Shown here: piece by piece, positions 1 to 64,000 of the stretch
Numbering within the stretch: the first letter of the stretch is position 1
How the letters are laid out: each line of letters opens with the position of its first letter
NCBI GenBank assembly: GCA_013288805.1
Contig: JABDBE010000001.1
Location: forward strand, 26,182-90,181
Length of the DNA: 64,000 nucleotides
Source: Acidobacteriota bacterium
GTDB lineage: Bacteria; Acidobacteriota; Terriglobia; Terriglobales; Acidobacteriaceae
Direction: 5' to 3'
Position numbers and translations under genes: made by a program
The notes under the pieces: model-generated
What the model was told of the DNA's origin: nothing
Database searches by the model: none
What the model saw: the letters and a program-made list of their open reading frames with translations, nothing else

Positions 1-175
1 CGGTTACGAACTCAAGCACTACTCCAGGCCCAGGCTGCCAAAACTAAACCAGCGGGCGTGCGCAAGCAGGCAAAATCCGCCGTCCATCCCGAACCGGTGG
101 CGTCGTAGTTTACGACGTCGAACTGACGATGCTTCGGATGGATCGCAACCCGCAAAATCATCCCTGGAGGTGGGT

Positions 176-397
176 ATGGCTGGTCGAAGTCGCTCAAGCT
201 TTAACAAACGCCAGAAGGAGCGCTCGCGGCAGGACAAGCAGCGCGAAAAATTAGAGAAAAGACAGCAGCGAAAGCTGGAGAAACAATCCGGTGTCCCCGG
301 AGAGAACGACGATTTCGGACAAAACGATTTCAGCCTGGCAGGAGAGTACGAAGAACCCGAAGAAGTAACCGCCTCCAACTCGAACCTGGACGACTAA
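176..397 (+). CDS. small hypothetical protein (73 aa; Lys/Arg/Gln-rich N-half, acidic C-half)
   Basis: ATG at 176 (third codon of track ORF 170..397) preceded by GGAGG. No family recognised. Confidence 0.5.
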   Translation: MAGRSRSSFNKRQKERSRQDKQREKLEKRQQRKLEKQSGVPGENDDFGQNDFSLAGEYEEPEEVTASNSNLDD

Positions 398-438
398 ACG
401 AGCGCAGAACTCGTACTTCTTTTGCAATGCTCGCGGAT

Positions 439-460
439 ACCCGGACGGCACCGTCCGGGT
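439..460. terminator. GC-rich hairpin ACCCGGACG-GNNC-CGTCCGGGT (9-bp stem); possible terminator without a clear U-tract
   Basis: Perfect 9-bp inverted repeat 40 nt after the stop of the 176..397 gene. Sequence verified through track ORF 251..568. Confidence 0.3.
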
Positions 461-679
461 AATCGAGCGAAACTCTGCAGGATCCCGCCAGCGAGAATTT
501 TCACTCCCCACCCAGAAACGCGTGTTTCGCCTTCTTACCCGACGCTTGCCATAGTTTGAAAACCTCAAACACGATCACCGTCGCGTAGCTCACTGCAATC
601 CATACGACCACTTCCTCGATCGGAAGCCCGGCCCAGGCGCCGATATCCCCAGAAATGCAGGTCCCGCAGCCTACCGATT

Positions 680-1492
680 TCAGCGCACAACCACGCCCGC
701 GTAGCCAACCACCATGTCGCGGTCGCCGGAGACATCTCCCGAGGTCGCGTACTTGATCAGTTCGGCCTTGGTTGCGCCCAGCCGTTTGGCGGCGGTCAGC
801 ATCACGACCGCCGGGCCGAAACCGCACATGCTGATTTCTTCCTTCATTACGACGTCGAATAGTCCACTCGCGTCAAGCGCCAGAATCCGTTCGATCGCTT
901 TACGATCTTTTATCCGAGTCACGGCGTCGTTCTCGTAATGATTCATGTCGCTCGAGGCGATAATCAGAATTCTTTCGTCCTGTGCGTGCAGCGTGTCGGC
1001 TACCGCCTCGCCCAATTTTTCTAAGGTCTCGAACTTTCCTGTGCCCAACGCAATGGGGACGAACCTGAAATCGGGGCGGCGGGATTGGAGGAACGGTAGT
1101 TCCACTTCGATGGCATGCTCGCTGCGATGAGCATCGGCATCTTCGGTCAACAGGGGGAATCGTTTCTTCAGGGCTTCAGCCAGAGTCGAATCGATTGGAG
1201 CCGAGCCCAGTGGAGTTTCCCATGAGCCGCTGCTCATGATCGCCAGCGGACGCCCTTTGCCGGTGTGGTTGGGGCAGAGCACGATAATGCGTTGGGGCAA
1301 GTCCAGCGTGCCGAAGACGGATCCAGCTACCGCGCCTGAGTAGATGTAGCCAGCGTGCGGGGCGACGCATCCGAGAGCGGGGGTCGGCGTAGCCTGAGCT
1401 GGAAAGTAGGATTGGAGATCTCTTTGCAGGGTTTCACGGTCTTTGGGATAGAACCTGCCAGCTACTGCAGGATGGCGAACTGTCGAATCCAT
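680..1492 (-). CDS. AmmeMemoRadiSam system protein B (MEMO1 family)
   Basis: 270 aa. N-terminal HPAVAGRFYP motif and the HAGYxYSG and DMNHYE patterns typical of Memo-like proteins. AAGGAG sits before the ATG. Confidence 0.85.
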   Translation of the reverse strand: MDSTVRHPAVAGRFYPKDRETLQRDLQSYFPAQATPTPALGCVAPHAGYIYSGAVAGSVFGTLDLPQRIIVLCPNHTGKGRPLAIMSSGSWETPLGSAPIDSTLAEALKKRFPLLTEDADAHRSEHAIEVELPFLQSRRPDFRFVPIALGTGKFETLEKLGEAVADTLHAQDERILIIASSDMNHYENDAVTRIKDRKAIERILALDASGLFDVVMKEEISMCGFGPAVVMLTAAKRLGATKAELIKYATSGDVSGDRDMVVGYAGVVVR

Positions 1493-1502
1493 TTTGCATC
1501 TC

Positions 1503-1566
1503 CTTGTGGTTTAGAAAGGCATTAACCACAAAGGACACCAAGGTACACAAAGGTACACAAAGGAAA
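1503..1566. repeat. REP-like element: short hairpin (CCTTGTGGTT / AACCACAAAGG) followed by four tandem 10-nt units of the CACAAAGG family
   Basis: The tandem ccacaaagga/caccaaggta/cacaaaggta/cacaaaggaa at about 1526-1565 fills the gap between the Memo start and the rsmA stop. Confidence 0.7.
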
Positions 1567-2427
1567 TCACGTACCTGCTGCTTCTAGCAAGGCTCGAAAT
1601 AATGCGGCGCTCTTTTCTAACGACAACGCTTCGGCCCGCACTGTCGGCTTTACTCCGGATTTTTCCAGGGCTGTGCGCAAAACAGCCGCCGGGTACTCGG
1701 ATTTCAGATTATTCCAGAGCGTCTTTCGTTTCTGGCCGAAGGACTTTCTCAGAAAATCAATGAAGTCGGCCTCCGGCACATTCAAGCCCTCGATCCTGGA
1801 ATCGATCGCAAGCCGAACTACCGTGGAGTGTACTTTAGGCGGCGGCGAAAACGCGCTCGGCGGCAGAGTGAACAGTTTTTCGACTCTGGCGTAAAGCTGC
1901 GCCGTGGCCGAGATCAGGCCATACTCGCTGCTTCCGGGACGCGCCGCCAGCCGGTCTGCGACTTCTTTCTGCACCATGAGCACGATGGTCTCGAAGTATC
2001 TCCGGTACGCGAACAGGCGCAGCAGAATGTCGGACGTAATGAAATAAGGAAGATTGCCCACGACCTGCACCTTTTCCGGTTGATGGTTCATTCCCGGACG
2101 GGTGCTGCCGGGCTTGGGTCCGAAGAGCGTATCGAAATCAATGGCGAGGATGTCGCCTTCGATGATCTCGACATTCGGGGTCAAAGAAAATTTCATGCGC
2201 AGCTGGGCGGCCAGGACGCGATCAAGTTCAATCGCGATCAAGCGGCGGGCTCGTCGCGCGAGCAGGGAAGTCAGGGCGCCGCGTCCAGCACCGATTTCGA
2301 GCACCGTGCTCTGAGACAGATCCCCGAAGGCTTCGGCAATGCGTAATGCGGCCGAGGGGTCGGCGAGAAAATGCTGACCCAATTTGGGCGTTCTGGGAGC
2401 AGGACGCGCAGCAGATACTTTCGGCAC
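1567..2427 (-). CDS. rsmA: 16S rRNA (adenine1518/1519-N6)-dimethyltransferase
   Basis: 286 aa. Contains GQHFL, the SAM-binding VLEIGAGRGALT motif and NLPY. GTG start. Confidence 0.9.
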   Translation of the reverse strand: MPKVSAARPAPRTPKLGQHFLADPSAALRIAEAFGDLSQSTVLEIGAGRGALTSLLARRARRLIAIELDRVLAAQLRMKFSLTPNVEIIEGDILAIDFDTLFGPKPGSTRPGMNHQPEKVQVVGNLPYFITSDILLRLFAYRRYFETIVLMVQKEVADRLAARPGSSEYGLISATAQLYARVEKLFTLPPSAFSPPPKVHSTVVRLAIDSRIEGLNVPEADFIDFLRKSFGQKRKTLWNNLKSEYPAAVLRTALEKSGVKPTVRAEALSLEKSAALFRALLEAAGT

Positions 2428-2564
2428 ATTGACCCTCTTTCTTTCGGACGACTACACTGGACTCTCATCCCCGCGAATCTTCGTGCGCCGGATGGCGTGC
2501 AGCGAGCCGCCCTCTATCATAACTTGCGCCGAAGCCGGGGCCCATATTTTGGAGGGCTGTATTT

Positions 2565-4040
2565 ATGCATATTGCTTTTGCTGCCTCGGAATGCGTGCCT
2601 TTTTCCAAGACTGGCGGATTGGCCGACGTGGTTGGCGCTTTGCCGCGAGCCTTGGTTGCCGCCGGGCACCAGGTCAGCGTATACGTTCCTCGCTATCGTC
2701 AAACCAAGCTCTCCGACGCGCAAACCGTTGTCCGCAGCATCACCGTGCCCTTTGATGACCACTATCGATTCTGCTCCGTGGTTACCGGTGGCAGTCACTC
2801 GGGCGTGCGCTTTTATTTCGTAGACTACCCTCCGTATTTCGACCGCGAAGCGTTGTACGGCACATCTGCGGGAGACTATCCCGACAATGCCGAACGTTTT
2901 GCCTTGTTCTCGCGCGCCGTGCTTGAAGCCTCCAAGATATTAGGTGTTCCTAACGTTTTTCATTGTCATGACTGGCAATCGGCGCTGATTCCGGTGCTGC
3001 TGCGAACACAGTATGCGGAAGATCCCGCCTTCCGTGATGTGGGCACAGTCTTCACCATTCATAACATGGGATACCAGGGGCTGTTTCCGCCGGACACATT
3101 GCCGCTTCTTACCCTGCCCTGGGACTTGCTGGCTATCGACAAAATGGAATTCTTTGGGCAAGTGAACTTTCTCAAAGGAGCGCTGGTGTACTCCGATTTC
3201 GTTACCACGGTGAGCCGTAAGTACAGCCATGAGATTCAGACTGCGGAATTCGGTTTTGGGCTGGAAGGCGTGCTCCGCGACCGAGCCGCGACCGTGACCG
3301 GAATTCTCAATGGTGTCGACTACGACGAGTGGAGTCCGCAGGCCGACAAGTTCATTATCGCCAAATACTCACCACAGGATTTGTCCGGCAAGGCCAAGTG
3401 CAAGCAGGATCTGCTGGCGTCGTTTGGCGTGGCCAACGCGGATCTGCGTCTGCCGGTAATTGGAATCGTCTCGCGCTTTGCGGCTCAGAAAGGTTTCGAT
3501 CTGATTGCGCAAATCATGGATCGGCTGGCGCGTGAGGAAATGATTATCGTCGCCTTGGGAAATGGCGACAAGCAATACGAAGAAATGTTCGCGCGCATGC
3601 AGAAACAGTTTCCGCAAAAGATTGCAGTCAAGATCGCTTACGACAACGCGGTGGCGCACAAAATCGAAGCCGGCAGCGACATGTTCCTCATGCCTTCGAA
3701 ATACGAGCCCTGCGGATTGAACCAGATTTACAGCCTGAAGTACGGCACTGTTCCGATCGTTCGAGCCACCGGCGGGCTCGACGATACCATCGATTCCTGG
3801 GATGCGCGCACCGGCAAAGGGACAGGATTCAAGTTCACGGACTACAGCGGCGAAGCCCTGTTGCTCACCATCAAGGAAGCGCTGAAAGCTTTCCGCGACC
3901 AGTCTTCCTGGCAAACGCTCATGCGCAATGGCATGAATAAGGACTTTTCGTGGAACGCATCGGCCAAGGAATATGCCCGCGTCTACGAACGAGTCCGGCA
4001 GGCGCGATCCACGCACAGCCCCGAACTGACGGCAGTATAG
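2565..4040 (+). CDS. glgA: glycogen synthase (ADP-glucose type)
   Basis: 491 aa. N-terminal ECVPFSKTGGLADVVGALP motif and C-terminal PSKYEPCGLNQ. GGAGGG sits before the ATG. Confidence 0.92.
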   Translation: MHIAFAASECVPFSKTGGLADVVGALPRALVAAGHQVSVYVPRYRQTKLSDAQTVVRSITVPFDDHYRFCSVVTGGSHSGVRFYFVDYPPYFDREALYGTSAGDYPDNAERFALFSRAVLEASKILGVPNVFHCHDWQSALIPVLLRTQYAEDPAFRDVGTVFTIHNMGYQGLFPPDTLPLLTLPWDLLAIDKMEFFGQVNFLKGALVYSDFVTTVSRKYSHEIQTAEFGFGLEGVLRDRAATVTGILNGVDYDEWSPQADKFIIAKYSPQDLSGKAKCKQDLLASFGVANADLRLPVIGIVSRFAAQKGFDLIAQIMDRLAREEMIIVALGNGDKQYEEMFARMQKQFPQKIAVKIAYDNAVAHKIEAGSDMFLMPSKYEPCGLNQIYSLKYGTVPIVRATGGLDDTIDSWDARTGKGTGFKFTDYSGEALLLTIKEALKAFRDQSSWQTLMRNGMNKDFSWNASAKEYARVYERVRQARSTHSPELTAV

Positions 4041-4103
4041 ACCGCGGCCAAATTACCCTCGATTGCCGAACGGTGCTGTCAGTTCAAAAACGGAACCGTC
4101 GAA

Positions 4104-4154
4104 GATGACAGTTTTGTCATGAATCTTGACAACCCCATAGGTGTGCTCTAACCT
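4104..4154 (+). promoter_or_regulatory. candidate sigma70-type promoter (TTGACA-17 nt-TAACCT) immediately preceded by a 16-bp palindrome ATGACA-GTTT-TGTCAT
   Basis: Read directly from the sequence, about 220 nt upstream of the radical SAM gene. Coordinates are approximate. Confidence 0.3.
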
Positions 4155-4376
4155 ACAAACAGCCGCTATTTTGAACCTATCTTGCGGTGCTTTCTAATCT
4201 TGTGGGTTTCTTTCAGGCCGAGAGAGTAGACAGGCCGTCCGCTTTCACTCCCTGCCACATCTAAATCCCGCGCCTTTCAGAGTGAATGAAACGACGCGGA
4301 GCCTGTCAATTCGAGCAGCAATAACACTGCACATTGCGACTGCTTGAGGGCAATCGGTGCCAAGGAGGCTCCCGGC

Positions 4377-5930
4377 GTGAACGTTCACCTGATCAATCCA
4401 AGCAGTGTGTCTTTTGGAACGGCGGTCATTACTCCGCGCTGGCAATACGTGTTAGCAGCGGCGACTCCGAAAAGTTTTGGCGACCCTGTGCTGGTCGATG
4501 AAACGCTAATCCAGTTGCGCCCCGAGTCGATTCAGGCCGGAGATGTAGTCGGCATCGGTATTCATACCGCGAACGCGCTGCGGGGTTACGAGATTGGCAA
4601 GGCGGCGCGCAGCCGGGGAGCGTATGTCATCTTTGGCGGAATTCACGCCACACTATATCCCGAAGAGGCGCTTGAACTGGGAGGAGCGCACTCGGTGGTA
4701 AAGGGTGACGGCGACCTGGCCTGGGCGAGAGTTCTCGAGGATTGCCGCGAGGGAGTGCCCAAGCCTCTTTACGTCGGAGGCCAGATCGAGGCCAGTGACT
4801 TCGTGGCTGCGCGCTGGGATCTGGTTCCTCGCAATCGCTATATGTGGGCTTCGGTGCAGACCGTACGTGGCTGCCCTAAGCATTGTTCTTTTTGCTCCGT
4901 CTGGCGCACCGATGGACAGCGGCCCCGCCAGCGCAGCTCCGATGTCGTGATCGAAGAAATCGTGCAGTTGCGCCGGCTGGGCTTCCGTTTTATTGCGCTG
5001 GCGGATGACAATTTCTATCCCGTCACCCTGACCGATCTTAGCCTCGCGATTCAGCAAAAAAACACCGTCCGGGTGAACGAGCTGAAATCCATACGGGCAG
5101 AACGATTTGAACTGATGTCTCGACTTTCGAAACTTCCCGACGACATGGTTTTCTTTACCCAGATCACCATGGAAGCGGCCGAAGATCCCGAATTTCTCGA
5201 TGCCATGAAAGCCGCGCGCATCAAGGGCGCGCTGGTGGGAGTCGAATCGGTCACGCCAGAAGGACTGAAAGATGTCTACAAAGATTTTAACCTCGCCGGC
5301 GAGAAGCTGACGGAGCAACTTCGCACATTCCGGCATCATGGCGTGCATGTCTTGGGCTCTTTTATTTTTGGCCTGCCCAGCGACCGTCCCGAAACCTTCG
5401 CGGCCACAGCCGCTGCGGCCATCAGCGCTGAATGCACATTCGCACAATTCGTATTGCTTAGCCCTTACCCTGGCACCGTCGATTTCAACCGTTGGGAAAA
5501 GACGCTAGGCGATAACCCGCCAACCATCGCCGGAATTCCGCTCACCCGGCGCTGGCTTATTCCAGAGCCGCTCCGTCCCAAGCTGTATTGGGACCATCCC
5601 GTGATGTCAGGCGAAGAGATCCGTTCCCGTACCCAGGCCGTGTGGGACAGCTTCTACGGTTGGGGGCAAATTTGGAAGCGTTCGCGTTTCATCAAATCTC
5701 GCCGGGGACGGGTGGCTTTTGTGCTCATCTCCAGAATTTATCGCATGATGTATGCCGACACCGGCCTTGCCACGGATAGCGCGCGCCTTACCTGGTCCGG
5801 GCGCTGGGCCCGGTGGATGGCAAAGCCTTGCAGGCGTCACTTTGCGGGCCGCCCGATGCCAGATCTCAAGGTGCCAGAAGCCCGGAAACCGGAGTTCGAC
5901 ACGTCATCGTTGGTTTCCTTGTCGTCCTAG
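4377..5930 (+). CDS. B12-binding-domain radical SAM protein (class B), function unknown
   Basis: CxxxCxxC cluster motif (VRGCPKHCSFCSVW) after an N-terminal Rossmann-like B12-binding region. GTG at 4377 lies 8 nt after AAGGAGG; the track ORF starts at TTG 4344. Confidence 0.85.
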   Translation: MNVHLINPSSVSFGTAVITPRWQYVLAAATPKSFGDPVLVDETLIQLRPESIQAGDVVGIGIHTANALRGYEIGKAARSRGAYVIFGGIHATLYPEEALELGGAHSVVKGDGDLAWARVLEDCREGVPKPLYVGGQIEASDFVAARWDLVPRNRYMWASVQTVRGCPKHCSFCSVWRTDGQRPRQRSSDVVIEEIVQLRRLGFRFIALADDNFYPVTLTDLSLAIQQKNTVRVNELKSIRAERFELMSRLSKLPDDMVFFTQITMEAAEDPEFLDAMKAARIKGALVGVESVTPEGLKDVYKDFNLAGEKLTEQLRTFRHHGVHVLGSFIFGLPSDRPETFAATAAAAISAECTFAQFVLLSPYPGTVDFNRWEKTLGDNPPTIAGIPLTRRWLIPEPLRPKLYWDHPVMSGEEIRSRTQAVWDSFYGWGQIWKRSRFIKSRRGRVAFVLISRIYRMMYADTGLATDSARLTWSGRWARWMAKPCRRHFAGRPMPDLKVPEARKPEFDTSSLVSLSS

Positions 5931-6024
5931 TCGGAAATGTGGGAGACGTGCTCTCACATGCGGCGGGACGTTGGGCTCTGTCCCACTGGTACAATTCCTT
6001 CAGCAATCTCTTCCCCGTGCTCCT

Positions 6025-7272
6025 ATGCCTGCGTTCGCCAAAACCATCTTCCACGTAGACATGGACGCGTTCTTCGTCTCGGTGGAAGAGCTGTTCGATC
6101 CTTCACTCAAAGGCAAAGCTGTGGTCGTAGGAGGCCAGCGTGACGAGCGGGGCGTAGTCTCGGCTGCCTCCTACGAAGCACGTAAATTTGGAGTTCATTC
6201 GGCCATGCCGCTGCGTACGGCGGCCAAGCTTTGTCCGCATGCCATCTTCGTAAACGGCCATCCTGAGCGGTATCGCGAATGCTCCGAGAAAGTTTATCGC
6301 GTACTCACATCCTTCTCGCCGCTAGTCGAGATGGCGTCGATTGACGAAGCCTACCTCGACATGACCGGCACCGCGCGCCTTCATGGCCCACCTTTATGCG
6401 CCGCTCATGCTCTTCACCAGAAGATAAAATCCGACACGCAGTTGAACTGTTCGATTGGAATCGGTGTCTCGCGCCTGATTGCCAAGGTTTCTTCTGCCAA
6501 GGCCAAGCCGCATGGAATTCTTTGGGTCATTCCCGGGCAGGAAACGAAGTTCCTCGCCCCGCTCGACGTACGTGATATTCCAGGCGTTGGAAAAGTTACC
6601 GAGCAAAGCCTGCACGCCCTGGGCGTTCAGCGCGTCGGCGACCTCGCTCGCTTCAACGATGCGTTTCTTCAAGAACACTTTGGCAAGTGGGGTCTGGCGC
6701 TGGCCGGCAAGGCGCGCGGAGAAGACGCCGGAGGATGGTTTGACACCGAGGTCGGCGCCGACACCGATCCCAAATCCATCAGCCACGAACATACTTACAA
6801 CGAAGACACCGCCAATCCCGACCAAATCGAATCAACATTGATGCGCCTCTCCGAGATGGTAGGCCGCCGCCTGCGCGAGCATGGATTGCACGCGCGTACC
6901 ATTCAACTCAAACTCCGCTACAAAGATTTCACCACCATCACGCGCGCTCATAGCTTGCCCGCTCCCACACAGCTCGACACCGAAATCTTTGAGCAGGCGC
7001 GCGCTCTGTTTCGCAAGAACTGGCGGAAGGGATCCCAGGTCCGCCTGCTCGGCGTGCACGCATCGTCGTTTCAAAGCGCATCGCAACAGGAAGACTTGAT
7101 CGAAGGCGCGCGCCGACAACGCTGGCAGCAAGTTTTCTCTGCCGCCGACCGCCTGCGCGACAAATTCGGCGAGTCGACCGTGTCCTTGGCCAGCGGATTA
7201 AAAGGCGGCTTCCGCGAGCGCACCCACGAAAACCCAGCGGGCTTGCCCGGCAAGAGCAAAGGGCAACAGTAG
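6025..7272 (+). CDS. dinB: DNA polymerase IV (Y-family)
   Basis: Canonical start MPAFAKTIFHVDMDAFFVSVEE at Met92 of track ORF 5752..7272. Also SIDEAYLD. Confidence 0.9.
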   Translation: MPAFAKTIFHVDMDAFFVSVEELFDPSLKGKAVVVGGQRDERGVVSAASYEARKFGVHSAMPLRTAAKLCPHAIFVNGHPERYRECSEKVYRVLTSFSPLVEMASIDEAYLDMTGTARLHGPPLCAAHALHQKIKSDTQLNCSIGIGVSRLIAKVSSAKAKPHGILWVIPGQETKFLAPLDVRDIPGVGKVTEQSLHALGVQRVGDLARFNDAFLQEHFGKWGLALAGKARGEDAGGWFDTEVGADTDPKSISHEHTYNEDTANPDQIESTLMRLSEMVGRRLREHGLHARTIQLKLRYKDFTTITRAHSLPAPTQLDTEIFEQARALFRKNWRKGSQVRLLGVHASSFQSASQQEDLIEGARRQRWQQVFSAADRLRDKFGESTVSLASGLKGGFRERTHENPAGLPGKSKGQQ

Positions 7273-7296
7273 CAGGATTCCCAAATCGAAGGATTT

Positions 7297-7400
7297 CCTT
7301 TGTGGACCTTCGTGTCCTTTGTGGTTGAAAGCCCTTTCGATACTCGGGCAGATGCTTCAAAATCGTTAGCCGCAAAGGAAACAAAGGTCCACAAAGGAGA
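7297..7400. repeat. REP-like inverted repeat of the CACAAAGG family (arms about 7297-7326 and 7372-7400)
   Basis: CCTTTGTGGACCTTCGTGTCCTTTGTGG faces GGAAACAAAGGTCCACAAAGG. Same word family as 1526-1565. Lies just after the dinB stop. Confidence 0.7.
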
Positions 7401-7501
7401 CCCGAGAAGAAGATCACGACCGTTGGTAACCTACCGAAAGTAAGCGCATTCCCACATAATCGAGGAGTCACAGATGAGGTTGGAACGAAGTGGAGTTAGC
7501 A

Positions 7502-7696
7502 ATGAACGCCGTAGAAGATTTCGAACAGGTCCTGGCCCTCGATCAGGCGGAACAGTTCGTGGATTTCGATTCGAGCCCAGTCGTTGACGGAGCCTCGTCC
7601 ACACAACAGATGCTCGATGAACTGCTTGGCCGTTTCGAAGACGATAGTTTGCCGATGTTTCTCACGCCCGAAGTTTGCCTCGACTCTGACGAGTAA
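7502..7696 (+). CDS. hypothetical very acidic 64-aa protein (uncertain; an antisense ORF 7496..7720 competes)
   Basis: About 47% G at codon position 1 and a balanced GC3 favour the plus frame. GGAG lies 7 nt before the ATG. No homolog recognised. Confidence 0.4.
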   Translation: MNAVEDFEQVLALDQAEQFVDFDSSPVVDGASSTQQMLDELLGRFEDDSLPMFLTPEVCLDSDE

Positions 7697-7723
7697 TTCT
7701 CGTTGAAAATTCGATAGCACTCA

Positions 7724-8235
7724 TTATTGTGACTCGCCGTAGAGTTCGGCCTCGCTCAGAGGTGTGCTTACGGTTTCGCTTCCCTGGACGCCCAAGCGGG
7801 TGCGGGCCGAAAACATTGGTCCTCGCGCAATCGCTGCAGGGGCAAAGGCCGACAAACCCATCGGAATCCCAATATCGTCATAGATGGCTTCGATCTCGCT
7901 TCGCCTGAAATACGTCTCATGCCAGAATCCGGTGCCGCCGGAATCGCGCAGAAAATTCTTCCACCACTGCATATGCGGCTCTGATCGCGACCAACGTTCC
8001 AACGATGGAAAGTCTCGCCAATACTGGCGCATCCCCACATGCGGAGGCAGCAGCGAGAAGAGGAACGATTCGTGACGCAGCAAGCCGTCAGGTTTGGCTG
8101 CAACCGAGTTGTCAATCTTCGGCCCGAAGCCGAGCAAGGTCTTAATTCCGGTAATCGTATTGACCTCATCCCCAGATAAATCACGACAAGGTCTGGGTAA
8201 GCGGTCAGATCCACGGTGCGCCGTTCAACTCTCAT
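7724..8235 (-). pseudogene. DUF4188-family (monooxygenase-like) gene with a 1-nt frameshift near 8160-8166
   Basis: The N-terminus MRVERRTVDLTAYPDLVVIYLGMR is in the frame of ORF 7768..8235. The rest (VNTITGIKTLLGFGPKID...QYWRDF...GFWHETY...) is in the frame of ORF 7724..8137. Confidence 0.6.
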
Positions 8236-8367
8236 GTTCGCTCCAATTGCTTACTTCCTGTTGGAGGATGAGAACGACCCTCGAGTTGCAAAAAGACGAA
8301 GGCCGGAACTCCGGAATTGCTTCCGGTCCCGGCCTCGCTTCCATCAACTTGTTCGAAGGTCGATGAA

Positions 8368-8389
8368 GGACGGGCGGCCTCGCCCGTCC
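8368..8389 (-). terminator. GC-rich hairpin GGACGGGCG-N4-CGCCCGTCC downstream of the TonB/M48 pair
   Basis: 9-bp perfect stem 15 nt after the stop at 8404. The U-tract is weak. Confidence 0.4.
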
Positions 8390-8403
8390 GCTCGAAAAGG
8401 GTT

Positions 8404-10209
8404 TTAGTTGCTCGGTGCAGTGTTCGATGCCGACGTCGCGTTGCCCACATTGGCGTCGCTGTTCAGGCGGCTCAATCGTGGGAAGAACGGCGTAACTTCA
8501 AACGGCATTTTGTCGCGCGCCGAGGTGATCGCCACCGGCGCGGACTTGGTGAGTTCCACGCGGTCCGTCCAGGCATTCAGTTTCACGCGTCCACCCATGG
8601 GAAGAGCCGCAATCTGATCCAGCTTGCTTGGATCGAGAGCGGGCCCGGTGGTGGCCAGCGCCGAAAGCCTGACCAGTTGCCCTTTGTCGTTGGTGAAGCT
8701 GTTCCCCAGGTGAGCCGTCAATAAAGCCGAGAGCGTCGGAGCCCGTTCGGTCAGCTCTTTGAGGAACAAGGAAGGCACATCCAACTTCTGCGCGTAGGGT
8801 GAGTTCTTCAGCAACTCCATCGCTTTGGCGTCGGCGGCGGTTTCTTCCTCTGGATTGTGCCGGAAGCCGAAGTTGCTGTAGGTCGATTCATCGGAGAACA
8901 GCATACGGTCGTTGAAGGCGAACTTGCTGCCCAGATTGTGTCCCAGAACAATGTGCGCCAGTTCGTGCGAAAGCACCATCGCCAGGCTAGCCTCGTCAGG
9001 AAGCACGTCGATCAAACCGCGGCTGACCACAATCGTGTTGCCCACGCTGAAGGTTTCCAGCGGCGAGGTGATCATGACCCGCGTCCGCACCGGACGCGGC
9101 AAATCAATGTTATTCGTGACGATCAGGTTGTTGACTACGGTCAGCAGAACCTTGTCCACTTCCCCCTCGGGAGCCACCAGGCCAGATTCTTGCAGGCGCT
9201 CGACGACGTTGTCCTCAGCCTGTTGCTGCCATTCCCGCTGAGCCTCGAGCGGGGAAGCATCCGTGGTCGAAGGAGTTTCGTCTTTTACTGAGTCAACCCT
9301 TAGCGAAGTGAGTTCGTCTTCTTTCGTGCCTTTCTTCAGATCGTAGCCCCAGATGCGGCTCTGCGCCTTGAAAGCCATTTTGTCTTTAGCTCCGTAGCTG
9401 AAGTCGCCTTCTTCGCTGTAGATGTAGGCCGGAACCCAGTAGCCGGGGATCAGGTTCAACCGCCAGCTGTCCATGTGGAAATAGAAAGCGTTTCTCGGCC
9501 GCGGCGCATAGGTGCCGTTCAGCCGGACAATGTTGTAATCCTGATCTTCCACCCAGATGCGCCCCAGGAAGCGGCCTTTGCCCGCATCTTTCTTGGGCGT
9601 GACGTCGAAGACGAGGCAACGCACGTCGCCAAGAAATTCGCGGCGCACGTACTTGAAGCTGTAGTGACCGCGATCGAAGTCGTCGCGATCGGCAAAAATC
9701 ATCCACGAGAAGCCCATGGGCTTGTATTCAAACTTGAACAGCTTGCTCACTCCGCCCAAAAGGTTCTTCTGGAAGCTTTCATCCCGGGAAAGATAGTCGC
9801 GGCGATCGATGCTTTCTCCGAGGTCCAGCCGGCCGAGAAAGTAATGGTCCTCACTCGGCACAGCCCCAAGTTTCTGATCGGCCTTCAGGTTCTGAAGATA
9901 GGTTTCGACCAGCGGGGTCCGCGTCTTCAGCAATTCCATCAAGCCATGTTCACGCAGGATGGTTCGATCCACCACCTGATCCATGGTTGTCGGCGGAGCC
10001 ATGGCAGCCGACGCCGCGGCTGTCGATTGTCCCGAAGCCGGGTTGGTGGTAGCCGCGGAAACCGGTTGAGCCGGTGTAGTCGCGGGTTGCGACGCAGCGG
10101 CATTCGCTTGCGCCGGGCTTGACGACGACGGTTGATTCGCGCTCTGCTGTGCCATCGCACTCAGCGTGATCAGCAGAAAAGCGGTAAGCATCCATTTCGA
10201 AGTACGCAT
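8404..10209 (-). CDS. secreted M48-like zinc metallopeptidase with Ala/Ser/Thr/Pro-rich N-terminal linker
   Basis: HELAHIVLGH zinc motif. Signal peptide MRTSKWMLTAFLLITLSAMA starts at Met11 of the track ORF. Confidence 0.8.
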   Translation of the reverse strand: MRTSKWMLTAFLLITLSAMAQQSANQPSSSSPAQANAAASQPATTPAQPVSAATTNPASGQSTAAASAAMAPPTTMDQVVDRTILREHGLMELLKTRTPLVETYLQNLKADQKLGAVPSEDHYFLGRLDLGESIDRRDYLSRDESFQKNLLGGVSKLFKFEYKPMGFSWMIFADRDDFDRGHYSFKYVRREFLGDVRCLVFDVTPKKDAGKGRFLGRIWVEDQDYNIVRLNGTYAPRPRNAFYFHMDSWRLNLIPGYWVPAYIYSEEGDFSYGAKDKMAFKAQSRIWGYDLKKGTKEDELTSLRVDSVKDETPSTTDASPLEAQREWQQQAEDNVVERLQESGLVAPEGEVDKVLLTVVNNLIVTNNIDLPRPVRTRVMITSPLETFSVGNTIVVSRGLIDVLPDEASLAMVLSHELAHIVLGHNLGSKFAFNDRMLFSDESTYSNFGFRHNPEEETAADAKAMELLKNSPYAQKLDVPSLFLKELTERAPTLSALLTAHLGNSFTNDKGQLVRLSALATTGPALDPSKLDQIAALPMGGRVKLNAWTDRVELTKSAPVAITSARDKMPFEVTPFFPRLSRLNSDANVGNATSASNTAPSN

Positions 10210-10235
10210 GACTCTGTTCCTCTCTGTCTCTAAAC

Positions 10236-11267
10236 TCAATACGCTAACTGGAAAACCACATGTACGATTGCCGTGGAATCCACGGGTGTTCCCATACGCT
10301 GCGCCGGCTTGAAGCGCATCTGGCTGGCAGCGGTCACCGCCGCTTCATCCAACCCATGACCTAATCCCCGTACGACGCGATTCACATGCAGCTGTCCGTT
10401 CGCACCAAACAGCACCTCGAGCAGAACTTCTCCCTCCAGCTTGAGCTGGCGGGCTTCCTGCGTATAAACCGGGCTGGGTTTCGAAATAATTTCTACTTGC
10501 GTGGTCGCCGGGCCGCTGTCCGCTTGGGCGATCTTCGGTCCGTTGTGAGAAACTTGCTGCGCTCCGAATCCCGCGGTCTGCACCGATCCTCCTCGGTTCC
10601 GGTTGTCGCCCTGCGCGATTCCATTTCCGAAGCCGGCGCTGGCGACCGTGCCCTTAATGCCGTTTGCGCCACCGGCTCCGTTCCCTTGACCTTGACCCTC
10701 GGGCAGATCAAACGACCCGAGCTTTGCGGCCGCCAGATGGGCGTTGTCCTTGCCCTGTCCTTTCAGGCCATCAGGATCGCCGAATCCTCCCGTCTGCACC
10801 TTCTGAATCGGGGCGCTGACGGTGGGAGCGGCTGAGCTGCCGAATGCGCCCGTATACACGATCCTGGCTGGCATCGCGCTCGGCGGCGGCGCTAATTCCG
10901 GCGCCTTGAACTTTGCTTCCAGTTGAGGAGCTTTCTCTTCCTCCTCTTTCTTTTTCTTTACGCGGATATCTCTCGGCACAAATAGCTTCGCCGTCGGGAA
11001 GGACACCGGAGGCGCTACCTTCGGGAGCTCCACTGGACGCCGCGCTTTCACCCTTGGCTTAACCGGTTCGGGCCTCAAATCCGGCCTCGGAACCAGCTCC
11101 GTAACTGTGAATTTCTGCCTCAGCCGCAGCGTGTCTGGGAAAAAGAACCCGGCGCCCAGCAGCAACAAGATAAAAAAGACTTCAATGCCGTAGCTCGTGG
11201 CCAAGGTGCGCCACTCGATGTGCCGCTCCGGCAGAAGACCGAAATTAAGCTTGTCAGGCGTAGCCAT
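10236..11267 (-). CDS. TonB-family energy transducer
   Basis: N-terminal TM helix, Pro/Lys/Glu-rich spacer, and a TonB C-terminal domain (EGEVLLEVLFGANGQLHVNRVVRGLGHGLDEAA). Start taken at Met58 of the track ORF. Confidence 0.8.
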   Translation of the reverse strand: MATPDKLNFGLLPERHIEWRTLATSYGIEVFFILLLLGAGFFFPDTLRLRQKFTVTELVPRPDLRPEPVKPRVKARRPVELPKVAPPVSFPTAKLFVPRDIRVKKKKEEEEKAPQLEAKFKAPELAPPPSAMPARIVYTGAFGSSAAPTVSAPIQKVQTGGFGDPDGLKGQGKDNAHLAAAKLGSFDLPEGQGQGNGAGGANGIKGTVASAGFGNGIAQGDNRNRGGSVQTAGFGAQQVSHNGPKIAQADSGPATTQVEIISKPSPVYTQEARQLKLEGEVLLEVLFGANGQLHVNRVVRGLGHGLDEAAVTAASQMRFKPAQRMGTPVDSTAIVHVVFQLAY

Positions 11268-11664
11268 CCACACACTCCAAGTAAGGGAACCCGAGCCATG
11301 GGGAGAGTGCGCGGGTAGAGCTTCTAACTTACGGGAGACCGGGCGAGGGGTAAACGTGCCTCCGGCACCTGTACTTAGGTAACGAGCAGGGGCAGAAGCG
11401 GAACCAGCCCCAAAAAGGGCTGAATGCGCGGAGCGCAATCAGCCCGTTAACACCGTTTGAGCATCGCGATTTTGACTGAGGCTTACGGCAAGAAAACGAT
11501 GGCGTGGTAGCAACGGCAGATCGAGGCGTGCAGAACACACTCCCAAGCCGGCGGTTGACATGAGCCGAGGCGCAGACTCGGAAAAGCAGCAACCAATTGA
11601 ACCAGGAAGACTCAGCCGCTCAACCCGGGCAGCTGAGCCTCCTGTCTCGACAGAGGGTACCCGA

Positions 11665-11946
11665 TTAGTGTTTGTTGGCGGATTCGGCAGCCTGCTTCAG
11701 CTCATGACTGGCCTGCTCGAGCAATTCCTTGGCTTTTGCGGCATGCCCTGACATGTCCCACTCATTGGCCGACTGGGCGGCCTGGATTTTTTCGAAGGCC
11801 TGATCGCAAAGCCGCTGCGCCGCAGCCAGGTTGGGGTGTTTTTTCCCGCTGATATTTTGCTGCGGCATTCCCATTTGTCCATAGACCAGGCTTCCGAACA
11901 GCAGACCAAGACTCAGAATACTTCCTAAAACCGCGTTCTTCGGCAT
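11665..11946 (-). CDS. small secreted helical protein (93 aa)
   Basis: Signal peptide MPKNAVLGSILSLGLLFGSLVYG. GGAGG before the ATG (Met95 of the track ORF). Confidence 0.6.
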   Translation of the reverse strand: MPKNAVLGSILSLGLLFGSLVYGQMGMPQQNISGKKHPNLAAAQRLCDQAFEKIQAAQSANEWDMSGHAAKAKELLEQASHELKQAAESANKH

Positions 11947-12155
11947 TTCTACCCTCCTCAGGGATGGATTTCTCGGTAGTTGAACCCAAGAAAAACAGAA
12001 AGTTGTGGTGCCGCGATATTCTACGACATTCTTGAAGTTCGCGGCAAAACTACAAGGGCAGAGGCACGCGCCTTCCTGGTATTCGGTCCGCGCGGAACCT
12101 TCGGAGTCACGATCGTATAACCGGACAAGTCCCAGCGAGGCGGCAATGATGCCAG

Positions 12156-13541
12156 CTACCGATGCTCGTGCGACCGTCGCCGGGCAAAAATATAAAACAC
12201 CGGCACACCGGCCAGAATCACGAGGCAACCCAGCGCCGAATTCCGCAGGTTGTCGGTAAAGGTGTAGTAGAGAAGCAGCGCGGAAGACAGCACAAACAGG
12301 GCAGGGACCACGGGGTATCCCCAGACCCGGTAGGGCCGCGCGGCCTGCGGATCACGTTGCCGAAAGATGAAGACCGTACTTCCCGCGATCATGTAAAACA
12401 GCCATTCGGCGAAAATCGCCAGTGAAAACAATTGCCGGAAGTTTCCTCCGAGAAGCAGCAAGAGAATGGCGAGCGCCGCCTGCACCGCGAGCGCGACCGA
12501 AGGTGTATGAAAGCGCGGATGAACTTCGGCCAGCGCCGAGAAGAAATACCGGTCACGCGCCACGGCAAATGGGACGCGGGCCCCGCTCATGACGGTGCCG
12601 TTCAATGTAACCAGCATTGAAATCGCCATAGCGGCCGAAACTACGCTCGCGCCAAGGGTGCCCCACACCAGGCCGATGGCGTCAGACGCAGGCCGAGGCG
12701 AAGCCGCAATTGCGCTGGCGGGTAAAACGAATTGCACGGCTGCATTGACCAGCATATAGAGCGCGCCAACCGTGGCCACGCCCGCGATCAGAGCGATAGG
12801 AATGTTTCGCTCGGGTTGGCGGATTTCTCCGGCGACCATGTTGAGGTCGTTCCATCCGTCATAAGCCCACAAAGCCGCGACCAGCGCGGCCATGAATCCG
12901 GCAAGCCCGCCCTTGGCAGCGGCGTAACTGCCGGCAAAATGGCTCCAGCTTCCACCTCGATAGCTGAAGCCGATGACAACGATGCCCAGAATGATCGCGA
13001 CTTTCAACAGCGTGAACACCAGTTGAAACTCGCCCGCCTTTTTGACTCCGAGGTAATTGAGTAAAGAGATCAGCAGGGTAGCGGCGATGGCAACCAGTTG
13101 TCCGTAGGAAACGGCGATCGGCCAATTGACGACGTGGTTAGAAAAGAACGCAAACACCGGAAAGGTTCCAAGGATGCGAACCAATCCGATGGTAACGGTC
13201 GCGATCGAAGCCGGCTTGGCGATGACGAACCAGGTCCAGGCGTAGAGAAATCCGGCCAACGGTCCATAGCCATCTCGGACATAAACATACTCACCGCCGG
13301 CCTGCGGCTTCATCGAACCGAGTTCCGCGTAGGTGAGCGCGCCGAAAAACGAGAGCAGCCCGCCCACCAGCCACGCCAGATAAACCAACTTGGCCGAGCC
13401 GACCGCCTGCATCATCTCGGCCGGAACCAGGAAGATGCCGCTGCCAATGATGGTGCCGACGACAATCGCTCCCGCATGACTCACTCCGAGATCGCGCGCC
13501 AGTTCGGGGCGGGACGTCGCAGCTTGGATTTGGGCCGGCAT
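12156..13541 (-). CDS. APC-family amino acid permease
   Basis: 461 aa, about 12 TM helices, GSGIF motif near the N-terminus. Confidence 0.9.
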   Translation of the reverse strand: MPAQIQAATSRPELARDLGVSHAGAIVVGTIIGSGIFLVPAEMMQAVGSAKLVYLAWLVGGLLSFFGALTYAELGSMKPQAGGEYVYVRDGYGPLAGFLYAWTWFVIAKPASIATVTIGLVRILGTFPVFAFFSNHVVNWPIAVSYGQLVAIAATLLISLLNYLGVKKAGEFQLVFTLLKVAIILGIVVIGFSYRGGSWSHFAGSYAAAKGGLAGFMAALVAALWAYDGWNDLNMVAGEIRQPERNIPIALIAGVATVGALYMLVNAAVQFVLPASAIAASPRPASDAIGLVWGTLGASVVSAAMAISMLVTLNGTVMSGARVPFAVARDRYFFSALAEVHPRFHTPSVALAVQAALAILLLLLGGNFRQLFSLAIFAEWLFYMIAGSTVFIFRQRDPQAARPYRVWGYPVVPALFVLSSALLLYYTFTDNLRNSALGCLVILAGVPVFYIFARRRSHEHR

Positions 13542-13641
13542 CGAGTGGAAGTATAAGCGAAAACCTTAAACTGCAGAGGAAGCGCGGCCTTGCAGCAGAC
13601 CGCTGAGACAAAACGGCATCTCGGCGGCGGTTCTCGGCGCT

Positions 13642-15081
13642 TTAAGGTTTTGCTTGTTCGGGCGGGAGCACGACACTGGCTGCGTATCCGACAACAAACG
13701 TCACGACGGTTCCGATTGCGACATACCAGGTCCAGGGCACGCGAGTTCCCAGCCAAATGTGGAGTTCGGAAGCGAAACCGCACAACATACCAATCATCGC
13801 CCCGCGTTGATTGGCGCGCCGGGTCAGCACTCCGAGGAGGAACACGCCTAGCAAAGCTCCGTAGGCGACCGACGCGATCTGCAATCCGACTTCGATGACG
13901 CGTCCCACTTTGTGGAGCGACAGCACAGCCAACGAGAAGAGCACCAGAGCCCAAACGAACGTTGCCGCGCGGGAAAGCTGCACCCGGCGGCGTTCGTCGG
14001 TCTGCGGCTTGCGCTGAAGGTAGAAGTCGATGATCGAAGTTGATGACAACGAGTTGAGCGCGGCGCTTAAATTCGACATCGCCGCGGCCAGAATCGCGGC
14101 AATCAGCAGGCCAGAAATTCCATGTGGCATCTGGCTGACAATAAATTTGGGATAGATCCGGTCCGCCGTGCCAAAGCTCGCGGAAGGCACATGATAATAG
14201 GCAAACAGCATCACACCGACCATCAGGAACAGAGCGAACTGAAAAAGAATAGCGACTCCGCTCGAGAGCAGGGCGGTCACGGACTGGCGCTGGCTGCGCG
14301 CCGCCAAGAGTCGCTGCACGATAAGTTGGTCGGTGCCGTGGCTGGCCGTGGTGAGGAACGTTCCGCCGACGAGGCCGGCCCAGAATGTGTACGGCTTCCA
14401 AAAGTTTGGAGTGAAGTCGAAGACCTGTAGCTTGCCCGCGCTCTGGGCGACACTGTGAATGGTGGCCCACCTTCCGGGAACCAGGTGAAGGATGGTAAAC
14501 AGCCCCACCAGCGTTCCGCCGACGTAAATAAAGGTCTGCACGACATCGGTCCAGATCACCGCCGCCAGGCCGCCTTCGAAGGTATAGATCAGAGTCAATA
14601 TGGTGATAATGGCGATCGAGGCAATCTCGCCGGTGCCTAGCGCGATGGCCACGACGATCGAAACCGCATAGACGCGGACGCCTTCGGCCGCTGCGCGGGT
14701 CACGAGAAACAGGCCTGCAGTCAGGGATCGCAGGCCGCGACCAAATCGGCGCTCGATCAGTGCATAGGCGGTATAGAGATCGCCGCGGAAGTAATGCGGC
14801 AACAGAATGAAGCTTATGATCACGCGTCCAACGAGATATCCGAGAACGACCTGCAAGAACGTGAGATTCGTGTCGTAGGCGAGGCCAGGAATGCTAATGA
14901 TGGTGAGGGTGCTGGTTTCAGCGGCGACAATCGAAAGGGCAATTGCCCACCAAGGAATGTTGCGGTCGGCCAGGAAGTAATCACGCAGCGTGCGCTGGTG
15001 CTTGCGGAAGCGTAGCCCGAACAGAGTGATCCCCACAAGGTAGAGCACGATAATCGCGAGATCGAGTTTGTCCAGGCCCAT
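13642..15081 (-). CDS. sodium:solute symporter (SSS family)
   Basis: 479 aa polytopic membrane protein with SSS-type N-terminus (LDLAIIVLYLVGITLFG...YFLADRNIPWWA). Confidence 0.9.
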   Translation of the reverse strand: MGLDKLDLAIIVLYLVGITLFGLRFRKHQRTLRDYFLADRNIPWWAIALSIVAAETSTLTIISIPGLAYDTNLTFLQVVLGYLVGRVIISFILLPHYFRGDLYTAYALIERRFGRGLRSLTAGLFLVTRAAAEGVRVYAVSIVVAIALGTGEIASIAIITILTLIYTFEGGLAAVIWTDVVQTFIYVGGTLVGLFTILHLVPGRWATIHSVAQSAGKLQVFDFTPNFWKPYTFWAGLVGGTFLTTASHGTDQLIVQRLLAARSQRQSVTALLSSGVAILFQFALFLMVGVMLFAYYHVPSASFGTADRIYPKFIVSQMPHGISGLLIAAILAAAMSNLSAALNSLSSTSIIDFYLQRKPQTDERRRVQLSRAATFVWALVLFSLAVLSLHKVGRVIEVGLQIASVAYGALLGVFLLGVLTRRANQRGAMIGMLCGFASELHIWLGTRVPWTWYVAIGTVVTFVVGYAASVVLPPEQAKP

Positions 15082-15185
15082 CTAATTCCGATTCGATTCC
15101 TTAAGAGTATCCAGCTTTGAATTGGCGCAGTGGTTTATCTGCGCAAGGTACCCAGCTCGTAAATTTCGGCGCATGCTTTTCATTA

Positions 15186-15273
15186 CGGAGACACAGAGGC
15201 ACAGAACAGGACTGGCCCTTATTTCTGCTTTGGCATTGCGAGGGATTTCCTCCGTGTCTCTGTGTCTCCGTGG
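15186..15273. repeat. REP-like inverted repeat of the GGAGACACAGAG family
   Basis: CGGAGACACAGAGGCACAGAA (15186-15206) faces CTCCGTGTCTCTGTGTCTCCGTGG (15250-15273), in the divergent intergenic region between the symporter and the kinase gene. Confidence 0.7.
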
Positions 15274-15302
15274 TGATACACCTTTTGTGATAGAACTACG
15301 CC

Positions 15303-16250
15303 GTGGCTATCTTTCTTGGCATTGATGGCGGCGGCACGAAGACTTCGTGTGCGATTGGCGATGAGACTTCGCTGCTGGGTGCCGGGACTTCCGGCGGCAG
15401 CAACGTAATTCGCGTGGGAGAGCGTCAAGCGCGCGAATCTTTGGGCGCAGCCATACGACAAGCCTGTGCCGCGGCTAATGTTAATCCGGCGCAGATTCAG
15501 AGAACCTGTGCGGGAGTTGCGGGTGGGGCGCGTCCTGAAATCGACGAATTGGTGCGACGTATGCTCTCCGAGTTTGTCTCAGGCCAAATTGAAGTCGTCG
15601 GTGACATGGTGATCGCGATGGAGGCCGCATTCGGCAGCGGGCCGGGCGTGATCGTCATTGCGGGCACTGGGTCGATCGCTTATGGCCGAAATTCCAAAGG
15701 CGAGACGGCACGGGCGGGTGGCTGGGGCTTCGCCATCTCGGACGAAGGCTCCGGGCACTGGATCGGACGCTCCGCAGTCGCGGCGGCTATGCGTGCTTAT
15801 GACGAAGACGGAATTGAAGCCGGTGGTGACGCATTGCTTGAAAACATCATGAAGTCATGGAGTGTGGACTCGCGTGAGCAGTTGGTCCTGCTTGCCAACA
15901 AGTCTGCAGACTTCGCAGCCCTGGTCCCAGCGGTCGTGTCTGCAACCGAGGCAGGCGATGCAACGGCTCGCAATGTTTTGACCCAGGCGGGAACAGAGCT
16001 GGCGACGTTGGCCGGAATCGTGATTGGTCGACTGTTTGGCAATGCCGTCGCTGTTCCGGTAGCGGTTTCGGGCGGGGTCTTTTGCAACACCTCGCTGGTG
16101 CGGCAGGTTTTCTACGATCGATTACGCGTCGCATATCCCCAAGCTTTGCTTAGCGCGAGCTTGGTTGATCCGGAACGAGGGGCGTTGCAGTTGGCTCGCA
16201 AAGGGGTTGATCGTAGCATCTTTGATGGCAGTCGTCTGAGTGCTTTGTGA
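15303..16250 (+). CDS. BadF/BadG/BcrA/BcrD-type ATPase (N-acetylglucosamine kinase-like)
   Basis: LGIDGGGTKT phosphate-1 motif, IAGTGS, DEGSG. GTG start. Confidence 0.85.
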   Translation: MAIFLGIDGGGTKTSCAIGDETSLLGAGTSGGSNVIRVGERQARESLGAAIRQACAAANVNPAQIQRTCAGVAGGARPEIDELVRRMLSEFVSGQIEVVGDMVIAMEAAFGSGPGVIVIAGTGSIAYGRNSKGETARAGGWGFAISDEGSGHWIGRSAVAAAMRAYDEDGIEAGGDALLENIMKSWSVDSREQLVLLANKSADFAALVPAVVSATEAGDATARNVLTQAGTELATLAGIVIGRLFGNAVAVPVAVSGGVFCNTSLVRQVFYDRLRVAYPQALLSASLVDPERGALQLARKGVDRSIFDGSRLSAL

Positions 16251-16285
16251 TATCAGGTGTGTGCGACGGCTGCCGGAGACTAACG

Positions 16286-18118
16286 CTATTTTGCCGCTGT
16301 CATGCTTTCTTTCTTATCCCCGTCGCGGTGATGCAGCAGTTCCACCAGAGCTTGATTCAGGCGAGCGCGGATTACGGAGCGCTCTTGCGCGCGCGAAATG
16401 TAACGAACATGAATCTCCACGCCGGCCGAGGTTGGGCTCAAGTTGACGGTCGGTGCCGCTGATACTGAACTCACTTTGTATTGGCTGGCGTTGTTCTTCC
16501 ACTCTTTTTCAGCGGCGTTAGCGTTAGCTTCTGTCTCTTTTACGACAGTCTTCTGAATGGCATCGATCAGCGGGTACGGATCCTGGTCCGCAGGCACGGA
16601 AAGTTTCAGTTCGTCCCAGAGCCATTGGCCGGTGGTGGTGAAGTTGAAGAAGTGGCCCTCGATGGCGTAATTGTTTACGAAGGCTACTTTGCGACCGGTG
16701 GGATGGCCGGTCTCATTCCAATTGCCGGTTTCGAGCAGCACAGTGCGCAGCAGATTGATCTCAACGACCTCGCCGGCGACGCCGTTGATTTCGACCCAGT
16801 CGCCAACGCGCAGTCCGTTCTTTCCCATCAGCACGAACCAACCGAAGAATGCGACAATGAAATCCTTCATGGCCACAGTAATTCCAGCGCCGGCCAATCC
16901 TAGGATGGTCGGCGTCTGGCTCGGAGCACCAAATACAACGAGCAGCACCAAGAGCAGGCCGACGGCCTGCACCGACGAGCGAATGACCACGCGGAGAGTG
17001 TGCAGGCGCGTGCCCTCGGCAACTTTCTCCGTGAGCATGTGCTCGATCCAACGGTCGGCGAGATATCCAAGCAGGACGATAAGGAGAATCCACAGCGCCG
17101 ACTGCATTATGCTGTGCAAGGCCGCCCGCTGTTGCGACTTGACCAGTGCGATCCAGCTACCGTAGTTCGTTCCTAACTCCTGCTCGTCCTGAATACGCTT
17201 GTCGAAGTCGGAGAGATTTTTCTGATCGTCGGAAAAGCGGCGCAAGGATGTGATGTCGGTGATCGCAACGGCCGCCGGGTTCGATGCGGATGCGCTCGAA
17301 TTGGACCCACCCGTGGCGGGCGGAGAAATCGCGTGTTTGTTCGCCTTCTCCGCATTCACTTGTTTTTCTAAAGCGTCATGAGCGTGGCTGAGTGCGGCCT
17401 CGGCTTGGACGCTTTCGTCGTCGGCCTGCTGCAGCGGCATGGCACTTCCGCGCAAGGCACGCCATCGCTCGAACTGGGCGAGCAGGTTCGAACTCGTAGA
17501 AGCGGTTTCAGGAACGACGGTGGGCGTGGACGCGATTGCGTGCTCGGTGTCTTTATGCCTTTTCAGCTGGCGTTGAATGCGGCTGACTGGATCGGCGCCC
17601 GACCTGGACAAGTCTTCTTTGGCGTCGTCCAATTCATCCTGATCGAGATCGAGTTGGGCCTGTGCCAAATCAACCTGCTGCTGCATGGCGTCCTGCCGCG
17701 CGCTGCTGGCCGCGGCAAGCTGCTTCTTCAGTTGATTGAGGCGATCCTGATCGGCTTTAACGTCGACTTCGCCCTCGGTTACATGGGCGTAAAGTTCGCG
17801 AGTTTCGGGCGTAGGCTTCGCGGGGTGATCGGCAGCGTCACGGAGCGCGTCTTCGAAAGCGAGGTCAACTTCGTTATCCGACAGGCGCAGGGCCTGATCC
17901 GCAAACCGCTTTTCGTCCCAATCCGCAGCCAGCTTGGAAACGTTGCGGGCGGTTTGCAGCGGTCTTTCATCCACCAGCGGAGTCTTCCGCGGATGCGGAT
18001 TCTGCGCCTCGGGTGAGCCCAGATCTCCGGTCAGTACGAACCCAATCACGGCAGCTAGCACAAGGACCAGCAGAGCCAGCGTGATCAGCCCGTGGCGGGA
18101 TTTCATCCAAGGTTGCAT
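16286..18118 (-). CDS. mechanosensitive ion channel (MscS family) with long N-terminal coiled-coil region
   Basis: The C-terminal half carries the MscS TM3/beta domain (GWFVLMGKNGLRVGDWVEINGVAGEVVEINLLRTVL). Confidence 0.85.
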   Translation of the reverse strand: MQPWMKSRHGLITLALLVLVLAAVIGFVLTGDLGSPEAQNPHPRKTPLVDERPLQTARNVSKLAADWDEKRFADQALRLSDNEVDLAFEDALRDAADHPAKPTPETRELYAHVTEGEVDVKADQDRLNQLKKQLAAASSARQDAMQQQVDLAQAQLDLDQDELDDAKEDLSRSGADPVSRIQRQLKRHKDTEHAIASTPTVVPETASTSSNLLAQFERWRALRGSAMPLQQADDESVQAEAALSHAHDALEKQVNAEKANKHAISPPATGGSNSSASASNPAAVAITDITSLRRFSDDQKNLSDFDKRIQDEQELGTNYGSWIALVKSQQRAALHSIMQSALWILLIVLLGYLADRWIEHMLTEKVAEGTRLHTLRVVIRSSVQAVGLLLVLLVVFGAPSQTPTILGLAGAGITVAMKDFIVAFFGWFVLMGKNGLRVGDWVEINGVAGEVVEINLLRTVLLETGNWNETGHPTGRKVAFVNNYAIEGHFFNFTTTGQWLWDELKLSVPADQDPYPLIDAIQKTVVKETEANANAAEKEWKNNASQYKVSSVSAAPTVNLSPTSAGVEIHVRYISRAQERSVIRARLNQALVELLHHRDGDKKESMTAAK

Positions 18119-18210
18119 CTGCGCGAGAACGTATTATACGGCGCGCCGTGCGAGTGCCAGTGTCCGAAAGGGCAATCGGAAGGCCGAGAACCTTTGCTCG
18201 CAAAGCCGTT

Positions 18211-18235
18211 GTCATCCCGAGCAACGCGAGGGATC
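18211..18235. repeat. short element GTCATCCCGAGCAACGCGAGGGATC (the CHPEQREGS-type word common in acidobacterial intergenic DNA)
   Basis: Seen once here. Recognition as a dispersed repeat is from memory, not from this window. Confidence 0.35.
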
Positions 18236-18314
18236 TAGGTTTCTTTTGCGGCGCCCCGCGACCCAGGTTCGTCGAATGACAAAGGGGGACTTACAGGAAT
18301 CACAAACAACGGGC

Positions 18315-19385
18315 TTATGGCGCCCAGTCGGCGATAAAGATGTTGGTCTCATGCGGCGCTTTCGCATTTCGATTGGAAGCCCACACCAGCTTTTTGCCAT
18401 CGCGGCTGAACATGGGAAAGCCATCGAAGCCGGGGCTGTAGGTAATTTGCTCCAGGTTCGTGCCATTCACGTTGATGGCGTAAAGCTCGAAGTTTCCCAT
18501 GCCGCCGGTCGAACCTAGGTTCGAGGAGAAAATAATCCGCTTGCCATTAGGGAAGTATGACGGAGCAAAGCTGGCAGCGCCTAACTTCGTGACTTGGCGC
18601 TTGTGGCGTCCGCTGGCCGCCATAACCCAAATCTCAAGCGACGTTGGACGAACCAAATTCTGCGCCAACAAGTCCTTGTACTCAGCAATTTCCTTCGCGC
18701 CCACCGGGTGGTATGCCCGATAGACGATATGCTTTGCATCCGGCGAAAAGAATGGGCCACCGTCGTATCCCAGTTCGTGAGTGAGTTGCTTTACGTGCCT
18801 GCCGTCGGGGTCCATGACGTAAATGTCGAGGTCGCCGTTGCGCATGGAAGTGAAGACGATGTGCTTGCCATTCCGAGAAATTGTGGCCTCGGCGTCGTAT
18901 CCGGGCGCATCAGTAAGTTGCATGAGGCCGGAGCCATCGGGATTGGCGGCGAAGATATCAAACCCCGGATACACCGGCCACACGTATCCCTTGGAATAAT
19001 CGGGCCGAGGTGGGCATTGCGCGTCTGCCAGGTAAGTGGACGAATACAGAATGGTTTTGCCGTCAGGATAAAAATATCCGCAAGTAGTTTTTCCCTTGCC
19101 ATTCGAAACCATGCGCACGTCGGAGCCGTCGATGTTCATGGTGAACATCTGATCGCACTGCAGGTTGTCGCGGCTGGATTGGAAGATGAGCTTTTTGCCG
19201 CCGGCTGAGAAGTACGCTTCGGCATTCTGCCCTCCGAAGGTGAGCTGGCGCACGTTGCGCAGATGCTTTTCCTGCGGAGTAGCCAGGTTCGGTTGCGGAG
19301 CGGGCGTCGATGCTGCGTTCGGAGTTTGAGCGGATGCACACGGCAGCAGCGCGCTGAGAGTCAAGGCGAGAAGAAGCGTTTTCAT
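18315..19385 (-). CDS. TolB-like PD40 beta-propeller protein, secreted
   Basis: Repeated PD40 motifs (FSPDAKHIVY, ISRNGKHIVFTS). Signal peptide starts at Met21 of the track ORF. Confidence 0.85.
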   Translation of the reverse strand: MKTLLLALTLSALLPCASAQTPNAASTPAPQPNLATPQEKHLRNVRQLTFGGQNAEAYFSAGGKKLIFQSSRDNLQCDQMFTMNIDGSDVRMVSNGKGKTTCGYFYPDGKTILYSSTYLADAQCPPRPDYSKGYVWPVYPGFDIFAANPDGSGLMQLTDAPGYDAEATISRNGKHIVFTSMRNGDLDIYVMDPDGRHVKQLTHELGYDGGPFFSPDAKHIVYRAYHPVGAKEIAEYKDLLAQNLVRPTSLEIWVMAASGRHKRQVTKLGAASFAPSYFPNGKRIIFSSNLGSTGGMGNFELYAINVNGTNLEQITYSPGFDGFPMFSRDGKKLVWASNRNAKAPHETNIFIADWAP

Positions 19386-19476
19386 GGGACGAACGGCTAG
19401 TTTAGCAGGATGAGCGTATCGCCGAGAAACCTCGCACGATCGCACTCTGCGGTCTCTTTCTGCGCTCTAAGAGTCC

Positions 19477-21342
19477 TCACTTCCGAAAATGTTCCAGAAT
19501 CGCTTCCGCCTGGGCGCGCGTGACTACTGAGGACAAGGCTGCGGCTTCGGCCTGCTTCACCGCCTGCACGCTTCCGAAATGTTCCAGCAATCGCCGCGTC
19601 GTCCTCTCACCCACACCTGGGATTTCCAGCAACTCGGTGGAGCGGTCTCTCATCTGGCGGCGTTTGCGATGGAAGGTCACGGCAAATCGGTGAGCCTCGT
19701 CACGAATGAGTTGAATCAGGTGCAGCACCGGAGAATGGTGATCTAGGACGACCGGTTCGCTTTCCTGTCCGAACACATAAATGATTTCTTCGCGCTTGGC
19801 AATCGCAGCCAGCGGCTGATTAATGATTTCGAGCGATGCAAGCGCCTCGGCGGCGGCGTGCAGTTGGCCGAGTCCGCCGTCGATCAGCACCAGGCTCGGC
19901 ATGAGCTTCTTTTCTTCCTGCAGACGCTTGTAACGGCGCGTCACCACCTCACGCATGGAGGCAAAGTCGTCTACGCCATCGACGCTGCGAATGATGAATT
20001 TGCGATAGTCGGATTTCTTCATGTGGCCGTCTTCCCACACCACCATGGAAGCGACTGTCTCCGCGCCCTGAATGTGCGAAATGTCGAAGCACTCGATCCG
20101 GCGCGGCGCCTCGGGCATACCGAGCGCGTCCTGCAGCGCCTCCTGAATCGCCTTCGTGTTCGGCTTCATTACGCGGAAGCGCTGATCGTATGACTGTTTG
20201 GCATTGTTGCCTGCGAGATCAAGAAGCGAACGTTTCTCACCACGCAGAGGGACGACAATGTGAACCCGTGTGGCGCGGCCGCCTTCGGCCGCAATTTGCT
20301 CAGACAAAACCTCCTCAAGCGTTTCACGATCCTCGAACTCCACCGGGACATAGATGTTCCGTGGAACATACGGCTGTCCGATGTAGAGCTGCTTCAGCAG
20401 GGCCGAGAAGAATTCGCCGGGATGGAATGCGTCCGTAGAAACGTTGCCTGCAATGTTTTCTCTACCGGGGGTCTCGAACTCTGGCAGTTCTTCCCAGAAG
20501 AACTCACGCCGGTCCAGAACGCGCCCGCCGCGCATGTGAAACAGATTCACTGCCAGCATGTCATTTTCGTAGTGGTAGCCAAAGACATCGGCATCGTCGC
20601 CCTCGACAGCGGCAATCCGCTGTTTCTCCTGTAACTGCTCAACCGTCGAAATCAAATCGCGATACTTCGCGGCCCGCTCGTATTCCTCAGCCTCGGCCGC
20701 CTTCGCCATTCGCTCGCGCAACGAATGCGAAAGATCCGTCGGACGGCCTTCGAGAAACAGCTTCACGTCGCGCACCGCTTCCTGATAAGCCTCGGGCGTA
20801 GTCAACCCCTGCACGCAAGGTCCCAGGCAGCGTCCGATGTAGTACTGCAGGCACGGCCGCGGATGAAAATGTCCGAGGTCAACTTTGCACGACGGAATCA
20901 GAAAATGGCGGTGTATCAAATCTACGATGCGATAGGCAAGGCTAGTCGGAAAATAAGGACCGTAGTACGAGCTGCCGTCTTTTCTGAGGCGACGTGTAAC
21001 GTAAACCCGCGGGAACCGCTCGCCCAGCGTGAGCTTCACGTAAGGATAAGTCTTGTCATCGCGCAGCAGAATATTAAAGCGCGGCTGCTTCTGCTTGATC
21101 AGATGATTCTCAAGCGCCAAGGCCTCCTTGTTGTTAGCGACAACGATGTAGTCAACGTCAACTGCCTCGCGTACCAGCGTGTCGGTTTTCGCATCCTCAA
21201 GACGGCCTTCGCGAAAATAAGAGCTGACCCGGCTGCGCAGGTTATTCGCCTTGCCCACATAAATGACGTCGCCCTCGGCGTTCTTGTACAGATACACGCC
21301 GGCTGAGGCAGGCAAGGTACGGATTTTGGCAGCGAGATCCAT
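19477..21342 (-). CDS. uvrC: excinuclease ABC subunit C
   Basis: 621 aa. GIY-YIG N-terminus (GVYLYKNAEGDVIYVGKA), UVR domain, C-terminal HhH. Confidence 0.95.
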   Translation of the reverse strand: MDLAAKIRTLPASAGVYLYKNAEGDVIYVGKANNLRSRVSSYFREGRLEDAKTDTLVREAVDVDYIVVANNKEALALENHLIKQKQPRFNILLRDDKTYPYVKLTLGERFPRVYVTRRLRKDGSSYYGPYFPTSLAYRIVDLIHRHFLIPSCKVDLGHFHPRPCLQYYIGRCLGPCVQGLTTPEAYQEAVRDVKLFLEGRPTDLSHSLRERMAKAAEAEEYERAAKYRDLISTVEQLQEKQRIAAVEGDDADVFGYHYENDMLAVNLFHMRGGRVLDRREFFWEELPEFETPGRENIAGNVSTDAFHPGEFFSALLKQLYIGQPYVPRNIYVPVEFEDRETLEEVLSEQIAAEGGRATRVHIVVPLRGEKRSLLDLAGNNAKQSYDQRFRVMKPNTKAIQEALQDALGMPEAPRRIECFDISHIQGAETVASMVVWEDGHMKKSDYRKFIIRSVDGVDDFASMREVVTRRYKRLQEEKKLMPSLVLIDGGLGQLHAAAEALASLEIINQPLAAIAKREEIIYVFGQESEPVVLDHHSPVLHLIQLIRDEAHRFAVTFHRKRRQMRDRSTELLEIPGVGERTTRRLLEHFGSVQAVKQAEAAALSSVVTRAQAEAILEHFRK

Positions 21343-21963
21343 GGGTTGTTGTGTACTTCTATTTTATTAGAGTTTGCCGGTGCGGTCCGGTTCCGATGGA
21401 TTAGACTAAGAAACGGCGGCCGATGATTTATGCACGCACAATTCGTTTTGCAAGGAAGCTTCTTGCTTCGCTGCGAGCGCAGACGAATCGTCGTGTAATT
21501 CGACTGGTCGGCAAGATCAATGGTCCCCCGGACTTGTCTTCGCGGAAAGGCTTCTCGCGCCGATGAGATCGGCGTCAATTACCGTATACCGGAATCACTG
21601 TAGACGAGAGCGAATTTGCTTGTCCCGGACCACGATGAAAGCGCAACCTTCGGCCATTACCGTATAAAATTTCCTTAGTTTTCAGCGCCTTTGTTTCCTC
21701 ATTTGCCTCTCGCGTCGTGATCTCAAACCTGTAAACTGCTCCACAGCAACTACTTACGACACAGTCCCTCCCTGTCCCAAGTTGGCACCGCTCGTGCTCA
21801 AGTACAATGCGGATGCACGGCAGATTATCTCAGGAATCTGACGCCGGTTGCGTCCGGATGAACATCAGATTCGAACCCCGGGATTAACAAAGCAGCATCA
21901 AAACAAGCTCAGGATAAGATTTGGAGTCCCGGTCGTAAGAGAGAAAAAGGAGCGTCTCCCAAT

Positions 21964-22695
21964 ATGAATCGCACTTCGTTAACCGTTCTACTGGCAGTGA
22001 GCATGGCGGCCTCGGTTGGATGCGCCAGCAAAAATTATGTCCGTCAAGAGACCACGCCGCTGATCAACAAGACCAACGAACTGGACGACCTGACCGCAAA
22101 GAATTCGAAGGACATCAAAGACGTAGACACCCGCGCCCAAGTCGGAATCCAGCAGGTGCAAACCAGCGCCGCCGCAGCCGACCAGAAGGCTCAGGCAGCC
22201 GGTCAGCAGGCCGACCAGGCTCAGACATCGGCGAATAACGCCGTTCATCGCGTGGACTCGTTGCAGAACGCAGTCGCCAACCTCGACAATTACAAGGTTG
22301 TGACCGAGACCGCCGTGCACTTTGGCTTCAATAAAGACAACTTGACCAAGGATGCCAAGGCCTCGCTCGATCAACTAGCCAACGATGTCTCTAACACCAA
22401 GGGTTACATCCTGACCGTGGAAGGCGCGACCGATTCCGTGGGCGACTCCGAATACAACTACGGGCTCAGCCAGCGCCGCGCTGATGCTGTGATTCAGTAT
22501 CTGGCTTCGGAGCGCAATATCCCCGCATACAAGATTTATGTGATCGGCTTGGGCAAGGACAAGCCCGTCGATTCCAACAAGACTGCAGCCGGACGCGCCA
22601 AGAACCGCCGTGTGGATGTGCGCTTGATGACGAACACGGGCGCAGGCACAAGCCCAACGTCGGCGACGAATCAGCCGTCCGGGCCGTCGATGTAA
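21964..22695 (+). CDS. OmpA-family lipoprotein with N-terminal coiled coil
   Basis: Lipobox (SVGCAS). OmpA_C peptidoglycan-binding motif (NYGLSQRRADAV...NRRVDV). Confidence 0.9.
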   Translation: MNRTSLTVLLAVSMAASVGCASKNYVRQETTPLINKTNELDDLTAKNSKDIKDVDTRAQVGIQQVQTSAAAADQKAQAAGQQADQAQTSANNAVHRVDSLQNAVANLDNYKVVTETAVHFGFNKDNLTKDAKASLDQLANDVSNTKGYILTVEGATDSVGDSEYNYGLSQRRADAVIQYLASERNIPAYKIYVIGLGKDKPVDSNKTAAGRAKNRRVDVRLMTNTGAGTSPTSATNQPSGPSM

Positions 22696-22733
22696 ACAAG
22701 TTTCACCCTCCTCCCCGGAGGACTTCGCCAACC

Positions 22734-22769
22734 CAGGCCGTTCCATCCCCCGGAACGGCCTGCTTTTTT
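22734..22769 (+). terminator. rho-independent terminator of the ompA-like gene
   Basis: CAGGCCGTTCC-loop-GGAACGGCCTG (11-bp stem) followed by C+TTTTTT. Confidence 0.8.
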
Positions 22770-22830
22770 GTCTTTGCACGAATGCTCGCTCCAGCAACTT
22801 TTTCCGCCTGCGAAGCGTTAAAATCTATGT

Positions 22831-23415
22831 ATGCGTAGGTTTGTCCTTATTACCATCGTCTCCTTTTGTCTAGGAGGGTGGGCCGTTGCCCAATCGCAGT
22901 CGGATCAAGATCAGGAGCAGCCGGGGCAGAATCAGGCTCCTCCGCGTTCACCAGCACCAACTGGTGCTGGCGAGAGTTCCAGCCGCGATACTCGCGATGA
23001 CATAAGCCCGCCGAAAGACGACGCCAAGAATCATCCCGACAGCGGCGTGGCTGACACCAACCCCGAAGACGAGCCCGCGGGCGACGTGCAGGAGATGCAT
23101 CCGTGGAATCCCTACCGCGCCATGAAGGACGATGAGGTCGGTGACTATTACTTCAAACTCAAAAACTACAAAGCCGCGCTGGCGCGTTATCAGGATGCGC
23201 TAATTTGGAAAGAAAAAGATGCAGTGGCCAATTTCCGCATGGCGCAATGCTACGAAAAGCTGGATCAGCCGGACCAGGCAATCCCGCATTACGAGGAGTA
23301 CCTGAAGATTCTGCCCGAAGGCCCGTATGCCAAGGAAGCGCGCAAGGCGCTGCAGAAACTAAAGCGGTCCGAAGCGAAGAATGAAACCTCGGCGAAGACC
23401 GAATCGAAACCGTAA
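22831..23415 (+). CDS. secreted TPR-repeat protein
   Basis: Signal peptide, acidic low-complexity linker, then about 3 TPR units (YYFKLKNYKAALARYQDAL...). Confidence 0.8.
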   Translation: MRRFVLITIVSFCLGGWAVAQSQSDQDQEQPGQNQAPPRSPAPTGAGESSSRDTRDDISPPKDDAKNHPDSGVADTNPEDEPAGDVQEMHPWNPYRAMKDDEVGDYYFKLKNYKAALARYQDALIWKEKDAVANFRMAQCYEKLDQPDQAIPHYEEYLKILPEGPYAKEARKALQKLKRSEAKNETSAKTESKP

Positions 23416-23417
23416 AC

Positions 23418-24044
23418 TTACTTTTCTACGCGGATGAACTCTCCCGTGGTGCCGTTCACGTCCACGATGAGTTTGGCATCGTCACGGCTGCTTCCGTAGA
23501 TCACGTGCCAGATGAGCGTGTTGGTGGTGCGGTTCCAGTCGAGCACGTAAAGGATGGGAGTGTCCGGAGTCTTCTCGATCAACTTGTCGCCACCGTGTTG
23601 CTGGGCGATCTCGAAGGCTTTGTCCGAGTCGATCTTCAGAAAGCCAATGTCGAAAATCTGGGTGGACGCGTTGCTGGGACTGTAGCTGTCCTCGTTGCCG
23701 GGAGAGATTCCGCGCGAGGGAGCATCCTGCGCATCCGTGCCCGACCACACGTAGGGTTTCACGCCGTGTCCCGCCGGGGACGCGAACGAGGCGCGCCAGA
23801 CCGCCGACTTGCCGTCTTTCCCCCTGGAGTCCGCCGTGGGTTGTGACTCCAGCCGGAAGGGCTGAGCATCCCGCGCCCAGCCGCGAGCCGCGATGTAAAG
23901 CTTCTGAAAGGCATAACGGCCGGTTTCGAGGTCGGCAGCTTTGGGTTGCGGTTTCTCGGTCTGGGCGGGCGTTGCGGGTTGCGACGAGCATCCTGCCAGA
24001 GTTAAGAACGCCAGCGCCAGCATCGCCATCAGCAACTTGTTCAT
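23418..24044 (-). CDS. hypothetical lipoprotein
   Basis: MNKLLMAMLALAFLTLAGCSS lipobox at Met26 of the track ORF. Converges on the TPR gene with a 2-nt gap. Confidence 0.65.
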   Translation of the reverse strand: MNKLLMAMLALAFLTLAGCSSQPATPAQTEKPQPKAADLETGRYAFQKLYIAARGWARDAQPFRLESQPTADSRGKDGKSAVWRASFASPAGHGVKPYVWSGTDAQDAPSRGISPGNEDSYSPSNASTQIFDIGFLKIDSDKAFEIAQQHGGDKLIEKTPDTPILYVLDWNRTTNTLIWHVIYGSSRDDAKLIVDVNGTTGEFIRVEK

Positions 24045-24121
24045 AGCACCATCCATGGGGAGAAATTTTGCAACCGTCGACGCCGCCATCGATTCTACTA
24101 GAAGAGCGAAGAGGTTCATCG

Positions 24122-24625
24122 ATGGATGCGTACCTACAAAGGTTACAGGAGGGTATCGAGTCTGCGACGCAGGGCATGACTGCGGAGGACCTCATGCGTC
24201 ATCCGGAAGGAAAGTGGTGCGCGGCTGAAATTCTGGAACACCTCTACCTGACCTACACTGGGACCACGAAGGCCTTCGAGCGTTGCCTGCAAGCAGGTCA
24301 ACCGCAGGTGCGGGCACGGGTATTTCGAGATCGCATGAGGACCATCGTGGTCGTTGGATTGGGACACATGCCCAAGGGCCGACAATCGCCGAAACATGCC
24401 CTACCCCGCGGGATGACACCGGAGCAAGTCACTCGCGAAATCGGGCCGCGGATCTCCGCCATGGACGAAGCGATTGCGCAATGCGAATCCCGCTTTGGCA
24501 AGCAAAACCGATTGCTCGATCATCCCATTCTCGGACCGTTGACCGGACGCCAGTGGCGAAAATTTCATTGGGTGCACGGCAGCCACCACCTCAAACAGAT
24601 TCAAAGCCTCCGCCGACAAAGCTAG
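24122..24625 (+). CDS. DinB-superfamily protein (DUF1569-like)
   Basis: The ...HPILGPLTGRQWRKFHWVHGSHHLKQI C-terminus is typical of DUF1569. Start at Met19 of the track ORF. Confidence 0.8.
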   Translation: MDAYLQRLQEGIESATQGMTAEDLMRHPEGKWCAAEILEHLYLTYTGTTKAFERCLQAGQPQVRARVFRDRMRTIVVVGLGHMPKGRQSPKHALPRGMTPEQVTREIGPRISAMDEAIAQCESRFGKQNRLLDHPILGPLTGRQWRKFHWVHGSHHLKQIQSLRRQS

Positions 24626-24685
24626 CGAATCATGGAGGGCGGGGCTGGCGTTGTCGTTTGATGGCGGCTGTGAACCTCGGCCGGC

Positions 24686-25100
24686 TGCACATATTCTTGT
24701 GCAAGAAATACCTCAAAAAAAACTCTCGTTTCCGCGCAAAATCTAGAAAACAAACGACCGAGAATTTTTCTGCCTCCTAGATCTATGGTTCTAAAGGTAG
24801 TTAGAGGCAAAATCTTGGAAACATTGGAGTTACCGCGGCTCCCAGGTGGGCCTTCGCCCACGCGGATTTGCCGGGCTCCAGCACTTGGGACATCCGGAAA
24901 GCTGAGGCGATTGATCAGTTGTCAAAGATCAGATTATCTTGCAGATAACATCTGCGTTCCCATGTTATCGGATGTGGCAGGCTGAGTTCAAGGACAAAGT
25001 AGAGGGATTGCGGATTTGGCTCCCAATTTGGGAGTCTCGGCAAGAAACCGCCGCCAACGTGGCTTGGGCGGGCCACCCTCCGGGAACAATATGGAAGCGG
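24686..25100 (+). repeat. noncoding repeat element, copy A (148-bp core 24686-24833 plus conserved blocks to about 25100)
   Basis: The reverse complement of 62395-62932 aligns block-wise. The core is about 89% identical, and its last 70 nt differ at only 2 positions. Confidence 0.75.
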
Positions 25101-25162
25101 CCGTCCAGGCCACCCTCCGAGGCCGAGAATTCTGATCACAATCGCAAAAAATGCTTTCAAAG

Positions 25163-25197
25163 GTCAACGAGTGCTATGGCGATTTTTCGCCAACAAC
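25163..25197 (+). repeat. short direct repeat GTCAACGAG-N-GCTATGGCGATTTT..GC(C)AACAAC, copy 1
   Basis: Matches 26229-26260 at about 28 of 32 positions. Lies 97 nt upstream of the PDZ gene. Confidence 0.5.
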
Positions 25198-25293
25198 CTC
25201 TTGACCTTCGCTCCACGCTTTCGTTGACTGCCCCGTCTCACAGACGTAAGATTTTGCGTGAAGTGAGCTTAAGGACTTCAATCGACCCTGGCA

Positions 25294-26154
25294 ATGTCGA
25301 AACTGATCTTTCTTGCGCTTCTCTGCTGTCTGCCGAGTGCATTCGTGTCGGCACAAGCCTCCAGTACCGACGAGCACGTCACGGGAATGACTGCCGTGGG
25401 TACAGTCGGTGCGGGACCATCTTGCCCATTAATAGTTTGGTTTGTGGAGCCGGATACTCCGGCTGCTCAGGCTGGAATCCAGCCTGGGGATCTGCTGCTC
25501 GCCGTTGATGGTCATCGCGGAATTGATGCTGTTCAAGCCCATCCGTTTCTTCATTCGAAAGATTCGAAGCCCGTCACACTCGAACTTGAGGGTGAACATG
25601 GCACTTATACAGTGACGGTGGGGCGCGTGAAGGAATCGATTCTGCTGAAGAGAGATGGATGGAAGGTTGGCCCGGACGGCAGCGTGTATGCCGAGGACGC
25701 CACCGACGCTGAGATGAAACGAGTGGCAGCAATCAAGGAGCCCCCTGCCAGCGATCGCATCTTCGACCACCACTACCCAAAGAATACGGAACTCTATTAT
25801 CCGGGATTCGAGGCGCTGGTCTTGCAGGATCGTCACGAGATCGTGGTCTGGGCAATGGAAGATGGTGGACCCGCCCGAAAAGCCGGCATGCACTATGGAG
25901 ATGTGATTGTATCCGTGGACGGCGTCAGTCCGCAGCGCAAATCCGTGGCTGACCTGGAGGCGCTCCTCAGTAGCAGCGGGCCGAAAGCGATGACGGTGGT
26001 TATCAACCGCGACGACGTCACCAAAACCTTCAAGTTTGATCTGATCAAAGCAGCAGACTTGATGCGCCAAAACAAAAAGCGGTTCTATGAAGGCAAGATT
26101 ATTCCATCCGTCGTCCCCGACGCGTACTTACACTGTTTTGAATCGAAGCATTAG
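25294..26154 (+). CDS. secreted protein with two PDZ domains
   Basis: Signal peptide. Two PDZ cores (AAQAGIQPGDLLLAVDG and ARKAGMHYGDVIVSVDG). Confidence 0.85.
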   Translation: MSKLIFLALLCCLPSAFVSAQASSTDEHVTGMTAVGTVGAGPSCPLIVWFVEPDTPAAQAGIQPGDLLLAVDGHRGIDAVQAHPFLHSKDSKPVTLELEGEHGTYTVTVGRVKESILLKRDGWKVGPDGSVYAEDATDAEMKRVAAIKEPPASDRIFDHHYPKNTELYYPGFEALVLQDRHEIVVWAMEDGGPARKAGMHYGDVIVSVDGVSPQRKSVADLEALLSSSGPKAMTVVINRDDVTKTFKFDLIKAADLMRQNKKRFYEGKIIPSVVPDAYLHCFESKH

Positions 26155-26228
26155 ACGTTAAGGCGGTTCGTGTTCCACCAATCACCGTGTCACTGCTGTA
26201 ACCAAGCCTTTACACGTTTTGGCCGCTC

Positions 26229-26260
26229 GTCAACGAGGGCTATGGCGATTTTGCAACAAC
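26229..26260 (+). repeat. short direct repeat, copy 2 (see 25163-25197)
   Basis: Lies 75 nt downstream of the PDZ stop. Confidence 0.5.
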
Positions 26261-26343
26261 TATCGGCCAACGAGCTCTCCGCTTCTTACTCCCGCGCTTT
26301 GATAGATCCGCTCCAGTTGGAACAATGGAGTGGCTGGAAAATG

Positions 26344-26370
26344 AAAAAGGACGGGCGGATTGGCCCGTCC
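26344..26370 (-). terminator. rho-independent terminator of the His/Asp-rich gene
   Basis: On the minus strand, GGACGGGC-CAATCC-GCCCGTCC followed by TTTTT, 19 nt after the stop. Confidence 0.8.
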
Positions 26371-26388
26371 TATGGTCATCGGAGCGTC

Positions 26389-26871
26389 TTACAGTTGGAG
26401 GTGGAAAACATCCACTACCTGGAAATTCACCCGGTTTACCAGGACGACGTGTCCGCCAATGAACACGTGCGCACAGTCCGGTGGTGGCGGGGGCAACTGC
26501 CGTTCGAGGTCTGGCGGGCAGGGATACATTTTCCCTCGCAGTTCGACGGGAAGGATTCCGCGCACTACAATCCGTCTTTCCATATCGGGCGGCAAGCGGT
26601 CCCGATCCCTCAAGCCGGGCGGCAGGTGATCGTGATGCGCCGCGTACCAGCCGTGCATCGTGTCATGATCGTGGTCGGCGTAGAAACGATCTTTGTCATG
26701 GTCACGATCTTTGTCATGGTCCCGAGCTTCGTCGTGGTCACGAGCTTCGCGGGATTCCTCCCGGTCATGCCCGCGATCATGGTCACGTCCTTCGTCCTGG
26801 GCCAAAGCGAAATTGCAGCCAAACGCGAATATGGCCGCGACGAATACAGCTAAGCAAGTCTTTAGTCGCAT
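26389..26871 (-). CDS. secreted His/Asp-rich repeat protein with RcnB/CigR-like C-terminal region
   Basis: Signal peptide from Met6 of the track ORF (GGGGAGGG upstream). RDHD(K/E)(D/A) repeats. The C-terminal LPP...LPPPPPDCAHVFIGGHVVLV pattern resembles RcnB/CigR; that family call is from memory. Confidence 0.8.
   Translation of the reverse strand: MRLKTCLAVFVAAIFAFGCNFALAQDEGRDHDRGHDREESREARDHDEARDHDKDRDHDKDRFYADHDHDTMHGWYAAHHDHLPPGLRDRDRLPPDMERRIVVRGILPVELRGKMYPCPPDLERQLPPPPPDCAHVFIGGHVVLVNRVNFQVVDVFHLQL
26687..26760 (-). repeat. in-frame 18-nt tandem repeat (4 units) encoding RDHDKD/RDHDEA
   Basis: Units 26689-26706 and 26707-26724 are nearly identical. Two further diverged units follow. 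Confidence 0.7.
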
Positions 26872-27167
26872 AAATCCCTCCCCCAACGTTGTAAGCGCGG
26901 ATAAACCAGCCTAGCTGGGACCCAGAACGCCGGACAGGGTACAAGAGGACGTGTACTATTGTTGACCGGCCATAGCACCTACAACCACTCAATGGGGGAT
27001 ATCGCGATTTTGTGCAGTTGAGACGACTGCTTACTATTTGGCTTCGGATTGCCTCTGGCTCGCAATCGGGGATTTACGTGCAGGTTGAGTTGACGCGCAG
27101 CCGGTGGCCCCAACAGGCGCTGGAAGATTTCAATGCAACCTTGCCACAGCGGGCTACTCTAAACACT

Positions 27168-27301
27168 ATGGCGGTCATGATCGACCACCTTGATCATCTT
27201 GTCCTGACAGTTTACGATCCGAGCGCACGGGCACTGCGGGGAAACTGCTCTCGGTATATCTCCGCGATTTGGATGACAATTTGATCCAAATCTCAAATTT
27301 T
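27168..27301 (+). pseudogene. remnant of a VOC/glyoxalase-family gene (N-terminal 17 codons plus C-terminal ~20 codons; middle deleted and out of frame)
   Basis: MAVMIDHLDHLVLTVYD is in the frame of ORF 27012..27284. KLLSVYLRDLDDNLIQISNF is in the +1 frame (ORF 27269..), which runs without a stop into the next gene. Confidence 0.6.
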
Positions 27302-27346
27302 ATGTGGCTGCTTTTTTTAAAAACAATTGTAGAAAGGGACGAAACA

Positions 27347-28030
27347 ATGAAAAAGAGAATGATGGTGTTTGCACTCTGTTTAGCGGTCGCTTCGCCGCTT
27401 TTTGCTCAGAAGAAAGAAGAAGAGCGAATTGCCAACTCGGCCACGGTACTGCAGGAGTTGCTCGCCGGGGATAAGGGCCTGCCCACTCATGTCCTTGACC
27501 AAGCCGATTGTGTTCTCATTTTTCCCAGCGTCAAGAAAATAGCCATCGGCATCGGCGGCAGCTATGGACGGGGCGTGCTGGTTTGCCGCAAAGGTTCGAA
27601 AATGGACGGTGCCTGGGGAACTCCGGCGATGTACAAACTCGACGAGGCCAGCATTGGCGTACAACTCGGGTCGACGGCGACCGATTTTGTGCTCACGGTG
27701 ATGAATCAGAAGGGCGCAGAACAAATCCTGAACGGAAAGACGAAGCTTGGATCGAACGCGGCCGCGGCCGCCGGTCCCACCGGCGCCCAGGCAACGTCGT
27801 ATAACGCGGGTGCCATGAACGTCGACGTTTTGACTTATTCACGTTCGAAGGGACTCTTTGCGGGCGTGTCACTCCAAGGCGCGACCATGGACAGCGATGA
27901 TGATGCCAACAAATCTCTGTATGGTAAAGCGATCGGAGCAAAGGATATTGTCGAGGGTGGCCAAGCTACTCCCGAGGCAGCCAAACCGTTGGACGACGTC
28001 CTCACCAAGGCGTCCCCAGCTCGCAAGTAG
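27347..28030 (+). CDS. SYLF (Ysc84/DUF500) lipid-binding domain protein, secreted
   Basis: Signal peptide MKKRMMVFALCLAVASPLFA. The VLIFPSVKKIAIGIGGSYGRGV and LTYSRSKGLFAGVSLQG motifs are typical of SYLF. Confidence 0.85.
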   Translation: MKKRMMVFALCLAVASPLFAQKKEEERIANSATVLQELLAGDKGLPTHVLDQADCVLIFPSVKKIAIGIGGSYGRGVLVCRKGSKMDGAWGTPAMYKLDEASIGVQLGSTATDFVLTVMNQKGAEQILNGKTKLGSNAAAAAGPTGAQATSYNAGAMNVDVLTYSRSKGLFAGVSLQGATMDSDDDANKSLYGKAIGAKDIVEGGQATPEAAKPLDDVLTKASPARK

Positions 28031-28221
28031 CTTCCGCAGTTGCTAGTTCGACGCCAGTGGACGACAAGGACGGAAGGGGCCGCTTTTCGCAATTCTGCAT
28101 TTCAACAGAGCGGCCCCGACCTCCGTTGTGAGGTCCTGCAGCAGATCATCGTGGCCTAACCAGGTGACCGCTCTCGTTGATCGGGGACGGTTTCATCGTG
28201 GACCCCTGTGCCAGAGTGACG

Positions 28222-28248
28222 AAAAAAGCCCCCGAACGAGTCGAGGGC
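28222..28248 (-). terminator. rho-independent terminator
   Basis: On the minus strand, GCCCTCGA-CTCGT-TCGGGGGC followed by TTTTTT, 28 nt after the stop at 28276. Confidence 0.8.
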
Positions 28249-28275
28249 CTTAGAACTGCGAACGGACGAACCCGG

Positions 28276-28908
28276 CTACTGCTGATCCGCAGTAGTCTCA
28301 CGAACTGAAGAAGGAACTCCTGCCTTGCGAGCTTCTTCCTGCATGTCGTCCATTTGCTGTTTGGCTTCGTCGACGGCTTTTTTCTTTTCCGCGATCTTTT
28401 TCTTGTAGTCTGCGTCTTCCTTGTCCCATTCCCCAGAGTTCCGCAGGCGGTTGCCGGCGTCGGCATACATGGCCGCGGCGCGCAATTGATATTCCCGTTG
28501 TTCGACATCTAGTTCGCGGGAGAGCAATTCGGTTTTGTCTTTCTGTGCGGCAAGTTTGTCCTTCCAGGAGTCGTAAGCCTTTTGCCGGTCCTCGGCAGAT
28601 TCGCCGGGCTGGATTGAAGGCGGATTGGCACCGGCCTTCTTGTCGGAGTCGGCTCCGCCATTGGCTGCGGTTTGCGCCGTGTCGCTGCTGGCCGAGGCTG
28701 CACCCCCCACCACGCTCAGCTTATCGTCCATGGGCAGATTGTCGTTGTCAAATTGCTTAGCCTGCGCCGTTTTCTTGTCTTTGCGCTGGGCGCGGGCATA
28801 GTCTCCCAACGATTGTGGCGGTGGGGTCGAGTCCTGGGCGCTGGCATACGAAGCCATCGTCCCCGCTAGAATCACTCCTGCAATCCATATGTATGTGACG
28901 CGTTTCAT
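28276..28908 (-). CDS. hypothetical secreted coiled-coil protein
   Basis: Signal peptide from Met23 of the track ORF. Lys/Glu/Gln-rich helical C-half. Confidence 0.7.
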   Translation of the reverse strand: MKRVTYIWIAGVILAGTMASYASAQDSTPPPQSLGDYARAQRKDKKTAQAKQFDNDNLPMDDKLSVVGGAASASSDTAQTAANGGADSDKKAGANPPSIQPGESAEDRQKAYDSWKDKLAAQKDKTELLSRELDVEQREYQLRAAAMYADAGNRLRNSGEWDKEDADYKKKIAEKKKAVDEAKQQMDDMQEEARKAGVPSSVRETTADQQ

Positions 28909-28970
28909 GGTTGTTTCATCCTCCGTGCCACGGCCCGTTGATCTTCGCGAGCACATGGCGTTGATTGAAC

Positions 28971-29828
28971 TCAAGCTCCGGCAGCCTTCGCGGCCGTTCC
29001 ACCCGCGAGAAAACCGCCGATAGTGTGATCCAGGTCGGCTGCTTCCGAAACGATATCTACAGCCAACTGCCGCACCATTGTGGGGTCGCGGCTGACGGCC
29101 AGTTGCTGCGCGTAACTCGAAATCGTGGCCACTGAATTCCGCAGCGCCAGCGCCATCTCGGCGGACATTTCTCCGCGCAGTTCGTGAAGCCTTTGAATCA
29201 ATGCAAATTCAGTTTTATCCGTGATTAGGCAGGCCGCACCCAAAGTCTCTCTCGAAGGCGTGAAGACCGGAGAGACGGTGATTTCGAAAATGCGCTGTTC
29301 CCCTGCCGGGGTGACGTAGTCCGCTTCCACGCTTCGCGAAGCGGCTTGCGTCCGCAAACTGGCCTGCACTACGCTAGCCAGTGTTTCCATCGAGCCGCGA
29401 GAGGAAGACGAACTCACTTTCGCTCCTCGAAAAACTTCGCTGACGCTCATGCCTATGGGCGAGGCAAATCCAAGAATAGTTTTGGCGGCCGTGTTGGCAT
29501 TACGGACCAGCCCGTTTGTGGTAAGGAACAGCACCCCGCTCGACAGGTTCGAGAGCACGGCCGCACTGATGTTTTCTGAGGTCTTCGCTCTGCGGCGCTC
29601 CACCTGCTGCAGGCTCAGCAATTCGTGTTTCTGCTGCTTCAGTTGCTGGATCACGGCGTTGTACGTGCGCATGGGAAACTGCTCGGACTCGGGAGCCGCA
29701 TCAATCGAAAAAGACTCTTCGGTGAGCAGACGCCGCATCCGCCGGAGCAACAGAGTGGCCACCCAAAAGGCGAATGCTGTGGTGAACAACACGATCGCCA
29801 TGCGAACTACGATGGGGTTGCTGAGCAT
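28971..29828 (-). CDS. membrane-anchored PAS sensor-like protein with degenerate HisKA (no phospho-acceptor His, no ATPase domain)
   Basis: TM helix, coiled coil, PAS-like core, then SAEMALALRNSVATISSYAQ where HisKA normally has (S/A)HE(L/I)RNPL. The start lies 3 nt after the pilD stop. Confidence 0.75.
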   Translation of the reverse strand: MLSNPIVVRMAIVLFTTAFAFWVATLLLRRMRRLLTEESFSIDAAPESEQFPMRTYNAVIQQLKQQKHELLSLQQVERRRAKTSENISAAVLSNLSSGVLFLTTNGLVRNANTAAKTILGFASPIGMSVSEVFRGAKVSSSSSRGSMETLASVVQASLRTQAASRSVEADYVTPAGEQRIFEITVSPVFTPSRETLGAACLITDKTEFALIQRLHELRGEMSAEMALALRNSVATISSYAQQLAVSRDPTMVRQLAVDIVSEAADLDHTIGGFLAGGTAAKAAGA

Positions 29829-29830
29829 CT

Positions 29831-30751
29831 TCAGAGCAACCTCCAGTACCAGCGAAAGAACTGGTTGCCGAAGAACGAAGCCACCATGGCCATGCTGCCT
29901 AGAAACACGCCAAATGGCATAGGGAAGCGAAGCAACGCGATGCTGGCTGATTCCCATCCGTGGCGCCGGGCTAAGCTTGGCGCCTCATGATGGCGGACCA
30001 TGCGCCGGCGGGTGCGCTTGATCCAGACCACTAGCACCGTCCACAGTCCGGCAAGCGAGCCTACGATCGACGCACTGAAAAGGGTGAAGATGGTCAGCTG
30101 GATTCCGAGGAACGCGCCCACCATTGCCATCAGCTTGACATCGCCGAAGCCCATGCCCTCAACGCCGCGCGCCCGCAGATAAATCGCTCCCGCACCGTAC
30201 AGGAACGAGGCTCCGACCGCAGCACCCATGAGAGCCTGCAGCAACGAAAGCCATGGACTCGAAGCGCCGGATGCGGGTTGATAGATCACGCCAAACAGCA
30301 TCTTCGAAAGCAGATCGTTGACCGGAACCACCAGGCTGAACAGCAATCCGGCGACCAGGCCGGGCAGAGTTAATTTGTCGGGCAGGAGTTGGGTTTCGGC
30401 GTCGGTAAAGATCAGGCCCACCAGCAGGAATCCAAATGTGCAGTACTTCAGCGTGGCCAGGGTGAATCCGAAATAGGCGTAGCACGCAAGAAACAGCGTG
30501 CCCGTGATTAGCTCAACCACGAGATAACGCGGCGAGATGGGAGCCTTGCAGTGGCGGCAGCGCCCTCGCAAAATCAGCCAGCTCAAGATTGGAACGTTGT
30601 CATAAAAGCGGATGGGCTGCCCGCACTTGGGGCACGCCGAGCCGGGATGAATGACCGACAAATCCCGTGGCAGCCGATAGATACACACATTCAAGAAGCT
30701 GCCAAAGGCCAGCCCCAGCGCGAAAATCGCCAATGCGAATTCAGTATCCAC
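29831..30751 (-). CDS. pilD: prepilin peptidase / N-methyltransferase (A24 family)
   Basis: CPKCGQPI...CRHCKAPI zinc-ribbon, GFGDVKLMAMVGAFLG active-site region, polytopic. Confidence 0.9.
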   Translation of the reverse strand: MDTEFALAIFALGLAFGSFLNVCIYRLPRDLSVIHPGSACPKCGQPIRFYDNVPILSWLILRGRCRHCKAPISPRYLVVELITGTLFLACYAYFGFTLATLKYCTFGFLLVGLIFTDAETQLLPDKLTLPGLVAGLLFSLVVPVNDLLSKMLFGVIYQPASGASSPWLSLLQALMGAAVGASFLYGAGAIYLRARGVEGMGFGDVKLMAMVGAFLGIQLTIFTLFSASIVGSLAGLWTVLVVWIKRTRRRMVRHHEAPSLARRHGWESASIALLRFPMPFGVFLGSMAMVASFFGNQFFRWYWRLL

Positions 30752-30983
30752 CGTGTGCTTTGCCCAGCCTGTACCAGATTTATGCTGGTTTCGCCTCGAT
30801 TATACGGCTCCAGGGAGGGCAGGACCCAGGTACCAAAGGTAGTGTACGGAAGGACAGTGGCTAGTGACCTAAGTGGAGGGCGGCAAGCTGGCGCCGGGCA
30901 AGCTCGTCCTAAAGGTTCGCGCGGGAAGAGTCGATGGTATAGACAAGCGGGAGTCGGCTCATGGCCCCGCGGGAGGGGGAACA

Positions 30984-31466
30984 ATGTCAGTCACTCCGAT
31001 TTCGGCGGCAGGCCTCGGGCAGTACGTTCTCCAGGCAAGCAACTCCACTCCACTAAAGCAGGCATCGCAGAGCTTGCAAAACAGTCTTGCGTCCGGAGAC
31101 TTGAGCGGCTCCCAGTCGGCATTCCAGACACTGCAGACGCTCTATCAAAACTCCGCGACAGCCGGCGGAACCAATCTGTCCAGCAGTTCTCAACTCTCTA
31201 CCGATCTGACGGCGCTCGGCACAGCACTGACGGCGGGCGATTTATCCACCGCCCAATCCGCTTTTGCCACGCTTCAAAGCGACCTGAAAACTTCGTCCTC
31301 GCCATCGCAGAGAAACGAGACGAATGCCGCATCCCAATCGTTGCAGTTGGTTCAAGAAGTTCTGAGTACACTGGATTCGAGCAGTGCTTCCAGTAGCTCG
31401 AACTCCACCAGTGCGCTGTTAGATAGCGTCTACGGAGGCCGGAGCAGCCTGAACGTCCTCGCGTAG
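30984..31466 (+). CDS. hypothetical Ser/Thr/Gln/Leu-rich protein with an internal repeat
   Basis: GGGAGGGGGA before the ATG (Met38 of the track ORF). SGDLSGSQSAFQTLQ and AGDLSTAQSAFATLQ repeats. Confidence 0.6.
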   Translation: MSVTPISAAGLGQYVLQASNSTPLKQASQSLQNSLASGDLSGSQSAFQTLQTLYQNSATAGGTNLSSSSQLSTDLTALGTALTAGDLSTAQSAFATLQSDLKTSSSPSQRNETNAASQSLQLVQEVLSTLDSSSASSSSNSTSALLDSVYGGRSSLNVLA

Positions 31467-31582
31467 CGCAGGCGATGGATCCCGATCCAGATTGACACTC
31501 CTCTAACGCACACCTAGACTGGAAATGCTTGCAGCCCAGCTGTACGGGCTCAAAGCGAACCGTGCGGAGCCCGAGGAGCCTC

Positions 31583-32143
31583 ATGGCCTGGCTGCAAAAC
31601 AAGTTCGAAAAGAATTTTCTTATCACGACCGTCGACTACGTCTTTAACTGGGCGCGCAAGTCGGCGGTGTGGCCTATGACGTTTGGGCTTGCCTGCTGCG
31701 CCATCGAAATGATTGCGTCGTCGACGGCTCGGTTTGACATCGCGCGCTTCGGCTCGGAGGTGTTTCGTCCCAGCCCGCGGCAGAGCGATTTGATGATCGT
31801 TGCCGGCACCGTGACGTTGAAGATGGCGCCGGTGGTGAAACGCATTTATGACCAGATGCCCGATCCCAAATGGGTGATCTCGATGGGCGCGTGTTCGTCC
31901 GTCGGCGGCCCGTTTAATACTTACGCCGTGTTGCAGGGCGTGGACAAAATCGTGCCGACGGATGTGTACGTGATCGGATGCCCGCCGCGTCCCGAGAATC
32001 TGTTCTACGCGCTGCTCAAGCTGCAAGACAAAATCGATCAAATGACCCTTGCGAAGAAACCCACCGAAGTGCGTCTGGCAGAGAACATGGTTGAGAATTT
32101 CAAGCGCCAGGTCATGATCGCGCAGACGCTGCAGCCGAAATAG
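31583..32143 (+). CDS. nuoB: NADH-quinone oxidoreductase subunit B
   Basis: The sequence [21 protein letters not shown]...[10 protein letters not shown]...VIGCPPRPE includes the N2 cluster cysteines. Start at Met19 of the track ORF. Confidence 0.9.
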
Positions 32144-32150
32144 AAGATCA

Positions 32151-32219
32151 GCACTTAGCAATCAGCAGTCAGCACTCAGTAAACCCACCTGACTGCTGAG
32201 TGCTGAATGCTCACTAAGC
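32151..32219. repeat. REP-like hairpin built from heptamers CAGCAGT/CAGCACT in both orientations
   Basis: Arms 32163-32179 and 32189-32205 allow alternative 10-bp pairings. The right arm contains the ATG (32207) of the Rieske gene. Confidence 0.6.
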
Positions 32220-32509
32220 TCACTACCCAATCTGAACTTCCTCCCGAAGGCGAAGCCAGGGAATTTCCTTGCGGCGATAAGATCATCTGCATTGCCAATG
32301 TGAACGGGACGATCTCCGCGATGGATAATGTCTGCTTGCACCGTGGAGGGCCGCTGGGACAGGGTGTCATCGAAGGTGACAAACTGGTTTGCCCGTGGCA
32401 CGGATGGCGCTGGAATCCTGCGACCGGCGAGGCGGAGCACAATCCCGGCGCAAAGGTTGCCGTTTATCCCATAAGAGTTGAAGGCGATGATGTGATGGTT
32501 GAGTTGTAG
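32207..32509 (+). CDS. small Rieske [2Fe-2S] protein (NirD-like)
   Basis: CLHRGGPL...CPWHGWRW. Confidence 0.85.
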   Translation: MLTKLTTQSELPPEGEAREFPCGDKIICIANVNGTISAMDNVCLHRGGPLGQGVIEGDKLVCPWHGWRWNPATGEAEHNPGAKVAVYPIRVEGDDVMVEL

Positions 32510-32511
32510 TT

Positions 32512-33756
32512 TTATCCTAAGTACTTCAAGAACTTTCCGGGCTGATTGTCGAAGCCGGGAAAAACCTGATTGAGATCTTTGTTTCCCAGGTGGTTGTACA
32601 CCGCTTCTCCTAAGACTTGTCGGAAATCTGTGGTTACGGCCAAGTCTCGGCCTTCGTAGAGTTGCGATTGATCGAGGCCCGGCCAGCGTCCGTAGACCTT
32701 GCCGCCTTTGACCGGACCACCCATTACGAACATCACGTTGGCGTGACCGTGATCGGTGCCACGGTTTCCGTTTTCGCGGGCGGTGCGTCCGAACTCGGAC
32801 ATGGTCACGACCACCGTGTCTTCGGCGAGGTCGCCGAGGTCGGTCCAGAAGGCTGCTATGGATTGGGAGAATTCGTGCAGGACGTTGGCGATCTGGCCTT
32901 GCGTGCTGCCTTCGTTGACGTGATGGTCCCAGCCGCCGATGTCGGTGAAGGCGACTTGAACTCCGAGATTCGCTTTGATCAGTTGCGCGAGTTGCTTGAG
33001 GCTGTCGCCGAAGTGTCCGCCGGGATAGTCGGCGGCCGCGGCGGGCTTGTATTTCGAAGGATCGGCAGATCGCAGCATCTTTACCGCGTCGAAAGTTTCC
33101 TGACCGGTGCCGTGCAACACGGAATCGACCGAGTGCTCGTACATGGCTTCGAAGCTATTGGCATTCGGCGACGCTTTGGGATTGTTTCCACCTACGCCGA
33201 AATCGTTGATGTTGTTGATGGCGACTGCGGGCTCGCTGCCGGAAAGAATTCGCGGCAGGGACGGTCCGAGGGCGATGGCGCGAAAAGCGTCAGCCGATGC
33301 GGGTTGAGGTAATGAATGTAATGACCGGTTCAGCCAGCCGTCTTCGGTTGCTTTTATTCCGGGCGTCCCCGATTCCATAAAGTCCTGCGCGTCGAAGTGG
33401 GAGCGAGTTGGATCGGGCGATCCCACGGCGTGCACGATTGCCAGATGACGCTGCTTCCACAAAGGCTGAAAGGGCGAGAGCGAAGGATGCAGCCCGAAGA
33501 ATCCGTCGAGATCAAACACGGCGTTGCGCGGTATATTGATGGACGGCCGCATGGCATAGTAGGCGCGCTCGTGGTGGGGCACGACGATGTTGAGGCCATC
33601 AGCCGCGCCGCGTTGGAAGATGACGACCAGGCGCTTATTCTTTGCCCCCAGCGATTCCGCTGCGTACGCGGCACGAGTGAGAAACGCCGGAATCGCTGCT
33701 GTGCCTACGACGGCTAGGCTGCTGTTTTTCAGAAATACACGCCTCGTGATTGACAT
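32512..33756 (-). CDS. DUF1501 domain protein (Tat-exported, sulfatase-like fold)
   Basis: Twin-arginine-type signal (SITRRVFLK). C-terminal SEFGRTARENGNRGTDHGH. Confidence 0.9.
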   Translation of the reverse strand: MSITRRVFLKNSSLAVVGTAAIPAFLTRAAYAAESLGAKNKRLVVIFQRGAADGLNIVVPHHERAYYAMRPSINIPRNAVFDLDGFFGLHPSLSPFQPLWKQRHLAIVHAVGSPDPTRSHFDAQDFMESGTPGIKATEDGWLNRSLHSLPQPASADAFRAIALGPSLPRILSGSEPAVAINNINDFGVGGNNPKASPNANSFEAMYEHSVDSVLHGTGQETFDAVKMLRSADPSKYKPAAAADYPGGHFGDSLKQLAQLIKANLGVQVAFTDIGGWDHHVNEGSTQGQIANVLHEFSQSIAAFWTDLGDLAEDTVVVTMSEFGRTARENGNRGTDHGHANVMFVMGGPVKGGKVYGRWPGLDQSQLYEGRDLAVTTDFRQVLGEAVYNHLGNKDLNQVFPGFDNQPGKFLKYLG

Positions 33757-33767
33757 ATAAACTCCTA

Positions 33768-33798
33768 GGCTCTTGGCTTCTGGCTTCTGGCTTCTGGC
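33768..33798. repeat. tandem heptamer TGGCTTC (about 3.5-4 units)
   Basis: Lies between the DUF1501 start and the DUF1800 stop. Confidence 0.6.
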
Positions 33799-33867
33799 GA
33801 TGCTTTCGTGCTCACAGTTGCTTATGTGAAGCCCAGTCTTCAGTAGTTCTTAGTTCTCGGTTCTCCG

Positions 33868-35835
33868 TTATCTTCTTTGAAACTCGGGTGACCCTAACAG
33901 CAAGCCTGCGATCAGGCTGGTGTTTGGCGGCCGGGCTGGATCGTCCAGCTTGCGATGGCTGATTTTGGAATCCTGCAAACGCGCGCTGATGACGTCGTGC
34001 GTCTGCTTGGAAACATCTCCGGCCAGAAGGCTATTCTCTAACACGGCTAAGGCCTGTTGCGGATCTTTTTGTTCGGTGAATTGATTTACTTGTACGCCTT
34101 TTACTTTTCCGGACGTCAGCGCCAGAGCAAAATTCATGCGGCCCAAGAGTGCGGAGGAGTTGACCCACGCGTCAGCCTTCATGGAATAGCCGGTGGGGGG
34201 CTGCATGCCGTAGAGTTGCATGCCCATGTTTTGAAGCTGGCGTGCAATGGGCATGGCGTCGGTGACTTCGGCTCCGCTGGCGCGAACCGCCGAGACTACG
34301 AACTCCAGCGGAGTTTTCACTTTGGCGCGATAGGCATTGGGCGCCCAGAACTCGGGCGAGTCCAGCATCGTCTTGAGTACCTCACGGATGTTGCCGTCTT
34401 TCTTTAAGAAGGTTTGCGCCATGCGATCCACCAAGGGCTGCGGCGGTTGGTCGGACACGAAGCGCATGGCGAGTTTGGTGCAGATGAATTTCGCGGTCGC
34501 AGGATTTCGTGCCAGGATATGCAGAACCTCGAAGCCTTCCTTCTCACCTTTTGGTTTGATGCGATGCCCGAGCACAATCTTGTCTCCGGGTTCATGCGTG
34601 CGCTCCTCGAAAGTGAAGCCACCACCTTGCTTGGGCTGCTTCAGTGTCCATCCGGTGAAGACGCGCGCTACTTCGGTCACATCTTGCTGCGTGTAGCCTC
34701 CATTCACACCGAGAGTGTGAAGTTCCATCAGTTCGCGGCCATAGTTTTCATTGAGTCCGTTACGCTTGCCCTTGGATTGGCTGGTTTGAGCTTTGTTTCT
34801 GATTCGCCGCCTCGATTGATTGTTGGCCTGCTTGGGGATGCCGTTGGCGACATCGGAGTTTGGTCCAACGCTCAGCCAATTGTCGAGATAGAACAGCATG
34901 GCGGGACTCTGCGCGGTGGCAACCAGCAAGTCTTCAAATTTGCCCAGGGCGCGGGGACGAATGACGTCGCGCTCGTAGCTGGTGAGCAGGTAGCGATCGG
35001 CGCCTTTGCCGATGAAAACATTGAAGTGATTAAACCAGAAGTCGGTCATCACTTCCTGCAACTGACGATTGCTGCAAATGGCGCGCAGCAACTTGCCTTC
35101 GACGAGTTCGTTGTTGACCACCTGTTGAGGGTGGTCGAGTGCCTCGACGGTTTCGCGCTGTCGCGGATTCATCCCTTCCATAAACTCGTCGCGCTTGTCG
35201 CCTTGAAGGGCGCCAGTCAGGGCGCGTCGATCTTCCGGTGACATTTCCAGCACCGCTTTCATACGCTGGTCTGTTGGCAGGTCGAGGAGTTCTTCGATTT
35301 TTTCATCAGCTGCAGCGCGTTCTTGCTGGCGGCGGGTGCGTTCGTCGTCCGCGACTTTGTCGGCACCAGCGACGGCAGTCTGCTGCTTGCGGTCTTCTTT
35401 GTCCTGGTAGCGCTCCAGTTGGGCCTGATAAACGGCGCGCTTCAGGGGATCAGAGGGAAGCGACTGCTTTCCGTCGGCGACAGCTTTGATCATTTGCTCG
35501 GACGGAAAGTTCTGAACAATCTCTCGCGTGTCCATGCGCAGGGTGCGAAATGGAGAGAGGCGGGCATCGAGCGCATCGTCATTAATTTTTTCGGGATGAA
35601 GTTGCTGATCGATCCACTTGTCCACGCCGATTGCCAGCACGTGATCGACGTCGCCGGGGCGAGGGCCGAAGGTCAGACGGTTGAGCGCGTGCACCGCCTG
35701 TTTCTGCTCGTCCATTTGCGGATTGGCTGTGGGATGTTTGTCTTTTTTCTTACCCAGCGCCAGTTGAACGGAGATGGCGAATCCTGATAACGAGAGCAGA
35801 AGGATTAGGCCGATTTTGAGGCGTCCCAGGTTCAT
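33868..35835 (-). CDS. DUF1800 domain protein
   Basis: 655 aa. DFWFNHFNVF motif. The usual upstream partner of DUF1501. Confidence 0.9.
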   Translation of the reverse strand: MNLGRLKIGLILLLSLSGFAISVQLALGKKKDKHPTANPQMDEQKQAVHALNRLTFGPRPGDVDHVLAIGVDKWIDQQLHPEKINDDALDARLSPFRTLRMDTREIVQNFPSEQMIKAVADGKQSLPSDPLKRAVYQAQLERYQDKEDRKQQTAVAGADKVADDERTRRQQERAAADEKIEELLDLPTDQRMKAVLEMSPEDRRALTGALQGDKRDEFMEGMNPRQRETVEALDHPQQVVNNELVEGKLLRAICSNRQLQEVMTDFWFNHFNVFIGKGADRYLLTSYERDVIRPRALGKFEDLLVATAQSPAMLFYLDNWLSVGPNSDVANGIPKQANNQSRRRIRNKAQTSQSKGKRNGLNENYGRELMELHTLGVNGGYTQQDVTEVARVFTGWTLKQPKQGGGFTFEERTHEPGDKIVLGHRIKPKGEKEGFEVLHILARNPATAKFICTKLAMRFVSDQPPQPLVDRMAQTFLKKDGNIREVLKTMLDSPEFWAPNAYRAKVKTPLEFVVSAVRASGAEVTDAMPIARQLQNMGMQLYGMQPPTGYSMKADAWVNSSALLGRMNFALALTSGKVKGVQVNQFTEQKDPQQALAVLENSLLAGDVSKQTHDVISARLQDSKISHRKLDDPARPPNTSLIAGLLLGSPEFQRR

Positions 35836-35891
35836 ATGGGCACGGGGAGGTCGTTAGAATTATGAACCCAGAGCAGGGAAAAAGTTGCTGG

Positions 35892-37475
35892 CTAGACGAT
35901 TACCTTTGTAATACTTTTCGGAATAGACGAACGAGGACGCCCCTCCTCCTCACTGCAATTGGCTTTGATGATGACCGACGTGATGTCGTCGTCTTGCGGA
36001 TCGCCTTGCACGAAGGCTCGGGTGGCGTGGTAGATACCGTCGGCAATATTCGCAGCCGGATCGTGATTGTGGGCATGAACATAGTCGAGGACACGTTGGG
36101 TGCCGAATTGGTGTCCGTCGGGCGTGGTCGATTCTGGGACGCCATCAGTGAGAAACAGCGCGATTTCTCCGGCGGCGAGGCGAATTGTATCGCGCAATGC
36201 AAACTTACTTCCGGAGAAAAGACCAAGCGGTGGGCCGGTGCTATCCAGAGTGCACTTTACCTTACCCGATTCGAGGAACACGAAGCCGGGGACGTGGTCG
36301 GCGCTGGCATATGACAAGCTGCGAGGATTCAGGTTCAGACGAGCCAGAAAAAGGGTTACGAAATGGCCGTGTTCCAGGTCTTTCAGCAGCATCTGGTTCA
36401 CCCGCGCCAGAATATCGTCAAGCTCCAACTGCATGGCGGCGAAGCAACGCACGTAGGCCCGGGTGAGCGCCATGACCAGGGCGGAGCTGAAGCCATGCCC
36501 CTTGGCATCGGCCACGGCGATCAAGAGAGAGCCATCGGCCATGGAGATGAAATCGAAATAGTCGCCTCCAGTTTCGTCGGCAGGATGTGCGGATCCACCA
36601 ATGTCGAAGCCCGACACTGACGGCGCTGCGGCGTAGAAGCGCTGCTGAACGTCGCGCGCAAGTTGCAGCTGAAACTCCTGTTCTTGTTTTTTCCTTACCT
36701 CGGTGATGTCTTGCGACACGGAGACAAAATGGGTCAGACGCCCCGATTCATCCCGCATGGACGTGATGGTCTGTTGGGCCCAGTAAAGTTCGCCGGTTTT
36801 CTTGCGGTTGATGACCATGCCCTTGAAGGCGGCTCCATGAGTGAACTGATCCCACATTTGCCGATAGAATTCCGCGTCGTGCAGGCCCGATCTCAAGATT
36901 CTCGGAGTCTGTCCCATGGCTTCTTCCCGGCTGTAGCCGGTGGTCGCTTCGAAGGCCGGATTCACGTACTGGATGACGCCCTCGGTATCGGTCAACACGA
37001 CACTGTCGGCAGTCTGCTCAATTACGCGGGCAAGCAGGGTGAAACTCTGCAAAGCCTGGCGACCTTGGGTGAAATCGTGGAATATCATGACCCCGCCAGA
37101 GACTGCGCCAGCGGTATCTTTCAGGGGCCACGCGTTTACCCGGATCCAAACTCCGGGTCGCTGTTCCGAGCTACGCACGAAAATGAGCTCATCGCTAATC
37201 TTCTCTCCGCGGATAGCTCGAACCAAGGGCAGCTGATCGTGCGGTACGAGCGAGATCTGGTCGGGAAGGTACCAGCCTTCGAGAGATGTGTATGCGTAAG
37301 GTGAAGCGTCCACAATACCAATCCCCAAGAGCTTCTCGGCGGCGGGATTGGTGAATAAAAGTCTGCCATCCTCATCGGCGACGATCACGCCCCAGGGTAG
37401 GCTTTCGAAAATCACTTGCAGCGCGTCGGATTGCAGGGCGAGCGCTTCATATCTGTATTCGATCGTGGTTGGCAA
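35892..37475 (-). CDS. PAS-PAS-PP2C (SpoIIE-type) protein phosphatase
   Basis: Two PAS domains, then GGDYFDF...DGVPE PP2C motifs. TTG start. Confidence 0.85.
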   Translation of the reverse strand: MPTTIEYRYEALALQSDALQVIFESLPWGVIVADEDGRLLFTNPAAEKLLGIGIVDASPYAYTSLEGWYLPDQISLVPHDQLPLVRAIRGEKISDELIFVRSSEQRPGVWIRVNAWPLKDTAGAVSGGVMIFHDFTQGRQALQSFTLLARVIEQTADSVVLTDTEGVIQYVNPAFEATTGYSREEAMGQTPRILRSGLHDAEFYRQMWDQFTHGAAFKGMVINRKKTGELYWAQQTITSMRDESGRLTHFVSVSQDITEVRKKQEQEFQLQLARDVQQRFYAAAPSVSGFDIGGSAHPADETGGDYFDFISMADGSLLIAVADAKGHGFSSALVMALTRAYVRCFAAMQLELDDILARVNQMLLKDLEHGHFVTLFLARLNLNPRSLSYASADHVPGFVFLESGKVKCTLDSTGPPLGLFSGSKFALRDTIRLAAGEIALFLTDGVPESTTPDGHQFGTQRVLDYVHAHNHDPAANIADGIYHATRAFVQGDPQDDDITSVIIKANCSEEEGRPRSSIPKSITKVIV

Positions 37476-37755
37476 GGTTACTCTTCCTTTCGTGGCTGGT
37501 TCGGATATCAGGTGGTTAGCAAAGGTGTGGTCACGGAGGGGAGAGAATAATGGCTAATCAGCACAGATCAAGTATCGGCGGCTCTCGCAGAAAGCTTTAG
37601 GTCTCTGGACGCGTTCCAGATTCCGAGGTTTGGTCCGCAGGAACGCCCGAAAACTTGCAGAGAACAGGAAAATACCCGGGTGCGAGCGGAAGAAAGACGG
37701 AGAACCAGCGGAGAGGTGCAGTTGATTCACTAAGAAACACCGGGAACCGCATCGG

Positions 37756-39009
37756 CTAGGTCAGGTATAACCGGCCGTGATTCATTTTGTGTTGCAGGCC
37801 GGCGGCGAGCTGGTCAATGTCGGCCGCGGCAATGTCACCGCCCATGCGATCTTGCAGGAAGGGCGTGCGGTTGCTGCCGACGGTATCGCGGCGGACTTGC
37901 AGCAGCAAAGCGTGGACTGCGTTGGGGTCAAATTTTTGCGGGGTCAGACGCACGATTTCATTCAGAGTACTGCCAAGCGAAAGGCGTTCGCGATAAGGAC
38001 GCTCGCTGGTCATGGCATCGAAAGTGTCGGCCAGGCCGACGATCCGTACCGGCATGACGACATCTTCGAGAAGCAATCCGTCGGGATAGCCGGAACCGTC
38101 GCTGCGTTCGTGATGCCAGCGCACGATCTCCGGGATGCGCGGCCAGGGAAACTGGACACCACTCACAATTTGATGTCCCACAATTGTGTGGTCCGCCATT
38201 TCGCGAAACTCCTCCGCATCCAGAGAAGTGGGTTTGCCGAAGAGACGCTTATCGACCGCAACCTTGCCGATATCGTGCAAATATCCGGCCGAACGAAGTG
38301 CTGCAACTTCGGGCGGATCCATGCCCATGGCTTCGCCGATGGCGGAGGCGTAGCGCCCGACCCGCAGTGAATGTCCGTGAATGTTGACGTGTTTGACGTC
38401 AATCGCGGTGGCAAAGGCTTCGAGAGCGTTGTCGTAGAAACCATGGAGAGACGCCATGAGGCGCAGATTCTCCGAAACGCGTTGAGCCAAAGTCTGGGTT
38501 AGCGAATGATTGTGCACAGCCAGAGCCACGTAATGGCAAAGCAAATCGAGCGCTTCGAGTTCGCCAGGATCGTAAAGACTATCGCCTTCACGGCGGCCCA
38601 ACGCGATGAGGCCCACCAGTTTACTACCCACCTTCAGGGGGACGATGCATTTGAAGAGCTCCGGAGCAACATTCCCGTTGGCACTCAGGTAAAGATCGTA
38701 GGAACCTGGATCCAGAATCAACGGTTCGCGCGACGAAGTGAGAGCATGAACATGTTTGGGCAGCAGAGGGATCACGGCGGGTTCGGGCATAAGCGCGAAC
38801 CCCTCGGCTGCAATGGAGGTAAGGAGGGAGGGACGGTCGCTGTAGGTGAAAAGCGCGCCTTCGCGGGCACCGCTGGCCTCGAGGGACGCCGATAACATGG
38901 CGGACGCGGTCTGTGGAAACTCGCGCTCGGCGGTCATTTCAGGACCGAGATCGGAGAGAGCTTCGACCGTTCGAAGGAGGCGCCGGAAATTGTCTTTTTG
39001 CAATGGCAC
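37756..39009 (-). CDS. GAF-domain HD-GYP phosphodiesterase
   Basis: GHSLRVGRYA...YLHDIGKVAV...HHERSDGSGYPDGL. Confidence 0.9.
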   Translation of the reverse strand: MPLQKDNFRRLLRTVEALSDLGPEMTAEREFPQTASAMLSASLEASGAREGALFTYSDRPSLLTSIAAEGFALMPEPAVIPLLPKHVHALTSSREPLILDPGSYDLYLSANGNVAPELFKCIVPLKVGSKLVGLIALGRREGDSLYDPGELEALDLLCHYVALAVHNHSLTQTLAQRVSENLRLMASLHGFYDNALEAFATAIDVKHVNIHGHSLRVGRYASAIGEAMGMDPPEVAALRSAGYLHDIGKVAVDKRLFGKPTSLDAEEFREMADHTIVGHQIVSGVQFPWPRIPEIVRWHHERSDGSGYPDGLLLEDVVMPVRIVGLADTFDAMTSERPYRERLSLGSTLNEIVRLTPQKFDPNAVHALLLQVRRDTVGSNRTPFLQDRMGGDIAAADIDQLAAGLQHKMNHGRLYLT

Positions 39010-39141
39010 GCGCTGGACGAGGAAAACCAGAGCAGAAAAAGAGTAACACGCACACCGTTAGCGATCTTGTTAGTTAGTTTGGTGCATAAACAGCAGGAGA
39101 AGCGGGCGACGACAGAACTTCCGGTCACATCGACCGTGGCC

Positions 39142-39717
39142 TTAGCGGCGTGGTTTGCTTGGGATAGCGCTCAATGTCATCTCATCCGCGGGACTTCCAC
39201 TCTGCTTTTTCCATTCGAAGAACAGCTCTGTATAGGTTTTGGTGAGGTAGTCGCTTCGCGCGATTTGCAGCGTCTGCGCAGTTCGATCAATCCAACGCGA
39301 AGGACCCTCGATTTCGCCAAAGTTCCCTATTGGAGTTTCATCCACGACCACCTGTCCCTTGCCGTCGCTCCACTCCGCCCGGAACTTCTCATAGCGAAAG
39401 GTTGGGGCGAATCCGAGGGCGCGCAAGATCGCTTCCATCATGGCGCCATCGGCGACTTTGGTTTCAGTCTCTACGCGCGTCTTGTGCCGTCCCGCTTTGC
39501 CTTTAGCTTTGTGGGTCAGCAGCCACTCGGCTCCGTACTTACGCAAGCGGAGCAACTCGCCGCGTTTCCGGAGCGGTTGACCAGGCAAGTCGTAAAGCGT
39601 GTTCATTTCGTGGGTGCGACGGGTGAGTAAACGGAAGCCAGCTTTTCGCAGCCACCGATTGAGAGCCGACAGATCAGCAACGCGAAACTTGATTTCGATT
39701 TCGTTATGCGAAGCCAT
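39142..39717 (-). CDS. CYTH-domain protein (class IV adenylate cyclase / triphosphatase, CyaB-like)
   Basis: N-terminal NEIEIKFRV (ExExK) motif at Met69 of the track ORF. Confidence 0.85.
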   Translation of the reverse strand: MASHNEIEIKFRVADLSALNRWLRKAGFRLLTRRTHEMNTLYDLPGQPLRKRGELLRLRKYGAEWLLTHKAKGKAGRHKTRVETETKVADGAMMEAILRALGFAPTFRYEKFRAEWSDGKGQVVVDETPIGNFGEIEGPSRWIDRTAQTLQIARSDYLTKTYTELFFEWKKQSGSPADEMTLSAIPSKPRR

Positions 39718-39758
39718 TGAAGTCAGTATAGAAGGCTTCGGGCCACGGTGGTCCGTGA

Positions 39759-40730
39759 CTACGCGAACGTGGGCAGTTTTATGAGGTCGCTTTTGGGGAC
39801 GGGCTCCAGTGCCTGGCCCGCCTTCTTCCATGCCGCTACGCCGCCCACGAGGACGAACGCGTTGAATCCTTGTTCTCGCAGTTGCAGCGCCACCCGGGCG
39901 CTGGTCGCTTCGCGTGCTCAAGTACAGTAGACATAAATGTCTTTGTCCTTGGGTAAAATTTTGAGTTCCTCGGAAAGATTGTTGGGTTCAAGCCGGATGG
40001 ATCCTCTGATGCGCTCCGCGTTCGCGTCGTAGTAGCCGTGGCTGCGGACGTCGAGGATCAGAACCTTGTCCTTTTCTTCGGAGGCTAGCTTGCTTGCCAG
40101 TTCTTCGACTTGCACACGCGGCACCACGCGGTACACCTTGTTTTTGTGGTACAGCCAGACGCGATAAGCGATATAGGCAATAGCGGCTAAGAAAAACACT
40201 TCTCCAAATGCGCGGCTGGCGGCTTGAAATCCTCGTGTGATCGCCGCTACGAAGTCGCGGAACAAAAACCCCATCCCGCTATAGGCCAGGATGTACAGTG
40301 ACGCGCCGGCGGAGTCGAAGCGGAGGAATTGCAGCGGACGCATTCTCATGCTCCCGGCCAGCGGAGGAGCCATGGTGTTGACGCCGGGAATAAACTTGGC
40401 GACCAGAAGCGTAGTCTTCCCGCGTTTGTAGAAAGACTCAGCGGAACGCAGGATGCACGATTCAGGATTAACTGACAAACGACAGAGAAGACCCAGCAGG
40501 CTCCAGCCCATGTAGCGGCCGAGGATGAAGAGCAGTGTGTCCCCAATGAGCGCCGCGCTCAGGGCGACAAAGAGCGCTCTATATATGTTTAGAGTGCCGG
40601 CGGCCGCGGCCGCGCCTGCAGCCACCAACGCCACGGCTGCTGGAACGGGCAATCCGATGGCCTCGCCTAGCACCACCAGGAAGAGCAAAAGATAGCCATG
40701 GTGCGCGATTAGTGAAAAAACGTGGTTCAT
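39759..40730 (-). CDS. DedA-family membrane protein fused to a rhodanese domain, with an in-frame TGA (39918-39920) at the catalytic-loop position: candidate selenoprotein. A conventional call ends at 39918.
   Basis: DedA TM core (residues 1-190) plus a rhodanese domain, ...DKDIYVYCT-TGA-AREATSARVALQLREQGFNAFVLVGGVAAWKKAGQALEPVPKSDLIKLPTFA-TAG. The tail was verified through overlapping track ORFs. Confidence 0.6.
39885..39903 (-). other. SECIS-like hairpin CAGCGCC-CGGGU-GGCGCUG starting 15 nt after the TGA
   Basis: 7-bp all-Watson-Crick stem with a GGU-containing pentaloop. The sequence was cross-checked in two reading frames of the track. Confidence 0.45.
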
Positions 40731-40919
40731 CTTCTGCCCGTTAGATTGAGACTATTAGATCGACGGCCTGATCAAGAAGATTCAATGCCATAGAAGGAAC
40801 AATAATCCATATGGCCGGAAAAGCCAAAACTGAGGTCGCCAGAACCAGCACACATCGGTTCGGGGTAGCCGTTGAAAGCGAGAGTTTTCCGGGCGCTGGG
40901 CGTAGTGCTTGAGTTGTTC

Positions 40920-41924
40920 CTATTTTTCTCTTGCAACTACGAATTCGGGGGCCCACAACAAGGCGCGTTTGATCTCGCTGTCGGGGAAGCTGCAGATTGC
41001 ATTTCGCGCCATCCCCGCGTACTGCATGGCGCGAGCGTTGGCCGCTTCGACCGAGCCATAGCGGTTCAGGATCGCTAGGATTTCTCCATGGGTCACGCCA
41101 TCGAATGCTCGCTCCCGCACGACCTTGCGGATGCGCTCGCGCTCGTGCGACGTGCAGCGCTCGAGCGCATGAATCACGGCCATCGTGACTTTTCCCTCAC
41201 GCAGATCGCTGGCTACGGGCTTGCCCAGCACGTCCTCGGAAGCAGTCAGGTCAAGGACATCGTCCACAAGCTGAAAAGCCATACCAAGATCGCGGCCGTA
41301 CTGCGCGAGGTTCTCTTCCTGCTCTGGAGTCGCTCCGCCGAGGATCGCTCCCATGCGCATGCACACAGAGAAGAGACAAGCGGTTTTGCGGAAAATCAGA
41401 TCGAAGTGTTCGTCCGAAGAAATCAGCTTGCCCAGTTTCTCCATCTGCAGCAATTCGCCTTCGACCATCTGCTGGGTAAGGTCGATCAGGGTGTCGAGGA
41501 TGCGGAAATTTCGCTCTTGCACAGCGATCTTGAACGCCTGCATGTAGAGCCAATCGCCGGCCAGCACGCACTTCGAGTTTCCCCATTGCGTATTGGCAGC
41601 GGGACGGCCACGACGGGTCTGAGCCTCATCGATGATGTCGTCATGGACCAGCGTGGCGGTGTGAATGATTTCGACGACCGCGCCGAGTTTGATGGCGCCG
41701 CGTCCGGGGTAATTGAAGAGTTTGGCGGATAGCAACAAGAGCATGGGACGAATGCGCTTGCCTCCGCCGCTGCGAAGGTATTCGCCAATCTCGGTGATCG
41801 CCTCCACGCCCGAAACCGTATCCCGCCCGAACTCGCGCTCTATAGCAGAGAGGTCGCCGCGCAGCAATTCAAAAATTTCTTTTCCGTCGATGATGGCAGG
41901 CGTACTCAATCGGTTCGTCCCCAA
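40920..41924 (-). CDS. polyprenyl diphosphate synthase (long-chain, IspB-like)
   Basis: LVHDDIIDEAQTRRG and FQLVDDVLD aspartate-rich motifs. Confidence 0.9.
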   Translation of the reverse strand: MGTNRLSTPAIIDGKEIFELLRGDLSAIEREFGRDTVSGVEAITEIGEYLRSGGGKRIRPMLLLLSAKLFNYPGRGAIKLGAVVEIIHTATLVHDDIIDEAQTRRGRPAANTQWGNSKCVLAGDWLYMQAFKIAVQERNFRILDTLIDLTQQMVEGELLQMEKLGKLISSDEHFDLIFRKTACLFSVCMRMGAILGGATPEQEENLAQYGRDLGMAFQLVDDVLDLTASEDVLGKPVASDLREGKVTMAVIHALERCTSHERERIRKVVRERAFDGVTHGEILAILNRYGSVEAANARAMQYAGMARNAICSFPDSEIKRALLWAPEFVVAREK

Positions 41925-41960
41925 TTCAAAAGCCCCATGCGCAGACGTGCCAAAACTTTC

Positions 41961-42458
41961 CTAGTTGGTTCGGTAATTCGTAAACTGGGTATCAATGCCA
42001 AAATCCTGGCCGCGCAGCAGTGCAATGATTTCCTGTAAGGCGTCGCGATCTTTGCCGCTCACTCGCACCAGGTCTCCCTGAATCGAGGCGTTTACTTTTT
42101 TCTTGGAATCCTTAATGACCTTCACGATCTGGCGCGCCTTCTCGATAGGGATGCCTTGCTGCATGGTGATCTTCTGTTTTACCGTGCCCCCGGCGGCGGG
42201 CTCGACCGCTCCGTAGGTCAGGCCCTTCAGAGAGACGCCGCGCTTCACCAGTTTCTGCTGAAAGATTTCTGTGACCGCTTTCAATTTGTATTCGTCAGCG
42301 GAGTGCAGATTGATGGCGTCCTTGCCTTCGAGTTCGATGTTCGACTTCGAGTCTTTCAGATCGAAACGAGTGTGAATTTCTTTTAGCGCCTGCTGCATGG
42401 CGTTCGAAACTTCCTGCAGGTCGAGCTTGCTCACAATGTCAAAAGTGTTCTCTGGCAT
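41961..42458 (-). CDS. yajQ: YajQ-family nucleotide/cyclic-di-GMP-binding protein (UPF0234)
   Basis: 165 aa, FDIVSKLDLQEVSNA N-terminus. Confidence 0.9.
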   Translation of the reverse strand: MPENTFDIVSKLDLQEVSNAMQQALKEIHTRFDLKDSKSNIELEGKDAINLHSADEYKLKAVTEIFQQKLVKRGVSLKGLTYGAVEPAAGGTVKQKITMQQGIPIEKARQIVKVIKDSKKKVNASIQGDLVRVSGKDRDALQEIIALLRGQDFGIDTQFTNYRTN

Positions 42459-42516
42459 GATATTTCGCTTCTAAGTAACAGATTACGCAGCCCCAGCAAA
42501 AGATGCTCTTAACAAG

Positions 42517-43350
42517 CTAAATGGAGTTGAGCTTTTCGTGAAGTGAAAAGAAACGGTAAAAGTTGTTGGCTGTTTGAAAGCCAATGTCCTCCATCGATTG
42601 GCCGCGGATTTCGCCAATCTGCCGCGCCGTTTCTTTTACGAACGACGGCTCGTTGCGCTTGCCTCGATGGGGTACGGGCGCGAGAAATGGCGAGTCGGTC
42701 TCAATCAGCATGCGGTCGAGCGGTACCTGTTTTGCAGCGTCACGAATCGGCTGCGCCTTGGGGAACGTAACGTTGCCGGCGAAAGAGATCATGAATCCCA
42801 TGTCGAGCGCTCGCGTGGCGTGGGCCATGGTTCCGGTGAAACAGTGCAAAATCCCGCCGAGGCCGTTTCCCGCCCAGCGTTCGCGCAACAGCGTCAGGCA
42901 ATCCTCCCACGCATCGTCGGTACCGTCAGACGGGCGGCAGTGGATCACGATGGGGAGCCTGGCCGCTTGCGCCATCTCCAGTTGCCTCAGGAATACTTGT
43001 TGTTGAATGTCGCGTGGTGAATGGTCGTAGAAATAATCCAGCCCGATCTCTCCCCAGGCGATGACTTTGGGTCGCGTTGCCAGTTGCGCCATTTCTTCGA
43101 AATCGGCATCCCGAGCCAGCTTGGCTTCGTGAGGATGAATACCGATCGTCGCATAAATAAAATCGTGCTGTTCGGCGAGTCGAATGGCACAGTCGAGAGA
43201 ACCTGGGCCGGTTCCGCTGCCGATAGCGAGAATCGTCTCGATCCCAGCTTCACGGGCGCGCGCGATCACTTGTTCTCGGTCAGCCTCGAACTGCTCCGTC
43301 TCAAGATGCGCGTGGGAATCGACGAAGATGGGTCGTTGGTCGTTGGTCAT
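42517..43350 (-). CDS. TatD-family metal-dependent hydrolase
   Basis: FVDSHAHL...IGLDY...HCR...ETDSPFL. Confidence 0.9.
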   Translation of the reverse strand: MTNDQRPIFVDSHAHLETEQFEADREQVIARAREAGIETILAIGSGTGPGSLDCAIRLAEQHDFIYATIGIHPHEAKLARDADFEEMAQLATRPKVIAWGEIGLDYFYDHSPRDIQQQVFLRQLEMAQAARLPIVIHCRPSDGTDDAWEDCLTLLRERWAGNGLGGILHCFTGTMAHATRALDMGFMISFAGNVTFPKAQPIRDAAKQVPLDRMLIETDSPFLAPVPHRGKRNEPSFVKETARQIGEIRGQSMEDIGFQTANNFYRFFSLHEKLNSI

Positions 43351-43358
43351 TGGTCGTG
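43331..43358. repeat. tandem heptamer GGTCGTT (4 units)
   Basis: ggtcgtt/ggtcgtt/ggtcatt/ggtcgtg. The array contains the TatD start codon and encodes its first residues, MTNDQRP. Confidence 0.6.
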
Positions 43359-43401
43359 TCGTAATGGACGACTTGCGGATATGCAGGTAAAGACGCTCGC
43401 T

Positions 43402-45426
43402 TTATTTCAATCTCGTCCCGACCGGTACATCTTCCAGGAAGCTTGCCAAGACGGCCTTTCCGCCCTCCGGCGACGCGGCCACAATCATTCCGTTCGATTC
43501 CAGTCCCCGGAGTTTTCTGGGAGCAAGGTTCGCAACGATGACAACTTTTCTCCCGATCAATAACTCCGGCGCGTATGACTCGGCGATTCCGGCCACCACT
43601 TGGCGAACCTCGGTGCCCAAATCAACTTCCAATCTTAGTAACTTATCCGCGCCTTTTACTTTCTCGGCGACTTTGACTTGCCCCACTCGCAGTTCCACCT
43701 TGGCGAAATCTTCGATGCTGATCTTGCTCACGGGAACAGTTGCGGCGTTTGCAGAGGGCGCGGTTGGCGGAGCGACAGCGGAAATCGCGGCCGCGGTGGA
43801 TGCCTCGGGATGCGCTTCGGTTACGGTCGCCCCACTTCGTTGCTGCTCTTCCATTTTCTGCATCCTTTCGATCGCGCTCTTGTCGGCGCGCGGGAATACG
43901 GCTTCGACATTGCCTAACTTCGTGCCCAGTTGGAGTTGTCCCCACTTTAAATCTGAGAGGGGGAACTGGCGAATATCACCCAGTCCCAACTGCGCCCAGA
44001 TTCTCGAAGTCGCGTCGGGAATTACCGGATGAGACAGCGCGGTCACGATGCGCAAGGCTTCGGCGCTGGTATATAAGATCGTCGCCAAGCGCGATCGGCT
44101 TTCTTCATCCTGCTTCTCGCCCAACGCCCAAGGCTCATTTTCAACAATATATTTGTCGACCGCGGCGACTAGACTCCATGCGACTTCCAGAGCGCGAGAA
44201 AACTGATATTGATCTACCAACGTGCTGTACTCGGCGATCACTCTCCGCGCGCTTTCCGCTATAGCGCTGTCTCCCGCTCTTTGCGAGACCGTAGCCGATG
44301 GATACGGAACTTCGCCGCGAAAATATCGCGTGATCATGGTCAGGGTGCGGCTGGCGAGGTTGCCGAGTCCGTTGGCCAGGTCGGCGTTATAGCGCTGGAC
44401 CAGCGCGTCAAAAGAAAAAGATCCATCCTGGCCGAACACGACCTCGCGCAGCAGGAAATAGCGCAGCGCATCCGCGCCAAGCACATCGAGAATTGTCTCC
44501 GTGCGCACGATGTTTCCGCGCGACTTCGACATTTTGCTTTCCTCGAACAGCAGCCAACCGTGCGCCACAATACCTTTGGGCAGCGGAAGCCCAGCTGCCA
44601 TAAGAAACGCGGGCCAATACACACAGTGGAAGCGAACGATCTCCTTGCCAATCATCTGTACATCAGCCGGCCAGTATTTCTTAAACGCTTCCCGAGCGCC
44701 TTCGTGCGACGATCCGTAGCCGATGGCGGTAATGTAGTTTGCCAGCGCGTCGAACCACACGTAAATCACATGCTTAGGATCGTCGGGTACGGGAATGCCC
44801 CAGGAGAATGTCGAACGGCTGATCGACTGATCGCGCAGTCCGCTGCGCACGAATGACATTACTTCATTCCGCCTGGTCTCGGGCCGGATGAAATCGGGTT
44901 GCTCGGTGTAGAGTTGCAGCAGTTTGTCCTGAAACGCGGAAAGTTTGAAAAAGTAATTCTCTTCCTTCACCGTTTCCGTCGGACGTCCGCACTCCGGACA
45001 AGGAGTCCCAGGCTCAACCGCATCCACGTAAAGTTCGTCGAAGACGCAATACTGGCCGCTGTACGTGCCTTTGTAAATGTAGCCATTGTCACGAATGCGC
45101 CGGAAGAGTTCCTGCACTCGCTTTGTGTGACGTTCTTCGGTCGTACGGATAAAGTCGTCGTTGGTGATGCCCATGCGTTTCCACAATGCGCGGAACTGCG
45201 CCGAAACTTCATCGGTATATTCTTGCGGGGTTTTGCCCGCGGCTTCCGCAGCGCGTTCGATCTTCTGCCCATGCTCGTCGGTACCGGTGAGAAAGTAGGT
45301 GTCTGCGCCCAGCATGCGCTGCCGCCGCGCAATCGTGTCGCAGGCAATCGTGGTGTAAGCATGACCGATGTGCGGCCGCGCGTTGACGTAGTAAATCGGA
45401 GTCGTAATGTAGAACTTTTTATTCAT
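43402..45426 (-). CDS. metG: methionine--tRNA ligase (with C-terminal tRNA-binding domain)
   Basis: HIGHAYT and KMSKS motifs. EMAP/Trbp111-like C-terminus. Confidence 0.95.
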   Translation of the reverse strand: MNKKFYITTPIYYVNARPHIGHAYTTIACDTIARRQRMLGADTYFLTGTDEHGQKIERAAEAAGKTPQEYTDEVSAQFRALWKRMGITNDDFIRTTEERHTKRVQELFRRIRDNGYIYKGTYSGQYCVFDELYVDAVEPGTPCPECGRPTETVKEENYFFKLSAFQDKLLQLYTEQPDFIRPETRRNEVMSFVRSGLRDQSISRSTFSWGIPVPDDPKHVIYVWFDALANYITAIGYGSSHEGAREAFKKYWPADVQMIGKEIVRFHCVYWPAFLMAAGLPLPKGIVAHGWLLFEESKMSKSRGNIVRTETILDVLGADALRYFLLREVVFGQDGSFSFDALVQRYNADLANGLGNLASRTLTMITRYFRGEVPYPSATVSQRAGDSAIAESARRVIAEYSTLVDQYQFSRALEVAWSLVAAVDKYIVENEPWALGEKQDEESRSRLATILYTSAEALRIVTALSHPVIPDATSRIWAQLGLGDIRQFPLSDLKWGQLQLGTKLGNVEAVFPRADKSAIERMQKMEEQQRSGATVTEAHPEASTAAAISAVAPPTAPSANAATVPVSKISIEDFAKVELRVGQVKVAEKVKGADKLLRLEVDLGTEVRQVVAGIAESYAPELLIGRKVVIVANLAPRKLRGLESNGMIVAASPEGGKAVLASFLEDVPVGTRLK

Positions 45427-45502
45427 TTGCTCATTTCAGCAACGGTAAGGAATTCTGATGCTTTCCTTCGCGAAGATTGGTGCGCTTTTGTTGATGATTT
45501 TT

Positions 45503-46951
45503 TCAGCGTTGGCGGTTCATATAAACCTGCAGAACTTCCTGCATGACGCTTTTCAAAGGCACATGGCATTCAGCCGCAATGCGCCGGCAATCCTCATATT
45601 CAGGAGCATAATTCGTGACTGTGCCATTCATGCTGGCAACCTTCATCCGTATATCGCCCCATCGGGTCGCTATCGTCACCCATTCTCGCGCGAGTGTTTG
45701 ACGCTTTTCCTCCCGCTGCCGCACGCCTAGCGTCGACGTTTCCGTGAAAATCAGATCCATCATTTTCGGTGCATCCTCGTTGCGGCAAAGAACCGTTAGC
45801 AGCATGCCCGGGCGATTCTTCTTCATCTGCACGGGCATGCCAAAAGCATCCAGCGCGCCCTCCTCGAGCAAACGGTCCATCACATAGCCGAAGACTTGCG
45901 GATTCAGGTCGTCGATATTGGCCTCGAGCACGGTGATCGTATCGCAAGGGATCCCCGCCGTAAATTCCGGCTGACTTTCGCCGATGGCAAGCCGCAAAAC
46001 ATTCGCGTGTCCGGCAAAGTCACGAGTGCCTGCACCGTAGCCGGTCTTTTCTATTTTCATTGCCGGAAATGGCGCGAATCGTTTTGCCAGCGTTTTGACG
46101 ATGGCCGCGCCAGTTGGTGTGACTAGTTCGAATTGGATTCCAGACGAATACACCGGCGCATCTTTCAACAACTCGAGCGTCGCCGGCGCCGGCACGGGCA
46201 AAGTTCCGTGGGCGCACTTCACGGTGCCTCCGCCAACGTTCAGCGGCGAACAGACGATTTCGTCGACCCCGAGTGAGTCAACCCCAACTGCGGCGCAGAC
46301 AATATCCACCATCGCGTCCACCGCTCCTACTTCGTGAAAATGGACTTTCTCGATGGTGGTGTCGTGAATCTTGGCCTCTGCTACGCCGAGCGCTTCGAAG
46401 ATAGCGAGAGCTAAGGTTTTCGCCCCGTCGCTAATTGCCGCCTTGCGGATAATGCCGCGGATTTCATTCAGCCCACGTCCATGTTCATGGGAATGGTTGT
46501 GAGCATGCTCGTGTTCGCGCGATGCTGGCTTCGCATCGCGATGCGCCTCGACCAGCGCTGATGCGGTTCTGGTCGGCGAAGGTCTTTGCCCTTGCAACGC
46601 ATAATTGTGCTCTAACAAGGCGATCGGTTCAGATTCGTGAGCACTCGCGTGTTCGAGCTCGTGAATTTGTGGATGAGCCCGTTCCTCGTGTTCGTGGGCT
46701 GGTCCAGAATGTTCTTCGTGCTGCTCCAGATAAGCCTCGCGTGGCTGGTCCTTCTCGCCATGCGAATAAACATCTGCCTTAATTGCACTGATGCCGTTAC
46801 GCTTAACCCGAGAAATCTCCAGCCGGGCATCGATATTCAGCGCCGCGACCGTTTGCTCGAAGAGTTGCTTCGGTACACCGGCATCGACCAGCGCGCCCAG
46901 AAACATGTCGCCGCTGATGCCGGAAAAACAATCAAGGTAGGCTATACGCAT
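45503..46951 (-). CDS. larC: nickel-pincer cofactor biosynthesis protein LarC (DUF111) with His-rich insert
   Basis: MRIAYLDCFSGISGDMFLGALVDAG N-terminus. HEHEHAHNHSHEHG tract. Confidence 0.9.
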   Translation of the reverse strand: MRIAYLDCFSGISGDMFLGALVDAGVPKQLFEQTVAALNIDARLEISRVKRNGISAIKADVYSHGEKDQPREAYLEQHEEHSGPAHEHEERAHPQIHELEHASAHESEPIALLEHNYALQGQRPSPTRTASALVEAHRDAKPASREHEHAHNHSHEHGRGLNEIRGIIRKAAISDGAKTLALAIFEALGVAEAKIHDTTIEKVHFHEVGAVDAMVDIVCAAVGVDSLGVDEIVCSPLNVGGGTVKCAHGTLPVPAPATLELLKDAPVYSSGIQFELVTPTGAAIVKTLAKRFAPFPAMKIEKTGYGAGTRDFAGHANVLRLAIGESQPEFTAGIPCDTITVLEANIDDLNPQVFGYVMDRLLEEGALDAFGMPVQMKKNRPGMLLTVLCRNEDAPKMMDLIFTETSTLGVRQREEKRQTLAREWVTIATRWGDIRMKVASMNGTVTNYAPEYEDCRRIAAECHVPLKSVMQEVLQVYMNRQR

Positions 46952-47007
46952 AGAGCTTGATTTTCATCATAGGGAAGCATGCACATGGCGTCAAACCGCT
47001 GTTGCGC

Positions 47008-49032
47008 ATGCCCTCTGCTACAATCACTGTTTTCGTCAACCGCTTCGAGGGATTCTTGTATCGTCATCTGGAACGCCGGCTAGCTCAGCAAATTCGAAAG
47101 TTCCTGCACCGCAGTTACGGTCTCGATTTGCCCAAGATCGTCATCGAGCAGCCGCCTCGGGTCGAGCTTGGCGAATATGCATTGCCACTTGCTTTTGAGT
47201 TGGCCAAGAAGCTGCGCAAGCCGCCCCGAAAGATTGCGGAAGAGATTGTTGCCGGCATCGGGCCGATTGATGACTTTGAGAGGCTCGAACTCGCTGGTGC
47301 TGGCTACATCAACGCACGAGTCAAGCGCGAACAACTTGCTTCCGCGCTCTCTGCCGATGAAAGACCGAAGGCCGAGGTTCCGCGCGGCAAAGTTCTGGTC
47401 GAGCACTCCAGCATCAATCCAAACAAGGCCGCGCACATTGGACACCTGCGCAATGCCATTCTCGGCGATACATTCGTCCGCCTGCTGCGTTTTGCCGGCA
47501 GGGAAGTCGATATCCAGAATTACATCGACAATACCGGCGTGCAAGTTGCGGACGTGATCGTCGGGTTCTTACATTTAGAAAAAAAATCGCGCGCCGAAAT
47601 CGAAGCGCTCACCCGCCTGCCGCGTTTCGATTACTTCTGCTGGGATTTGTACGCACAGGTCTCACGCTGGTACGAGCAAGATAAGCAGAATCGAGATGCC
47701 CGCGTGCAAGTGTTGCACGCGCTCGAGGAAGGTGGAAACGAGACCGCGGCAATCGCCGACTTGATCTCGCTCGCTGTGCTACGCCGCCATCTCGAAACCA
47801 TGGACCGGCTGGATATCGAATACGATTTTCTTCCTCGCGAAAGCGAAATCCTCCACCTGCACTTCTGGGACGCAGCTTTCGCCAAGCTCAAGGACGCCGG
47901 CGTGCTTTCCTTCGAGACCGAAGGCAAGAATAAGGGTTGCTGGGTGATGCGGCGGGGAAAAGTGATCCCAAAAGAAGCCGAGAACACAGAAGTAGCTGAA
48001 GAAGACCAGAAAGTCATCGTGCGATCGAATGGCACCGTGGGCTATGTCGGCAAAGACATTGCCTACCACTTATGGAAGTTTGGATTGCTGGGACGCGATT
48101 TTGGATATCGCAAGTTTTATCGCTATCCCAATGGGCATGACTGCTGGATTTCGACGACAAACGGCGACCCCAACCATCCGCACTTCGGTGATGTGGCAGA
48201 AATCTACAATGTGATTGATGCGCGTCAGGCTGAGGCGCAGAACACTGTCGTCGAAGCGCTGCGCGGGCTTGGGTATAACGAGCAGGCCGATCACTACACG
48301 CATTTTTCCTATGAGATGGTCGCGCTCACCCCGCGCTGCGCGGCCGAACTGGGCTACGAGTTGTCGGAGGAGGACAAGGCGCGTTCCTATATCGAAGTTT
48401 CTGGGCGCAAAGGTTTCGGAGTAAAGGCCGACGATTTAATTGACACGCTCATCGCCTCGGCGAAAAAGGAGGTCGATTCGCGACACCCGCAGTTAAGTGA
48501 GGAAGAGCGCATGACCATCGCCACGCAGATTGCAGTTGGCGCGCTGCGATATTTCATGTTGAAGTTCACTAAACCATCCGTGATTGCGTTCGATTTCAAA
48601 GAGGCGCTGAGCTTTGAGGGTGAGACAGGACCGTACGCGCAGTATGCAGTCGTACGCGCCAGCAATATCTTTCGCAAGGGTGGCTTCGATCCCGACACAT
48701 TCGCCGGAGACGTAGCTAGCTACGTCTCTACGGACGACTTCGAGAAGTACTTGAACGGCGCGGACGGGAATGAAATATGGGAGCTGTGGCTGGCGTCCTC
48801 GAAGACGTCTTACGTGATTGATCAATGCATTGCAACTACCGAACCGGCTTATTTGGCCAAGCATGTATTTCAGTTAGCCCAGCTTTTCAATACCTTTTAT
48901 CACCGGCACCCCATTCTTGCTGAGCCGGACGAGAGCCGAAAAAGATTTCTGCTGGCCACGGTCGCGGTGGTTCGCCGCGAATTGACTCGCGCCTTGGCGG
49001 TGATGGGGATCGCAGTCCCGGCAGCGATGTGA
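47008..49032 (+). CDS. argS: arginine--tRNA ligase
   Basis: HSSINPNKAAHIGHLRN (HIGH region) and a DALR anticodon-binding C-terminus. Start at Met18 of the track ORF. Confidence 0.93.
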   Translation: MPSATITVFVNRFEGFLYRHLERRLAQQIRKFLHRSYGLDLPKIVIEQPPRVELGEYALPLAFELAKKLRKPPRKIAEEIVAGIGPIDDFERLELAGAGYINARVKREQLASALSADERPKAEVPRGKVLVEHSSINPNKAAHIGHLRNAILGDTFVRLLRFAGREVDIQNYIDNTGVQVADVIVGFLHLEKKSRAEIEALTRLPRFDYFCWDLYAQVSRWYEQDKQNRDARVQVLHALEEGGNETAAIADLISLAVLRRHLETMDRLDIEYDFLPRESEILHLHFWDAAFAKLKDAGVLSFETEGKNKGCWVMRRGKVIPKEAENTEVAEEDQKVIVRSNGTVGYVGKDIAYHLWKFGLLGRDFGYRKFYRYPNGHDCWISTTNGDPNHPHFGDVAEIYNVIDARQAEAQNTVVEALRGLGYNEQADHYTHFSYEMVALTPRCAAELGYELSEEDKARSYIEVSGRKGFGVKADDLIDTLIASAKKEVDSRHPQLSEEERMTIATQIAVGALRYFMLKFTKPSVIAFDFKEALSFEGETGPYAQYAVVRASNIFRKGGFDPDTFAGDVASYVSTDDFEKYLNGADGNEIWELWLASSKTSYVIDQCIATTEPAYLAKHVFQLAQLFNTFYHRHPILAEPDESRKRFLLATVAVVRRELTRALAVMGIAVPAAM

Positions 49033-49069
49033 GAAGGATCTCGCTCGGAACCACACGGTTCTCGCAGGC

Positions 49070-50557
49070 CTAGTTATTAAATTCCCGGGCGAACTGCACC
49101 AGGCTGCGTACCGCAATCCCGGACGGACCTTTCGCGATCCAGGGTTTATTTTCTTCCATCCATGCGGTGCCAGCGATGTCGAGGTGTAGCCACGGAGTGT
49201 CTTCAGCAAATTCCTTCAGAAACATCGCCGCGTTCACTGCGCCACCCCAGCGGCCACCGGAGTTGACGATATCCGCGATGTTGGAGCGGATATTGTCTTT
49301 GTACTCGTCGTCGAGCGGAAGCCGCCAGAACTTCTCGCCCGCTTCGTCGGTGGCACGATTGAAACGCTCGTACATCTTTTCGTCGTTCGCGAACACGCCC
49401 GCGTTTACATAGCCAAGCGCGACCACGACTGCACCAGTTAGTGTGGCGGCGTCGATTAGATGGGTGCAACCGAGCTGACGCGCGTAGCACAGGCCGTCGG
49501 CCAGCACCAGCCGGCCCTCGGCATCAGTATTGATAATCTCGATCGACTTGCCGGACATGGCAATCTGTATGTCCCCCGGCTTCTGTGCCTTGCCTGACGG
49601 CATATTCTCGGTAGCGCAAATAATCGCGGTGACTCGGGTCTTCGGCTTGAGCAGCGCGATTGCCCGCATCGCACCAATCATTGCGGCAGCGCCGGCCATA
49701 TCGTACTTCATCTTTTCCATGCCGTCCGCGGGTTTGATCGAGATACCACCCGTGTCGAAAGTAACGCCCTTCCCAACCAAGCCGAGCACCGGAGTTGCAG
49801 GCGCGTCCGCTGGCTCGTAACGCAAAACGATCAGCGCGGGAGGTTCGTCCGAACCTTGAGCGACGCCCCAGAATGCGCCCATCTTCAATTCTTTCAATTT
49901 GTCGGCGCCGTAGACTTCGGCTTTAAGGCCAACTTCTTGCGCCATTTTTCGGGCGCGCTCCGCCAGAATGGTTGGCGTCATGCGGTTGCTGGGCTCGTTC
50001 ACCAGGTCGCGAGTGAAATTCTGCGACTCGCCAATGACGCGACCTTCGTCCATCGCCTTTTGCAGTTTGACCTGATCTCCTTGCGTAACCACGGTCACTG
50101 AGTCGATCCTCTGATCTTTGCGGTCGCTCTTATAAGTGTCGGGGTCGAAGTTGCCGACGAAAGCGCCCTCCACAATAGCCTTCACCGCTTCGTCGCTCTC
50201 GATGTTTTGGGGCGCCAGAAATACCAAGCTGCGAATCCCCTTCGGCTTTAGGTATCGGACGGCAACGCCAGCCAGCTTGCGCAACTCGGAAGCGGTAAAA
50301 TTCTTGGCCTTGCCGCCACCCAGCAACAGCAGGCGTTTTGCCTTCAGCTTTGCGGGGCGATGCAGCAACGTCGTTTCGAATATCTTCCCAGTAACTTCAC
50401 CGCTGGCAATCACTTCGGTCGCGGCGTCTCTATCAGCGCCATCGCCAGCCTCGACCCTGACTTCGGTTTTATCTTTTGAGCCGTGATCAAGGACCACCAC
50501 GGCTAGGCATTCGGTTTCGACTTCTGCTGGGTTGGCAAAAGAGAGGTTTGTCTTCAT
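49070..50557 (-). CDS. pepA: leucyl aminopeptidase (M17)
   Basis: NTDAEGRLVLAD signature. Start at Met35 of the track ORF. Confidence 0.9.
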   Translation of the reverse strand: MKTNLSFANPAEVETECLAVVVLDHGSKDKTEVRVEAGDGADRDAATEVIASGEVTGKIFETTLLHRPAKLKAKRLLLLGGGKAKNFTASELRKLAGVAVRYLKPKGIRSLVFLAPQNIESDEAVKAIVEGAFVGNFDPDTYKSDRKDQRIDSVTVVTQGDQVKLQKAMDEGRVIGESQNFTRDLVNEPSNRMTPTILAERARKMAQEVGLKAEVYGADKLKELKMGAFWGVAQGSDEPPALIVLRYEPADAPATPVLGLVGKGVTFDTGGISIKPADGMEKMKYDMAGAAAMIGAMRAIALLKPKTRVTAIICATENMPSGKAQKPGDIQIAMSGKSIEIINTDAEGRLVLADGLCYARQLGCTHLIDAATLTGAVVVALGYVNAGVFANDEKMYERFNRATDEAGEKFWRLPLDDEYKDNIRSNIADIVNSGGRWGGAVNAAMFLKEFAEDTPWLHLDIAGTAWMEENKPWIAKGPSGIAVRSLVQFAREFNN

Positions 50558-50721
50558 AGTTTGTGTAATTCCAGTATCGTCGTCGGCAGGGTAAAAGTGC
50601 AAGCGTCTATGATTCCAAAGAGCTAAGAATTTAGGTACTCGTTTTGCTCGCGCAGGCATCCTATAAAGTAGCTGGTCTTAATAGGCATCCGAGATGAACT
50701 TCTGTTCGAAAGGAGAAGTTT

Positions 50722-51669
50722 ATGAAAAAGTATTGCCCGCTACTTGCGATGCTATTCGCAATTGTCGCTTTGTTTGCTACCGTGCAAGTGGCCATCGCTC
50801 AGGAAAGCCCGGCGCCCGCAGGGCCCTCCGTGAACCTGGTGGCGACCGTTGAAGCGCGTCACGGCTCCAACATTCCCACCATCACTCGCGACGACGTGAT
50901 GGTGTATCAAGGTCGCGACCGCGACAAGGTGACCGGCTGGCTGCCGTTGCAGGGCGACCACGCGGGGCTCGAATTGTTCATCATGCTTGACGATTCATCG
51001 AACGTAAGCCTGGGTTCACAGCTGGAAGATATCCGCCAGTTCATCCTGGCACAGCCTGTGTCGACAAAAGTTGGGATTGCGTACATGCAGAATGGCATTG
51101 CGCAGGTCCTGCAGAATCTCACCACTGATCACGCGCTTGCGGCGAAAGCGCTCCGCCTTCCGCTGGGAAATCCTGGCGCCAACGCGAGCCCGTATTTTTC
51201 TCTGGGTGACTTGATCAAACGTTGGCCGGAAAATCCCGAACGTCGTGAGGTCATCATGGCTACCGACGGCATTGACCGATACTGGGGCAGCGGCCCGGAC
51301 AATGCATATGTCGATACGGTTATCGAACAAGCCCAGCGCGCCGGAGTCATCGTTTACACCATCTACACGCCGGGCGAAGGACACTACGGCCACAGTTATT
51401 GGCGCACCTACTGGGGTCAGAATTATCTTTCTCAGCTTGCCGACGAGACTGGTGGCGAGAGTTATTACCTCATCGGCTCCGCCCCCCCGGTTTCATTCAC
51501 CCCTTATCTTCAGGACGTAGGCCGCAAGCTGGGTAATCAATACCTGCTGACGTTTATTCCCAAGCCACAAAAAAAGGCGGGGATGGAGCGAATCAAGCTG
51601 CAGACCGAGATACCAAATGCGGAACTGGTGAGCGCGGATAGAGTCTACGTTCCAGCTACGCCACAGTAA
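50722..51669 (+). CDS. secreted VWA-like domain protein
   Basis: Signal peptide. LFIMLDDSSN...IMATDGID pattern resembles a VWA MIDAS-like fold; the family call is tentative. Confidence 0.65.
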   Translation: MKKYCPLLAMLFAIVALFATVQVAIAQESPAPAGPSVNLVATVEARHGSNIPTITRDDVMVYQGRDRDKVTGWLPLQGDHAGLELFIMLDDSSNVSLGSQLEDIRQFILAQPVSTKVGIAYMQNGIAQVLQNLTTDHALAAKALRLPLGNPGANASPYFSLGDLIKRWPENPERREVIMATDGIDRYWGSGPDNAYVDTVIEQAQRAGVIVYTIYTPGEGHYGHSYWRTYWGQNYLSQLADETGGESYYLIGSAPPVSFTPYLQDVGRKLGNQYLLTFIPKPQKKAGMERIKLQTEIPNAELVSADRVYVPATPQ

Positions 51670-51687
51670 GAAAGTTTCTCAGCCGAC

Positions 51688-53301
51688 TTATTTGCCTGCG
51701 GCCACGGAGTATCTGCGGAAGAAACTATCCTGCTTCCACTGCGGCCGCTCCGGGTTCTGCGCGACCGAAATCATCAGGCCGCGAATTACTTCTTCATAGA
51801 GCGCGGCTGCCGACAGATCTACAGGCTGATTCAAATCGTCGGACGGTGCGTGATAGCGCTGGGTGAGCCACTCTTTGAAGATCTTCTGTTCGGGAGAGCC
51901 GGGCGCGGCGCCAACTCCCATCGCTAACGCCGGAACTCCGTGTCGGATAAAGTTGTATTGATCGCTGCGGATGAAGATATTGCGTTGCGGTTCGGGATCC
52001 GCTTGTACAGTGATGCCATGTGCCTCCGCGACTTCACGGGCCGCGTCGCCGAGATCGGACTCCGCCAGCCCGAACACAGTGAGAACCTTAAGCGGAACAA
52101 TGGGCAGGAACATGTCTACATTAATGTCCGCCACCATCGACTTTGGATCGACCGTGGGATGTGCCGTGAAATATTTTGAGCCGAGCAACCCTTTTTCTTC
52201 TCCGGTCACGAATAGAAACAGAATCGAGCGCTTGAGCTTTTCCGGCGATTTCTTCAATGAAGCCGCGACGTCGAGCAGCAAAGCACTCCCAGACGCATTA
52301 TCCATTGCGCCGTTATAGATACGATCGCCGTTGATGGGTTCGCCGATGCCTAAGTGGTCGATGTGCGCAGACAGAACGACGTATTCGCTCTTGAGTTGCG
52401 GATCACTCCCCGGCAGCTTTGCAATGACATTGGCCGATTCGAGGCTCTTCTTTGCAACCTTAGCTTTCGCCTCGATCGAGGCTGTCAGCGGGAAGCGCGG
52501 CAGTTGCTTGCGTTCCTTCGCTGCACTTAGAATTTCTTCAAAACTGTGTCCCGATCCCTCGAAAAGCTTTGCCGCGCTCGCCGGATTGAAGACCACAACC
52601 AGCTTCTCGCCTTCGGTCTCGTTGAATTCCGGATCAGCCAACGCCATGCTGGGACGGGTGCGGCTTAGCGACATACGAGACCATGGAATATCCATGCTCG
52701 CGGGATTGGCAATGGCAACGACTCCGACTGCTCCGGCCTTATGAAGAGTTTTCCATCGTTCCGCGGCAGTTTGATAATGCGACGCCAGGGCTCCTGGAAT
52801 GTCGGCGGGTGAACCATTCAAAATCACCACTACTTTGCCATTCAGATCGAGGCCTGCGAGGTCGTCGTAGTTTTTCTCGGGAATGCTCAATCCGTATCCC
52901 ACGAAAACCAGCGGCGCTTTTAGTTCGGGTGCAAGATCGACTCGCGTGCTGAAGTAAGCATCTTCGCCGAGGGTGAGCGGCTCAACTTTACCGTCGCGGA
53001 CGAGGGCGAGGCTGGAATCCTTTTCGACAATCTGCCGCGATTCGAATCTCGCTGTTTGGTAGAAACCATCGGTCCCCGCAGGCTGAAGGCCCGCCTGCTT
53101 TAGCTGATCGACAATGTAAGCCTCCGCTCGGCGCAGGCCGGCACTGCCGGTCTCGCGGCCTTCCATGTTGTCGTCGGCAAGAACTTTGACGTGATCCCAC
53201 CAGGTTTTGCCGTCGAAGTGACTAGGCGCGGTCTGCTGTGGAAACGCGAAAATTGCAACGAATAGACATGATGAAGATACAGTCAAAAATCTTTTCAACA
53301 T
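51688..53301 (-). CDS. M28-family aminopeptidase with PA domain
   Basis: HIDHLG...NGAMDNASG...LFLFVTGEEKGLLGS. Confidence 0.85.
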   Translation of the reverse strand: MLKRFLTVSSSCLFVAIFAFPQQTAPSHFDGKTWWDHVKVLADDNMEGRETGSAGLRRAEAYIVDQLKQAGLQPAGTDGFYQTARFESRQIVEKDSSLALVRDGKVEPLTLGEDAYFSTRVDLAPELKAPLVFVGYGLSIPEKNYDDLAGLDLNGKVVVILNGSPADIPGALASHYQTAAERWKTLHKAGAVGVVAIANPASMDIPWSRMSLSRTRPSMALADPEFNETEGEKLVVVFNPASAAKLFEGSGHSFEEILSAAKERKQLPRFPLTASIEAKAKVAKKSLESANVIAKLPGSDPQLKSEYVVLSAHIDHLGIGEPINGDRIYNGAMDNASGSALLLDVAASLKKSPEKLKRSILFLFVTGEEKGLLGSKYFTAHPTVDPKSMVADINVDMFLPIVPLKVLTVFGLAESDLGDAAREVAEAHGITVQADPEPQRNIFIRSDQYNFIRHGVPALAMGVGAAPGSPEQKIFKEWLTQRYHAPSDDLNQPVDLSAAALYEEVIRGLMISVAQNPERPQWKQDSFFRRYSVAAGK

Positions 53302-53350
53302 GGAAGCAAATCCCTCCGTTCACTTTCTGCTTCTCGTGAGCAAGAAAACA

Positions 53351-55447
53351 TCACCACACCCTGCATTGATTCGCATGCACCATGGGCGAGCCTTTCTTGC
53401 AGGAAAACGCTTCTTGAAATTCGGGCATGTTAGAGACGACATTGTTCACCCGGTATTTCGGGATGGTATGCGGGTTGGTTAGGACGACCGTCCGCATGAG
53501 TTCAGGACGATACTGCTGGCACCACTGGTTGGCATAGGACAAGAAGAATTTCTGCCGCAGAGTCCAGCCATCAGCGTCTTTGGCATCGACCGACTTGCCT
53601 TGTAACTGGAGTTTGTTAGTCACCGCCATAAAGGCCAGTCGCAGGCCGCCGTTGTCGGCCGTGTCCTCCCCTTGGGTTAAGTGTCCGTTCTGCTTCACTC
53701 CAGCTTCCGGGATTTCCTCGGTGTATTCGTTGGCGATGCACTCGCCACGTTCTTCATAGGCCTTTGCGTCCGCCGGAGTCCACCAATCGCGCAGGTTTCC
53801 TTGGGCGTCGAACTTGCGGCCTTCATCGTCGAAGCCGTGGGTGAGTTCGTGTCCAATCACCATACCGATGGCGCCATAATTCACCGCATCCTCCATGGCG
53901 CTGTCGAAATACGGCGGCTGCAGAATGCCAGCAGGGAAGTTGATGGTATTCAGTTGCGAGCTGTAGTAGGCATTGATCGTCGGGGGTGTCATGCCCCACT
54001 CTTCGCGGTCGACAGGTTTGCCGATCTTGGCAAGCTGGCGGTGAAACTCGAAGGCGGTCGCTTCGTGAACGTTATTGAGATAGCTGTTGCGCGTGATTTG
54101 CACCGACGAATAATCGCGCCAGTGATCCGGATACCCAATCTTGTCTTCTATAGCGCGCAGCTTGATTTTCGCCTGCTCCTTCGTTGCCGGCTGCATCCAG
54201 TCAATGTTGGTGATGTCCTGGTCGAGAGCGTGTTCAATGTCGTGTACCATGGCAACCGTGCGCTGTTTGCTCTCCGGCGGAAAAGCCGCCGCCACGTAAG
54301 CTTGCCCGAGTGCCATTCCGAGATCGCGGTCGGCAGCCCGGACACATCGGCGCCACCGAGGCAGCTGTTGTTTTGCTCCCAGCAACGTGTGGGAATAAAA
54401 ACCCCAGTTTTCATCGACAAACGCTTTGCCCAGATAAGGCGCGGACCCGTCGATCAGGTGCCAGCGCAAATACACCTTCCAATCGTCGACAGAATGCTGT
54501 TGAATTAACGGTTCAAGGGCGCGAAAGAATTCGGGAGAACTTACGATGTAGTGCGGCGAAGACGGCGGGGCATTGACCACCTTGAGATAGACCTTCCAAT
54601 CAAACGAAGGGGTCAACGCCTGGACTTGCTCCAAGCTCATTTTGTTATTCAGGTTCTTCGGGTCGCGACGCGCCACATTGTCCATCTGGGCCTGTGCCAT
54701 GGCGGTTTCTATACCGATAATCGTCTTGGCATCGGCTGCAGCTTGTTGTGCGTTTTCTCCTGCAAGCACAAGCATCTTGCCGATGTGAGTTTCGTACTGA
54801 CTACGGATTTCCTTGGATTTCGCGTCGTCCTTTATATAAAAATCGCGGTTGGGCAGTGCCAGTCCGCCTTGATCGATAGAGGCGACAACCTTGGATGCAT
54901 CGTCATAATCCTGCTGCTGGCCGAAACCCAGGAGCGCAGCACGAGTCTGATTATCGTCGCCGTCCCATGCTCCCGGAACAGCCATGTGAACGTAGGCCAC
55001 CTGGCCCGCAAGCTGAGACTTGTTTTTCATCTGATCGATGCGTTCCAATCCCGCTTTTAAATCGCGTGTTCCGGCCGATTCGATTCCTGATTCGTCCGTG
55101 CAGGCAGCCCAGTAATCGCCGATCTTCTGTTCGTAGTCCGTGCGATTACTGCTTTGCGCCGCTGCTTTCTGTAGAGCTTCACGCAAAATATTCTCATTCC
55201 AATACCGCAGCCCGCTGCCGGTGCCCCACGCTACCTGGTCAGCGGGAATGGGGTTGGCGGCATTCCACTTGCTGCAGGCGTATTCGTAGAAGTCCTGGCA
55301 GGGATCGAGCGATTTATCGACCAAGTTGATATCGAAGTGCTCCAGTTTGGGAGCGCTCTCAGCGGCGGGCATGCTTTGGGCGTTCGCACCAACGAAGCCG
55401 ACCACGGAACAGAGAACGACTATGAGGACGAATCTCAGAATATGCAT
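53351..55447 (-). CDS. M13-family zinc endopeptidase (PepO/neprilysin-like)
   Basis: VIGHELTHGFDDEGRKFD and GEDTADNGG motifs. Signal peptide. Confidence 0.92.
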   Translation of the reverse strand: MHILRFVLIVVLCSVVGFVGANAQSMPAAESAPKLEHFDINLVDKSLDPCQDFYEYACSKWNAANPIPADQVAWGTGSGLRYWNENILREALQKAAAQSSNRTDYEQKIGDYWAACTDESGIESAGTRDLKAGLERIDQMKNKSQLAGQVAYVHMAVPGAWDGDDNQTRAALLGFGQQQDYDDASKVVASIDQGGLALPNRDFYIKDDAKSKEIRSQYETHIGKMLVLAGENAQQAAADAKTIIGIETAMAQAQMDNVARRDPKNLNNKMSLEQVQALTPSFDWKVYLKVVNAPPSSPHYIVSSPEFFRALEPLIQQHSVDDWKVYLRWHLIDGSAPYLGKAFVDENWGFYSHTLLGAKQQLPRWRRCVRAADRDLGMALGQAYVAAAFPPESKQRTVAMVHDIEHALDQDITNIDWMQPATKEQAKIKLRAIEDKIGYPDHWRDYSSVQITRNSYLNNVHEATAFEFHRQLAKIGKPVDREEWGMTPPTINAYYSSQLNTINFPAGILQPPYFDSAMEDAVNYGAIGMVIGHELTHGFDDEGRKFDAQGNLRDWWTPADAKAYEERGECIANEYTEEIPEAGVKQNGHLTQGEDTADNGGLRLAFMAVTNKLQLQGKSVDAKDADGWTLRQKFFLSYANQWCQQYRPELMRTVVLTNPHTIPKYRVNNVVSNMPEFQEAFSCKKGSPMVHANQCRVW

Positions 55448-55658
55448 GGGTAAATCTCCTGGCTCTGAAAGGAATGGGTGGTCTCGCGAACCAATGGCGA
55501 ATCGACTTGGCTTGACACGTTGGACAAGGAGCTAAATATCTGCGGCAAGAAGTTTATCGCAGTTTGGAAAGGCGTGCTTGGATAGCTCTTAATGGAATCG
55601 GGTATGCGGCAAGGCTTTCCGGAATTTGAACTTTGGGTAGTTAAAAACCCTGCAGGCT

Positions 55659-56426
55659 TTAGTGGACTTGCGCTACACGACTCACGGCATTCTTCAACGC
55701 TTCGGCATCGAACCCGAAGGGTCCTGGTTTGCTTTTGTACGCCACGTGGCCGGTCGCATCGATCAAGTAAAGGCGGTCTGGCCAAGCCGTGTACGCCTGT
55801 TCCGTCGAGTTGCCGAATTCATCGAGTACGGCAGGAATATCGATCCCGAGCTTGCGGACGCAGGCACCCGCGGCGAAACTACGTTCTTCTTCGCTCCTCG
55901 GACTGGCGAAGACAACATTGTCCTTAATATTGCTCTGCATCTGCCAGACGTCGCTGGGGTGCGCCTCGGTAATGTACACCACCAGAAACGCGACTTGCTT
56001 TCCGTATTGCTGGTAGAGCTTGTTGAGGGCAGGAACCTCCCGCCGAAATGGAGGTCAAGTGTAGCTTCCGAAGATCAACACCACCGGTTGTCGTTGAGCG
56101 GTAAACGCCGACAACTGCACCTGTGCGCTTTTGTCCAGCTTCGTCAGAGTAAAGTCGGGCGCAGGATCTCCCACACGCAGTTTGCCGGCACGAGCACGCA
56201 TCCACAAGGTTTCAAATGGAAGCACGAGAAACGCAACCGGACCCGGTATTCGCGCCATGACCCGCGCAAAGGTCTCTGGCGATTGCCGCATGACTGCGTA
56301 GAGCGACCCGCAGGCGAACACCCACAAGAGTGCGATCACACCCAATGTTGCGAGCAATCTTCTGCGCACAGATCTGCGCTTTGCGGTCAAGTGTTCCTCG
56401 TCCATCTGAAGTTGATCTGAGCCCAC
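55659..56426 (-). CDS. membrane-anchored iodothyronine-deiodinase-like thioredoxin-fold selenoprotein (in-frame TGA = Sec at 56055-56057)
   Basis: Track ORFs 56055..56426 and 55659..55982 share one frame, separated only by TGA. The junction reads FGSYT-U-PPFRREVP...VYITEAHPSDVW. An N-terminal TM helix is present. The start is GTG 56426 or ATG 56405. Confidence 0.8.
56028..56044 (-). other. SECIS-like hairpin GGCGGG-AGGUU-CCUGCC beginning 11 nt after the UGA
   Basis: 6-bp stem (one G-U) with a GGU-containing pentaloop. A competing hairpin GACCUCC...GGAGGUU is also possible. Confidence 0.55.
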
Positions 56427-56438
56427 GAGAGTTACGTG

Positions 56439-56466
56439 ATTATAGAGACAGCAAAGGGCTGGTCAA
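56439..56466 (-). promoter_or_regulatory. sigma70-type promoter TTGACC-16 nt-TATAAT for the selenoprotein gene
   Basis: The -35 box is at 56466-56461 and the -10 box at 56444-56439 (minus strand). The predicted TSS lies a few nt upstream of GTG 56426. Confidence 0.5.
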
Positions 56467-56519
56467 TAATGTGAAAGTAGTAGAAGTGCGACGATCACTG
56501 GTCTTCCGAGGCCGCATCG

Positions 56520-57899
56520 TTGGAACTTGCCCCGCCCGCGTTATATCCTCGGAGCGTGCTTCGCCCGCTTGCGTCTGGCCGCTCTCCAACCCCGGGTTTG
56601 TTCCTGGGGCTCATCATTACTCTCGCTGCGGTAGTGGCGTATTCGTGGTACATCACGGTGCAAATTTCGGGGCTTCGCGAACTGCAAAACGGCCTTGCTG
56701 GCCGGAATCGCAAAGACTCGCTTCAACTCCTGCGCATCCAGAATGATTTGAATTCACTCGCGCTCGCCATGCGCGACATGCTCGACAACGACGAACCGTA
56801 TCCGCTCACCGCGTGGTCGGCGCAGTTCGAGCGCATCCGCGCGGACTTGGACGACGCGCTCAAGCTCGAAGAGCAAGTCGCAGTGGCCGAGCGTACTCCC
56901 GAGCAAAGAGAATTCTTGAGCAATTCGATAGCGCAATTCTGGGATGCCGTCGATCGTACGTTCGCTCTTGCTCGTGACCGCGAGCAAAACGACGCGCGCA
57001 CGCAGATTCGCGTTTCGTTACAAGCGCGTCAGGCGGCCCTGAGCACGGCGGTCGCGCGGTTGCTGGTGCAGAACAACGAAAGCGAAGAGCAGGTCGCGCT
57101 GCGCATCGGGCGAATCTACGATCGTGTACAGAAGCAGGTCTACATATTTTTTACGGCGATCCTGATCGCGATTCTGCTCACCAGCTTGTACCTCATCCAA
57201 TCCAATCGCCGGCTTTTCGCCCAGCTTGCCGCGCTCTCCGAGCAACGCAGCGAACTGGCTCAGAAGCTGATTTCAACGCAAGAGTCGACGTTACTGCACA
57301 TATCGCGCGAGCTTCACGACGAGTTCGGACAGATCCTGACCGCGATTGGATCCATGCTGAGCCGCGCCCGAAATCACGTGCCGGAAGACTCGCCACTGCG
57401 CGCCGAGTTGCGAGAAGTTTCGGAAATCGCGCAGTCTACGCTCGACAAGGTCCGCAGTCTTTCGCAGGCGCTTCATCCCGTTATGCTGGATGAAGCAGGA
57501 CTTGAGAGTACGATTGACTGGTACATCCCGACGGTGGAAAGACAAACTGGAATTGAAATATCCTACGTGAAATCGGGAACGCCGTTTCCAGTGAACGGCA
57601 GCGTGGGCGTCCATATTTATCGCATCCTGCAGGAGGCTTTGAACAACCTCGCGCGCCATTCTGGAAGCCGGCAAGCGTGGGTTCGGCTTCGTTTCATGCC
57701 GGAGAGTTTGGAGCTTGAGGTTGAAGATCACGGCACTGGATTTGTGGAAGGCACCGCAAGGTCAGGCATTGGACTGGTCGCGATGCGCGAGCGCGCGGAA
57801 TTGTTGGGCGGGATCATCGAATTTCTCAAGCCGGCAGAAGGAGGAACCTTGGTTCGTTTGAGAGTCCCAATCGAAAAAACGGAGCCGCATGTCCAATAA
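56520..57899 (+). CDS. sensor histidine kinase (HisKA_3 / NarX-DesK type)
   Basis: ISRELHDEFGQILTAI H-box and an HATPase_c C-terminus (GIGLVAMRERAELLGG). The TTG start is uncertain. Confidence 0.85.
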   Translation: MELAPPALYPRSVLRPLASGRSPTPGLFLGLIITLAAVVAYSWYITVQISGLRELQNGLAGRNRKDSLQLLRIQNDLNSLALAMRDMLDNDEPYPLTAWSAQFERIRADLDDALKLEEQVAVAERTPEQREFLSNSIAQFWDAVDRTFALARDREQNDARTQIRVSLQARQAALSTAVARLLVQNNESEEQVALRIGRIYDRVQKQVYIFFTAILIAILLTSLYLIQSNRRLFAQLAALSEQRSELAQKLISTQESTLLHISRELHDEFGQILTAIGSMLSRARNHVPEDSPLRAELREVSEIAQSTLDKVRSLSQALHPVMLDEAGLESTIDWYIPTVERQTGIEISYVKSGTPFPVNGSVGVHIYRILQEALNNLARHSGSRQAWVRLRFMPESLELEVEDHGTGFVEGTARSGIGLVAMRERAELLGGIIEFLKPAEGGTLVRLRVPIEKTEPHVQ

Positions 57900-58518
57900 G
57901 ATTTCCGTGCTGCTAGTCGATGATCACAGCCTGGTGCGCCGCGGCTTCAGGCGCATCCTCGAGGATGCTCGCGATATTACAGTTGTGGGAGAGGCCAGCG
58001 ACGGAGTTGAGGCAGTCAAACTTGCAGAGCAACTACGCCCGCAATTGATCGTGATGGACTGCGCTCTTCCAAACATGAGCGGATTAGACGCCACCCGGCG
58101 CATTCTCGAGAAGTTCCCTGAGACGCACATCTTGATGTTGAGCATGCACTCCGAAGATACCTGGGTGCATCAGGCGCTCGATGCCGGCGCTCACGGGTAC
58201 ATTCTGAAGAGCGCGGTTGACATGGAGTTGGTGACGGCCATCCGCCGAGTCGTTGCGGGAGAAATTGTGCTCGACCCGCAAGTGAGCCGCGCGACCAATT
58301 TGAAGGGCGAAGGAAAATCCGGACTCACGGTACGTGAACTCGAAGTGCTGAAACTGATCGTCGCGGGCAAGTCGAACAAGGAAATTGCGATCGATCTGGA
58401 CCTCAGCGCGAACACGGTCGCCGTTCATCGTGCCAATATCATGGATGCCCTCGGAATCCACAAAACTGCCGAGCTCGTGGTCTACGCTATTCGGAGCGGC
58501 CTGGTGAACATTCGGTGA
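57889..58518 (+). CDS. response regulator, NarL/LuxR family
   Basis: REC domain (VLLVDDH...VMDCALP) plus LuxR HTH (LTVRELEVLKLIVAGKSNKEIA). Overlaps the kinase stop by 11 nt. Confidence 0.92.
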   Translation: MSNKISVLLVDDHSLVRRGFRRILEDARDITVVGEASDGVEAVKLAEQLRPQLIVMDCALPNMSGLDATRRILEKFPETHILMLSMHSEDTWVHQALDAGAHGYILKSAVDMELVTAIRRVVAGEIVLDPQVSRATNLKGEGKSGLTVRELEVLKLIVAGKSNKEIAIDLDLSANTVAVHRANIMDALGIHKTAELVVYAIRSGLVNIR

Positions 58519-60218
58519 ACCGTCGATCTTTCTTGCGCGGGCTCGCAGGTGCTGCATCGGCTTCAGTGCTGCCGCTCGAATTATTCGCCGGCGCGGCGCC
58601 AGAAATATCCAGCCCAGGTTTCAAGCTCGTCGACGTTACCCGCTCAGCTGGCATCCAATTCCAGCACAACAGCGGCGCCTACGGAGGTAAACTTCTCCCG
58701 GAGACGCTCGGCTCAGGCTGCGCCTTTCTCGACTACGACCGCGACGGCTGGCAGGACATTCTCCTTGTTAATGGCATGGACTGGCCAGGCCACAAGCGGC
58801 AAACGTCCACGCTCCAGCTCTACCGCAATAACCGCGACGGCACGTTTACCGATGTAACCCGCAAAGCCGGCCTCGATGTAGAGATGTACGGAATGGGTGT
58901 CGCCGTGGGCGATTACAACAACGACGGCTTCCCCGACATCCTGATCACGTGTGTTGGTCAGAATCGGCTTTTCAAAAATACCGGCAAGGGCACATTCACG
59001 GACGTTACGAACTCCAGCGGCCTCGGCAAGCGCCAAGCCATGAGTACATCCGCGCTATGGTTTGATTTCGATCGCGACGGCCGGCTCGATCTCTTTGTCT
59101 GCAATTACGTGAAGTGGTCGCCGGAGCACGACGTGTTCTGCAGCCTGGATGGAAAACATAAGTCCTACTGCACGCCCGAAGCCTACCGCGGAGAAACCTG
59201 CTGGCTCTTTCACAATCGCGGTGATGGAACTTTCGAGGATGTCACCGCGACCAGCGGCATTTTCGACAGCAGCTCGAAATCGCTCGGCGTCGCCATCCTC
59301 GACTACGACCAGGACGGCTGGCCCGACTTGCTCGTAGCCAACGACACCCAGCCCAACAAACTTTATCGCAACGCGCACAATGGCACGTTTAAAGATGTCG
59401 CCGTTGAAGCGGGAATCGCCTTCAGCGTCGACGGCAAGGCGCGCGCTGGAATGGGTGTCGATGCCGCCGATTTCGACAATTCAGGTACAGCCGGCGTGGC
59501 CATTACGAATTTTGACAACGAAATGATCGGGCTGTATCGCGCCCTCGGCAACGGCACGTACGAAGATATCGCGACCCAGGCCGGCGTCGGACTTCCTTCG
59601 AAAAGTACACTGGGATTCGGTTGCATGTTCCTCGATGCCAACCTCGACGGCATGTTGGATCTACTCGCGGCCAACGGGCACATCGACGACACCGTGCGCA
59701 ACATCCGCGGCAACATCGGGTACGCGCAACCGCCGCAGCTTTTTCTGAACACAGGGAAGAGAACCTTCCGCGATGTGACTTCAGAAGTCGGCGACGCATT
59801 CGGTCAGCCCAAGGTCGGACGCGGTCTCGCCTACGGTGATTTTGATCGTGACGGCGATCTCGACATTCTCATGACCACCAACAACGGACCGGCTTATCTC
59901 TATCGCAACGACCAACTCGCGGGGAACCGTAGCATCCGCTTTCACCTTGTAGGAAAGCAATCCAACCGCGATGCAATCGACGCGACGGTGCGAATTTATT
60001 ACGAGGGCACGACGCAATCCCGTACGGTCAAGAGTGGATCAAGTTACCTGTCACAATCTGAACTTCCCGTCACGTTCGGTCTGGGAAAGCGTGATGAGAT
60101 TGAACGCGTAGTAATTCAGTGGCCCAACGGCAGAACCGAAGAATACAAAAAACTCGCGGCGGGCAGGGTTTACGATTGCGTTGAGAGCGCGGGGATTACT
60201 CCGGGTGCAGGCTTTTGA
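58515..60218 (+). CDS. CRTAC1-family protein (FG-GAP/VCBS repeats plus ASPIC/UnbV domain), Tat signal
   Basis: MNRRSFLRGLAGAAS. Repeated D-x-D-x-DG-x-x-D loops. C-terminal ...SGSSYLSQSELPVTFGLG. The GTG start overlaps the regulator's TGA. Confidence 0.88.
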   Translation: MNRRSFLRGLAGAASASVLPLELFAGAAPEISSPGFKLVDVTRSAGIQFQHNSGAYGGKLLPETLGSGCAFLDYDRDGWQDILLVNGMDWPGHKRQTSTLQLYRNNRDGTFTDVTRKAGLDVEMYGMGVAVGDYNNDGFPDILITCVGQNRLFKNTGKGTFTDVTNSSGLGKRQAMSTSALWFDFDRDGRLDLFVCNYVKWSPEHDVFCSLDGKHKSYCTPEAYRGETCWLFHNRGDGTFEDVTATSGIFDSSSKSLGVAILDYDQDGWPDLLVANDTQPNKLYRNAHNGTFKDVAVEAGIAFSVDGKARAGMGVDAADFDNSGTAGVAITNFDNEMIGLYRALGNGTYEDIATQAGVGLPSKSTLGFGCMFLDANLDGMLDLLAANGHIDDTVRNIRGNIGYAQPPQLFLNTGKRTFRDVTSEVGDAFGQPKVGRGLAYGDFDRDGDLDILMTTNNGPAYLYRNDQLAGNRSIRFHLVGKQSNRDAIDATVRIYYEGTTQSRTVKSGSSYLSQSELPVTFGLGKRDEIERVVIQWPNGRTEEYKKLAAGRVYDCVESAGITPGAGF

Positions 60219-60345
60219 AGCACGAACGCTTCGCGCAACTGTCGGAATGTCCCGGCTGAGATTTGGCTCTCAGCATAATCGGTGGTCTACTGGTTGGTTC
60301 TTCCTTGCACCCGAACTATATAGAATATTAAAACGGAGAAACGCT

Positions 60346-60729
60346 ATGCATCTTCGAAAATCTATCATACGATTGGCGCTCCCACTTGGATTGCTCGCGG
60401 TTGCCCTCGCGGCCGCCGACAACGGACAATCAGGCACAGTCAAAGGCTATGTGATCGACTCCGCCTGCACGTTCACCAAGAACCTCAAGAAGCCTATAAG
60501 CCCACAATGCGCAGTGGCATGCGCGAAAGCGGGTTCGCCGCTGGTAATTCTGTCCGACGACGGGACGATTTATTGGCCGATTGATGACGCGATGCCCTCG
60601 TCCGGTCAGAACGCGAAACTCCTGCCATTCGCAGGCCAGAAGGTCACGGCGACGGGAAAAGTTTTCGAACGAGGCGGCTCGCATGCCGTGGTCATCGACA
60701 AGATTGAACCTCTGTCCAGCTCAAAGTAA
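60346..60729 (+). CDS. hypothetical secreted 127-aa protein with four Cys
   Basis: Signal peptide at Met56 of the track ORF. CTFTK...CAVACAKAG. Confidence 0.7.
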   Translation: MHLRKSIIRLALPLGLLAVALAAADNGQSGTVKGYVIDSACTFTKNLKKPISPQCAVACAKAGSPLVILSDDGTIYWPIDDAMPSSGQNAKLLPFAGQKVTATGKVFERGGSHAVVIDKIEPLSSSK

Positions 60730-60776
60730 GTCGGGCCGGCACAGTCCGCTATAAGTTTCTTTTACGGAGATAATGA

Positions 60777-61913
60777 ATGCTGAGACGCCGCGAAACGATT
60801 ATCGGGATGCTGTTTTGTTTCATCGCAGTGATGTTTGTATCTGGACTGCAAGCTGAGGCGAAATCGAAAATGCAAAAGCAATCATTTGGCAAAACCGAAG
60901 ACGGGCAACAAGTGGATCTTTATATCCTCACCAATAAGAATGGCATGGAAGCCGCGATCACGAACTACGGAGGGACTGTTGTCTCACTGATGGTTCCCGA
61001 CCGAAACGGCAAACGCGACGACGTCGTACTCGGCTACGACACGCTCGACGGCTACGCGACCGGCAAAGCCTACATCGGCGCGACTGTCGGACGTTATGCG
61101 AACCGAATCGCCCACGCCACCTTCACCCTTGACGGCATCACTTACAAGTTGGCCAAGAATGACGGTGACAATCATCTGCATGGCGGTTTCAACAAGCGGG
61201 TGTGGACGGCGAGAGATGTTTCCAGCAACGCTGGCCAGGCGCTCGAACTTACCTACCTGAGCAAAGACGGAGAAGAAGGTTTCCCCGGAAACCTGCCGGT
61301 CAAAGTCGTATACACGCTGACCGATAAGAACGAACTCAAAATCGATTACAGTGCAACCACCGACAAAGACACCGTGCTCAACCTGACCAACCACGCTTAC
61401 TTCAACCTCGCCGGTCAGGGCAACGGAGACATCCTCCAGCAGCAGATCATGATCAAAGCCGATCGATTCACGCCGATCGATGCAGTCTCGATTCCCACCG
61501 GCGAACTGCGAAGTGTCAAAGGAACTCCATTCGACTTCACGACAGCGATGGCGATCGGCGCCCGTATCGATCAGGACGACCAGCAATTAAAAATGGGAAA
61601 TGGTTACGACCACAACTGGGTCCTGAATAACGAAAAGGCTGGATCATTATTTCTCGCGGCGCAAGCTTACGACCCGCATTCCGGCCGCGTGCTCGAAGTA
61701 CTGACGACGCAGCCGGGCATCCAGCTCTACACCGGGAACTTTCTAGACGGAATTCACGGTAAAGATGGCAAGGTCTACAACCGGCGCTACGCATTCTGTC
61801 TCGAAACCCAGCATTTCCCGGATTCGCCCAACCATCCAAATTTTCCGACCGCAGAACTCAAACCCGGACAGCACTTCGAATCAACCACGGTCTACAAATT
61901 TTCGACGAAGTGA
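60777..61913 (+). CDS. galM: aldose 1-epimerase (galactose mutarotase), secreted
   Basis: GRYANRI...NHLHGG...TNHAYFNL...CLETQHFPDSPN. Confidence 0.92.
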   Translation: MLRRRETIIGMLFCFIAVMFVSGLQAEAKSKMQKQSFGKTEDGQQVDLYILTNKNGMEAAITNYGGTVVSLMVPDRNGKRDDVVLGYDTLDGYATGKAYIGATVGRYANRIAHATFTLDGITYKLAKNDGDNHLHGGFNKRVWTARDVSSNAGQALELTYLSKDGEEGFPGNLPVKVVYTLTDKNELKIDYSATTDKDTVLNLTNHAYFNLAGQGNGDILQQQIMIKADRFTPIDAVSIPTGELRSVKGTPFDFTTAMAIGARIDQDDQQLKMGNGYDHNWVLNNEKAGSLFLAAQAYDPHSGRVLEVLTTQPGIQLYTGNFLDGIHGKDGKVYNRRYAFCLETQHFPDSPNHPNFPTAELKPGQHFESTTVYKFSTK

Positions 61914-61968
61914 TTTGTATTTATCGGGTGGACCACCCTTTACCAGGCGCTTGGCGCACCGAGCTTTC

Positions 61969-62139
61969 TTACTTCAGTTTCACGAACAGCAACACGAAGA
62001 TGGCCCACACGCCAACCGTCACGGGAAACTGGGCGGCTTGTGCCTCCTGCAATGTGCCGCCGCGCGGGATGGCAAAAGAGAGGACAAACATTGCCGCAGC
62101 GGTGAGTATTCCGAGAATCAGTTTGGTTTTCGGGGTCAT
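61969..62139 (-). CDS. possible 56-aa two-TM membrane peptide (below the ORF-track length cut-off)
   Basis: MTPKTKLILGILTAAAMFVLSFAIPRGGTLQEAQAAQFPVTVGVWAIFVLLFVKLK. ATG with GAGG about 10 nt upstream. Coordinates verified via plus ORF 61910..62293. Confidence 0.4.
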   Translation of the reverse strand: MTPKTKLILGILTAAAMFVLSFAIPRGGTLQEAQAAQFPVTVGVWAIFVLLFVKLK

Positions 62140-62394
62140 GGTCGTCTTCGCCTCGTCTTTTGGGTTCGCCCCCGTTAAGGTTGCGACAATCCGGTCAGGG
62201 CGGTTGCGGACATTCTACGCTGGAATGCAGAGAACGCAACTTGGAGTTCACTCGTTTTCGAAACCCTACGCGGCAAATCCGAAGCCCGGCTGAAAAATAC
62301 GAGCCTTCGGGATGCCGAGTTAGAACGCTACTTTAGTTTTGGTCGCCCGCCGAGGCGTTGCTTCCCCACTCGCTGAGGAACGCACATAGCGCAC

Positions 62395-62932
62395 AATTCC
62401 ATTGCGGGGGTGGCCCATCCTTCCCCGCGTGCTTTGCGGAGAGGGCGGGCAACGAGATTCCCAATTTGGAACAAGCCCGCAGCGCCGTACGCTTTCTGCT
62501 TGATTTTGGTCGATCACTTCCGATAACATACAGGCGTAAGAGTTATCTCAGAGATAATCGTCGGGATCTTTGACAATTTAATAAAGGGCGCCGTGCCACT
62601 GTGAGCCCAGCTGAACTTGGTGCACGGTGGGCTTGTGCTGTATTTCGAAACCGGACTGCGGACCGCCGAAAACCACGTAACTCCAATGTTTCGAATATTT
62701 TGCCTTCGACCGCCGAGAGGTCCGGCTGTTTGTTTTCAATCTCTTGCGCGGAAACGACGGTTTTCTTTCGACTCGATAGACGACGTAACTCCAATGTTTC
62801 CAAGATTTTACCTCTAACTACCTTTGGAACCATAGATCTAGGAGGAACAAAGAATTCCGATCGTTTGTTTTCTAGATTTTGGGCGGAAAACGAGAGTTTT
62901 TTTGAGGTAAATTGTGCACCAGAATATGTGCA
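62395..62932 (-). repeat. noncoding repeat element, copy B (core 62785-62932, extra partial tandem unit about 62677-62784, conserved blocks down to about 62395)
   Basis: Reverse complement homologous to 24686-25100. Carries an internal duplication of the GGAAACATTGGAGTTAC end. Confidence 0.75.
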
Positions 62933-62971
62933 TAGGAATCGGGATGGAGCGACCCAGATTCGGAAGACCGA

Positions 62972-64000
62972 TTAACTGGTTGCGCTCGCCGACCGCGCTT
63001 CTTTGTCCGGGCCGGCAGTGGCGTGGTGGGAACTCTTTACGGCATACATGCGGCGGTCGGCTTCGGCGAGCAGGTGCTCAGCGTTCGTGCCGTCTGCGGG
63101 ATAGAAAGCCTGGCCGATGCTCACCGAAACCAGGCCCTCGCCGCAAACAGCTTTGCCGACTTCGGCGATGATGGCCTCCAGCCGTTGCGCCATTTCCGCC
63201 GCAGCATCCTGCGTGAGGCCGGGCGCTATGAGAACGAACTCGTCGCCGCCCATGCGCGCCGCATAATCATATTCGCGGCAGCAGTCTTTCAAACCTTTAG
63301 CAAACATCTCCAAAAGTTTGTTGCCCTGAAAGTGGCCGAAGCGGTCGTTCACTTGTTTGAACCCGTCGAGGTCGGAGACGAATACAGCAAGCGGCAGCTT
63401 GGAGCGCTTGCATCGCGCAATCTCACGATCGAGGTGCAGGAAAAGTGACCGCGCGTTGGGAAGCCCGGTCAGATAATCAGTAGTCGCGGAATCTTCGGCT
63501 AAGCGATATTTGAGCGCATTTTCGATGGTAAATCCGAGTTTAGAGCTGATTGCCAGCAGAATTCGCAGGTGATCTTTAGTGAACGCATCCTGGTGCGTGC
63601 GATAAAGCGCCAGCACCGCGACCACGCCCCCAACTCCTTCGAGCGGCACCGCCAGCGCCGATCGGAGCGTGCTGTACTTGGTGGGATCGTTGAGGTATCC
63701 CGGCTCAACCGAGGGATTGCCGTTGAGAATCGGCTTGCTGTTCTGCGCAACCCATCCGGATAAGCCTTCGCCCAGCGGAATTCTTAAAGACGAGAACAAG
63801 CGAAAGTTATCCCCACTCACGTACTCCGGAGTCAGTAGGTTGTCCTGCTTGAGATACACCGCCATCGAGTCGTAGGGGACGAGCCGCTTCAGCCGCACCG
63901 AGAGCATGGATAGCGTGTCGTCTACGCTGAGTGAATTGCCCAGGTCGTGGCTCAACTCGAAAAGCATTTGCGCTTCTTGGCGCGCGGCTGCGATGGAGGC
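62972..64000 (-). CDS. GAF-GGDEF diguanylate cyclase (5' end outside the window)
   Basis: GAF domain, then RMGGDEFVLIAPG. The frame stays open upstream of Met 63967 to the window edge. Confidence 0.88.
   Translation of the reverse strand, partial: ASIAAARQEAQMLFELSHDLGNSLSVDDTLSMLSVRLKRLVPYDSMAVYLKQDNLLTPEYVSGDNFRLFSSLRIPLGEGLSGWVAQNSKPILNGNPSVEPGYLNDPTKYSTLRSALAVPLEGVGGVVAVLALYRTHQDAFTKDHLRILLAISSKLGFTIENALKYRLAEDSATTDYLTGLPNARSLFLHLDREIARCKRSKLPLAVFVSDLDGFKQVNDRFGHFQGNKLLEMFAKGLKDCCREYDYAARMGGDEFVLIAPGLTQDAAAEMAQRLEAIIAEVGKAVCGEGLVSVSIGQAFYPADGTNAEHLLAEADRRMYAVKSSHHATAGPDKEARSASATS

Follow-up and report, generated by a model that had tools for sequence, protein, structure and literature searches.

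Rhodaneses that carry selenocysteine (Sec) in a CxU motif are a recognised type of selenoprotein (PMC13188914; NCBIfam NF041203), and the deiodinase-like family is also a recognised selenoprotein family (PMC13188914). Acidobacteria are on record as users of Sec (PMC1794560, Table 2). In the literature searched, we found no DedA fusion of a Sec-rhodanese, no DedA-family selenoprotein, and nothing for a selenoprotein in Terriglobia.

The bacterial SECIS of the E. coli fdhF type is a stem-loop that lies within the coding sequence shortly after the UGA and contains G and U in its apical loop. In the 64-kb stretch of DNA that we analysed (the window), one gene very probably encodes a selenoprotein of 323 residues, in which UGA-271 would be Sec at the rhodanese catalytic position of a DedA fusion. 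This reading is drawn from sequence comparison.

Gene structure and domains

The complete gene of the predicted selenoprotein is located at 39759..40730 on the minus strand and contains 323 codons, with the ATG at 40730, an in-frame TGA as codon 271, and the TAG at 39759-39761. In the window sequence, the ORF 39918..40730(-) encodes 270 aa with the last residues ...DIYVYCT, followed by the TGA at 39918-39920. After the TGA, 52 sense codons continue in frame 0 up to the TAG, and their translation is AREATSARVALQLREQGFNAFVLVGGVAAWKKAGQALEPVPKSDLIKLPTFA; VALQLR and EQGFNAFVLVGGVAAWK are peptides of the window protein that derive from this tail. The downstream neighbour is a CYTH-domain protein, and its Met codon at 39717 lies 41 nt beyond the TAG. 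The preliminary description had reported the TGA-ended ORF, its 52-codon in-frame continuation to the TAG and the next gene 41 nt on, and all of these coordinates were confirmed. The ORF 39142..39921(-), which overlaps the tail, was rejected, since it is the CYTH gene spuriously extended at its 5' end; the true start of that gene is 39717. Frameshifting as a route into the tail was also rejected, the tail being in frame 0. A polyprenyl synthetase gene adjoins the DedA-rhodanese gene in about 68 of the 80 genomes compared.

About 92 distinct clusters of the public protein databases stop at 269-270 aa. Six truncated entries were inspected (four of them full-length at 270 aa), and all terminate in ...YCT; the exact 270-aa product is present on 12 contigs. 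The public entries examined were all cut at 270 aa and labelled "VTT domain-containing protein" or "DedA". Through this cut, the annotation loses the catalytic residue together with one third of the rhodanese domain.

The DedA/VTT membrane domain covers residues 29-154 (40269..40646, minus strand) and matched Pfam PF09335 with 42.0 bits (cut-off 33.9). The rhodanese domain covers residues 219-304 (39819..40076, minus strand), spans the TGA, and matched PF00581 with 47.1 bits against a cut-off of 22.2 (E = 3.5e-12). This match is continuous across the TGA over profile positions 10-102 of 102, and it reaches the profile end only when the tail is translated, in agreement with the earlier claim that the tail is the missing C-terminal part of a rhodanese. 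In the AF2 structure model, which was built on P0001, a natural orthologue with Cys, residues 2-202 are all-helical and residues from about 205 to 310 form an alpha/beta fold. Foldseek returned 18 matches at E <= 0.001, all of them rhodanese structures, and no solved DedA-like structure was matched at meaningful E-values.

The window protein contains only three Cys residues: C83, C92 and C269. The first two form a Cys83-x8-Cys92 pair in the DedA domain (40455..40484, minus strand), encoded by TGT at 40482-40484 and TGC at 40455-40457. Of the fusion homologues that have a residue there (about 185), 183 have Cys at the first column and 185 at the second. The four redox-capable residues, namely Cys83, Cys92, Cys269 and residue 271, are essentially invariant. 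The rhodanese domain is probably cytoplasmic because a basic stretch, HKNKVYRVVPR, follows the last helix, and by positive-inside reasoning the loop of Cys83-x8-Cys92 would be placed on the rhodanese side of the membrane.

The UGA codon, its cysteine counterparts and the downstream hairpin

The genes were compared in 80 species-representative GTDB genomes of Acidobacteriota, mostly Terriglobales/Terriglobia, which are closest to the window gene; their proteins share 63-95% amino-acid identity with the window protein. When TGA and TGC were checked among these orthologues, codon 271 was TGA in 78 of the 80 genomes, TGC in one and frameshifted in one.

The UGA codon (39918..39920, minus strand), if read as selenocysteine, takes the catalytic-loop Cys position of the rhodanese in the motif U-A-R-E-A-T-S; the six-residue active-site loop would be U271-A-R-E-A-T, then S, with Sec in the catalytic Cys place. 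The residue at this column is Cys in all 25 full-length protein-database homologues, and the tails of full-length Cys homologues are near-identical to the window post-TGA translation. In the phmmer alignment to the solved rhodanese 6mxv, U271 is paired with the loop Cys (C-G-S-G-F-R-S). Another 109 distinct metagenomic homologues have Cys at the UGA column, but the retrieval pattern (TGY, Cys codon) presupposed it. U271 is located 25 residues ahead of G296-G297. Cys269 (TGT, 39924..39926, minus strand), which is the C of the C-T-U motif and a candidate resolving cysteine, is Cys in 79/79 TGA forms. Its conservation in the metagenomic Cys forms gives no independent support, since the retrieval pattern demanded Cys at positions 269 and 271 alike.

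The preliminary description had placed the TGA at the catalytic Cys column, with a further Cys two residues before it (C-T-U) and the conserved GG 25 residues after it, and all three placements held. The Cys motif given there, YC-x-C-P-N-E-A-(T/S)-S-A, was only roughly right; the actual loop of the Cys homologues is YCTC[AVIL]R[ED]ATSARVA.

Among orthologues, the only residue alternative to UGA at codon 271 is Cys. The orthologue P0001 (locus L201) is syntenic and has TGC at codon 271 with the hairpin intact, which is a single-base Sec/Cys exchange. In a neighbour-joining tree, Sec and Cys forms were interleaved with 13 parsimony changes, the tree being too crude for the direction or number of events to be counted reliably, and Sec and Cys would appear to interchange repeatedly among orthologues. 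The Cys-type fusions are named 'membrane protein DedA with SNARE-associated domain/rhodanese-related sulfurtransferase' in JGI. One Cys-form fusion gene, L139, directly adjoins a tRNA-Sec gene in one metagenomic contig.

A SECIS-like hairpin was found at 39885..39903 on the minus strand, with a 7-bp stem (39897-39903 / 39885-39891) and the loop CGGGU (39892-39896); its sequence in the window is CAGCGCC-CGGGU-GGCGCUG. The stem begins at the 15th nt past the TGA, and the apical loop begins 22 nt past the UGA. This GC stem, with its loop and its distance, had been noted before and was confirmed, and its invariant 5-bp core (39897-39901 / 39887-39891, minus strand) is paired in 73/73 distinct Sec forms. 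The conserved form is GCGCC-CG(G/U)GU-GGCGC, with the loop CG[G/U]GU in all 73 distinct Sec-form sequences. As raw counts, uncorrected for phylogeny like all the covariation and invariance statistics of the hairpin, the five core pairs were all Watson-Crick in 71/73 Sec forms versus 20/108 Cys forms, and the outermost pair of the stem, between positions 18 and 36 (taking the U of UGA as 1), covaried in a compensatory manner, being C-G in 28, G-C in 9 and never C·C or G·G.

Codons +7, +9 and +10 were GCC, GTG and GCG in 79/79 TGA forms. In the Cys forms (n=109), which have identical amino acids here, codon +7 was GCG in 44, GCC in 34, GCT in 21 and GCA in 10, and codon +9 was GTG in 64, GTC in 26, GTA in 14 and GTT in 5. 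The gene contains 46 conserved fourfold-degenerate codons, and the third base was invariant only in +7, +9 and +10; the next most conserved was the ACT directly before the UGA (77/78). By these patterns, the hairpin is constrained as RNA, and only in TGA forms. In single-sequence folding, the hairpin region did not exceed shuffled sequence in stability (z = -0.44), so the hairpin is distinguished from chance only by comparative analysis. The lower stem of the minimum-free-energy fold of the window (CGCG/UGCG) was not conserved across orthologues and was dropped. Rfam gave nothing relevant, either in the whole window at gathering thresholds or in 39700-40000 at permissive E-values.

The preliminary description had also mentioned a deiodinase-like gene 16 kb away from the DedA-rhodanese gene, and we found it at 55659..56462 on the minus strand, interrupted by an in-frame TGA at 56055-56057. 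It contains the motif FGSYT-U-PPF, its match to T4_deiodinase in Pfam extends across the TGA (E = 2.8e-33), and a hairpin with a GGU loop starts from the 11th nt past its UGA. ARAGORN detected no tRNA in the 64-kb window, hence no tRNA-Sec there, and none of SelA, SelB and SelD was found among the 41 window ORFs scanned with Pfam. Genome-wide reassignment of UGA was rejected, as TGA terminates 12 of the 36 Pfam-supported window genes.

Among the other readings of this codon, the one that survives best, though we consider it improbable, is conserved programmed termination or read-through without Sec; the 270-aa DedA protein would be the main product, or a near-cognate tRNA would insert low levels of Trp or Cys with stimulation by the hairpin. 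The lack of sel genes and tRNA-Sec within the 64-kb window would agree with it. In bacteria, Sec insertion normally has to compete with termination, and a truncated isoform is therefore to be expected. However, the UGA coincides exactly with the column of the catalytic Cys, the only codons with which it exchanges are those for Cys, and the position and the G/U loop of the hairpin are as expected of a bacterial SECIS. The deiodinase-like gene in the window shows a matching arrangement of TGA and hairpin, and the best match of the rhodanese domain is an NCBIfam (seleno)protein model with a CxU motif; both speak for Sec at this codon.

Conservation of the tail

The preliminary description had offered a recent nonsense mutation as its alternative, by which the rhodanese domain was truncated and the 270-aa product is decaying or domain-less. 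The public annotations that stop at the TGA would agree with this, and an open stretch of 52 codons after the TGA is possible by chance, at about 1 in 8 under the local base composition by a rough estimate. This stretch is unremarkable alone, but the TGA in 78/80 species, the conserved tail and the conserved hairpin together are far beyond chance. Synonymous sites are near saturation among the species compared (pS about 0.7), and at this distance the TGA is kept at the identical codon. The tail is in frame with a pN/pS of 0.22 (pS 0.585, 79 sequences), and the region upstream of the TGA has a pN/pS of 0.29. Judged from these ratios, the 52-codon tail is under purifying selection and is translated. 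A neutral or frameshifted tail had been raised earlier as the contrary case; besides the low pN/pS, we found the tail disrupted in only one of the 80 loci, L074, where the match is one base too long and the frame shifts within the gene, and this frameshift may be an assembly error. With the TGA in 78/80 species and the tail under selection, we regard a recent nonsense mutation as excluded for all practical purposes.

It is also extremely doubtful that the locus consists of two genes, the first for a DedA protein that stops at the TGA and the second for a small separate peptide starting from the GTG at 39893. A GTG-initiated ORF of 44 aa exists at 39759..39893 in the matching frame, but 44 aa is short of a complete rhodanese domain, and the Pfam match is continuous across the TGA. 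The Cys homologues are single polypeptides, and the stretch of codons from the TGA to the GTG at 39893 is as conserved as the remaining tail. A sequencing or assembly artefact, for which the possible assembly error in the frameshifted related locus L074 might be cited, has a negligible probability against an identical TGA in dozens of independent assemblies from various projects and sequencing platforms and the exact 270-aa product on 12 contigs.

Proposed mechanism and comparison with known systems

For the selenoprotein reading, comparative support suggests that the hairpin within the coding sequence, with its stem 15 nt past UGA-271 and the loop CG(G/U)GU, acts as a bacterial SECIS. It would recruit SelB carrying Sec-tRNA(Sec), and the UGA would be read as selenocysteine instead of stop. 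According to the domain matches and the model, the product would have a polytopic membrane domain of the DedA/VTT type at its N-terminus and a single rhodanese domain at its C-terminus. A shortage of selenium or of the Sec machinery would let translation stop at the UGA and yield the 270-aa product listed in the databases.

The biochemical role is proposed with low confidence from domain identities, motif conservation and positive-inside reasoning. Sec271 might take up sulfane sulfur or selenium, giving a Se-S or Se-Se adduct, or, as an alternative chemistry, it might form a selenenylsulfide with Cys269; we hold both with low confidence. With the same low confidence, the protein could be considered a module for chalcogen transfer or redox chemistry that is anchored in the membrane and coupled to transport by the DedA domain.

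We might speculate further, although we consider it rather unlikely, that the DedA-Sec-rhodanese is a dedicated membrane chalcogen device. DedA would move selenite, selenide, sulfane or polysulfide across or to the membrane. The Sec271/Cys269 pair, relayed through Cys83/Cys92, would then capture this species in a Se-Se or Se-S adduct and pass it on to acceptors in the cytoplasm, for example SelD. Three hints were counted for this device: a DedA mutant of Ralstonia metallidurans, linked to selenite uptake according to a citing statement in PMC11422209; the position of L139 beside tRNA-Sec; and the invariant redox residues. A functional tie of DedA to selenite is speculation. If such a device were true, the selenoprotein would be part of selenium acquisition itself, and a selenium requirement would be implied in many uncultured soil Acidobacteriota. 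As a second speculation, polyprenyl-phosphate recycling of the DedA type might be gated by the redox state of the Sec-rhodanese, for which the one hint is the conserved neighbourhood of the polyprenyl synthetase gene.

A family-specific model flagging the UGA would correct entries in about 92 protein clusters. With the window protein, the DedA/VTT superfamily would gain a selenoprotein; its members are still poorly understood, and none was found on record as a selenoprotein. A Sec-rhodanese fused to the transporter would be a chemical clue to the substrate of at least this DedA branch. Since nearly all of the closest 80 species have the TGA form, many uncultured soil Acidobacteriota would depend on selenium and Sec decoding. 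The interleaved Sec and Cys orthologues, including the one-base exchange with the SECIS-like hairpin intact, could serve as a natural series for Sec/Cys exchange and SECIS decay.

Compared with the bacterial SECIS of the fdhF type, the window hairpin is similarly placed inside the coding sequence and has G/U in the apical loop, but only a stem of 5-7 bp is conserved and there is no evident bulged U. The Cys-type DedA-rhodanese fusions have equal architecture, a length of about 323 aa and 63-84% identity, and L201, the one Cys locus examined, is syntenic. They differ in having TGC or TGT for TGA, and their synonymous sites over the hairpin are relaxed.

As in DedA/VTT proteins (PF09335), the N-terminal 200 residues match VTT_dom above the cut-off and are all-helical in the model. 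The window protein is only a weak match to E. coli DedA (NF008102, 50.9 versus an equivalog cut-off of 236) and to the undecaprenyl-phosphate transporter UptA (NF052604/NF052605, 36.0 versus 300 and 29.6 versus 250). It differs from the DedA family in adding the C-x8-C pair and the C-terminal rhodanese domain.

The best NCBIfam match of the rhodanese part was NF041203 rhodanese_LYCAU (E = 7e-25, profile positions 13-122 of 126), a rhodanese-related (seleno)protein. Y-C-x-U is found in both, with Sec at the catalytic-loop position and Cys two residues before. However, the window domain scored 87.1 bits, under the model cut-off of 115, and the motif is LYCAU there and YCTU in the window protein. 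The profile, with 126 positions, has the size of a single rhodanese, whereas the window protein has 323 aa with an N-terminal DedA.

TsoB (NF045694), the rhodanese/DsbD fusion-like selenoprotein ('rhodanese form 5' in PMC13188914), was absent from the NCBIfam matches of the window protein at E <= 0.01. By its name in that review, it resembles the window protein in joining a Sec-rhodanese to another part, which is DsbD-like and not DedA, and it has a UxxxxU motif with two Sec. In concept, TsoB comes closest to a precedent for a chalcogen or redox relay at the membrane.

Reading frame beyond the TGA and its conservation

The DedA-rhodanese ORF starts with ATG at 40730 on the minus strand and reaches a TGA at 39920-39918 after 270 sense codons, ending ...KDKDIYVYCT. 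As the preliminary description had claimed, the same frame continues on the window sequence for 52 sense codons (AREATSARVALQLREQGFNAFVLVGGVAAWKKAGQALEPVPKSDLIKLPTFA) to a TAG at 39761-39759, and 41 nt beyond it lies the start (39717, minus strand) of the next gene, which encodes a CYTH-domain protein. When the TGA was translated as Cys, Pfam located a VTT_dom (DedA) at residues 29-154 and a rhodanese domain at residues 219-304, and the rhodanese match got to the end of its profile only with the tail included. The 259-aa ORF 39142..39921 (minus strand), overlapping the tail, was rejected as the CYTH-domain gene with a spurious upstream extension; a start at Met 39717 agrees with the CYTH match in Pfam and with the call of the orthologous gene in locus L201 (192 aa).

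A 52-codon open stretch is, taken alone, not rare, and the folding energy of the hairpin behind the TGA is ordinary (z = -0.44 against shuffles), so the case for UGA decoding rests on comparison of sequences. Through a protein database search with the window protein, we found about 92 distinct 90%-identity clusters of 269-270 aa (79-96% identity), and all six truncated entries whose sequences were fetched, four of them full-length at 270 aa, end in ...YCT. Full-length homologues, about 323 aa long (63-84% identity), numbered 25 in this search; their loop reads YCTC[A/V/Q]R[E/D/Q]ATSARVA..., and the tail behind it hardly differs from what the window encodes after the TGA.

We scanned a single genome for each GTDB species and obtained 80 loci, each of them in an Acidobacteriota MAG and most carrying a Terriglobales or Terriglobia label. 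Codon 271 was TGA in 78 of them and TGC in one (L066), and in all 79 intact loci the frame runs on and stops at practically the same position. The sole disrupted orthologue (L074, 10001-10970) has a match of 970 nt, one base too long, which shifts the frame within the gene; an assembly error, and not a pseudogene, may explain this. For the 79 TGA sequences we obtained a pN/pS of 0.22 in the tail, compared with 0.29 for the sequence before the TGA and 0.22 for the upstream part of the rhodanese domain. Because the tail keeps this low ratio despite synonymous differences near saturation (pS 0.70 upstream of the TGA), we consider it translated and functionally constrained. Reassignment of TGA throughout the genome is ruled out, since 12 of the 36 Pfam-supported genes in the window end at TGA.

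Residue 271 aligned by phmmer with the Cys of the active-site loop C-G-S-G-F-R-S in the solved rhodanese 6mxv, the matching loop of the window protein being U-A-R-E-A-T-S, and homologues carry Cys in this column. The placing of the UGA at the catalytic rhodanese position, proposed earlier, is strongly supported by this alignment. Likewise there is strong support for the DedA-rhodanese being one gene whose UGA is decoded.

A hairpin specific to the UGA forms

The hairpin CAGCGCC-CGGGU-GGCGCUG was found at 39903-39885 (minus strand), its stem beginning at the 15th nt past the TGA, with the sequence and place first reported for it. Codons +6 to +10, counted downstream of the TGA, were almost fixed in the 79 TGA forms: AGC in 77/79, then GCC, CGG or CGT, GTG, and GCG in 79/79 each. 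Cys-form genes were pulled from metagenomes with a pattern demanding TGY at codon 271, and in these 109 distinct sequences the amino acids over the hairpin are the same but the codons vary freely: GCG 44, GCC 34, GCT 21 and GCA 10 at +7; CGC 43, CGG 35 and others at +8; GTG 64, GTC 26, GTA 14 and GTT 5 at +9; and GCG 72, GCC 16, GCA 11 and GCT 9 at +10. As a whole-gene control, we took the 46 fourfold-degenerate codons with conserved amino acid, whose median major-allele frequency was 0.51; only +7, +9 and +10 had an invariant third base.

The next most conserved fourfold site was the codon just 5′ of the UGA (39921-39923, minus strand), which is ACT in 77 of 78 in this control and in 77 of 79 TGA forms. 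In Cys forms the same codon is ACC in 52, ACT in 31, ACG in 19 and ACA in 7, and this difference between near-fixation and variability suggests that the context 5′ of the UGA is also under constraint. Codon +2 was unusually fixed as well (CGC in 75/79 TGA forms).

RNAalifold gave a core stem of 5 bp at positions 20-24 / 30-34 (U of UGA = 1) with loop CG[G/U]GU, and CGCGU, the commonest loop of the Cys forms, was absent from every Sec form. All five core pairs were Watson-Crick in 71/73 Sec forms versus 20/108 Cys forms. The outermost pair is formed between position 18, the third base of Thr +5, and position 36, the third base of Leu +11; in the 42 forms with Leu it was C-G in 28 and G-C in 9, with C·C or G·G in none (Fisher p = 8e-9, a statistic that ignores phylogeny). 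The sequences thus strongly support an RNA hairpin that is conserved, specific to the UGA forms and placed at SECIS distance, and its pattern is what would be expected for a bacterial SECIS in a family exchanging Sec and Cys. The selenoprotein interpretation of the preliminary description is supported by this comparative evidence, and we regard a genuine selenoprotein gene with a SECIS as highly probable.

The closest Cys orthologue, P0001, is encoded at L201 in the same gene order as in the window. L201, another TGC case, reads TAC TGT ACT TGC GCA CGC GAA GCG ACT AGC GCC CGG GTG GCG CTG, so that a single base separates TGA from TGC and the hairpin is unbroken. Cys-form genes with all or most of the hairpin retained (L126, L117, L157, L112 and L201) suggest recent Sec-to-Cys conversions. 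In a crude neighbour-joining tree Sec and Cys forms were interleaved, with 13 parsimony changes, and a large Cys-only group of 64 sequences lay outside them.

Sec decoding, gene neighbourhood and possible function

No tRNA genes, selA, selB or selD were found within the 64-kb window. The window contains, as previously noted, a deiodinase-like candidate selenoprotein gene of thioredoxin fold (55659..56462, minus strand; TGA 56057-56055; motif FGSYT-U-PPF), and its Pfam T4_deiodinase match crosses the TGA (E = 2.8e-33); against NCBIfam NF038285 it scored 186 bits, under the 250-bit cut-off. A hairpin GGCGGGA-GGU-UCCUGCC (56028-56044, minus strand) starts from the 11th nt past its UGA, and both here and in the DedA-rhodanese gene ACT directly precedes the UGA. 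The deiodinase-like family is one of those recognised among prokaryotic selenoproteins (PMC1088965, PMC13188914), and Acidobacteria were among the Sec-using phyla already in 2006 (PMC1794560, Table 2). Only one tRNA-Sec was detected by ARAGORN among 200 fetched loci: on the 5-kb metagenomic contig L139, it (anticodon tca; 3799-3892, complement) adjoins a divergent Cys-form DedA-rhodanese gene (3955-4947, plus strand), which may be due to chance or may hint at a connection with selenium metabolism. The second TGA gene, the Acidobacteria Sec trait and this tRNA-Sec point indirectly to Sec decoding by the organism.

The same-strand order MetRS, TatD, YajQ/DUF520, polyprenyl synthetase, DedA-rhodanese, CYTH (window about 39142-46951, minus strand; also in L201) was kept in about 67-70 of the 80 genomes, and signalling genes of the GAF-HD and PAS-SpoIIE types come next in 36/80 and 15/80. 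L201 has two extra genes (PDDEXK_3 and RidA-like) ahead of the DedA gene, and two neighbouring genes, DUF1501 and DUF1800 (32512-35835, minus strand), are close to the locus in only 23/80. This conserved housekeeping neighbourhood held no sulfur or selenium genes, and around the DedA-rhodanese gene we found no promoter-like site and no intergenic coding-strand terminator-like site. The adjacent polyprenyl synthetase may be relevant, since undecaprenyl-phosphate transporter (UptA) is the NCBIfam name for some relatives of DedA; the match of the window protein to those models is weak.

The only redox-capable (Cys/Sec) residues of the window protein are C83, C92, C269 and U271. The Cys83-x8-Cys92 pair of the DedA domain (40455-40484, minus strand; LLCRLSVNPESCILR) is present as Cys in virtually all of the roughly 185 fusion homologues in an alignment of 193, a conservation independent of how the homologues were selected. 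Since basic residues cluster around positions 84-105 and, as HKNKVYRVVPR, behind the last helix, this loop and the rhodanese domain probably face the cytoplasm. SelB with Sec-tRNA(Sec) would bind the hairpin and insert Sec at the UGA. Sec271 might then accept a sulfane sulfur or selenium atom, or might be a redox centre resolved by Cys269 and possibly relayed to C83/C92; either alternative would couple chalcogen chemistry to the DedA membrane domain. We hold any specific biochemical role with low confidence.

Comparison with known rhodanese selenoproteins

In the AF2 model of P0001, the natural Cys orthologue (pLDDT 77), residues 2-202 are helical and an alpha/beta domain follows, for which the only Foldseek matches were rhodaneses. 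The structures matched by this modelled domain include persulfide-handling rhodaneses: CoA-persulfide reductase, a persulfide dioxygenase-rhodanese fusion and the polysulfide-sulfur transferase Sud.

New selenoprotein families turn up regularly by comparative analysis of this kind. All 26 public entries listed for the window protein's own and closest orthologue cluster are truncated, those with names being called "VTT domain-containing protein" or "DedA"; the protein is mis-annotated in all public entries examined, and among the models of NCBIfam release 20 there is none dedicated to the fusion.

Rhodanese selenoproteins are known since early metagenome surveys (PMC1088965), and a 2026 review distinguishes five forms (PMC13188914). 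Neither this review nor the literature searched mentions a DedA/VTT (PF09335) selenoprotein. Form 3 (NF041203, rhodanese_LYCAU, motif CxU; PMC13188914) is the best NCBIfam match of the window rhodanese domain, with 87.1 bits under a 115-bit cut-off, but its profile has just 126 positions, the size of a single rhodanese domain, whereas the window protein is a DedA fusion. Form 5 (TsoB), a rhodanese/DsbD-like fusion with two Sec residues (PMC13188914), is a conceptual parallel, although the window protein does not match it. The active site is thus of a known Sec-rhodanese type in a new fusion architecture, which is the usual form among the closest 80 species-representative genomes. Many uncultured soil Acidobacteriota conserve it, and it would be, as far as the literature searched shows, the first selenoprotein of the DedA superfamily.

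Follow-up and report, generated by a model that had tools for sequence, protein, structure and literature searches.

A deiodinase-family gene of Acidobacteriota with a conserved in-frame UGA and a SECIS-type hairpin, most probably encoding a membrane-anchored selenoprotein

Background

A 2005 study of the Sargasso Sea described bacterial deiodinase-like proteins, both Sec- and Cys-containing, together with bacterial SECIS elements (PMC1088965). Bacterial deiodinase-like selenoproteins are also included in reviews from 2022 and 2026, with MBO99264.1 as a representative, and none of the bacterial members has an established function (PMC1088965; review). The Acidobacteria were credited with selenoproteins already in 2006 (PMC1794560). 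The cultured Occallatibacter riparius DSM 25168 (Acidobacteriaceae, Terriglobales) is classed as Sec-utilizing, the criterion being SelB or SelA+SelD, and three selenoproteins are listed for it in Data S1 of the same study: an AhpD-like protein, FdhA and a "Deiodinase-like protein" (PMC12013277). The selenoprotein family has been known since 2005 and an acidobacterial ortholog was listed in 2025, so the clade is already catalogued and the present work does not overturn current knowledge.

Here we describe a gene of this kind in a 64-kb stretch of DNA that belongs to an uncultured member of the Terriglobales (Acidobacteriota). This whole stretch is referred to as the window. We suggest, with a probability of roughly 0.92, that positions 55659..56426 on the minus strand form a single membrane-anchored deiodinase-family gene, in which an in-frame UGA is decoded as the catalytic Sec by means of a hairpin. 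This reading brings together the single frame, the protein family, the conservation of the TGA, the selection acting downstream of it and a conserved, covarying hairpin.

Aligned over 242 residues, the deiodinase-like protein of O. riparius and the window protein share 53% identity. Common to both are the N-terminal anchor, the stretch FGSYTUPPFRREVPALNKL without a single difference, the EAHP(S/T)DVWQMQSN segment and the conserved Cys. The O. riparius gene is nevertheless a distinct one, from a distinct species, and PMC12013277 gives its sequence only. New here are the bulged and covarying SECIS, the spread over hundreds of species and the gene neighbourhood. The marine bacterial deiodinase-like selenoproteins share with the window protein the PF00837 family, Sec in FGSxTU, a bacterial SECIS and the existence of Cys homologs. 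The marine representative, however, is only 25% identical, has U-S-E-C (UxxC) at the active site, is without PSDxW and shows a gap of 13 residues within the insertion region. Unlike this representative, the acidobacterial clade shares the motifs U-P-P-F and YIxEAHPSDxW with the animal deiodinases. Judged by these active-site motifs, it is the bacterial group closest to the animal enzymes.

The vertebrate deiodinases Dio1-3 (4TR3, 9H48) resemble the window protein in having a single N-terminal TM helix followed by a thioredoxin-fold core, and in the FGS-x-T-Sec-P-P-F and Y-I-x-E-A-H-P-S-D-x-W motifs with the Ser/Thr/Tyr/Glu/His network. The deiodinase-specific insertion is 20 residues long in the window protein and 17 in Dio3. 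The SECIS of the vertebrate genes is found in the 3'-UTR, whereas it is a hairpin of the coding region here. Thyroid hormones would also be an unexpected substrate for the window protein, and its catalytic domain is probably on the outward-facing side of the membrane. The thiol-disulfide oxidoreductases ResA, CcmG/DsbE and TlpA-like proteins, which are membrane-anchored and extracytoplasmic, and the peroxiredoxins are fold neighbours, sharing an N-terminal anchor and weak AhpC-TSA/Redoxin matches. The window protein differs from these in having neither CxxC nor PxxxTxxC, and in possessing the deiodinase insertion and Sec.

Gene layout and reading frame

The minus-strand frame from GTG 56426 to TAA 55661-55659 has a sole break, the TGA at 56057-56055. 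The gene comprises 255 codons when started at GTG 56426 and 248 codons when started at ATG 56405. GTG is kept in the closest relatives, and ATG is absent in locus L002. The features of the gene and its surroundings are collected in Table 1.

Table 1. Coordinates of the selenoprotein gene, its sequence elements and the divergent neighbouring genes
Feature	Position	Strand	Remarks
Selenoprotein gene (predicted)	55659..56426	-	One frame; Pfam PF00837, E 2.8e-33
Sigma-70-type promoter TTGACC-16-TATAAT	56439..56466	-	11/12 consensus positions
Single N-terminal TM helix LLATLGVIALLWVFACGSLYAV	56292..56357	-	Residues 17-38, after KRRSVRRR
Thioredoxin-fold catalytic domain, deiodinase type	55680..56213	-	Residues 65-242; Pfam and PDB matches
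UGA codon, predicted Sec	56055..56057	-	Residue 117, counting from ATG 56405
SECIS-type hairpin	56027..56044	-	Begins 10 nt 3' of UGA
Apical GGU loop (A-GGU-U)	56035..56037	-	Fits published N1-G-[G/U]-N-N2 pattern
YITEAHPSDVW motif	55944..55976	-	Y144, E147, H149, W154; aligns with Dio3 YIEEAHPSDGW
Conserved Cys182	55860..55862	-	Cys in most alignment rows shown; candidate resolving thiol
HisKA_3 kinase, LuxR-type response regulator, FG-GAP/UnbV_ASPIC protein	56520..60218	+	Divergent; Pfam

A preliminary description of this DNA had joined ORFs 56055..56426(-) and 55659..55982(-) into one gene. The frame check bore this out, as the two are in the same frame and are split by the TGA alone. The 24 codons 3' of the TGA were correctly described as well: they contain no stop and no ATG, GTG or TTG, and because they hold no start-type codon a mechanical ORF list restarts at GTG 55982. 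At the junction the translation reads ...QPVVLIFGSYT-[TGA]-PPFRREVPALNKLYQQYGKQVAFLVVYITEAHPSDVWQ... The near-consensus promoter reported just upstream was likewise recovered, and it is conserved in five close relatives (L001, L002, L003, L006 and L008), in which both hexamers are kept and the spacer is variable.

It should be noted that a TGA with an open frame on either side occurs 68 times in the six frames of the window, which has a G+C content of 56%. None of the remaining open-flanked TGA sites resembled a coding junction that would point to another selenoprotein gene in the window. Folding of the single sequence was not significant when compared with shuffles (z about -1 for 39 nt). Since open-flanked TGA codons are common and the single-sequence folding is unexceptional, the case rests on homology and comparative evidence.

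Protein family, fold and conserved residues

Translated with Cys in place of the stop, the read-through product matches the Pfam profile PF00837 (T4_deiodinase) with 115.6 bits, far over the gathering threshold of 27 (E 2.8e-33). The match spans profile positions 63-234 of 237 and residues 65-242 of the protein, in agreement with the deiodinase family named in the preliminary description. The Pfam matches to AhpC-TSA and Redoxin are weak, AhpC-TSA (PF00578) giving 46.7 bits vs the 115.6 bits of PF00837. The NCBIfam model NF038285 (deiodinase_rel) is matched over positions 177-340 of 347 with 186.3 bits, under its cut-off of 250. On these profile scores the window protein is related to the NF038285 equivalog, but falls outside its membership.

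The peroxidatic Cys of peroxiredoxins is found in a PxxxT/SxxC motif, three residues after the Thr. We rejected a peroxiredoxin identity for the window protein, as the Thr of IFGSYT-U adjoins the Sec directly and the position four residues before the Thr is not a Pro. Going by this motif, the public name "peroxiredoxin" is a superfamily label.

Among PDB entries, sequence comparison ranks the catalytic cores of mouse Dio3 (4tr3, 1e-23) and mouse Dio2 (9h48, 1e-21) highest. For the comparison of structures, the window protein was represented by an AlphaFold model of P0001, an ortholog with 73% identity. The model has a pLDDT of 95.2, and in it a long helix at the N-terminus leads into a thioredoxin fold. 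A Foldseek search with this model gave 4tr3 and 9h48 as the top matches (TM 0.79-0.82 on target), and next-best after the deiodinases were ResA, CcmG and TlpA-type oxidoreductases and peroxiredoxins (TM on target 0.8-0.87). The one N-terminal TM helix that had been claimed is supported by hydropathy (Kyte-Doolittle 19-residue mean 2.27), by the family alignment, throughout which the helix is found, and by the P0001 model.

Both sequence hallmarks that had been reported, FGS-x-T-(U/C)-P-(P/S)-F and VYI-x-EAH-x-SD-x-W, are present and align with Dio3. The first, FGSYT-[TGA]-PPF, marks the beta1-alpha1 junction and aligns residue for residue with FGSCTCPPF of Dio3. In the second, the family alignment shows no variation at E147 and W154, and conservation of at least 90% at H149. 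This YITEAHPSDVW motif forms the near edge of the deiodinase-specific insertion, is followed by the 20-residue loop and contributes to the proton relay proposed for deiodinases (roles per PMC11592359). The Ser, Thr, Tyr, Glu and His residues of the deiodinase hydrogen-bond network, as assigned in the same paper, are conserved in the window protein.

The position of the conserved Cys182 differs from that of Cys239 in Dio3. Residues His219, Arg275 and Cys239 of Dio3 mark the thyronine-specific animal enzymes and not the Pfam family as a whole, and in the window protein they align with Pro, Pro and Ile, respectively. As these residues, which serve substrate handling and recycling in the animal enzymes, are not conserved, deiodinase activity cannot be assumed.

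Conservation of the TGA among relatives

A scan of genomes, with one genome per GTDB species, gave at least 355 related stretches, and a scan of metagenomes gave at least 595. The best 80 of the at least 355 genome stretches are almost all labelled as Terriglobales or as Acidobacteriota MAGs. The Sec codon is TGA in 79 of these 80 species genomes and CGA in the remaining one. The metagenome scan was seeded with an alignment of the Cys form, and all 80 loci fetched from it carry TGA. Among the related species the clade is near-universal in the soil and peat Terriglobales genomes examined, and the Sec form is close to fixation in it.

In the alignment of homologs the TGA coincides with the Cys/Sec column, the placement that had been foreseen for it. 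The protein-database homologs have Cys at this column in 22 cases and "W" in 47. Across the 80 genomes, dN/dS is 0.084 after the TGA (131 codons) vs 0.100 before it (75 codons); dS is about 1.4 and the variation is found mostly at third codon positions. The low dN/dS downstream and the variation at third positions indicate that the downstream half is translated in this frame.

The RNA hairpin

Positions in the hairpin are numbered from the U of the UGA. The preliminary description had drawn it as a plain 6-bp stem, GGCGGG-AGGUU-CCUGCC, at 56044-56028. This sequence is present and its geometry fits, but the plain stem did not hold up as the fold of the family. For the family consensus, the contiguous 6-bp stem, with 85.1% of cells paired, was discarded for a bulged fold with 98.2%, counted over 133 distinct 42-nt sequences. 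The bulged fold consists of pairs 14-31 and 15-30, a bulge at position 29, and then pairs 16-28, 17-27, 18-26, 19-25 and 20-24, that is, a 5-bp upper stem with the GGU loop, a bulged nucleotide and two further pairs. This degree of pairing was not approached in 500 shuffles or in any slid register. The window sequence permits both registers because positions 29-31 are CCC, the contiguous 7-bp alternative being 14-30, 15-29 and so on.

Covariation is seen at two pairs of the hairpin. Pair 15-30 is CG in 54 sequences, GC in 50, GU in 23, UA in 2 and other in 4, and pair 20-24 is AU in 114, CG in 7 and GU in 3. In the apical loop, G22 is invariant, and conservation is at least 90% at G21 and U23. 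The codons are constrained in the same region: across the 80 genomes, synonymous entropy is zero at codons +4 to +6 (CGG CGG GAG), compared with an entropy of 1.6-1.8 bits at the two Pro codons that immediately precede them. Pro +8 is restricted to CCU/CCC and Ala +9 is almost only GCC/GCU, which are exactly the codon choices that preserve pairing with G. In a few sequences RSG replaces RRE and E replaces A, and a stem, UUCGGG/CCCGAA, is formed anew at this position. The Cys-form genes are without both the RREVPA peptide and the hairpin, a small comparison with DNA of four distinct genes.

The bSECIS model (PMC13188914) describes an apical loop of 3-9 nt with a G in the first two loop positions, an upper stem of 4-16 bp, a distance of 16-37 nt from the UGA and an MFE <= -7.5 kcal/mol. 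The window hairpin has a GGU/AGGUU loop, a 5-bp upper stem, a spacing of 16-17 nt and a folding energy of -11.1 kcal/mol, all within these ranges, and the bacterial SECIS geometry proposed for it is thereby confirmed. A search of the full window against Rfam at gathering thresholds was without a match, as was a search of 55950-56110 with E values of up to 10; we take this to mean that Rfam lacks a usable model for this hairpin. When the window was searched with a covariance model of the UGA and hairpin segment, the sole real match was the site itself. A weak match at 4403-4428(-) was discarded, as its resemblance is limited to the TGACCGCCGTTCC string and there is no hairpin at that site.

Sec machinery and alternative readings

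ARAGORN found no tRNA gene in the 64-kb window and no tRNA-Sec in the window or the related loci. Neither the window nor 1.4 Mb of related loci had a tblastn match to approximate E. coli SelA and SelD probes, and Pfam scans of 38 window genes found no SelA, SelB or SelD domains.

If the TGA were a genuine nonsense codon, the locus would be a pseudogene or would encode a truncated membrane fragment of 123 residues. Gene callers do stop at the TGA, many database entries are half-length and no Sec machinery was found within the window, all of which would suit such a reading. However, of the 163 related loci fetched that are not of the Cys form, 162 have the TGA, in species differing at the dS given above, and a dead 3' half would not stay as conserved as the 131 codons downstream are. 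Nonsense is effectively refuted by this downstream selection, and we regard it as extremely unlikely. We give practically no credence to the locus being two genes, a small membrane protein ending at the TGA and a separate thioredoxin-like fragment starting at GTG 55982, as the two entries in a mechanical ORF list would have it. Such a split would halve the active-site strand and helix (FGSYT-U-PPF). The 24-codon stretch from the TGA to the GTG is conserved like the rest, and the Cys-form homologs are single polypeptides. GTG 55982 itself encodes the conserved Val of LVVYITEAH and is not a start.

It is also very unlikely that the UGA is read through as something other than Sec, be it by reassignment to Trp or Gly (codes 4/25), by near-cognate decoding or as Cys by a tRNA(Sec)-like tRNA(Cys). 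The 47 homologs with Trp at the site, assigned by JGI pipelines, speak for such decoding, and Cys-charged tRNA(Sec)-like tRNAs and allo-tRNAs are known from bacteria, the latter including Acidobacteria (PMC7609411). A reassigned code is nevertheless excluded by the window itself, where TGA is the normal terminator of 14 of the 38 other Pfam-supported genes. The database "W" is TGA in the DNA, and Trp or Gly at a catalytic Cys/Sec column would be chemically senseless. Decoding as Sec agrees with the fit of the hairpin to the SelB-type SECIS model and with the host of the O. riparius ortholog being classed as Sec-utilizing on the grounds of SelB or SelA+SelD.

Annotation in public databases

It had been predicted that gene callers would report this gene in truncated form, and many public entries are indeed halves that end with ...FGSYT or start just after it. 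JGI gene calls give a "peroxiredoxin" with TGA read as Trp; the "W" of P0001, for example, is TGA in the DNA. These "W" forms arise from gene calls on short contigs under an alternative code. One "G" form at the Sec column is a real GGA codon. One gene caller placed an antisense ORF of 252 aa where the gene is. The annotation error is very common, with hundreds of public copies existing as fragments, as Trp "peroxiredoxin" or as antisense hypothetical proteins.

Proposed mechanism and function

We suggest that the hairpin 10 nt downstream would recruit SelB with Sec-tRNA(Sec) to a ribosome standing on the UGA at 56057-56055, and that Sec would be inserted as the catalytic residue of FGSYT-U-PPF. 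That decoding of the UGA depends on SelB is something we infer. The selenolate of Sec117, aided by the hydrogen-bond network of S114, T116, Y144, E147 and H149, would then attack an electrophilic atom of the substrate. Candidates are a halogen on an aromatic ring, the oxygen of a peroxide and the sulfur of a disulfide. The resulting Se-X intermediate would be resolved by the conserved Cys182 and an external thiol reductant. Attack by the selenolate followed by resolution through Cys182 and thiol is the chemistry that we favour as most likely.

The catalytic domain is probably extracytoplasmic, because a basic N-terminal tail precedes the helix, the structural neighbours are ResA/CcmG-like and the neighbouring genes are of envelope type; the charge asymmetry around the TM helix is weak.

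As the animal-type active site and the insertion are kept almost letter for letter, the clade might be a true dehalogenase. We speculate, while considering it rather improbable, that the acidobacterial clade is a Se-dependent and cobalamin-independent reductive dehalogenase of the cell envelope, partly under two-component control and working with FG-GAP/ASPIC proteins. The substrates of such an enzyme might be natural iodinated, brominated or chlorinated phenolics from the organic matter of soil and peat. If this were true, a dominant soil phylum would gain a role in halogen cycling, and the clade would indicate from what sort of bacterial enzyme the thyroid-hormone deiodinases of animals arose. 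The cultured host O. riparius makes the substrate question experimentally tractable.

Gene neighbourhood

The genes for the histidine kinase, the response regulator and the ASPIC protein that diverge from the selenoprotein gene (Table 1) adjoin it in about 26 of 77 genome loci, where they are arranged in three different ways. The same trio adjoins a Cys form with 52% identity, where it is followed by TPR/multihaem-like proteins and more ASPIC proteins. Based on this synteny, we suggest that the trio may be functionally linked to the selenoprotein gene. In about 31 other loci, LemA-DUF2207 is located upstream and an S8 peptidase downstream. As the gene context is not uniform but of two main types, no function can be assigned from an operon. 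The neighbours in both contexts are all envelope-type proteins. Among the matches listed, the closest genome loci are L001 and L002, with 91-93% identity and conserved neighbours. An identical M13 peptidase was found in environmental assemblies.

Annotation of the selenoprotein gene

An antisense ORF of 252 aa spans the entire selenoprotein gene and has a counterpart in a related locus, L161 (see table). One public caller annotated this ORF in place of the real gene (Logan assembly of SRR8432534); it has no Pfam matches. Among the 120 best database homologs, 47 (among P0001-P0062) have Trp at the Sec column, mostly under the name 'peroxiredoxin'. The corresponding codon in the DNA encoding P0001, the 73% identical ortholog, is TGA, and the Trp-bearing homologs thus stem from gene calling on short contigs with an alternative genetic code.

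In a few homologs the catalytic column holds neither Cys nor Sec; most of these differ from TGA by a single substitution. These are two loci, L055 and L169, and the proteins P0037 (Ser), P0049 (Arg) and P0072 (Val). Recent inactivation, polymorphism or sequencing error could account for them.

In two bins placed in other phyla and labelled Polyangiales (L018) and Candidatus Binatus (L035), short contigs bear typical copies of the Terriglobales type (75-77% identity). Misbinning is a more probable explanation for these copies than horizontal transfer.

Features of the window and of related loci
Feature	Location	Strand	Remark
Antisense ORF	window 55662-56420	+	
Antisense ORF counterpart	L161 2028-2786		
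P0001 coding DNA	L168 249-980		
Catalytic column	L055 6334		CGA
Catalytic column	L169 257-976		GGA, within this gene range; hairpin intact
HisKA_3 kinase, LuxR-type regulator, FG-GAP/UnbV_ASPIC protein	window 56520-60218	+	
Same trio beside Cys form	L163 1-11365		
CTACTACTTTCACATTATTGACC block and -35/-10 promoter region	window 56439-56485	-	
Second covariance-model match	window 4403-4428	-	18.7 bits
Radical-SAM/B12-binding protein	window 4344-5930	+	mechanical ORF
Y-family DNA polymerase (IMS)	window 5752-7272	+	mechanical ORF
DUF1501/DUF1800 gene pair; LarC-type nickel-insertion protein	window 32512-35835; 45503-46951	-	

Gene neighbourhood and upstream region

The trio of HisKA_3 kinase, LuxR-type regulator and UnbV_ASPIC protein accompanies the deiodinase-like gene in about one third of the genomes, in three gene orders, and also adjoins the distant Cys form in L163. 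There, a TPR/multihaem-like protein of 951 aa begins at the stop codon of the Cys-form gene.

The block CTACTACTTTCACATTATTGACC, which includes the -35 hexamer and extends upstream of it, is kept in the closest relatives, whereas their -35/-10 spacer is variable. The block lies in the intergenic region between this gene and the kinase operon and may bind a regulator or act as an UP element.

Other parts of the window

The UGA-plus-hairpin covariance model gave a single other match in the window, antisense to the radical-SAM gene. It has only the string TGACCGCCGTTCC in common with the selenoprotein site and lacks the hairpin, and we therefore reject it as a second site and regard it as a chance match. 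We found no tRNA or selenium-metabolism genes within the 64,000-nt window. The radical-SAM/B12-binding and IMS polymerase ORFs overlap by approximately 180 nt. Since the Pfam match of the latter starts only at residue 102, its true start is probably located further downstream.
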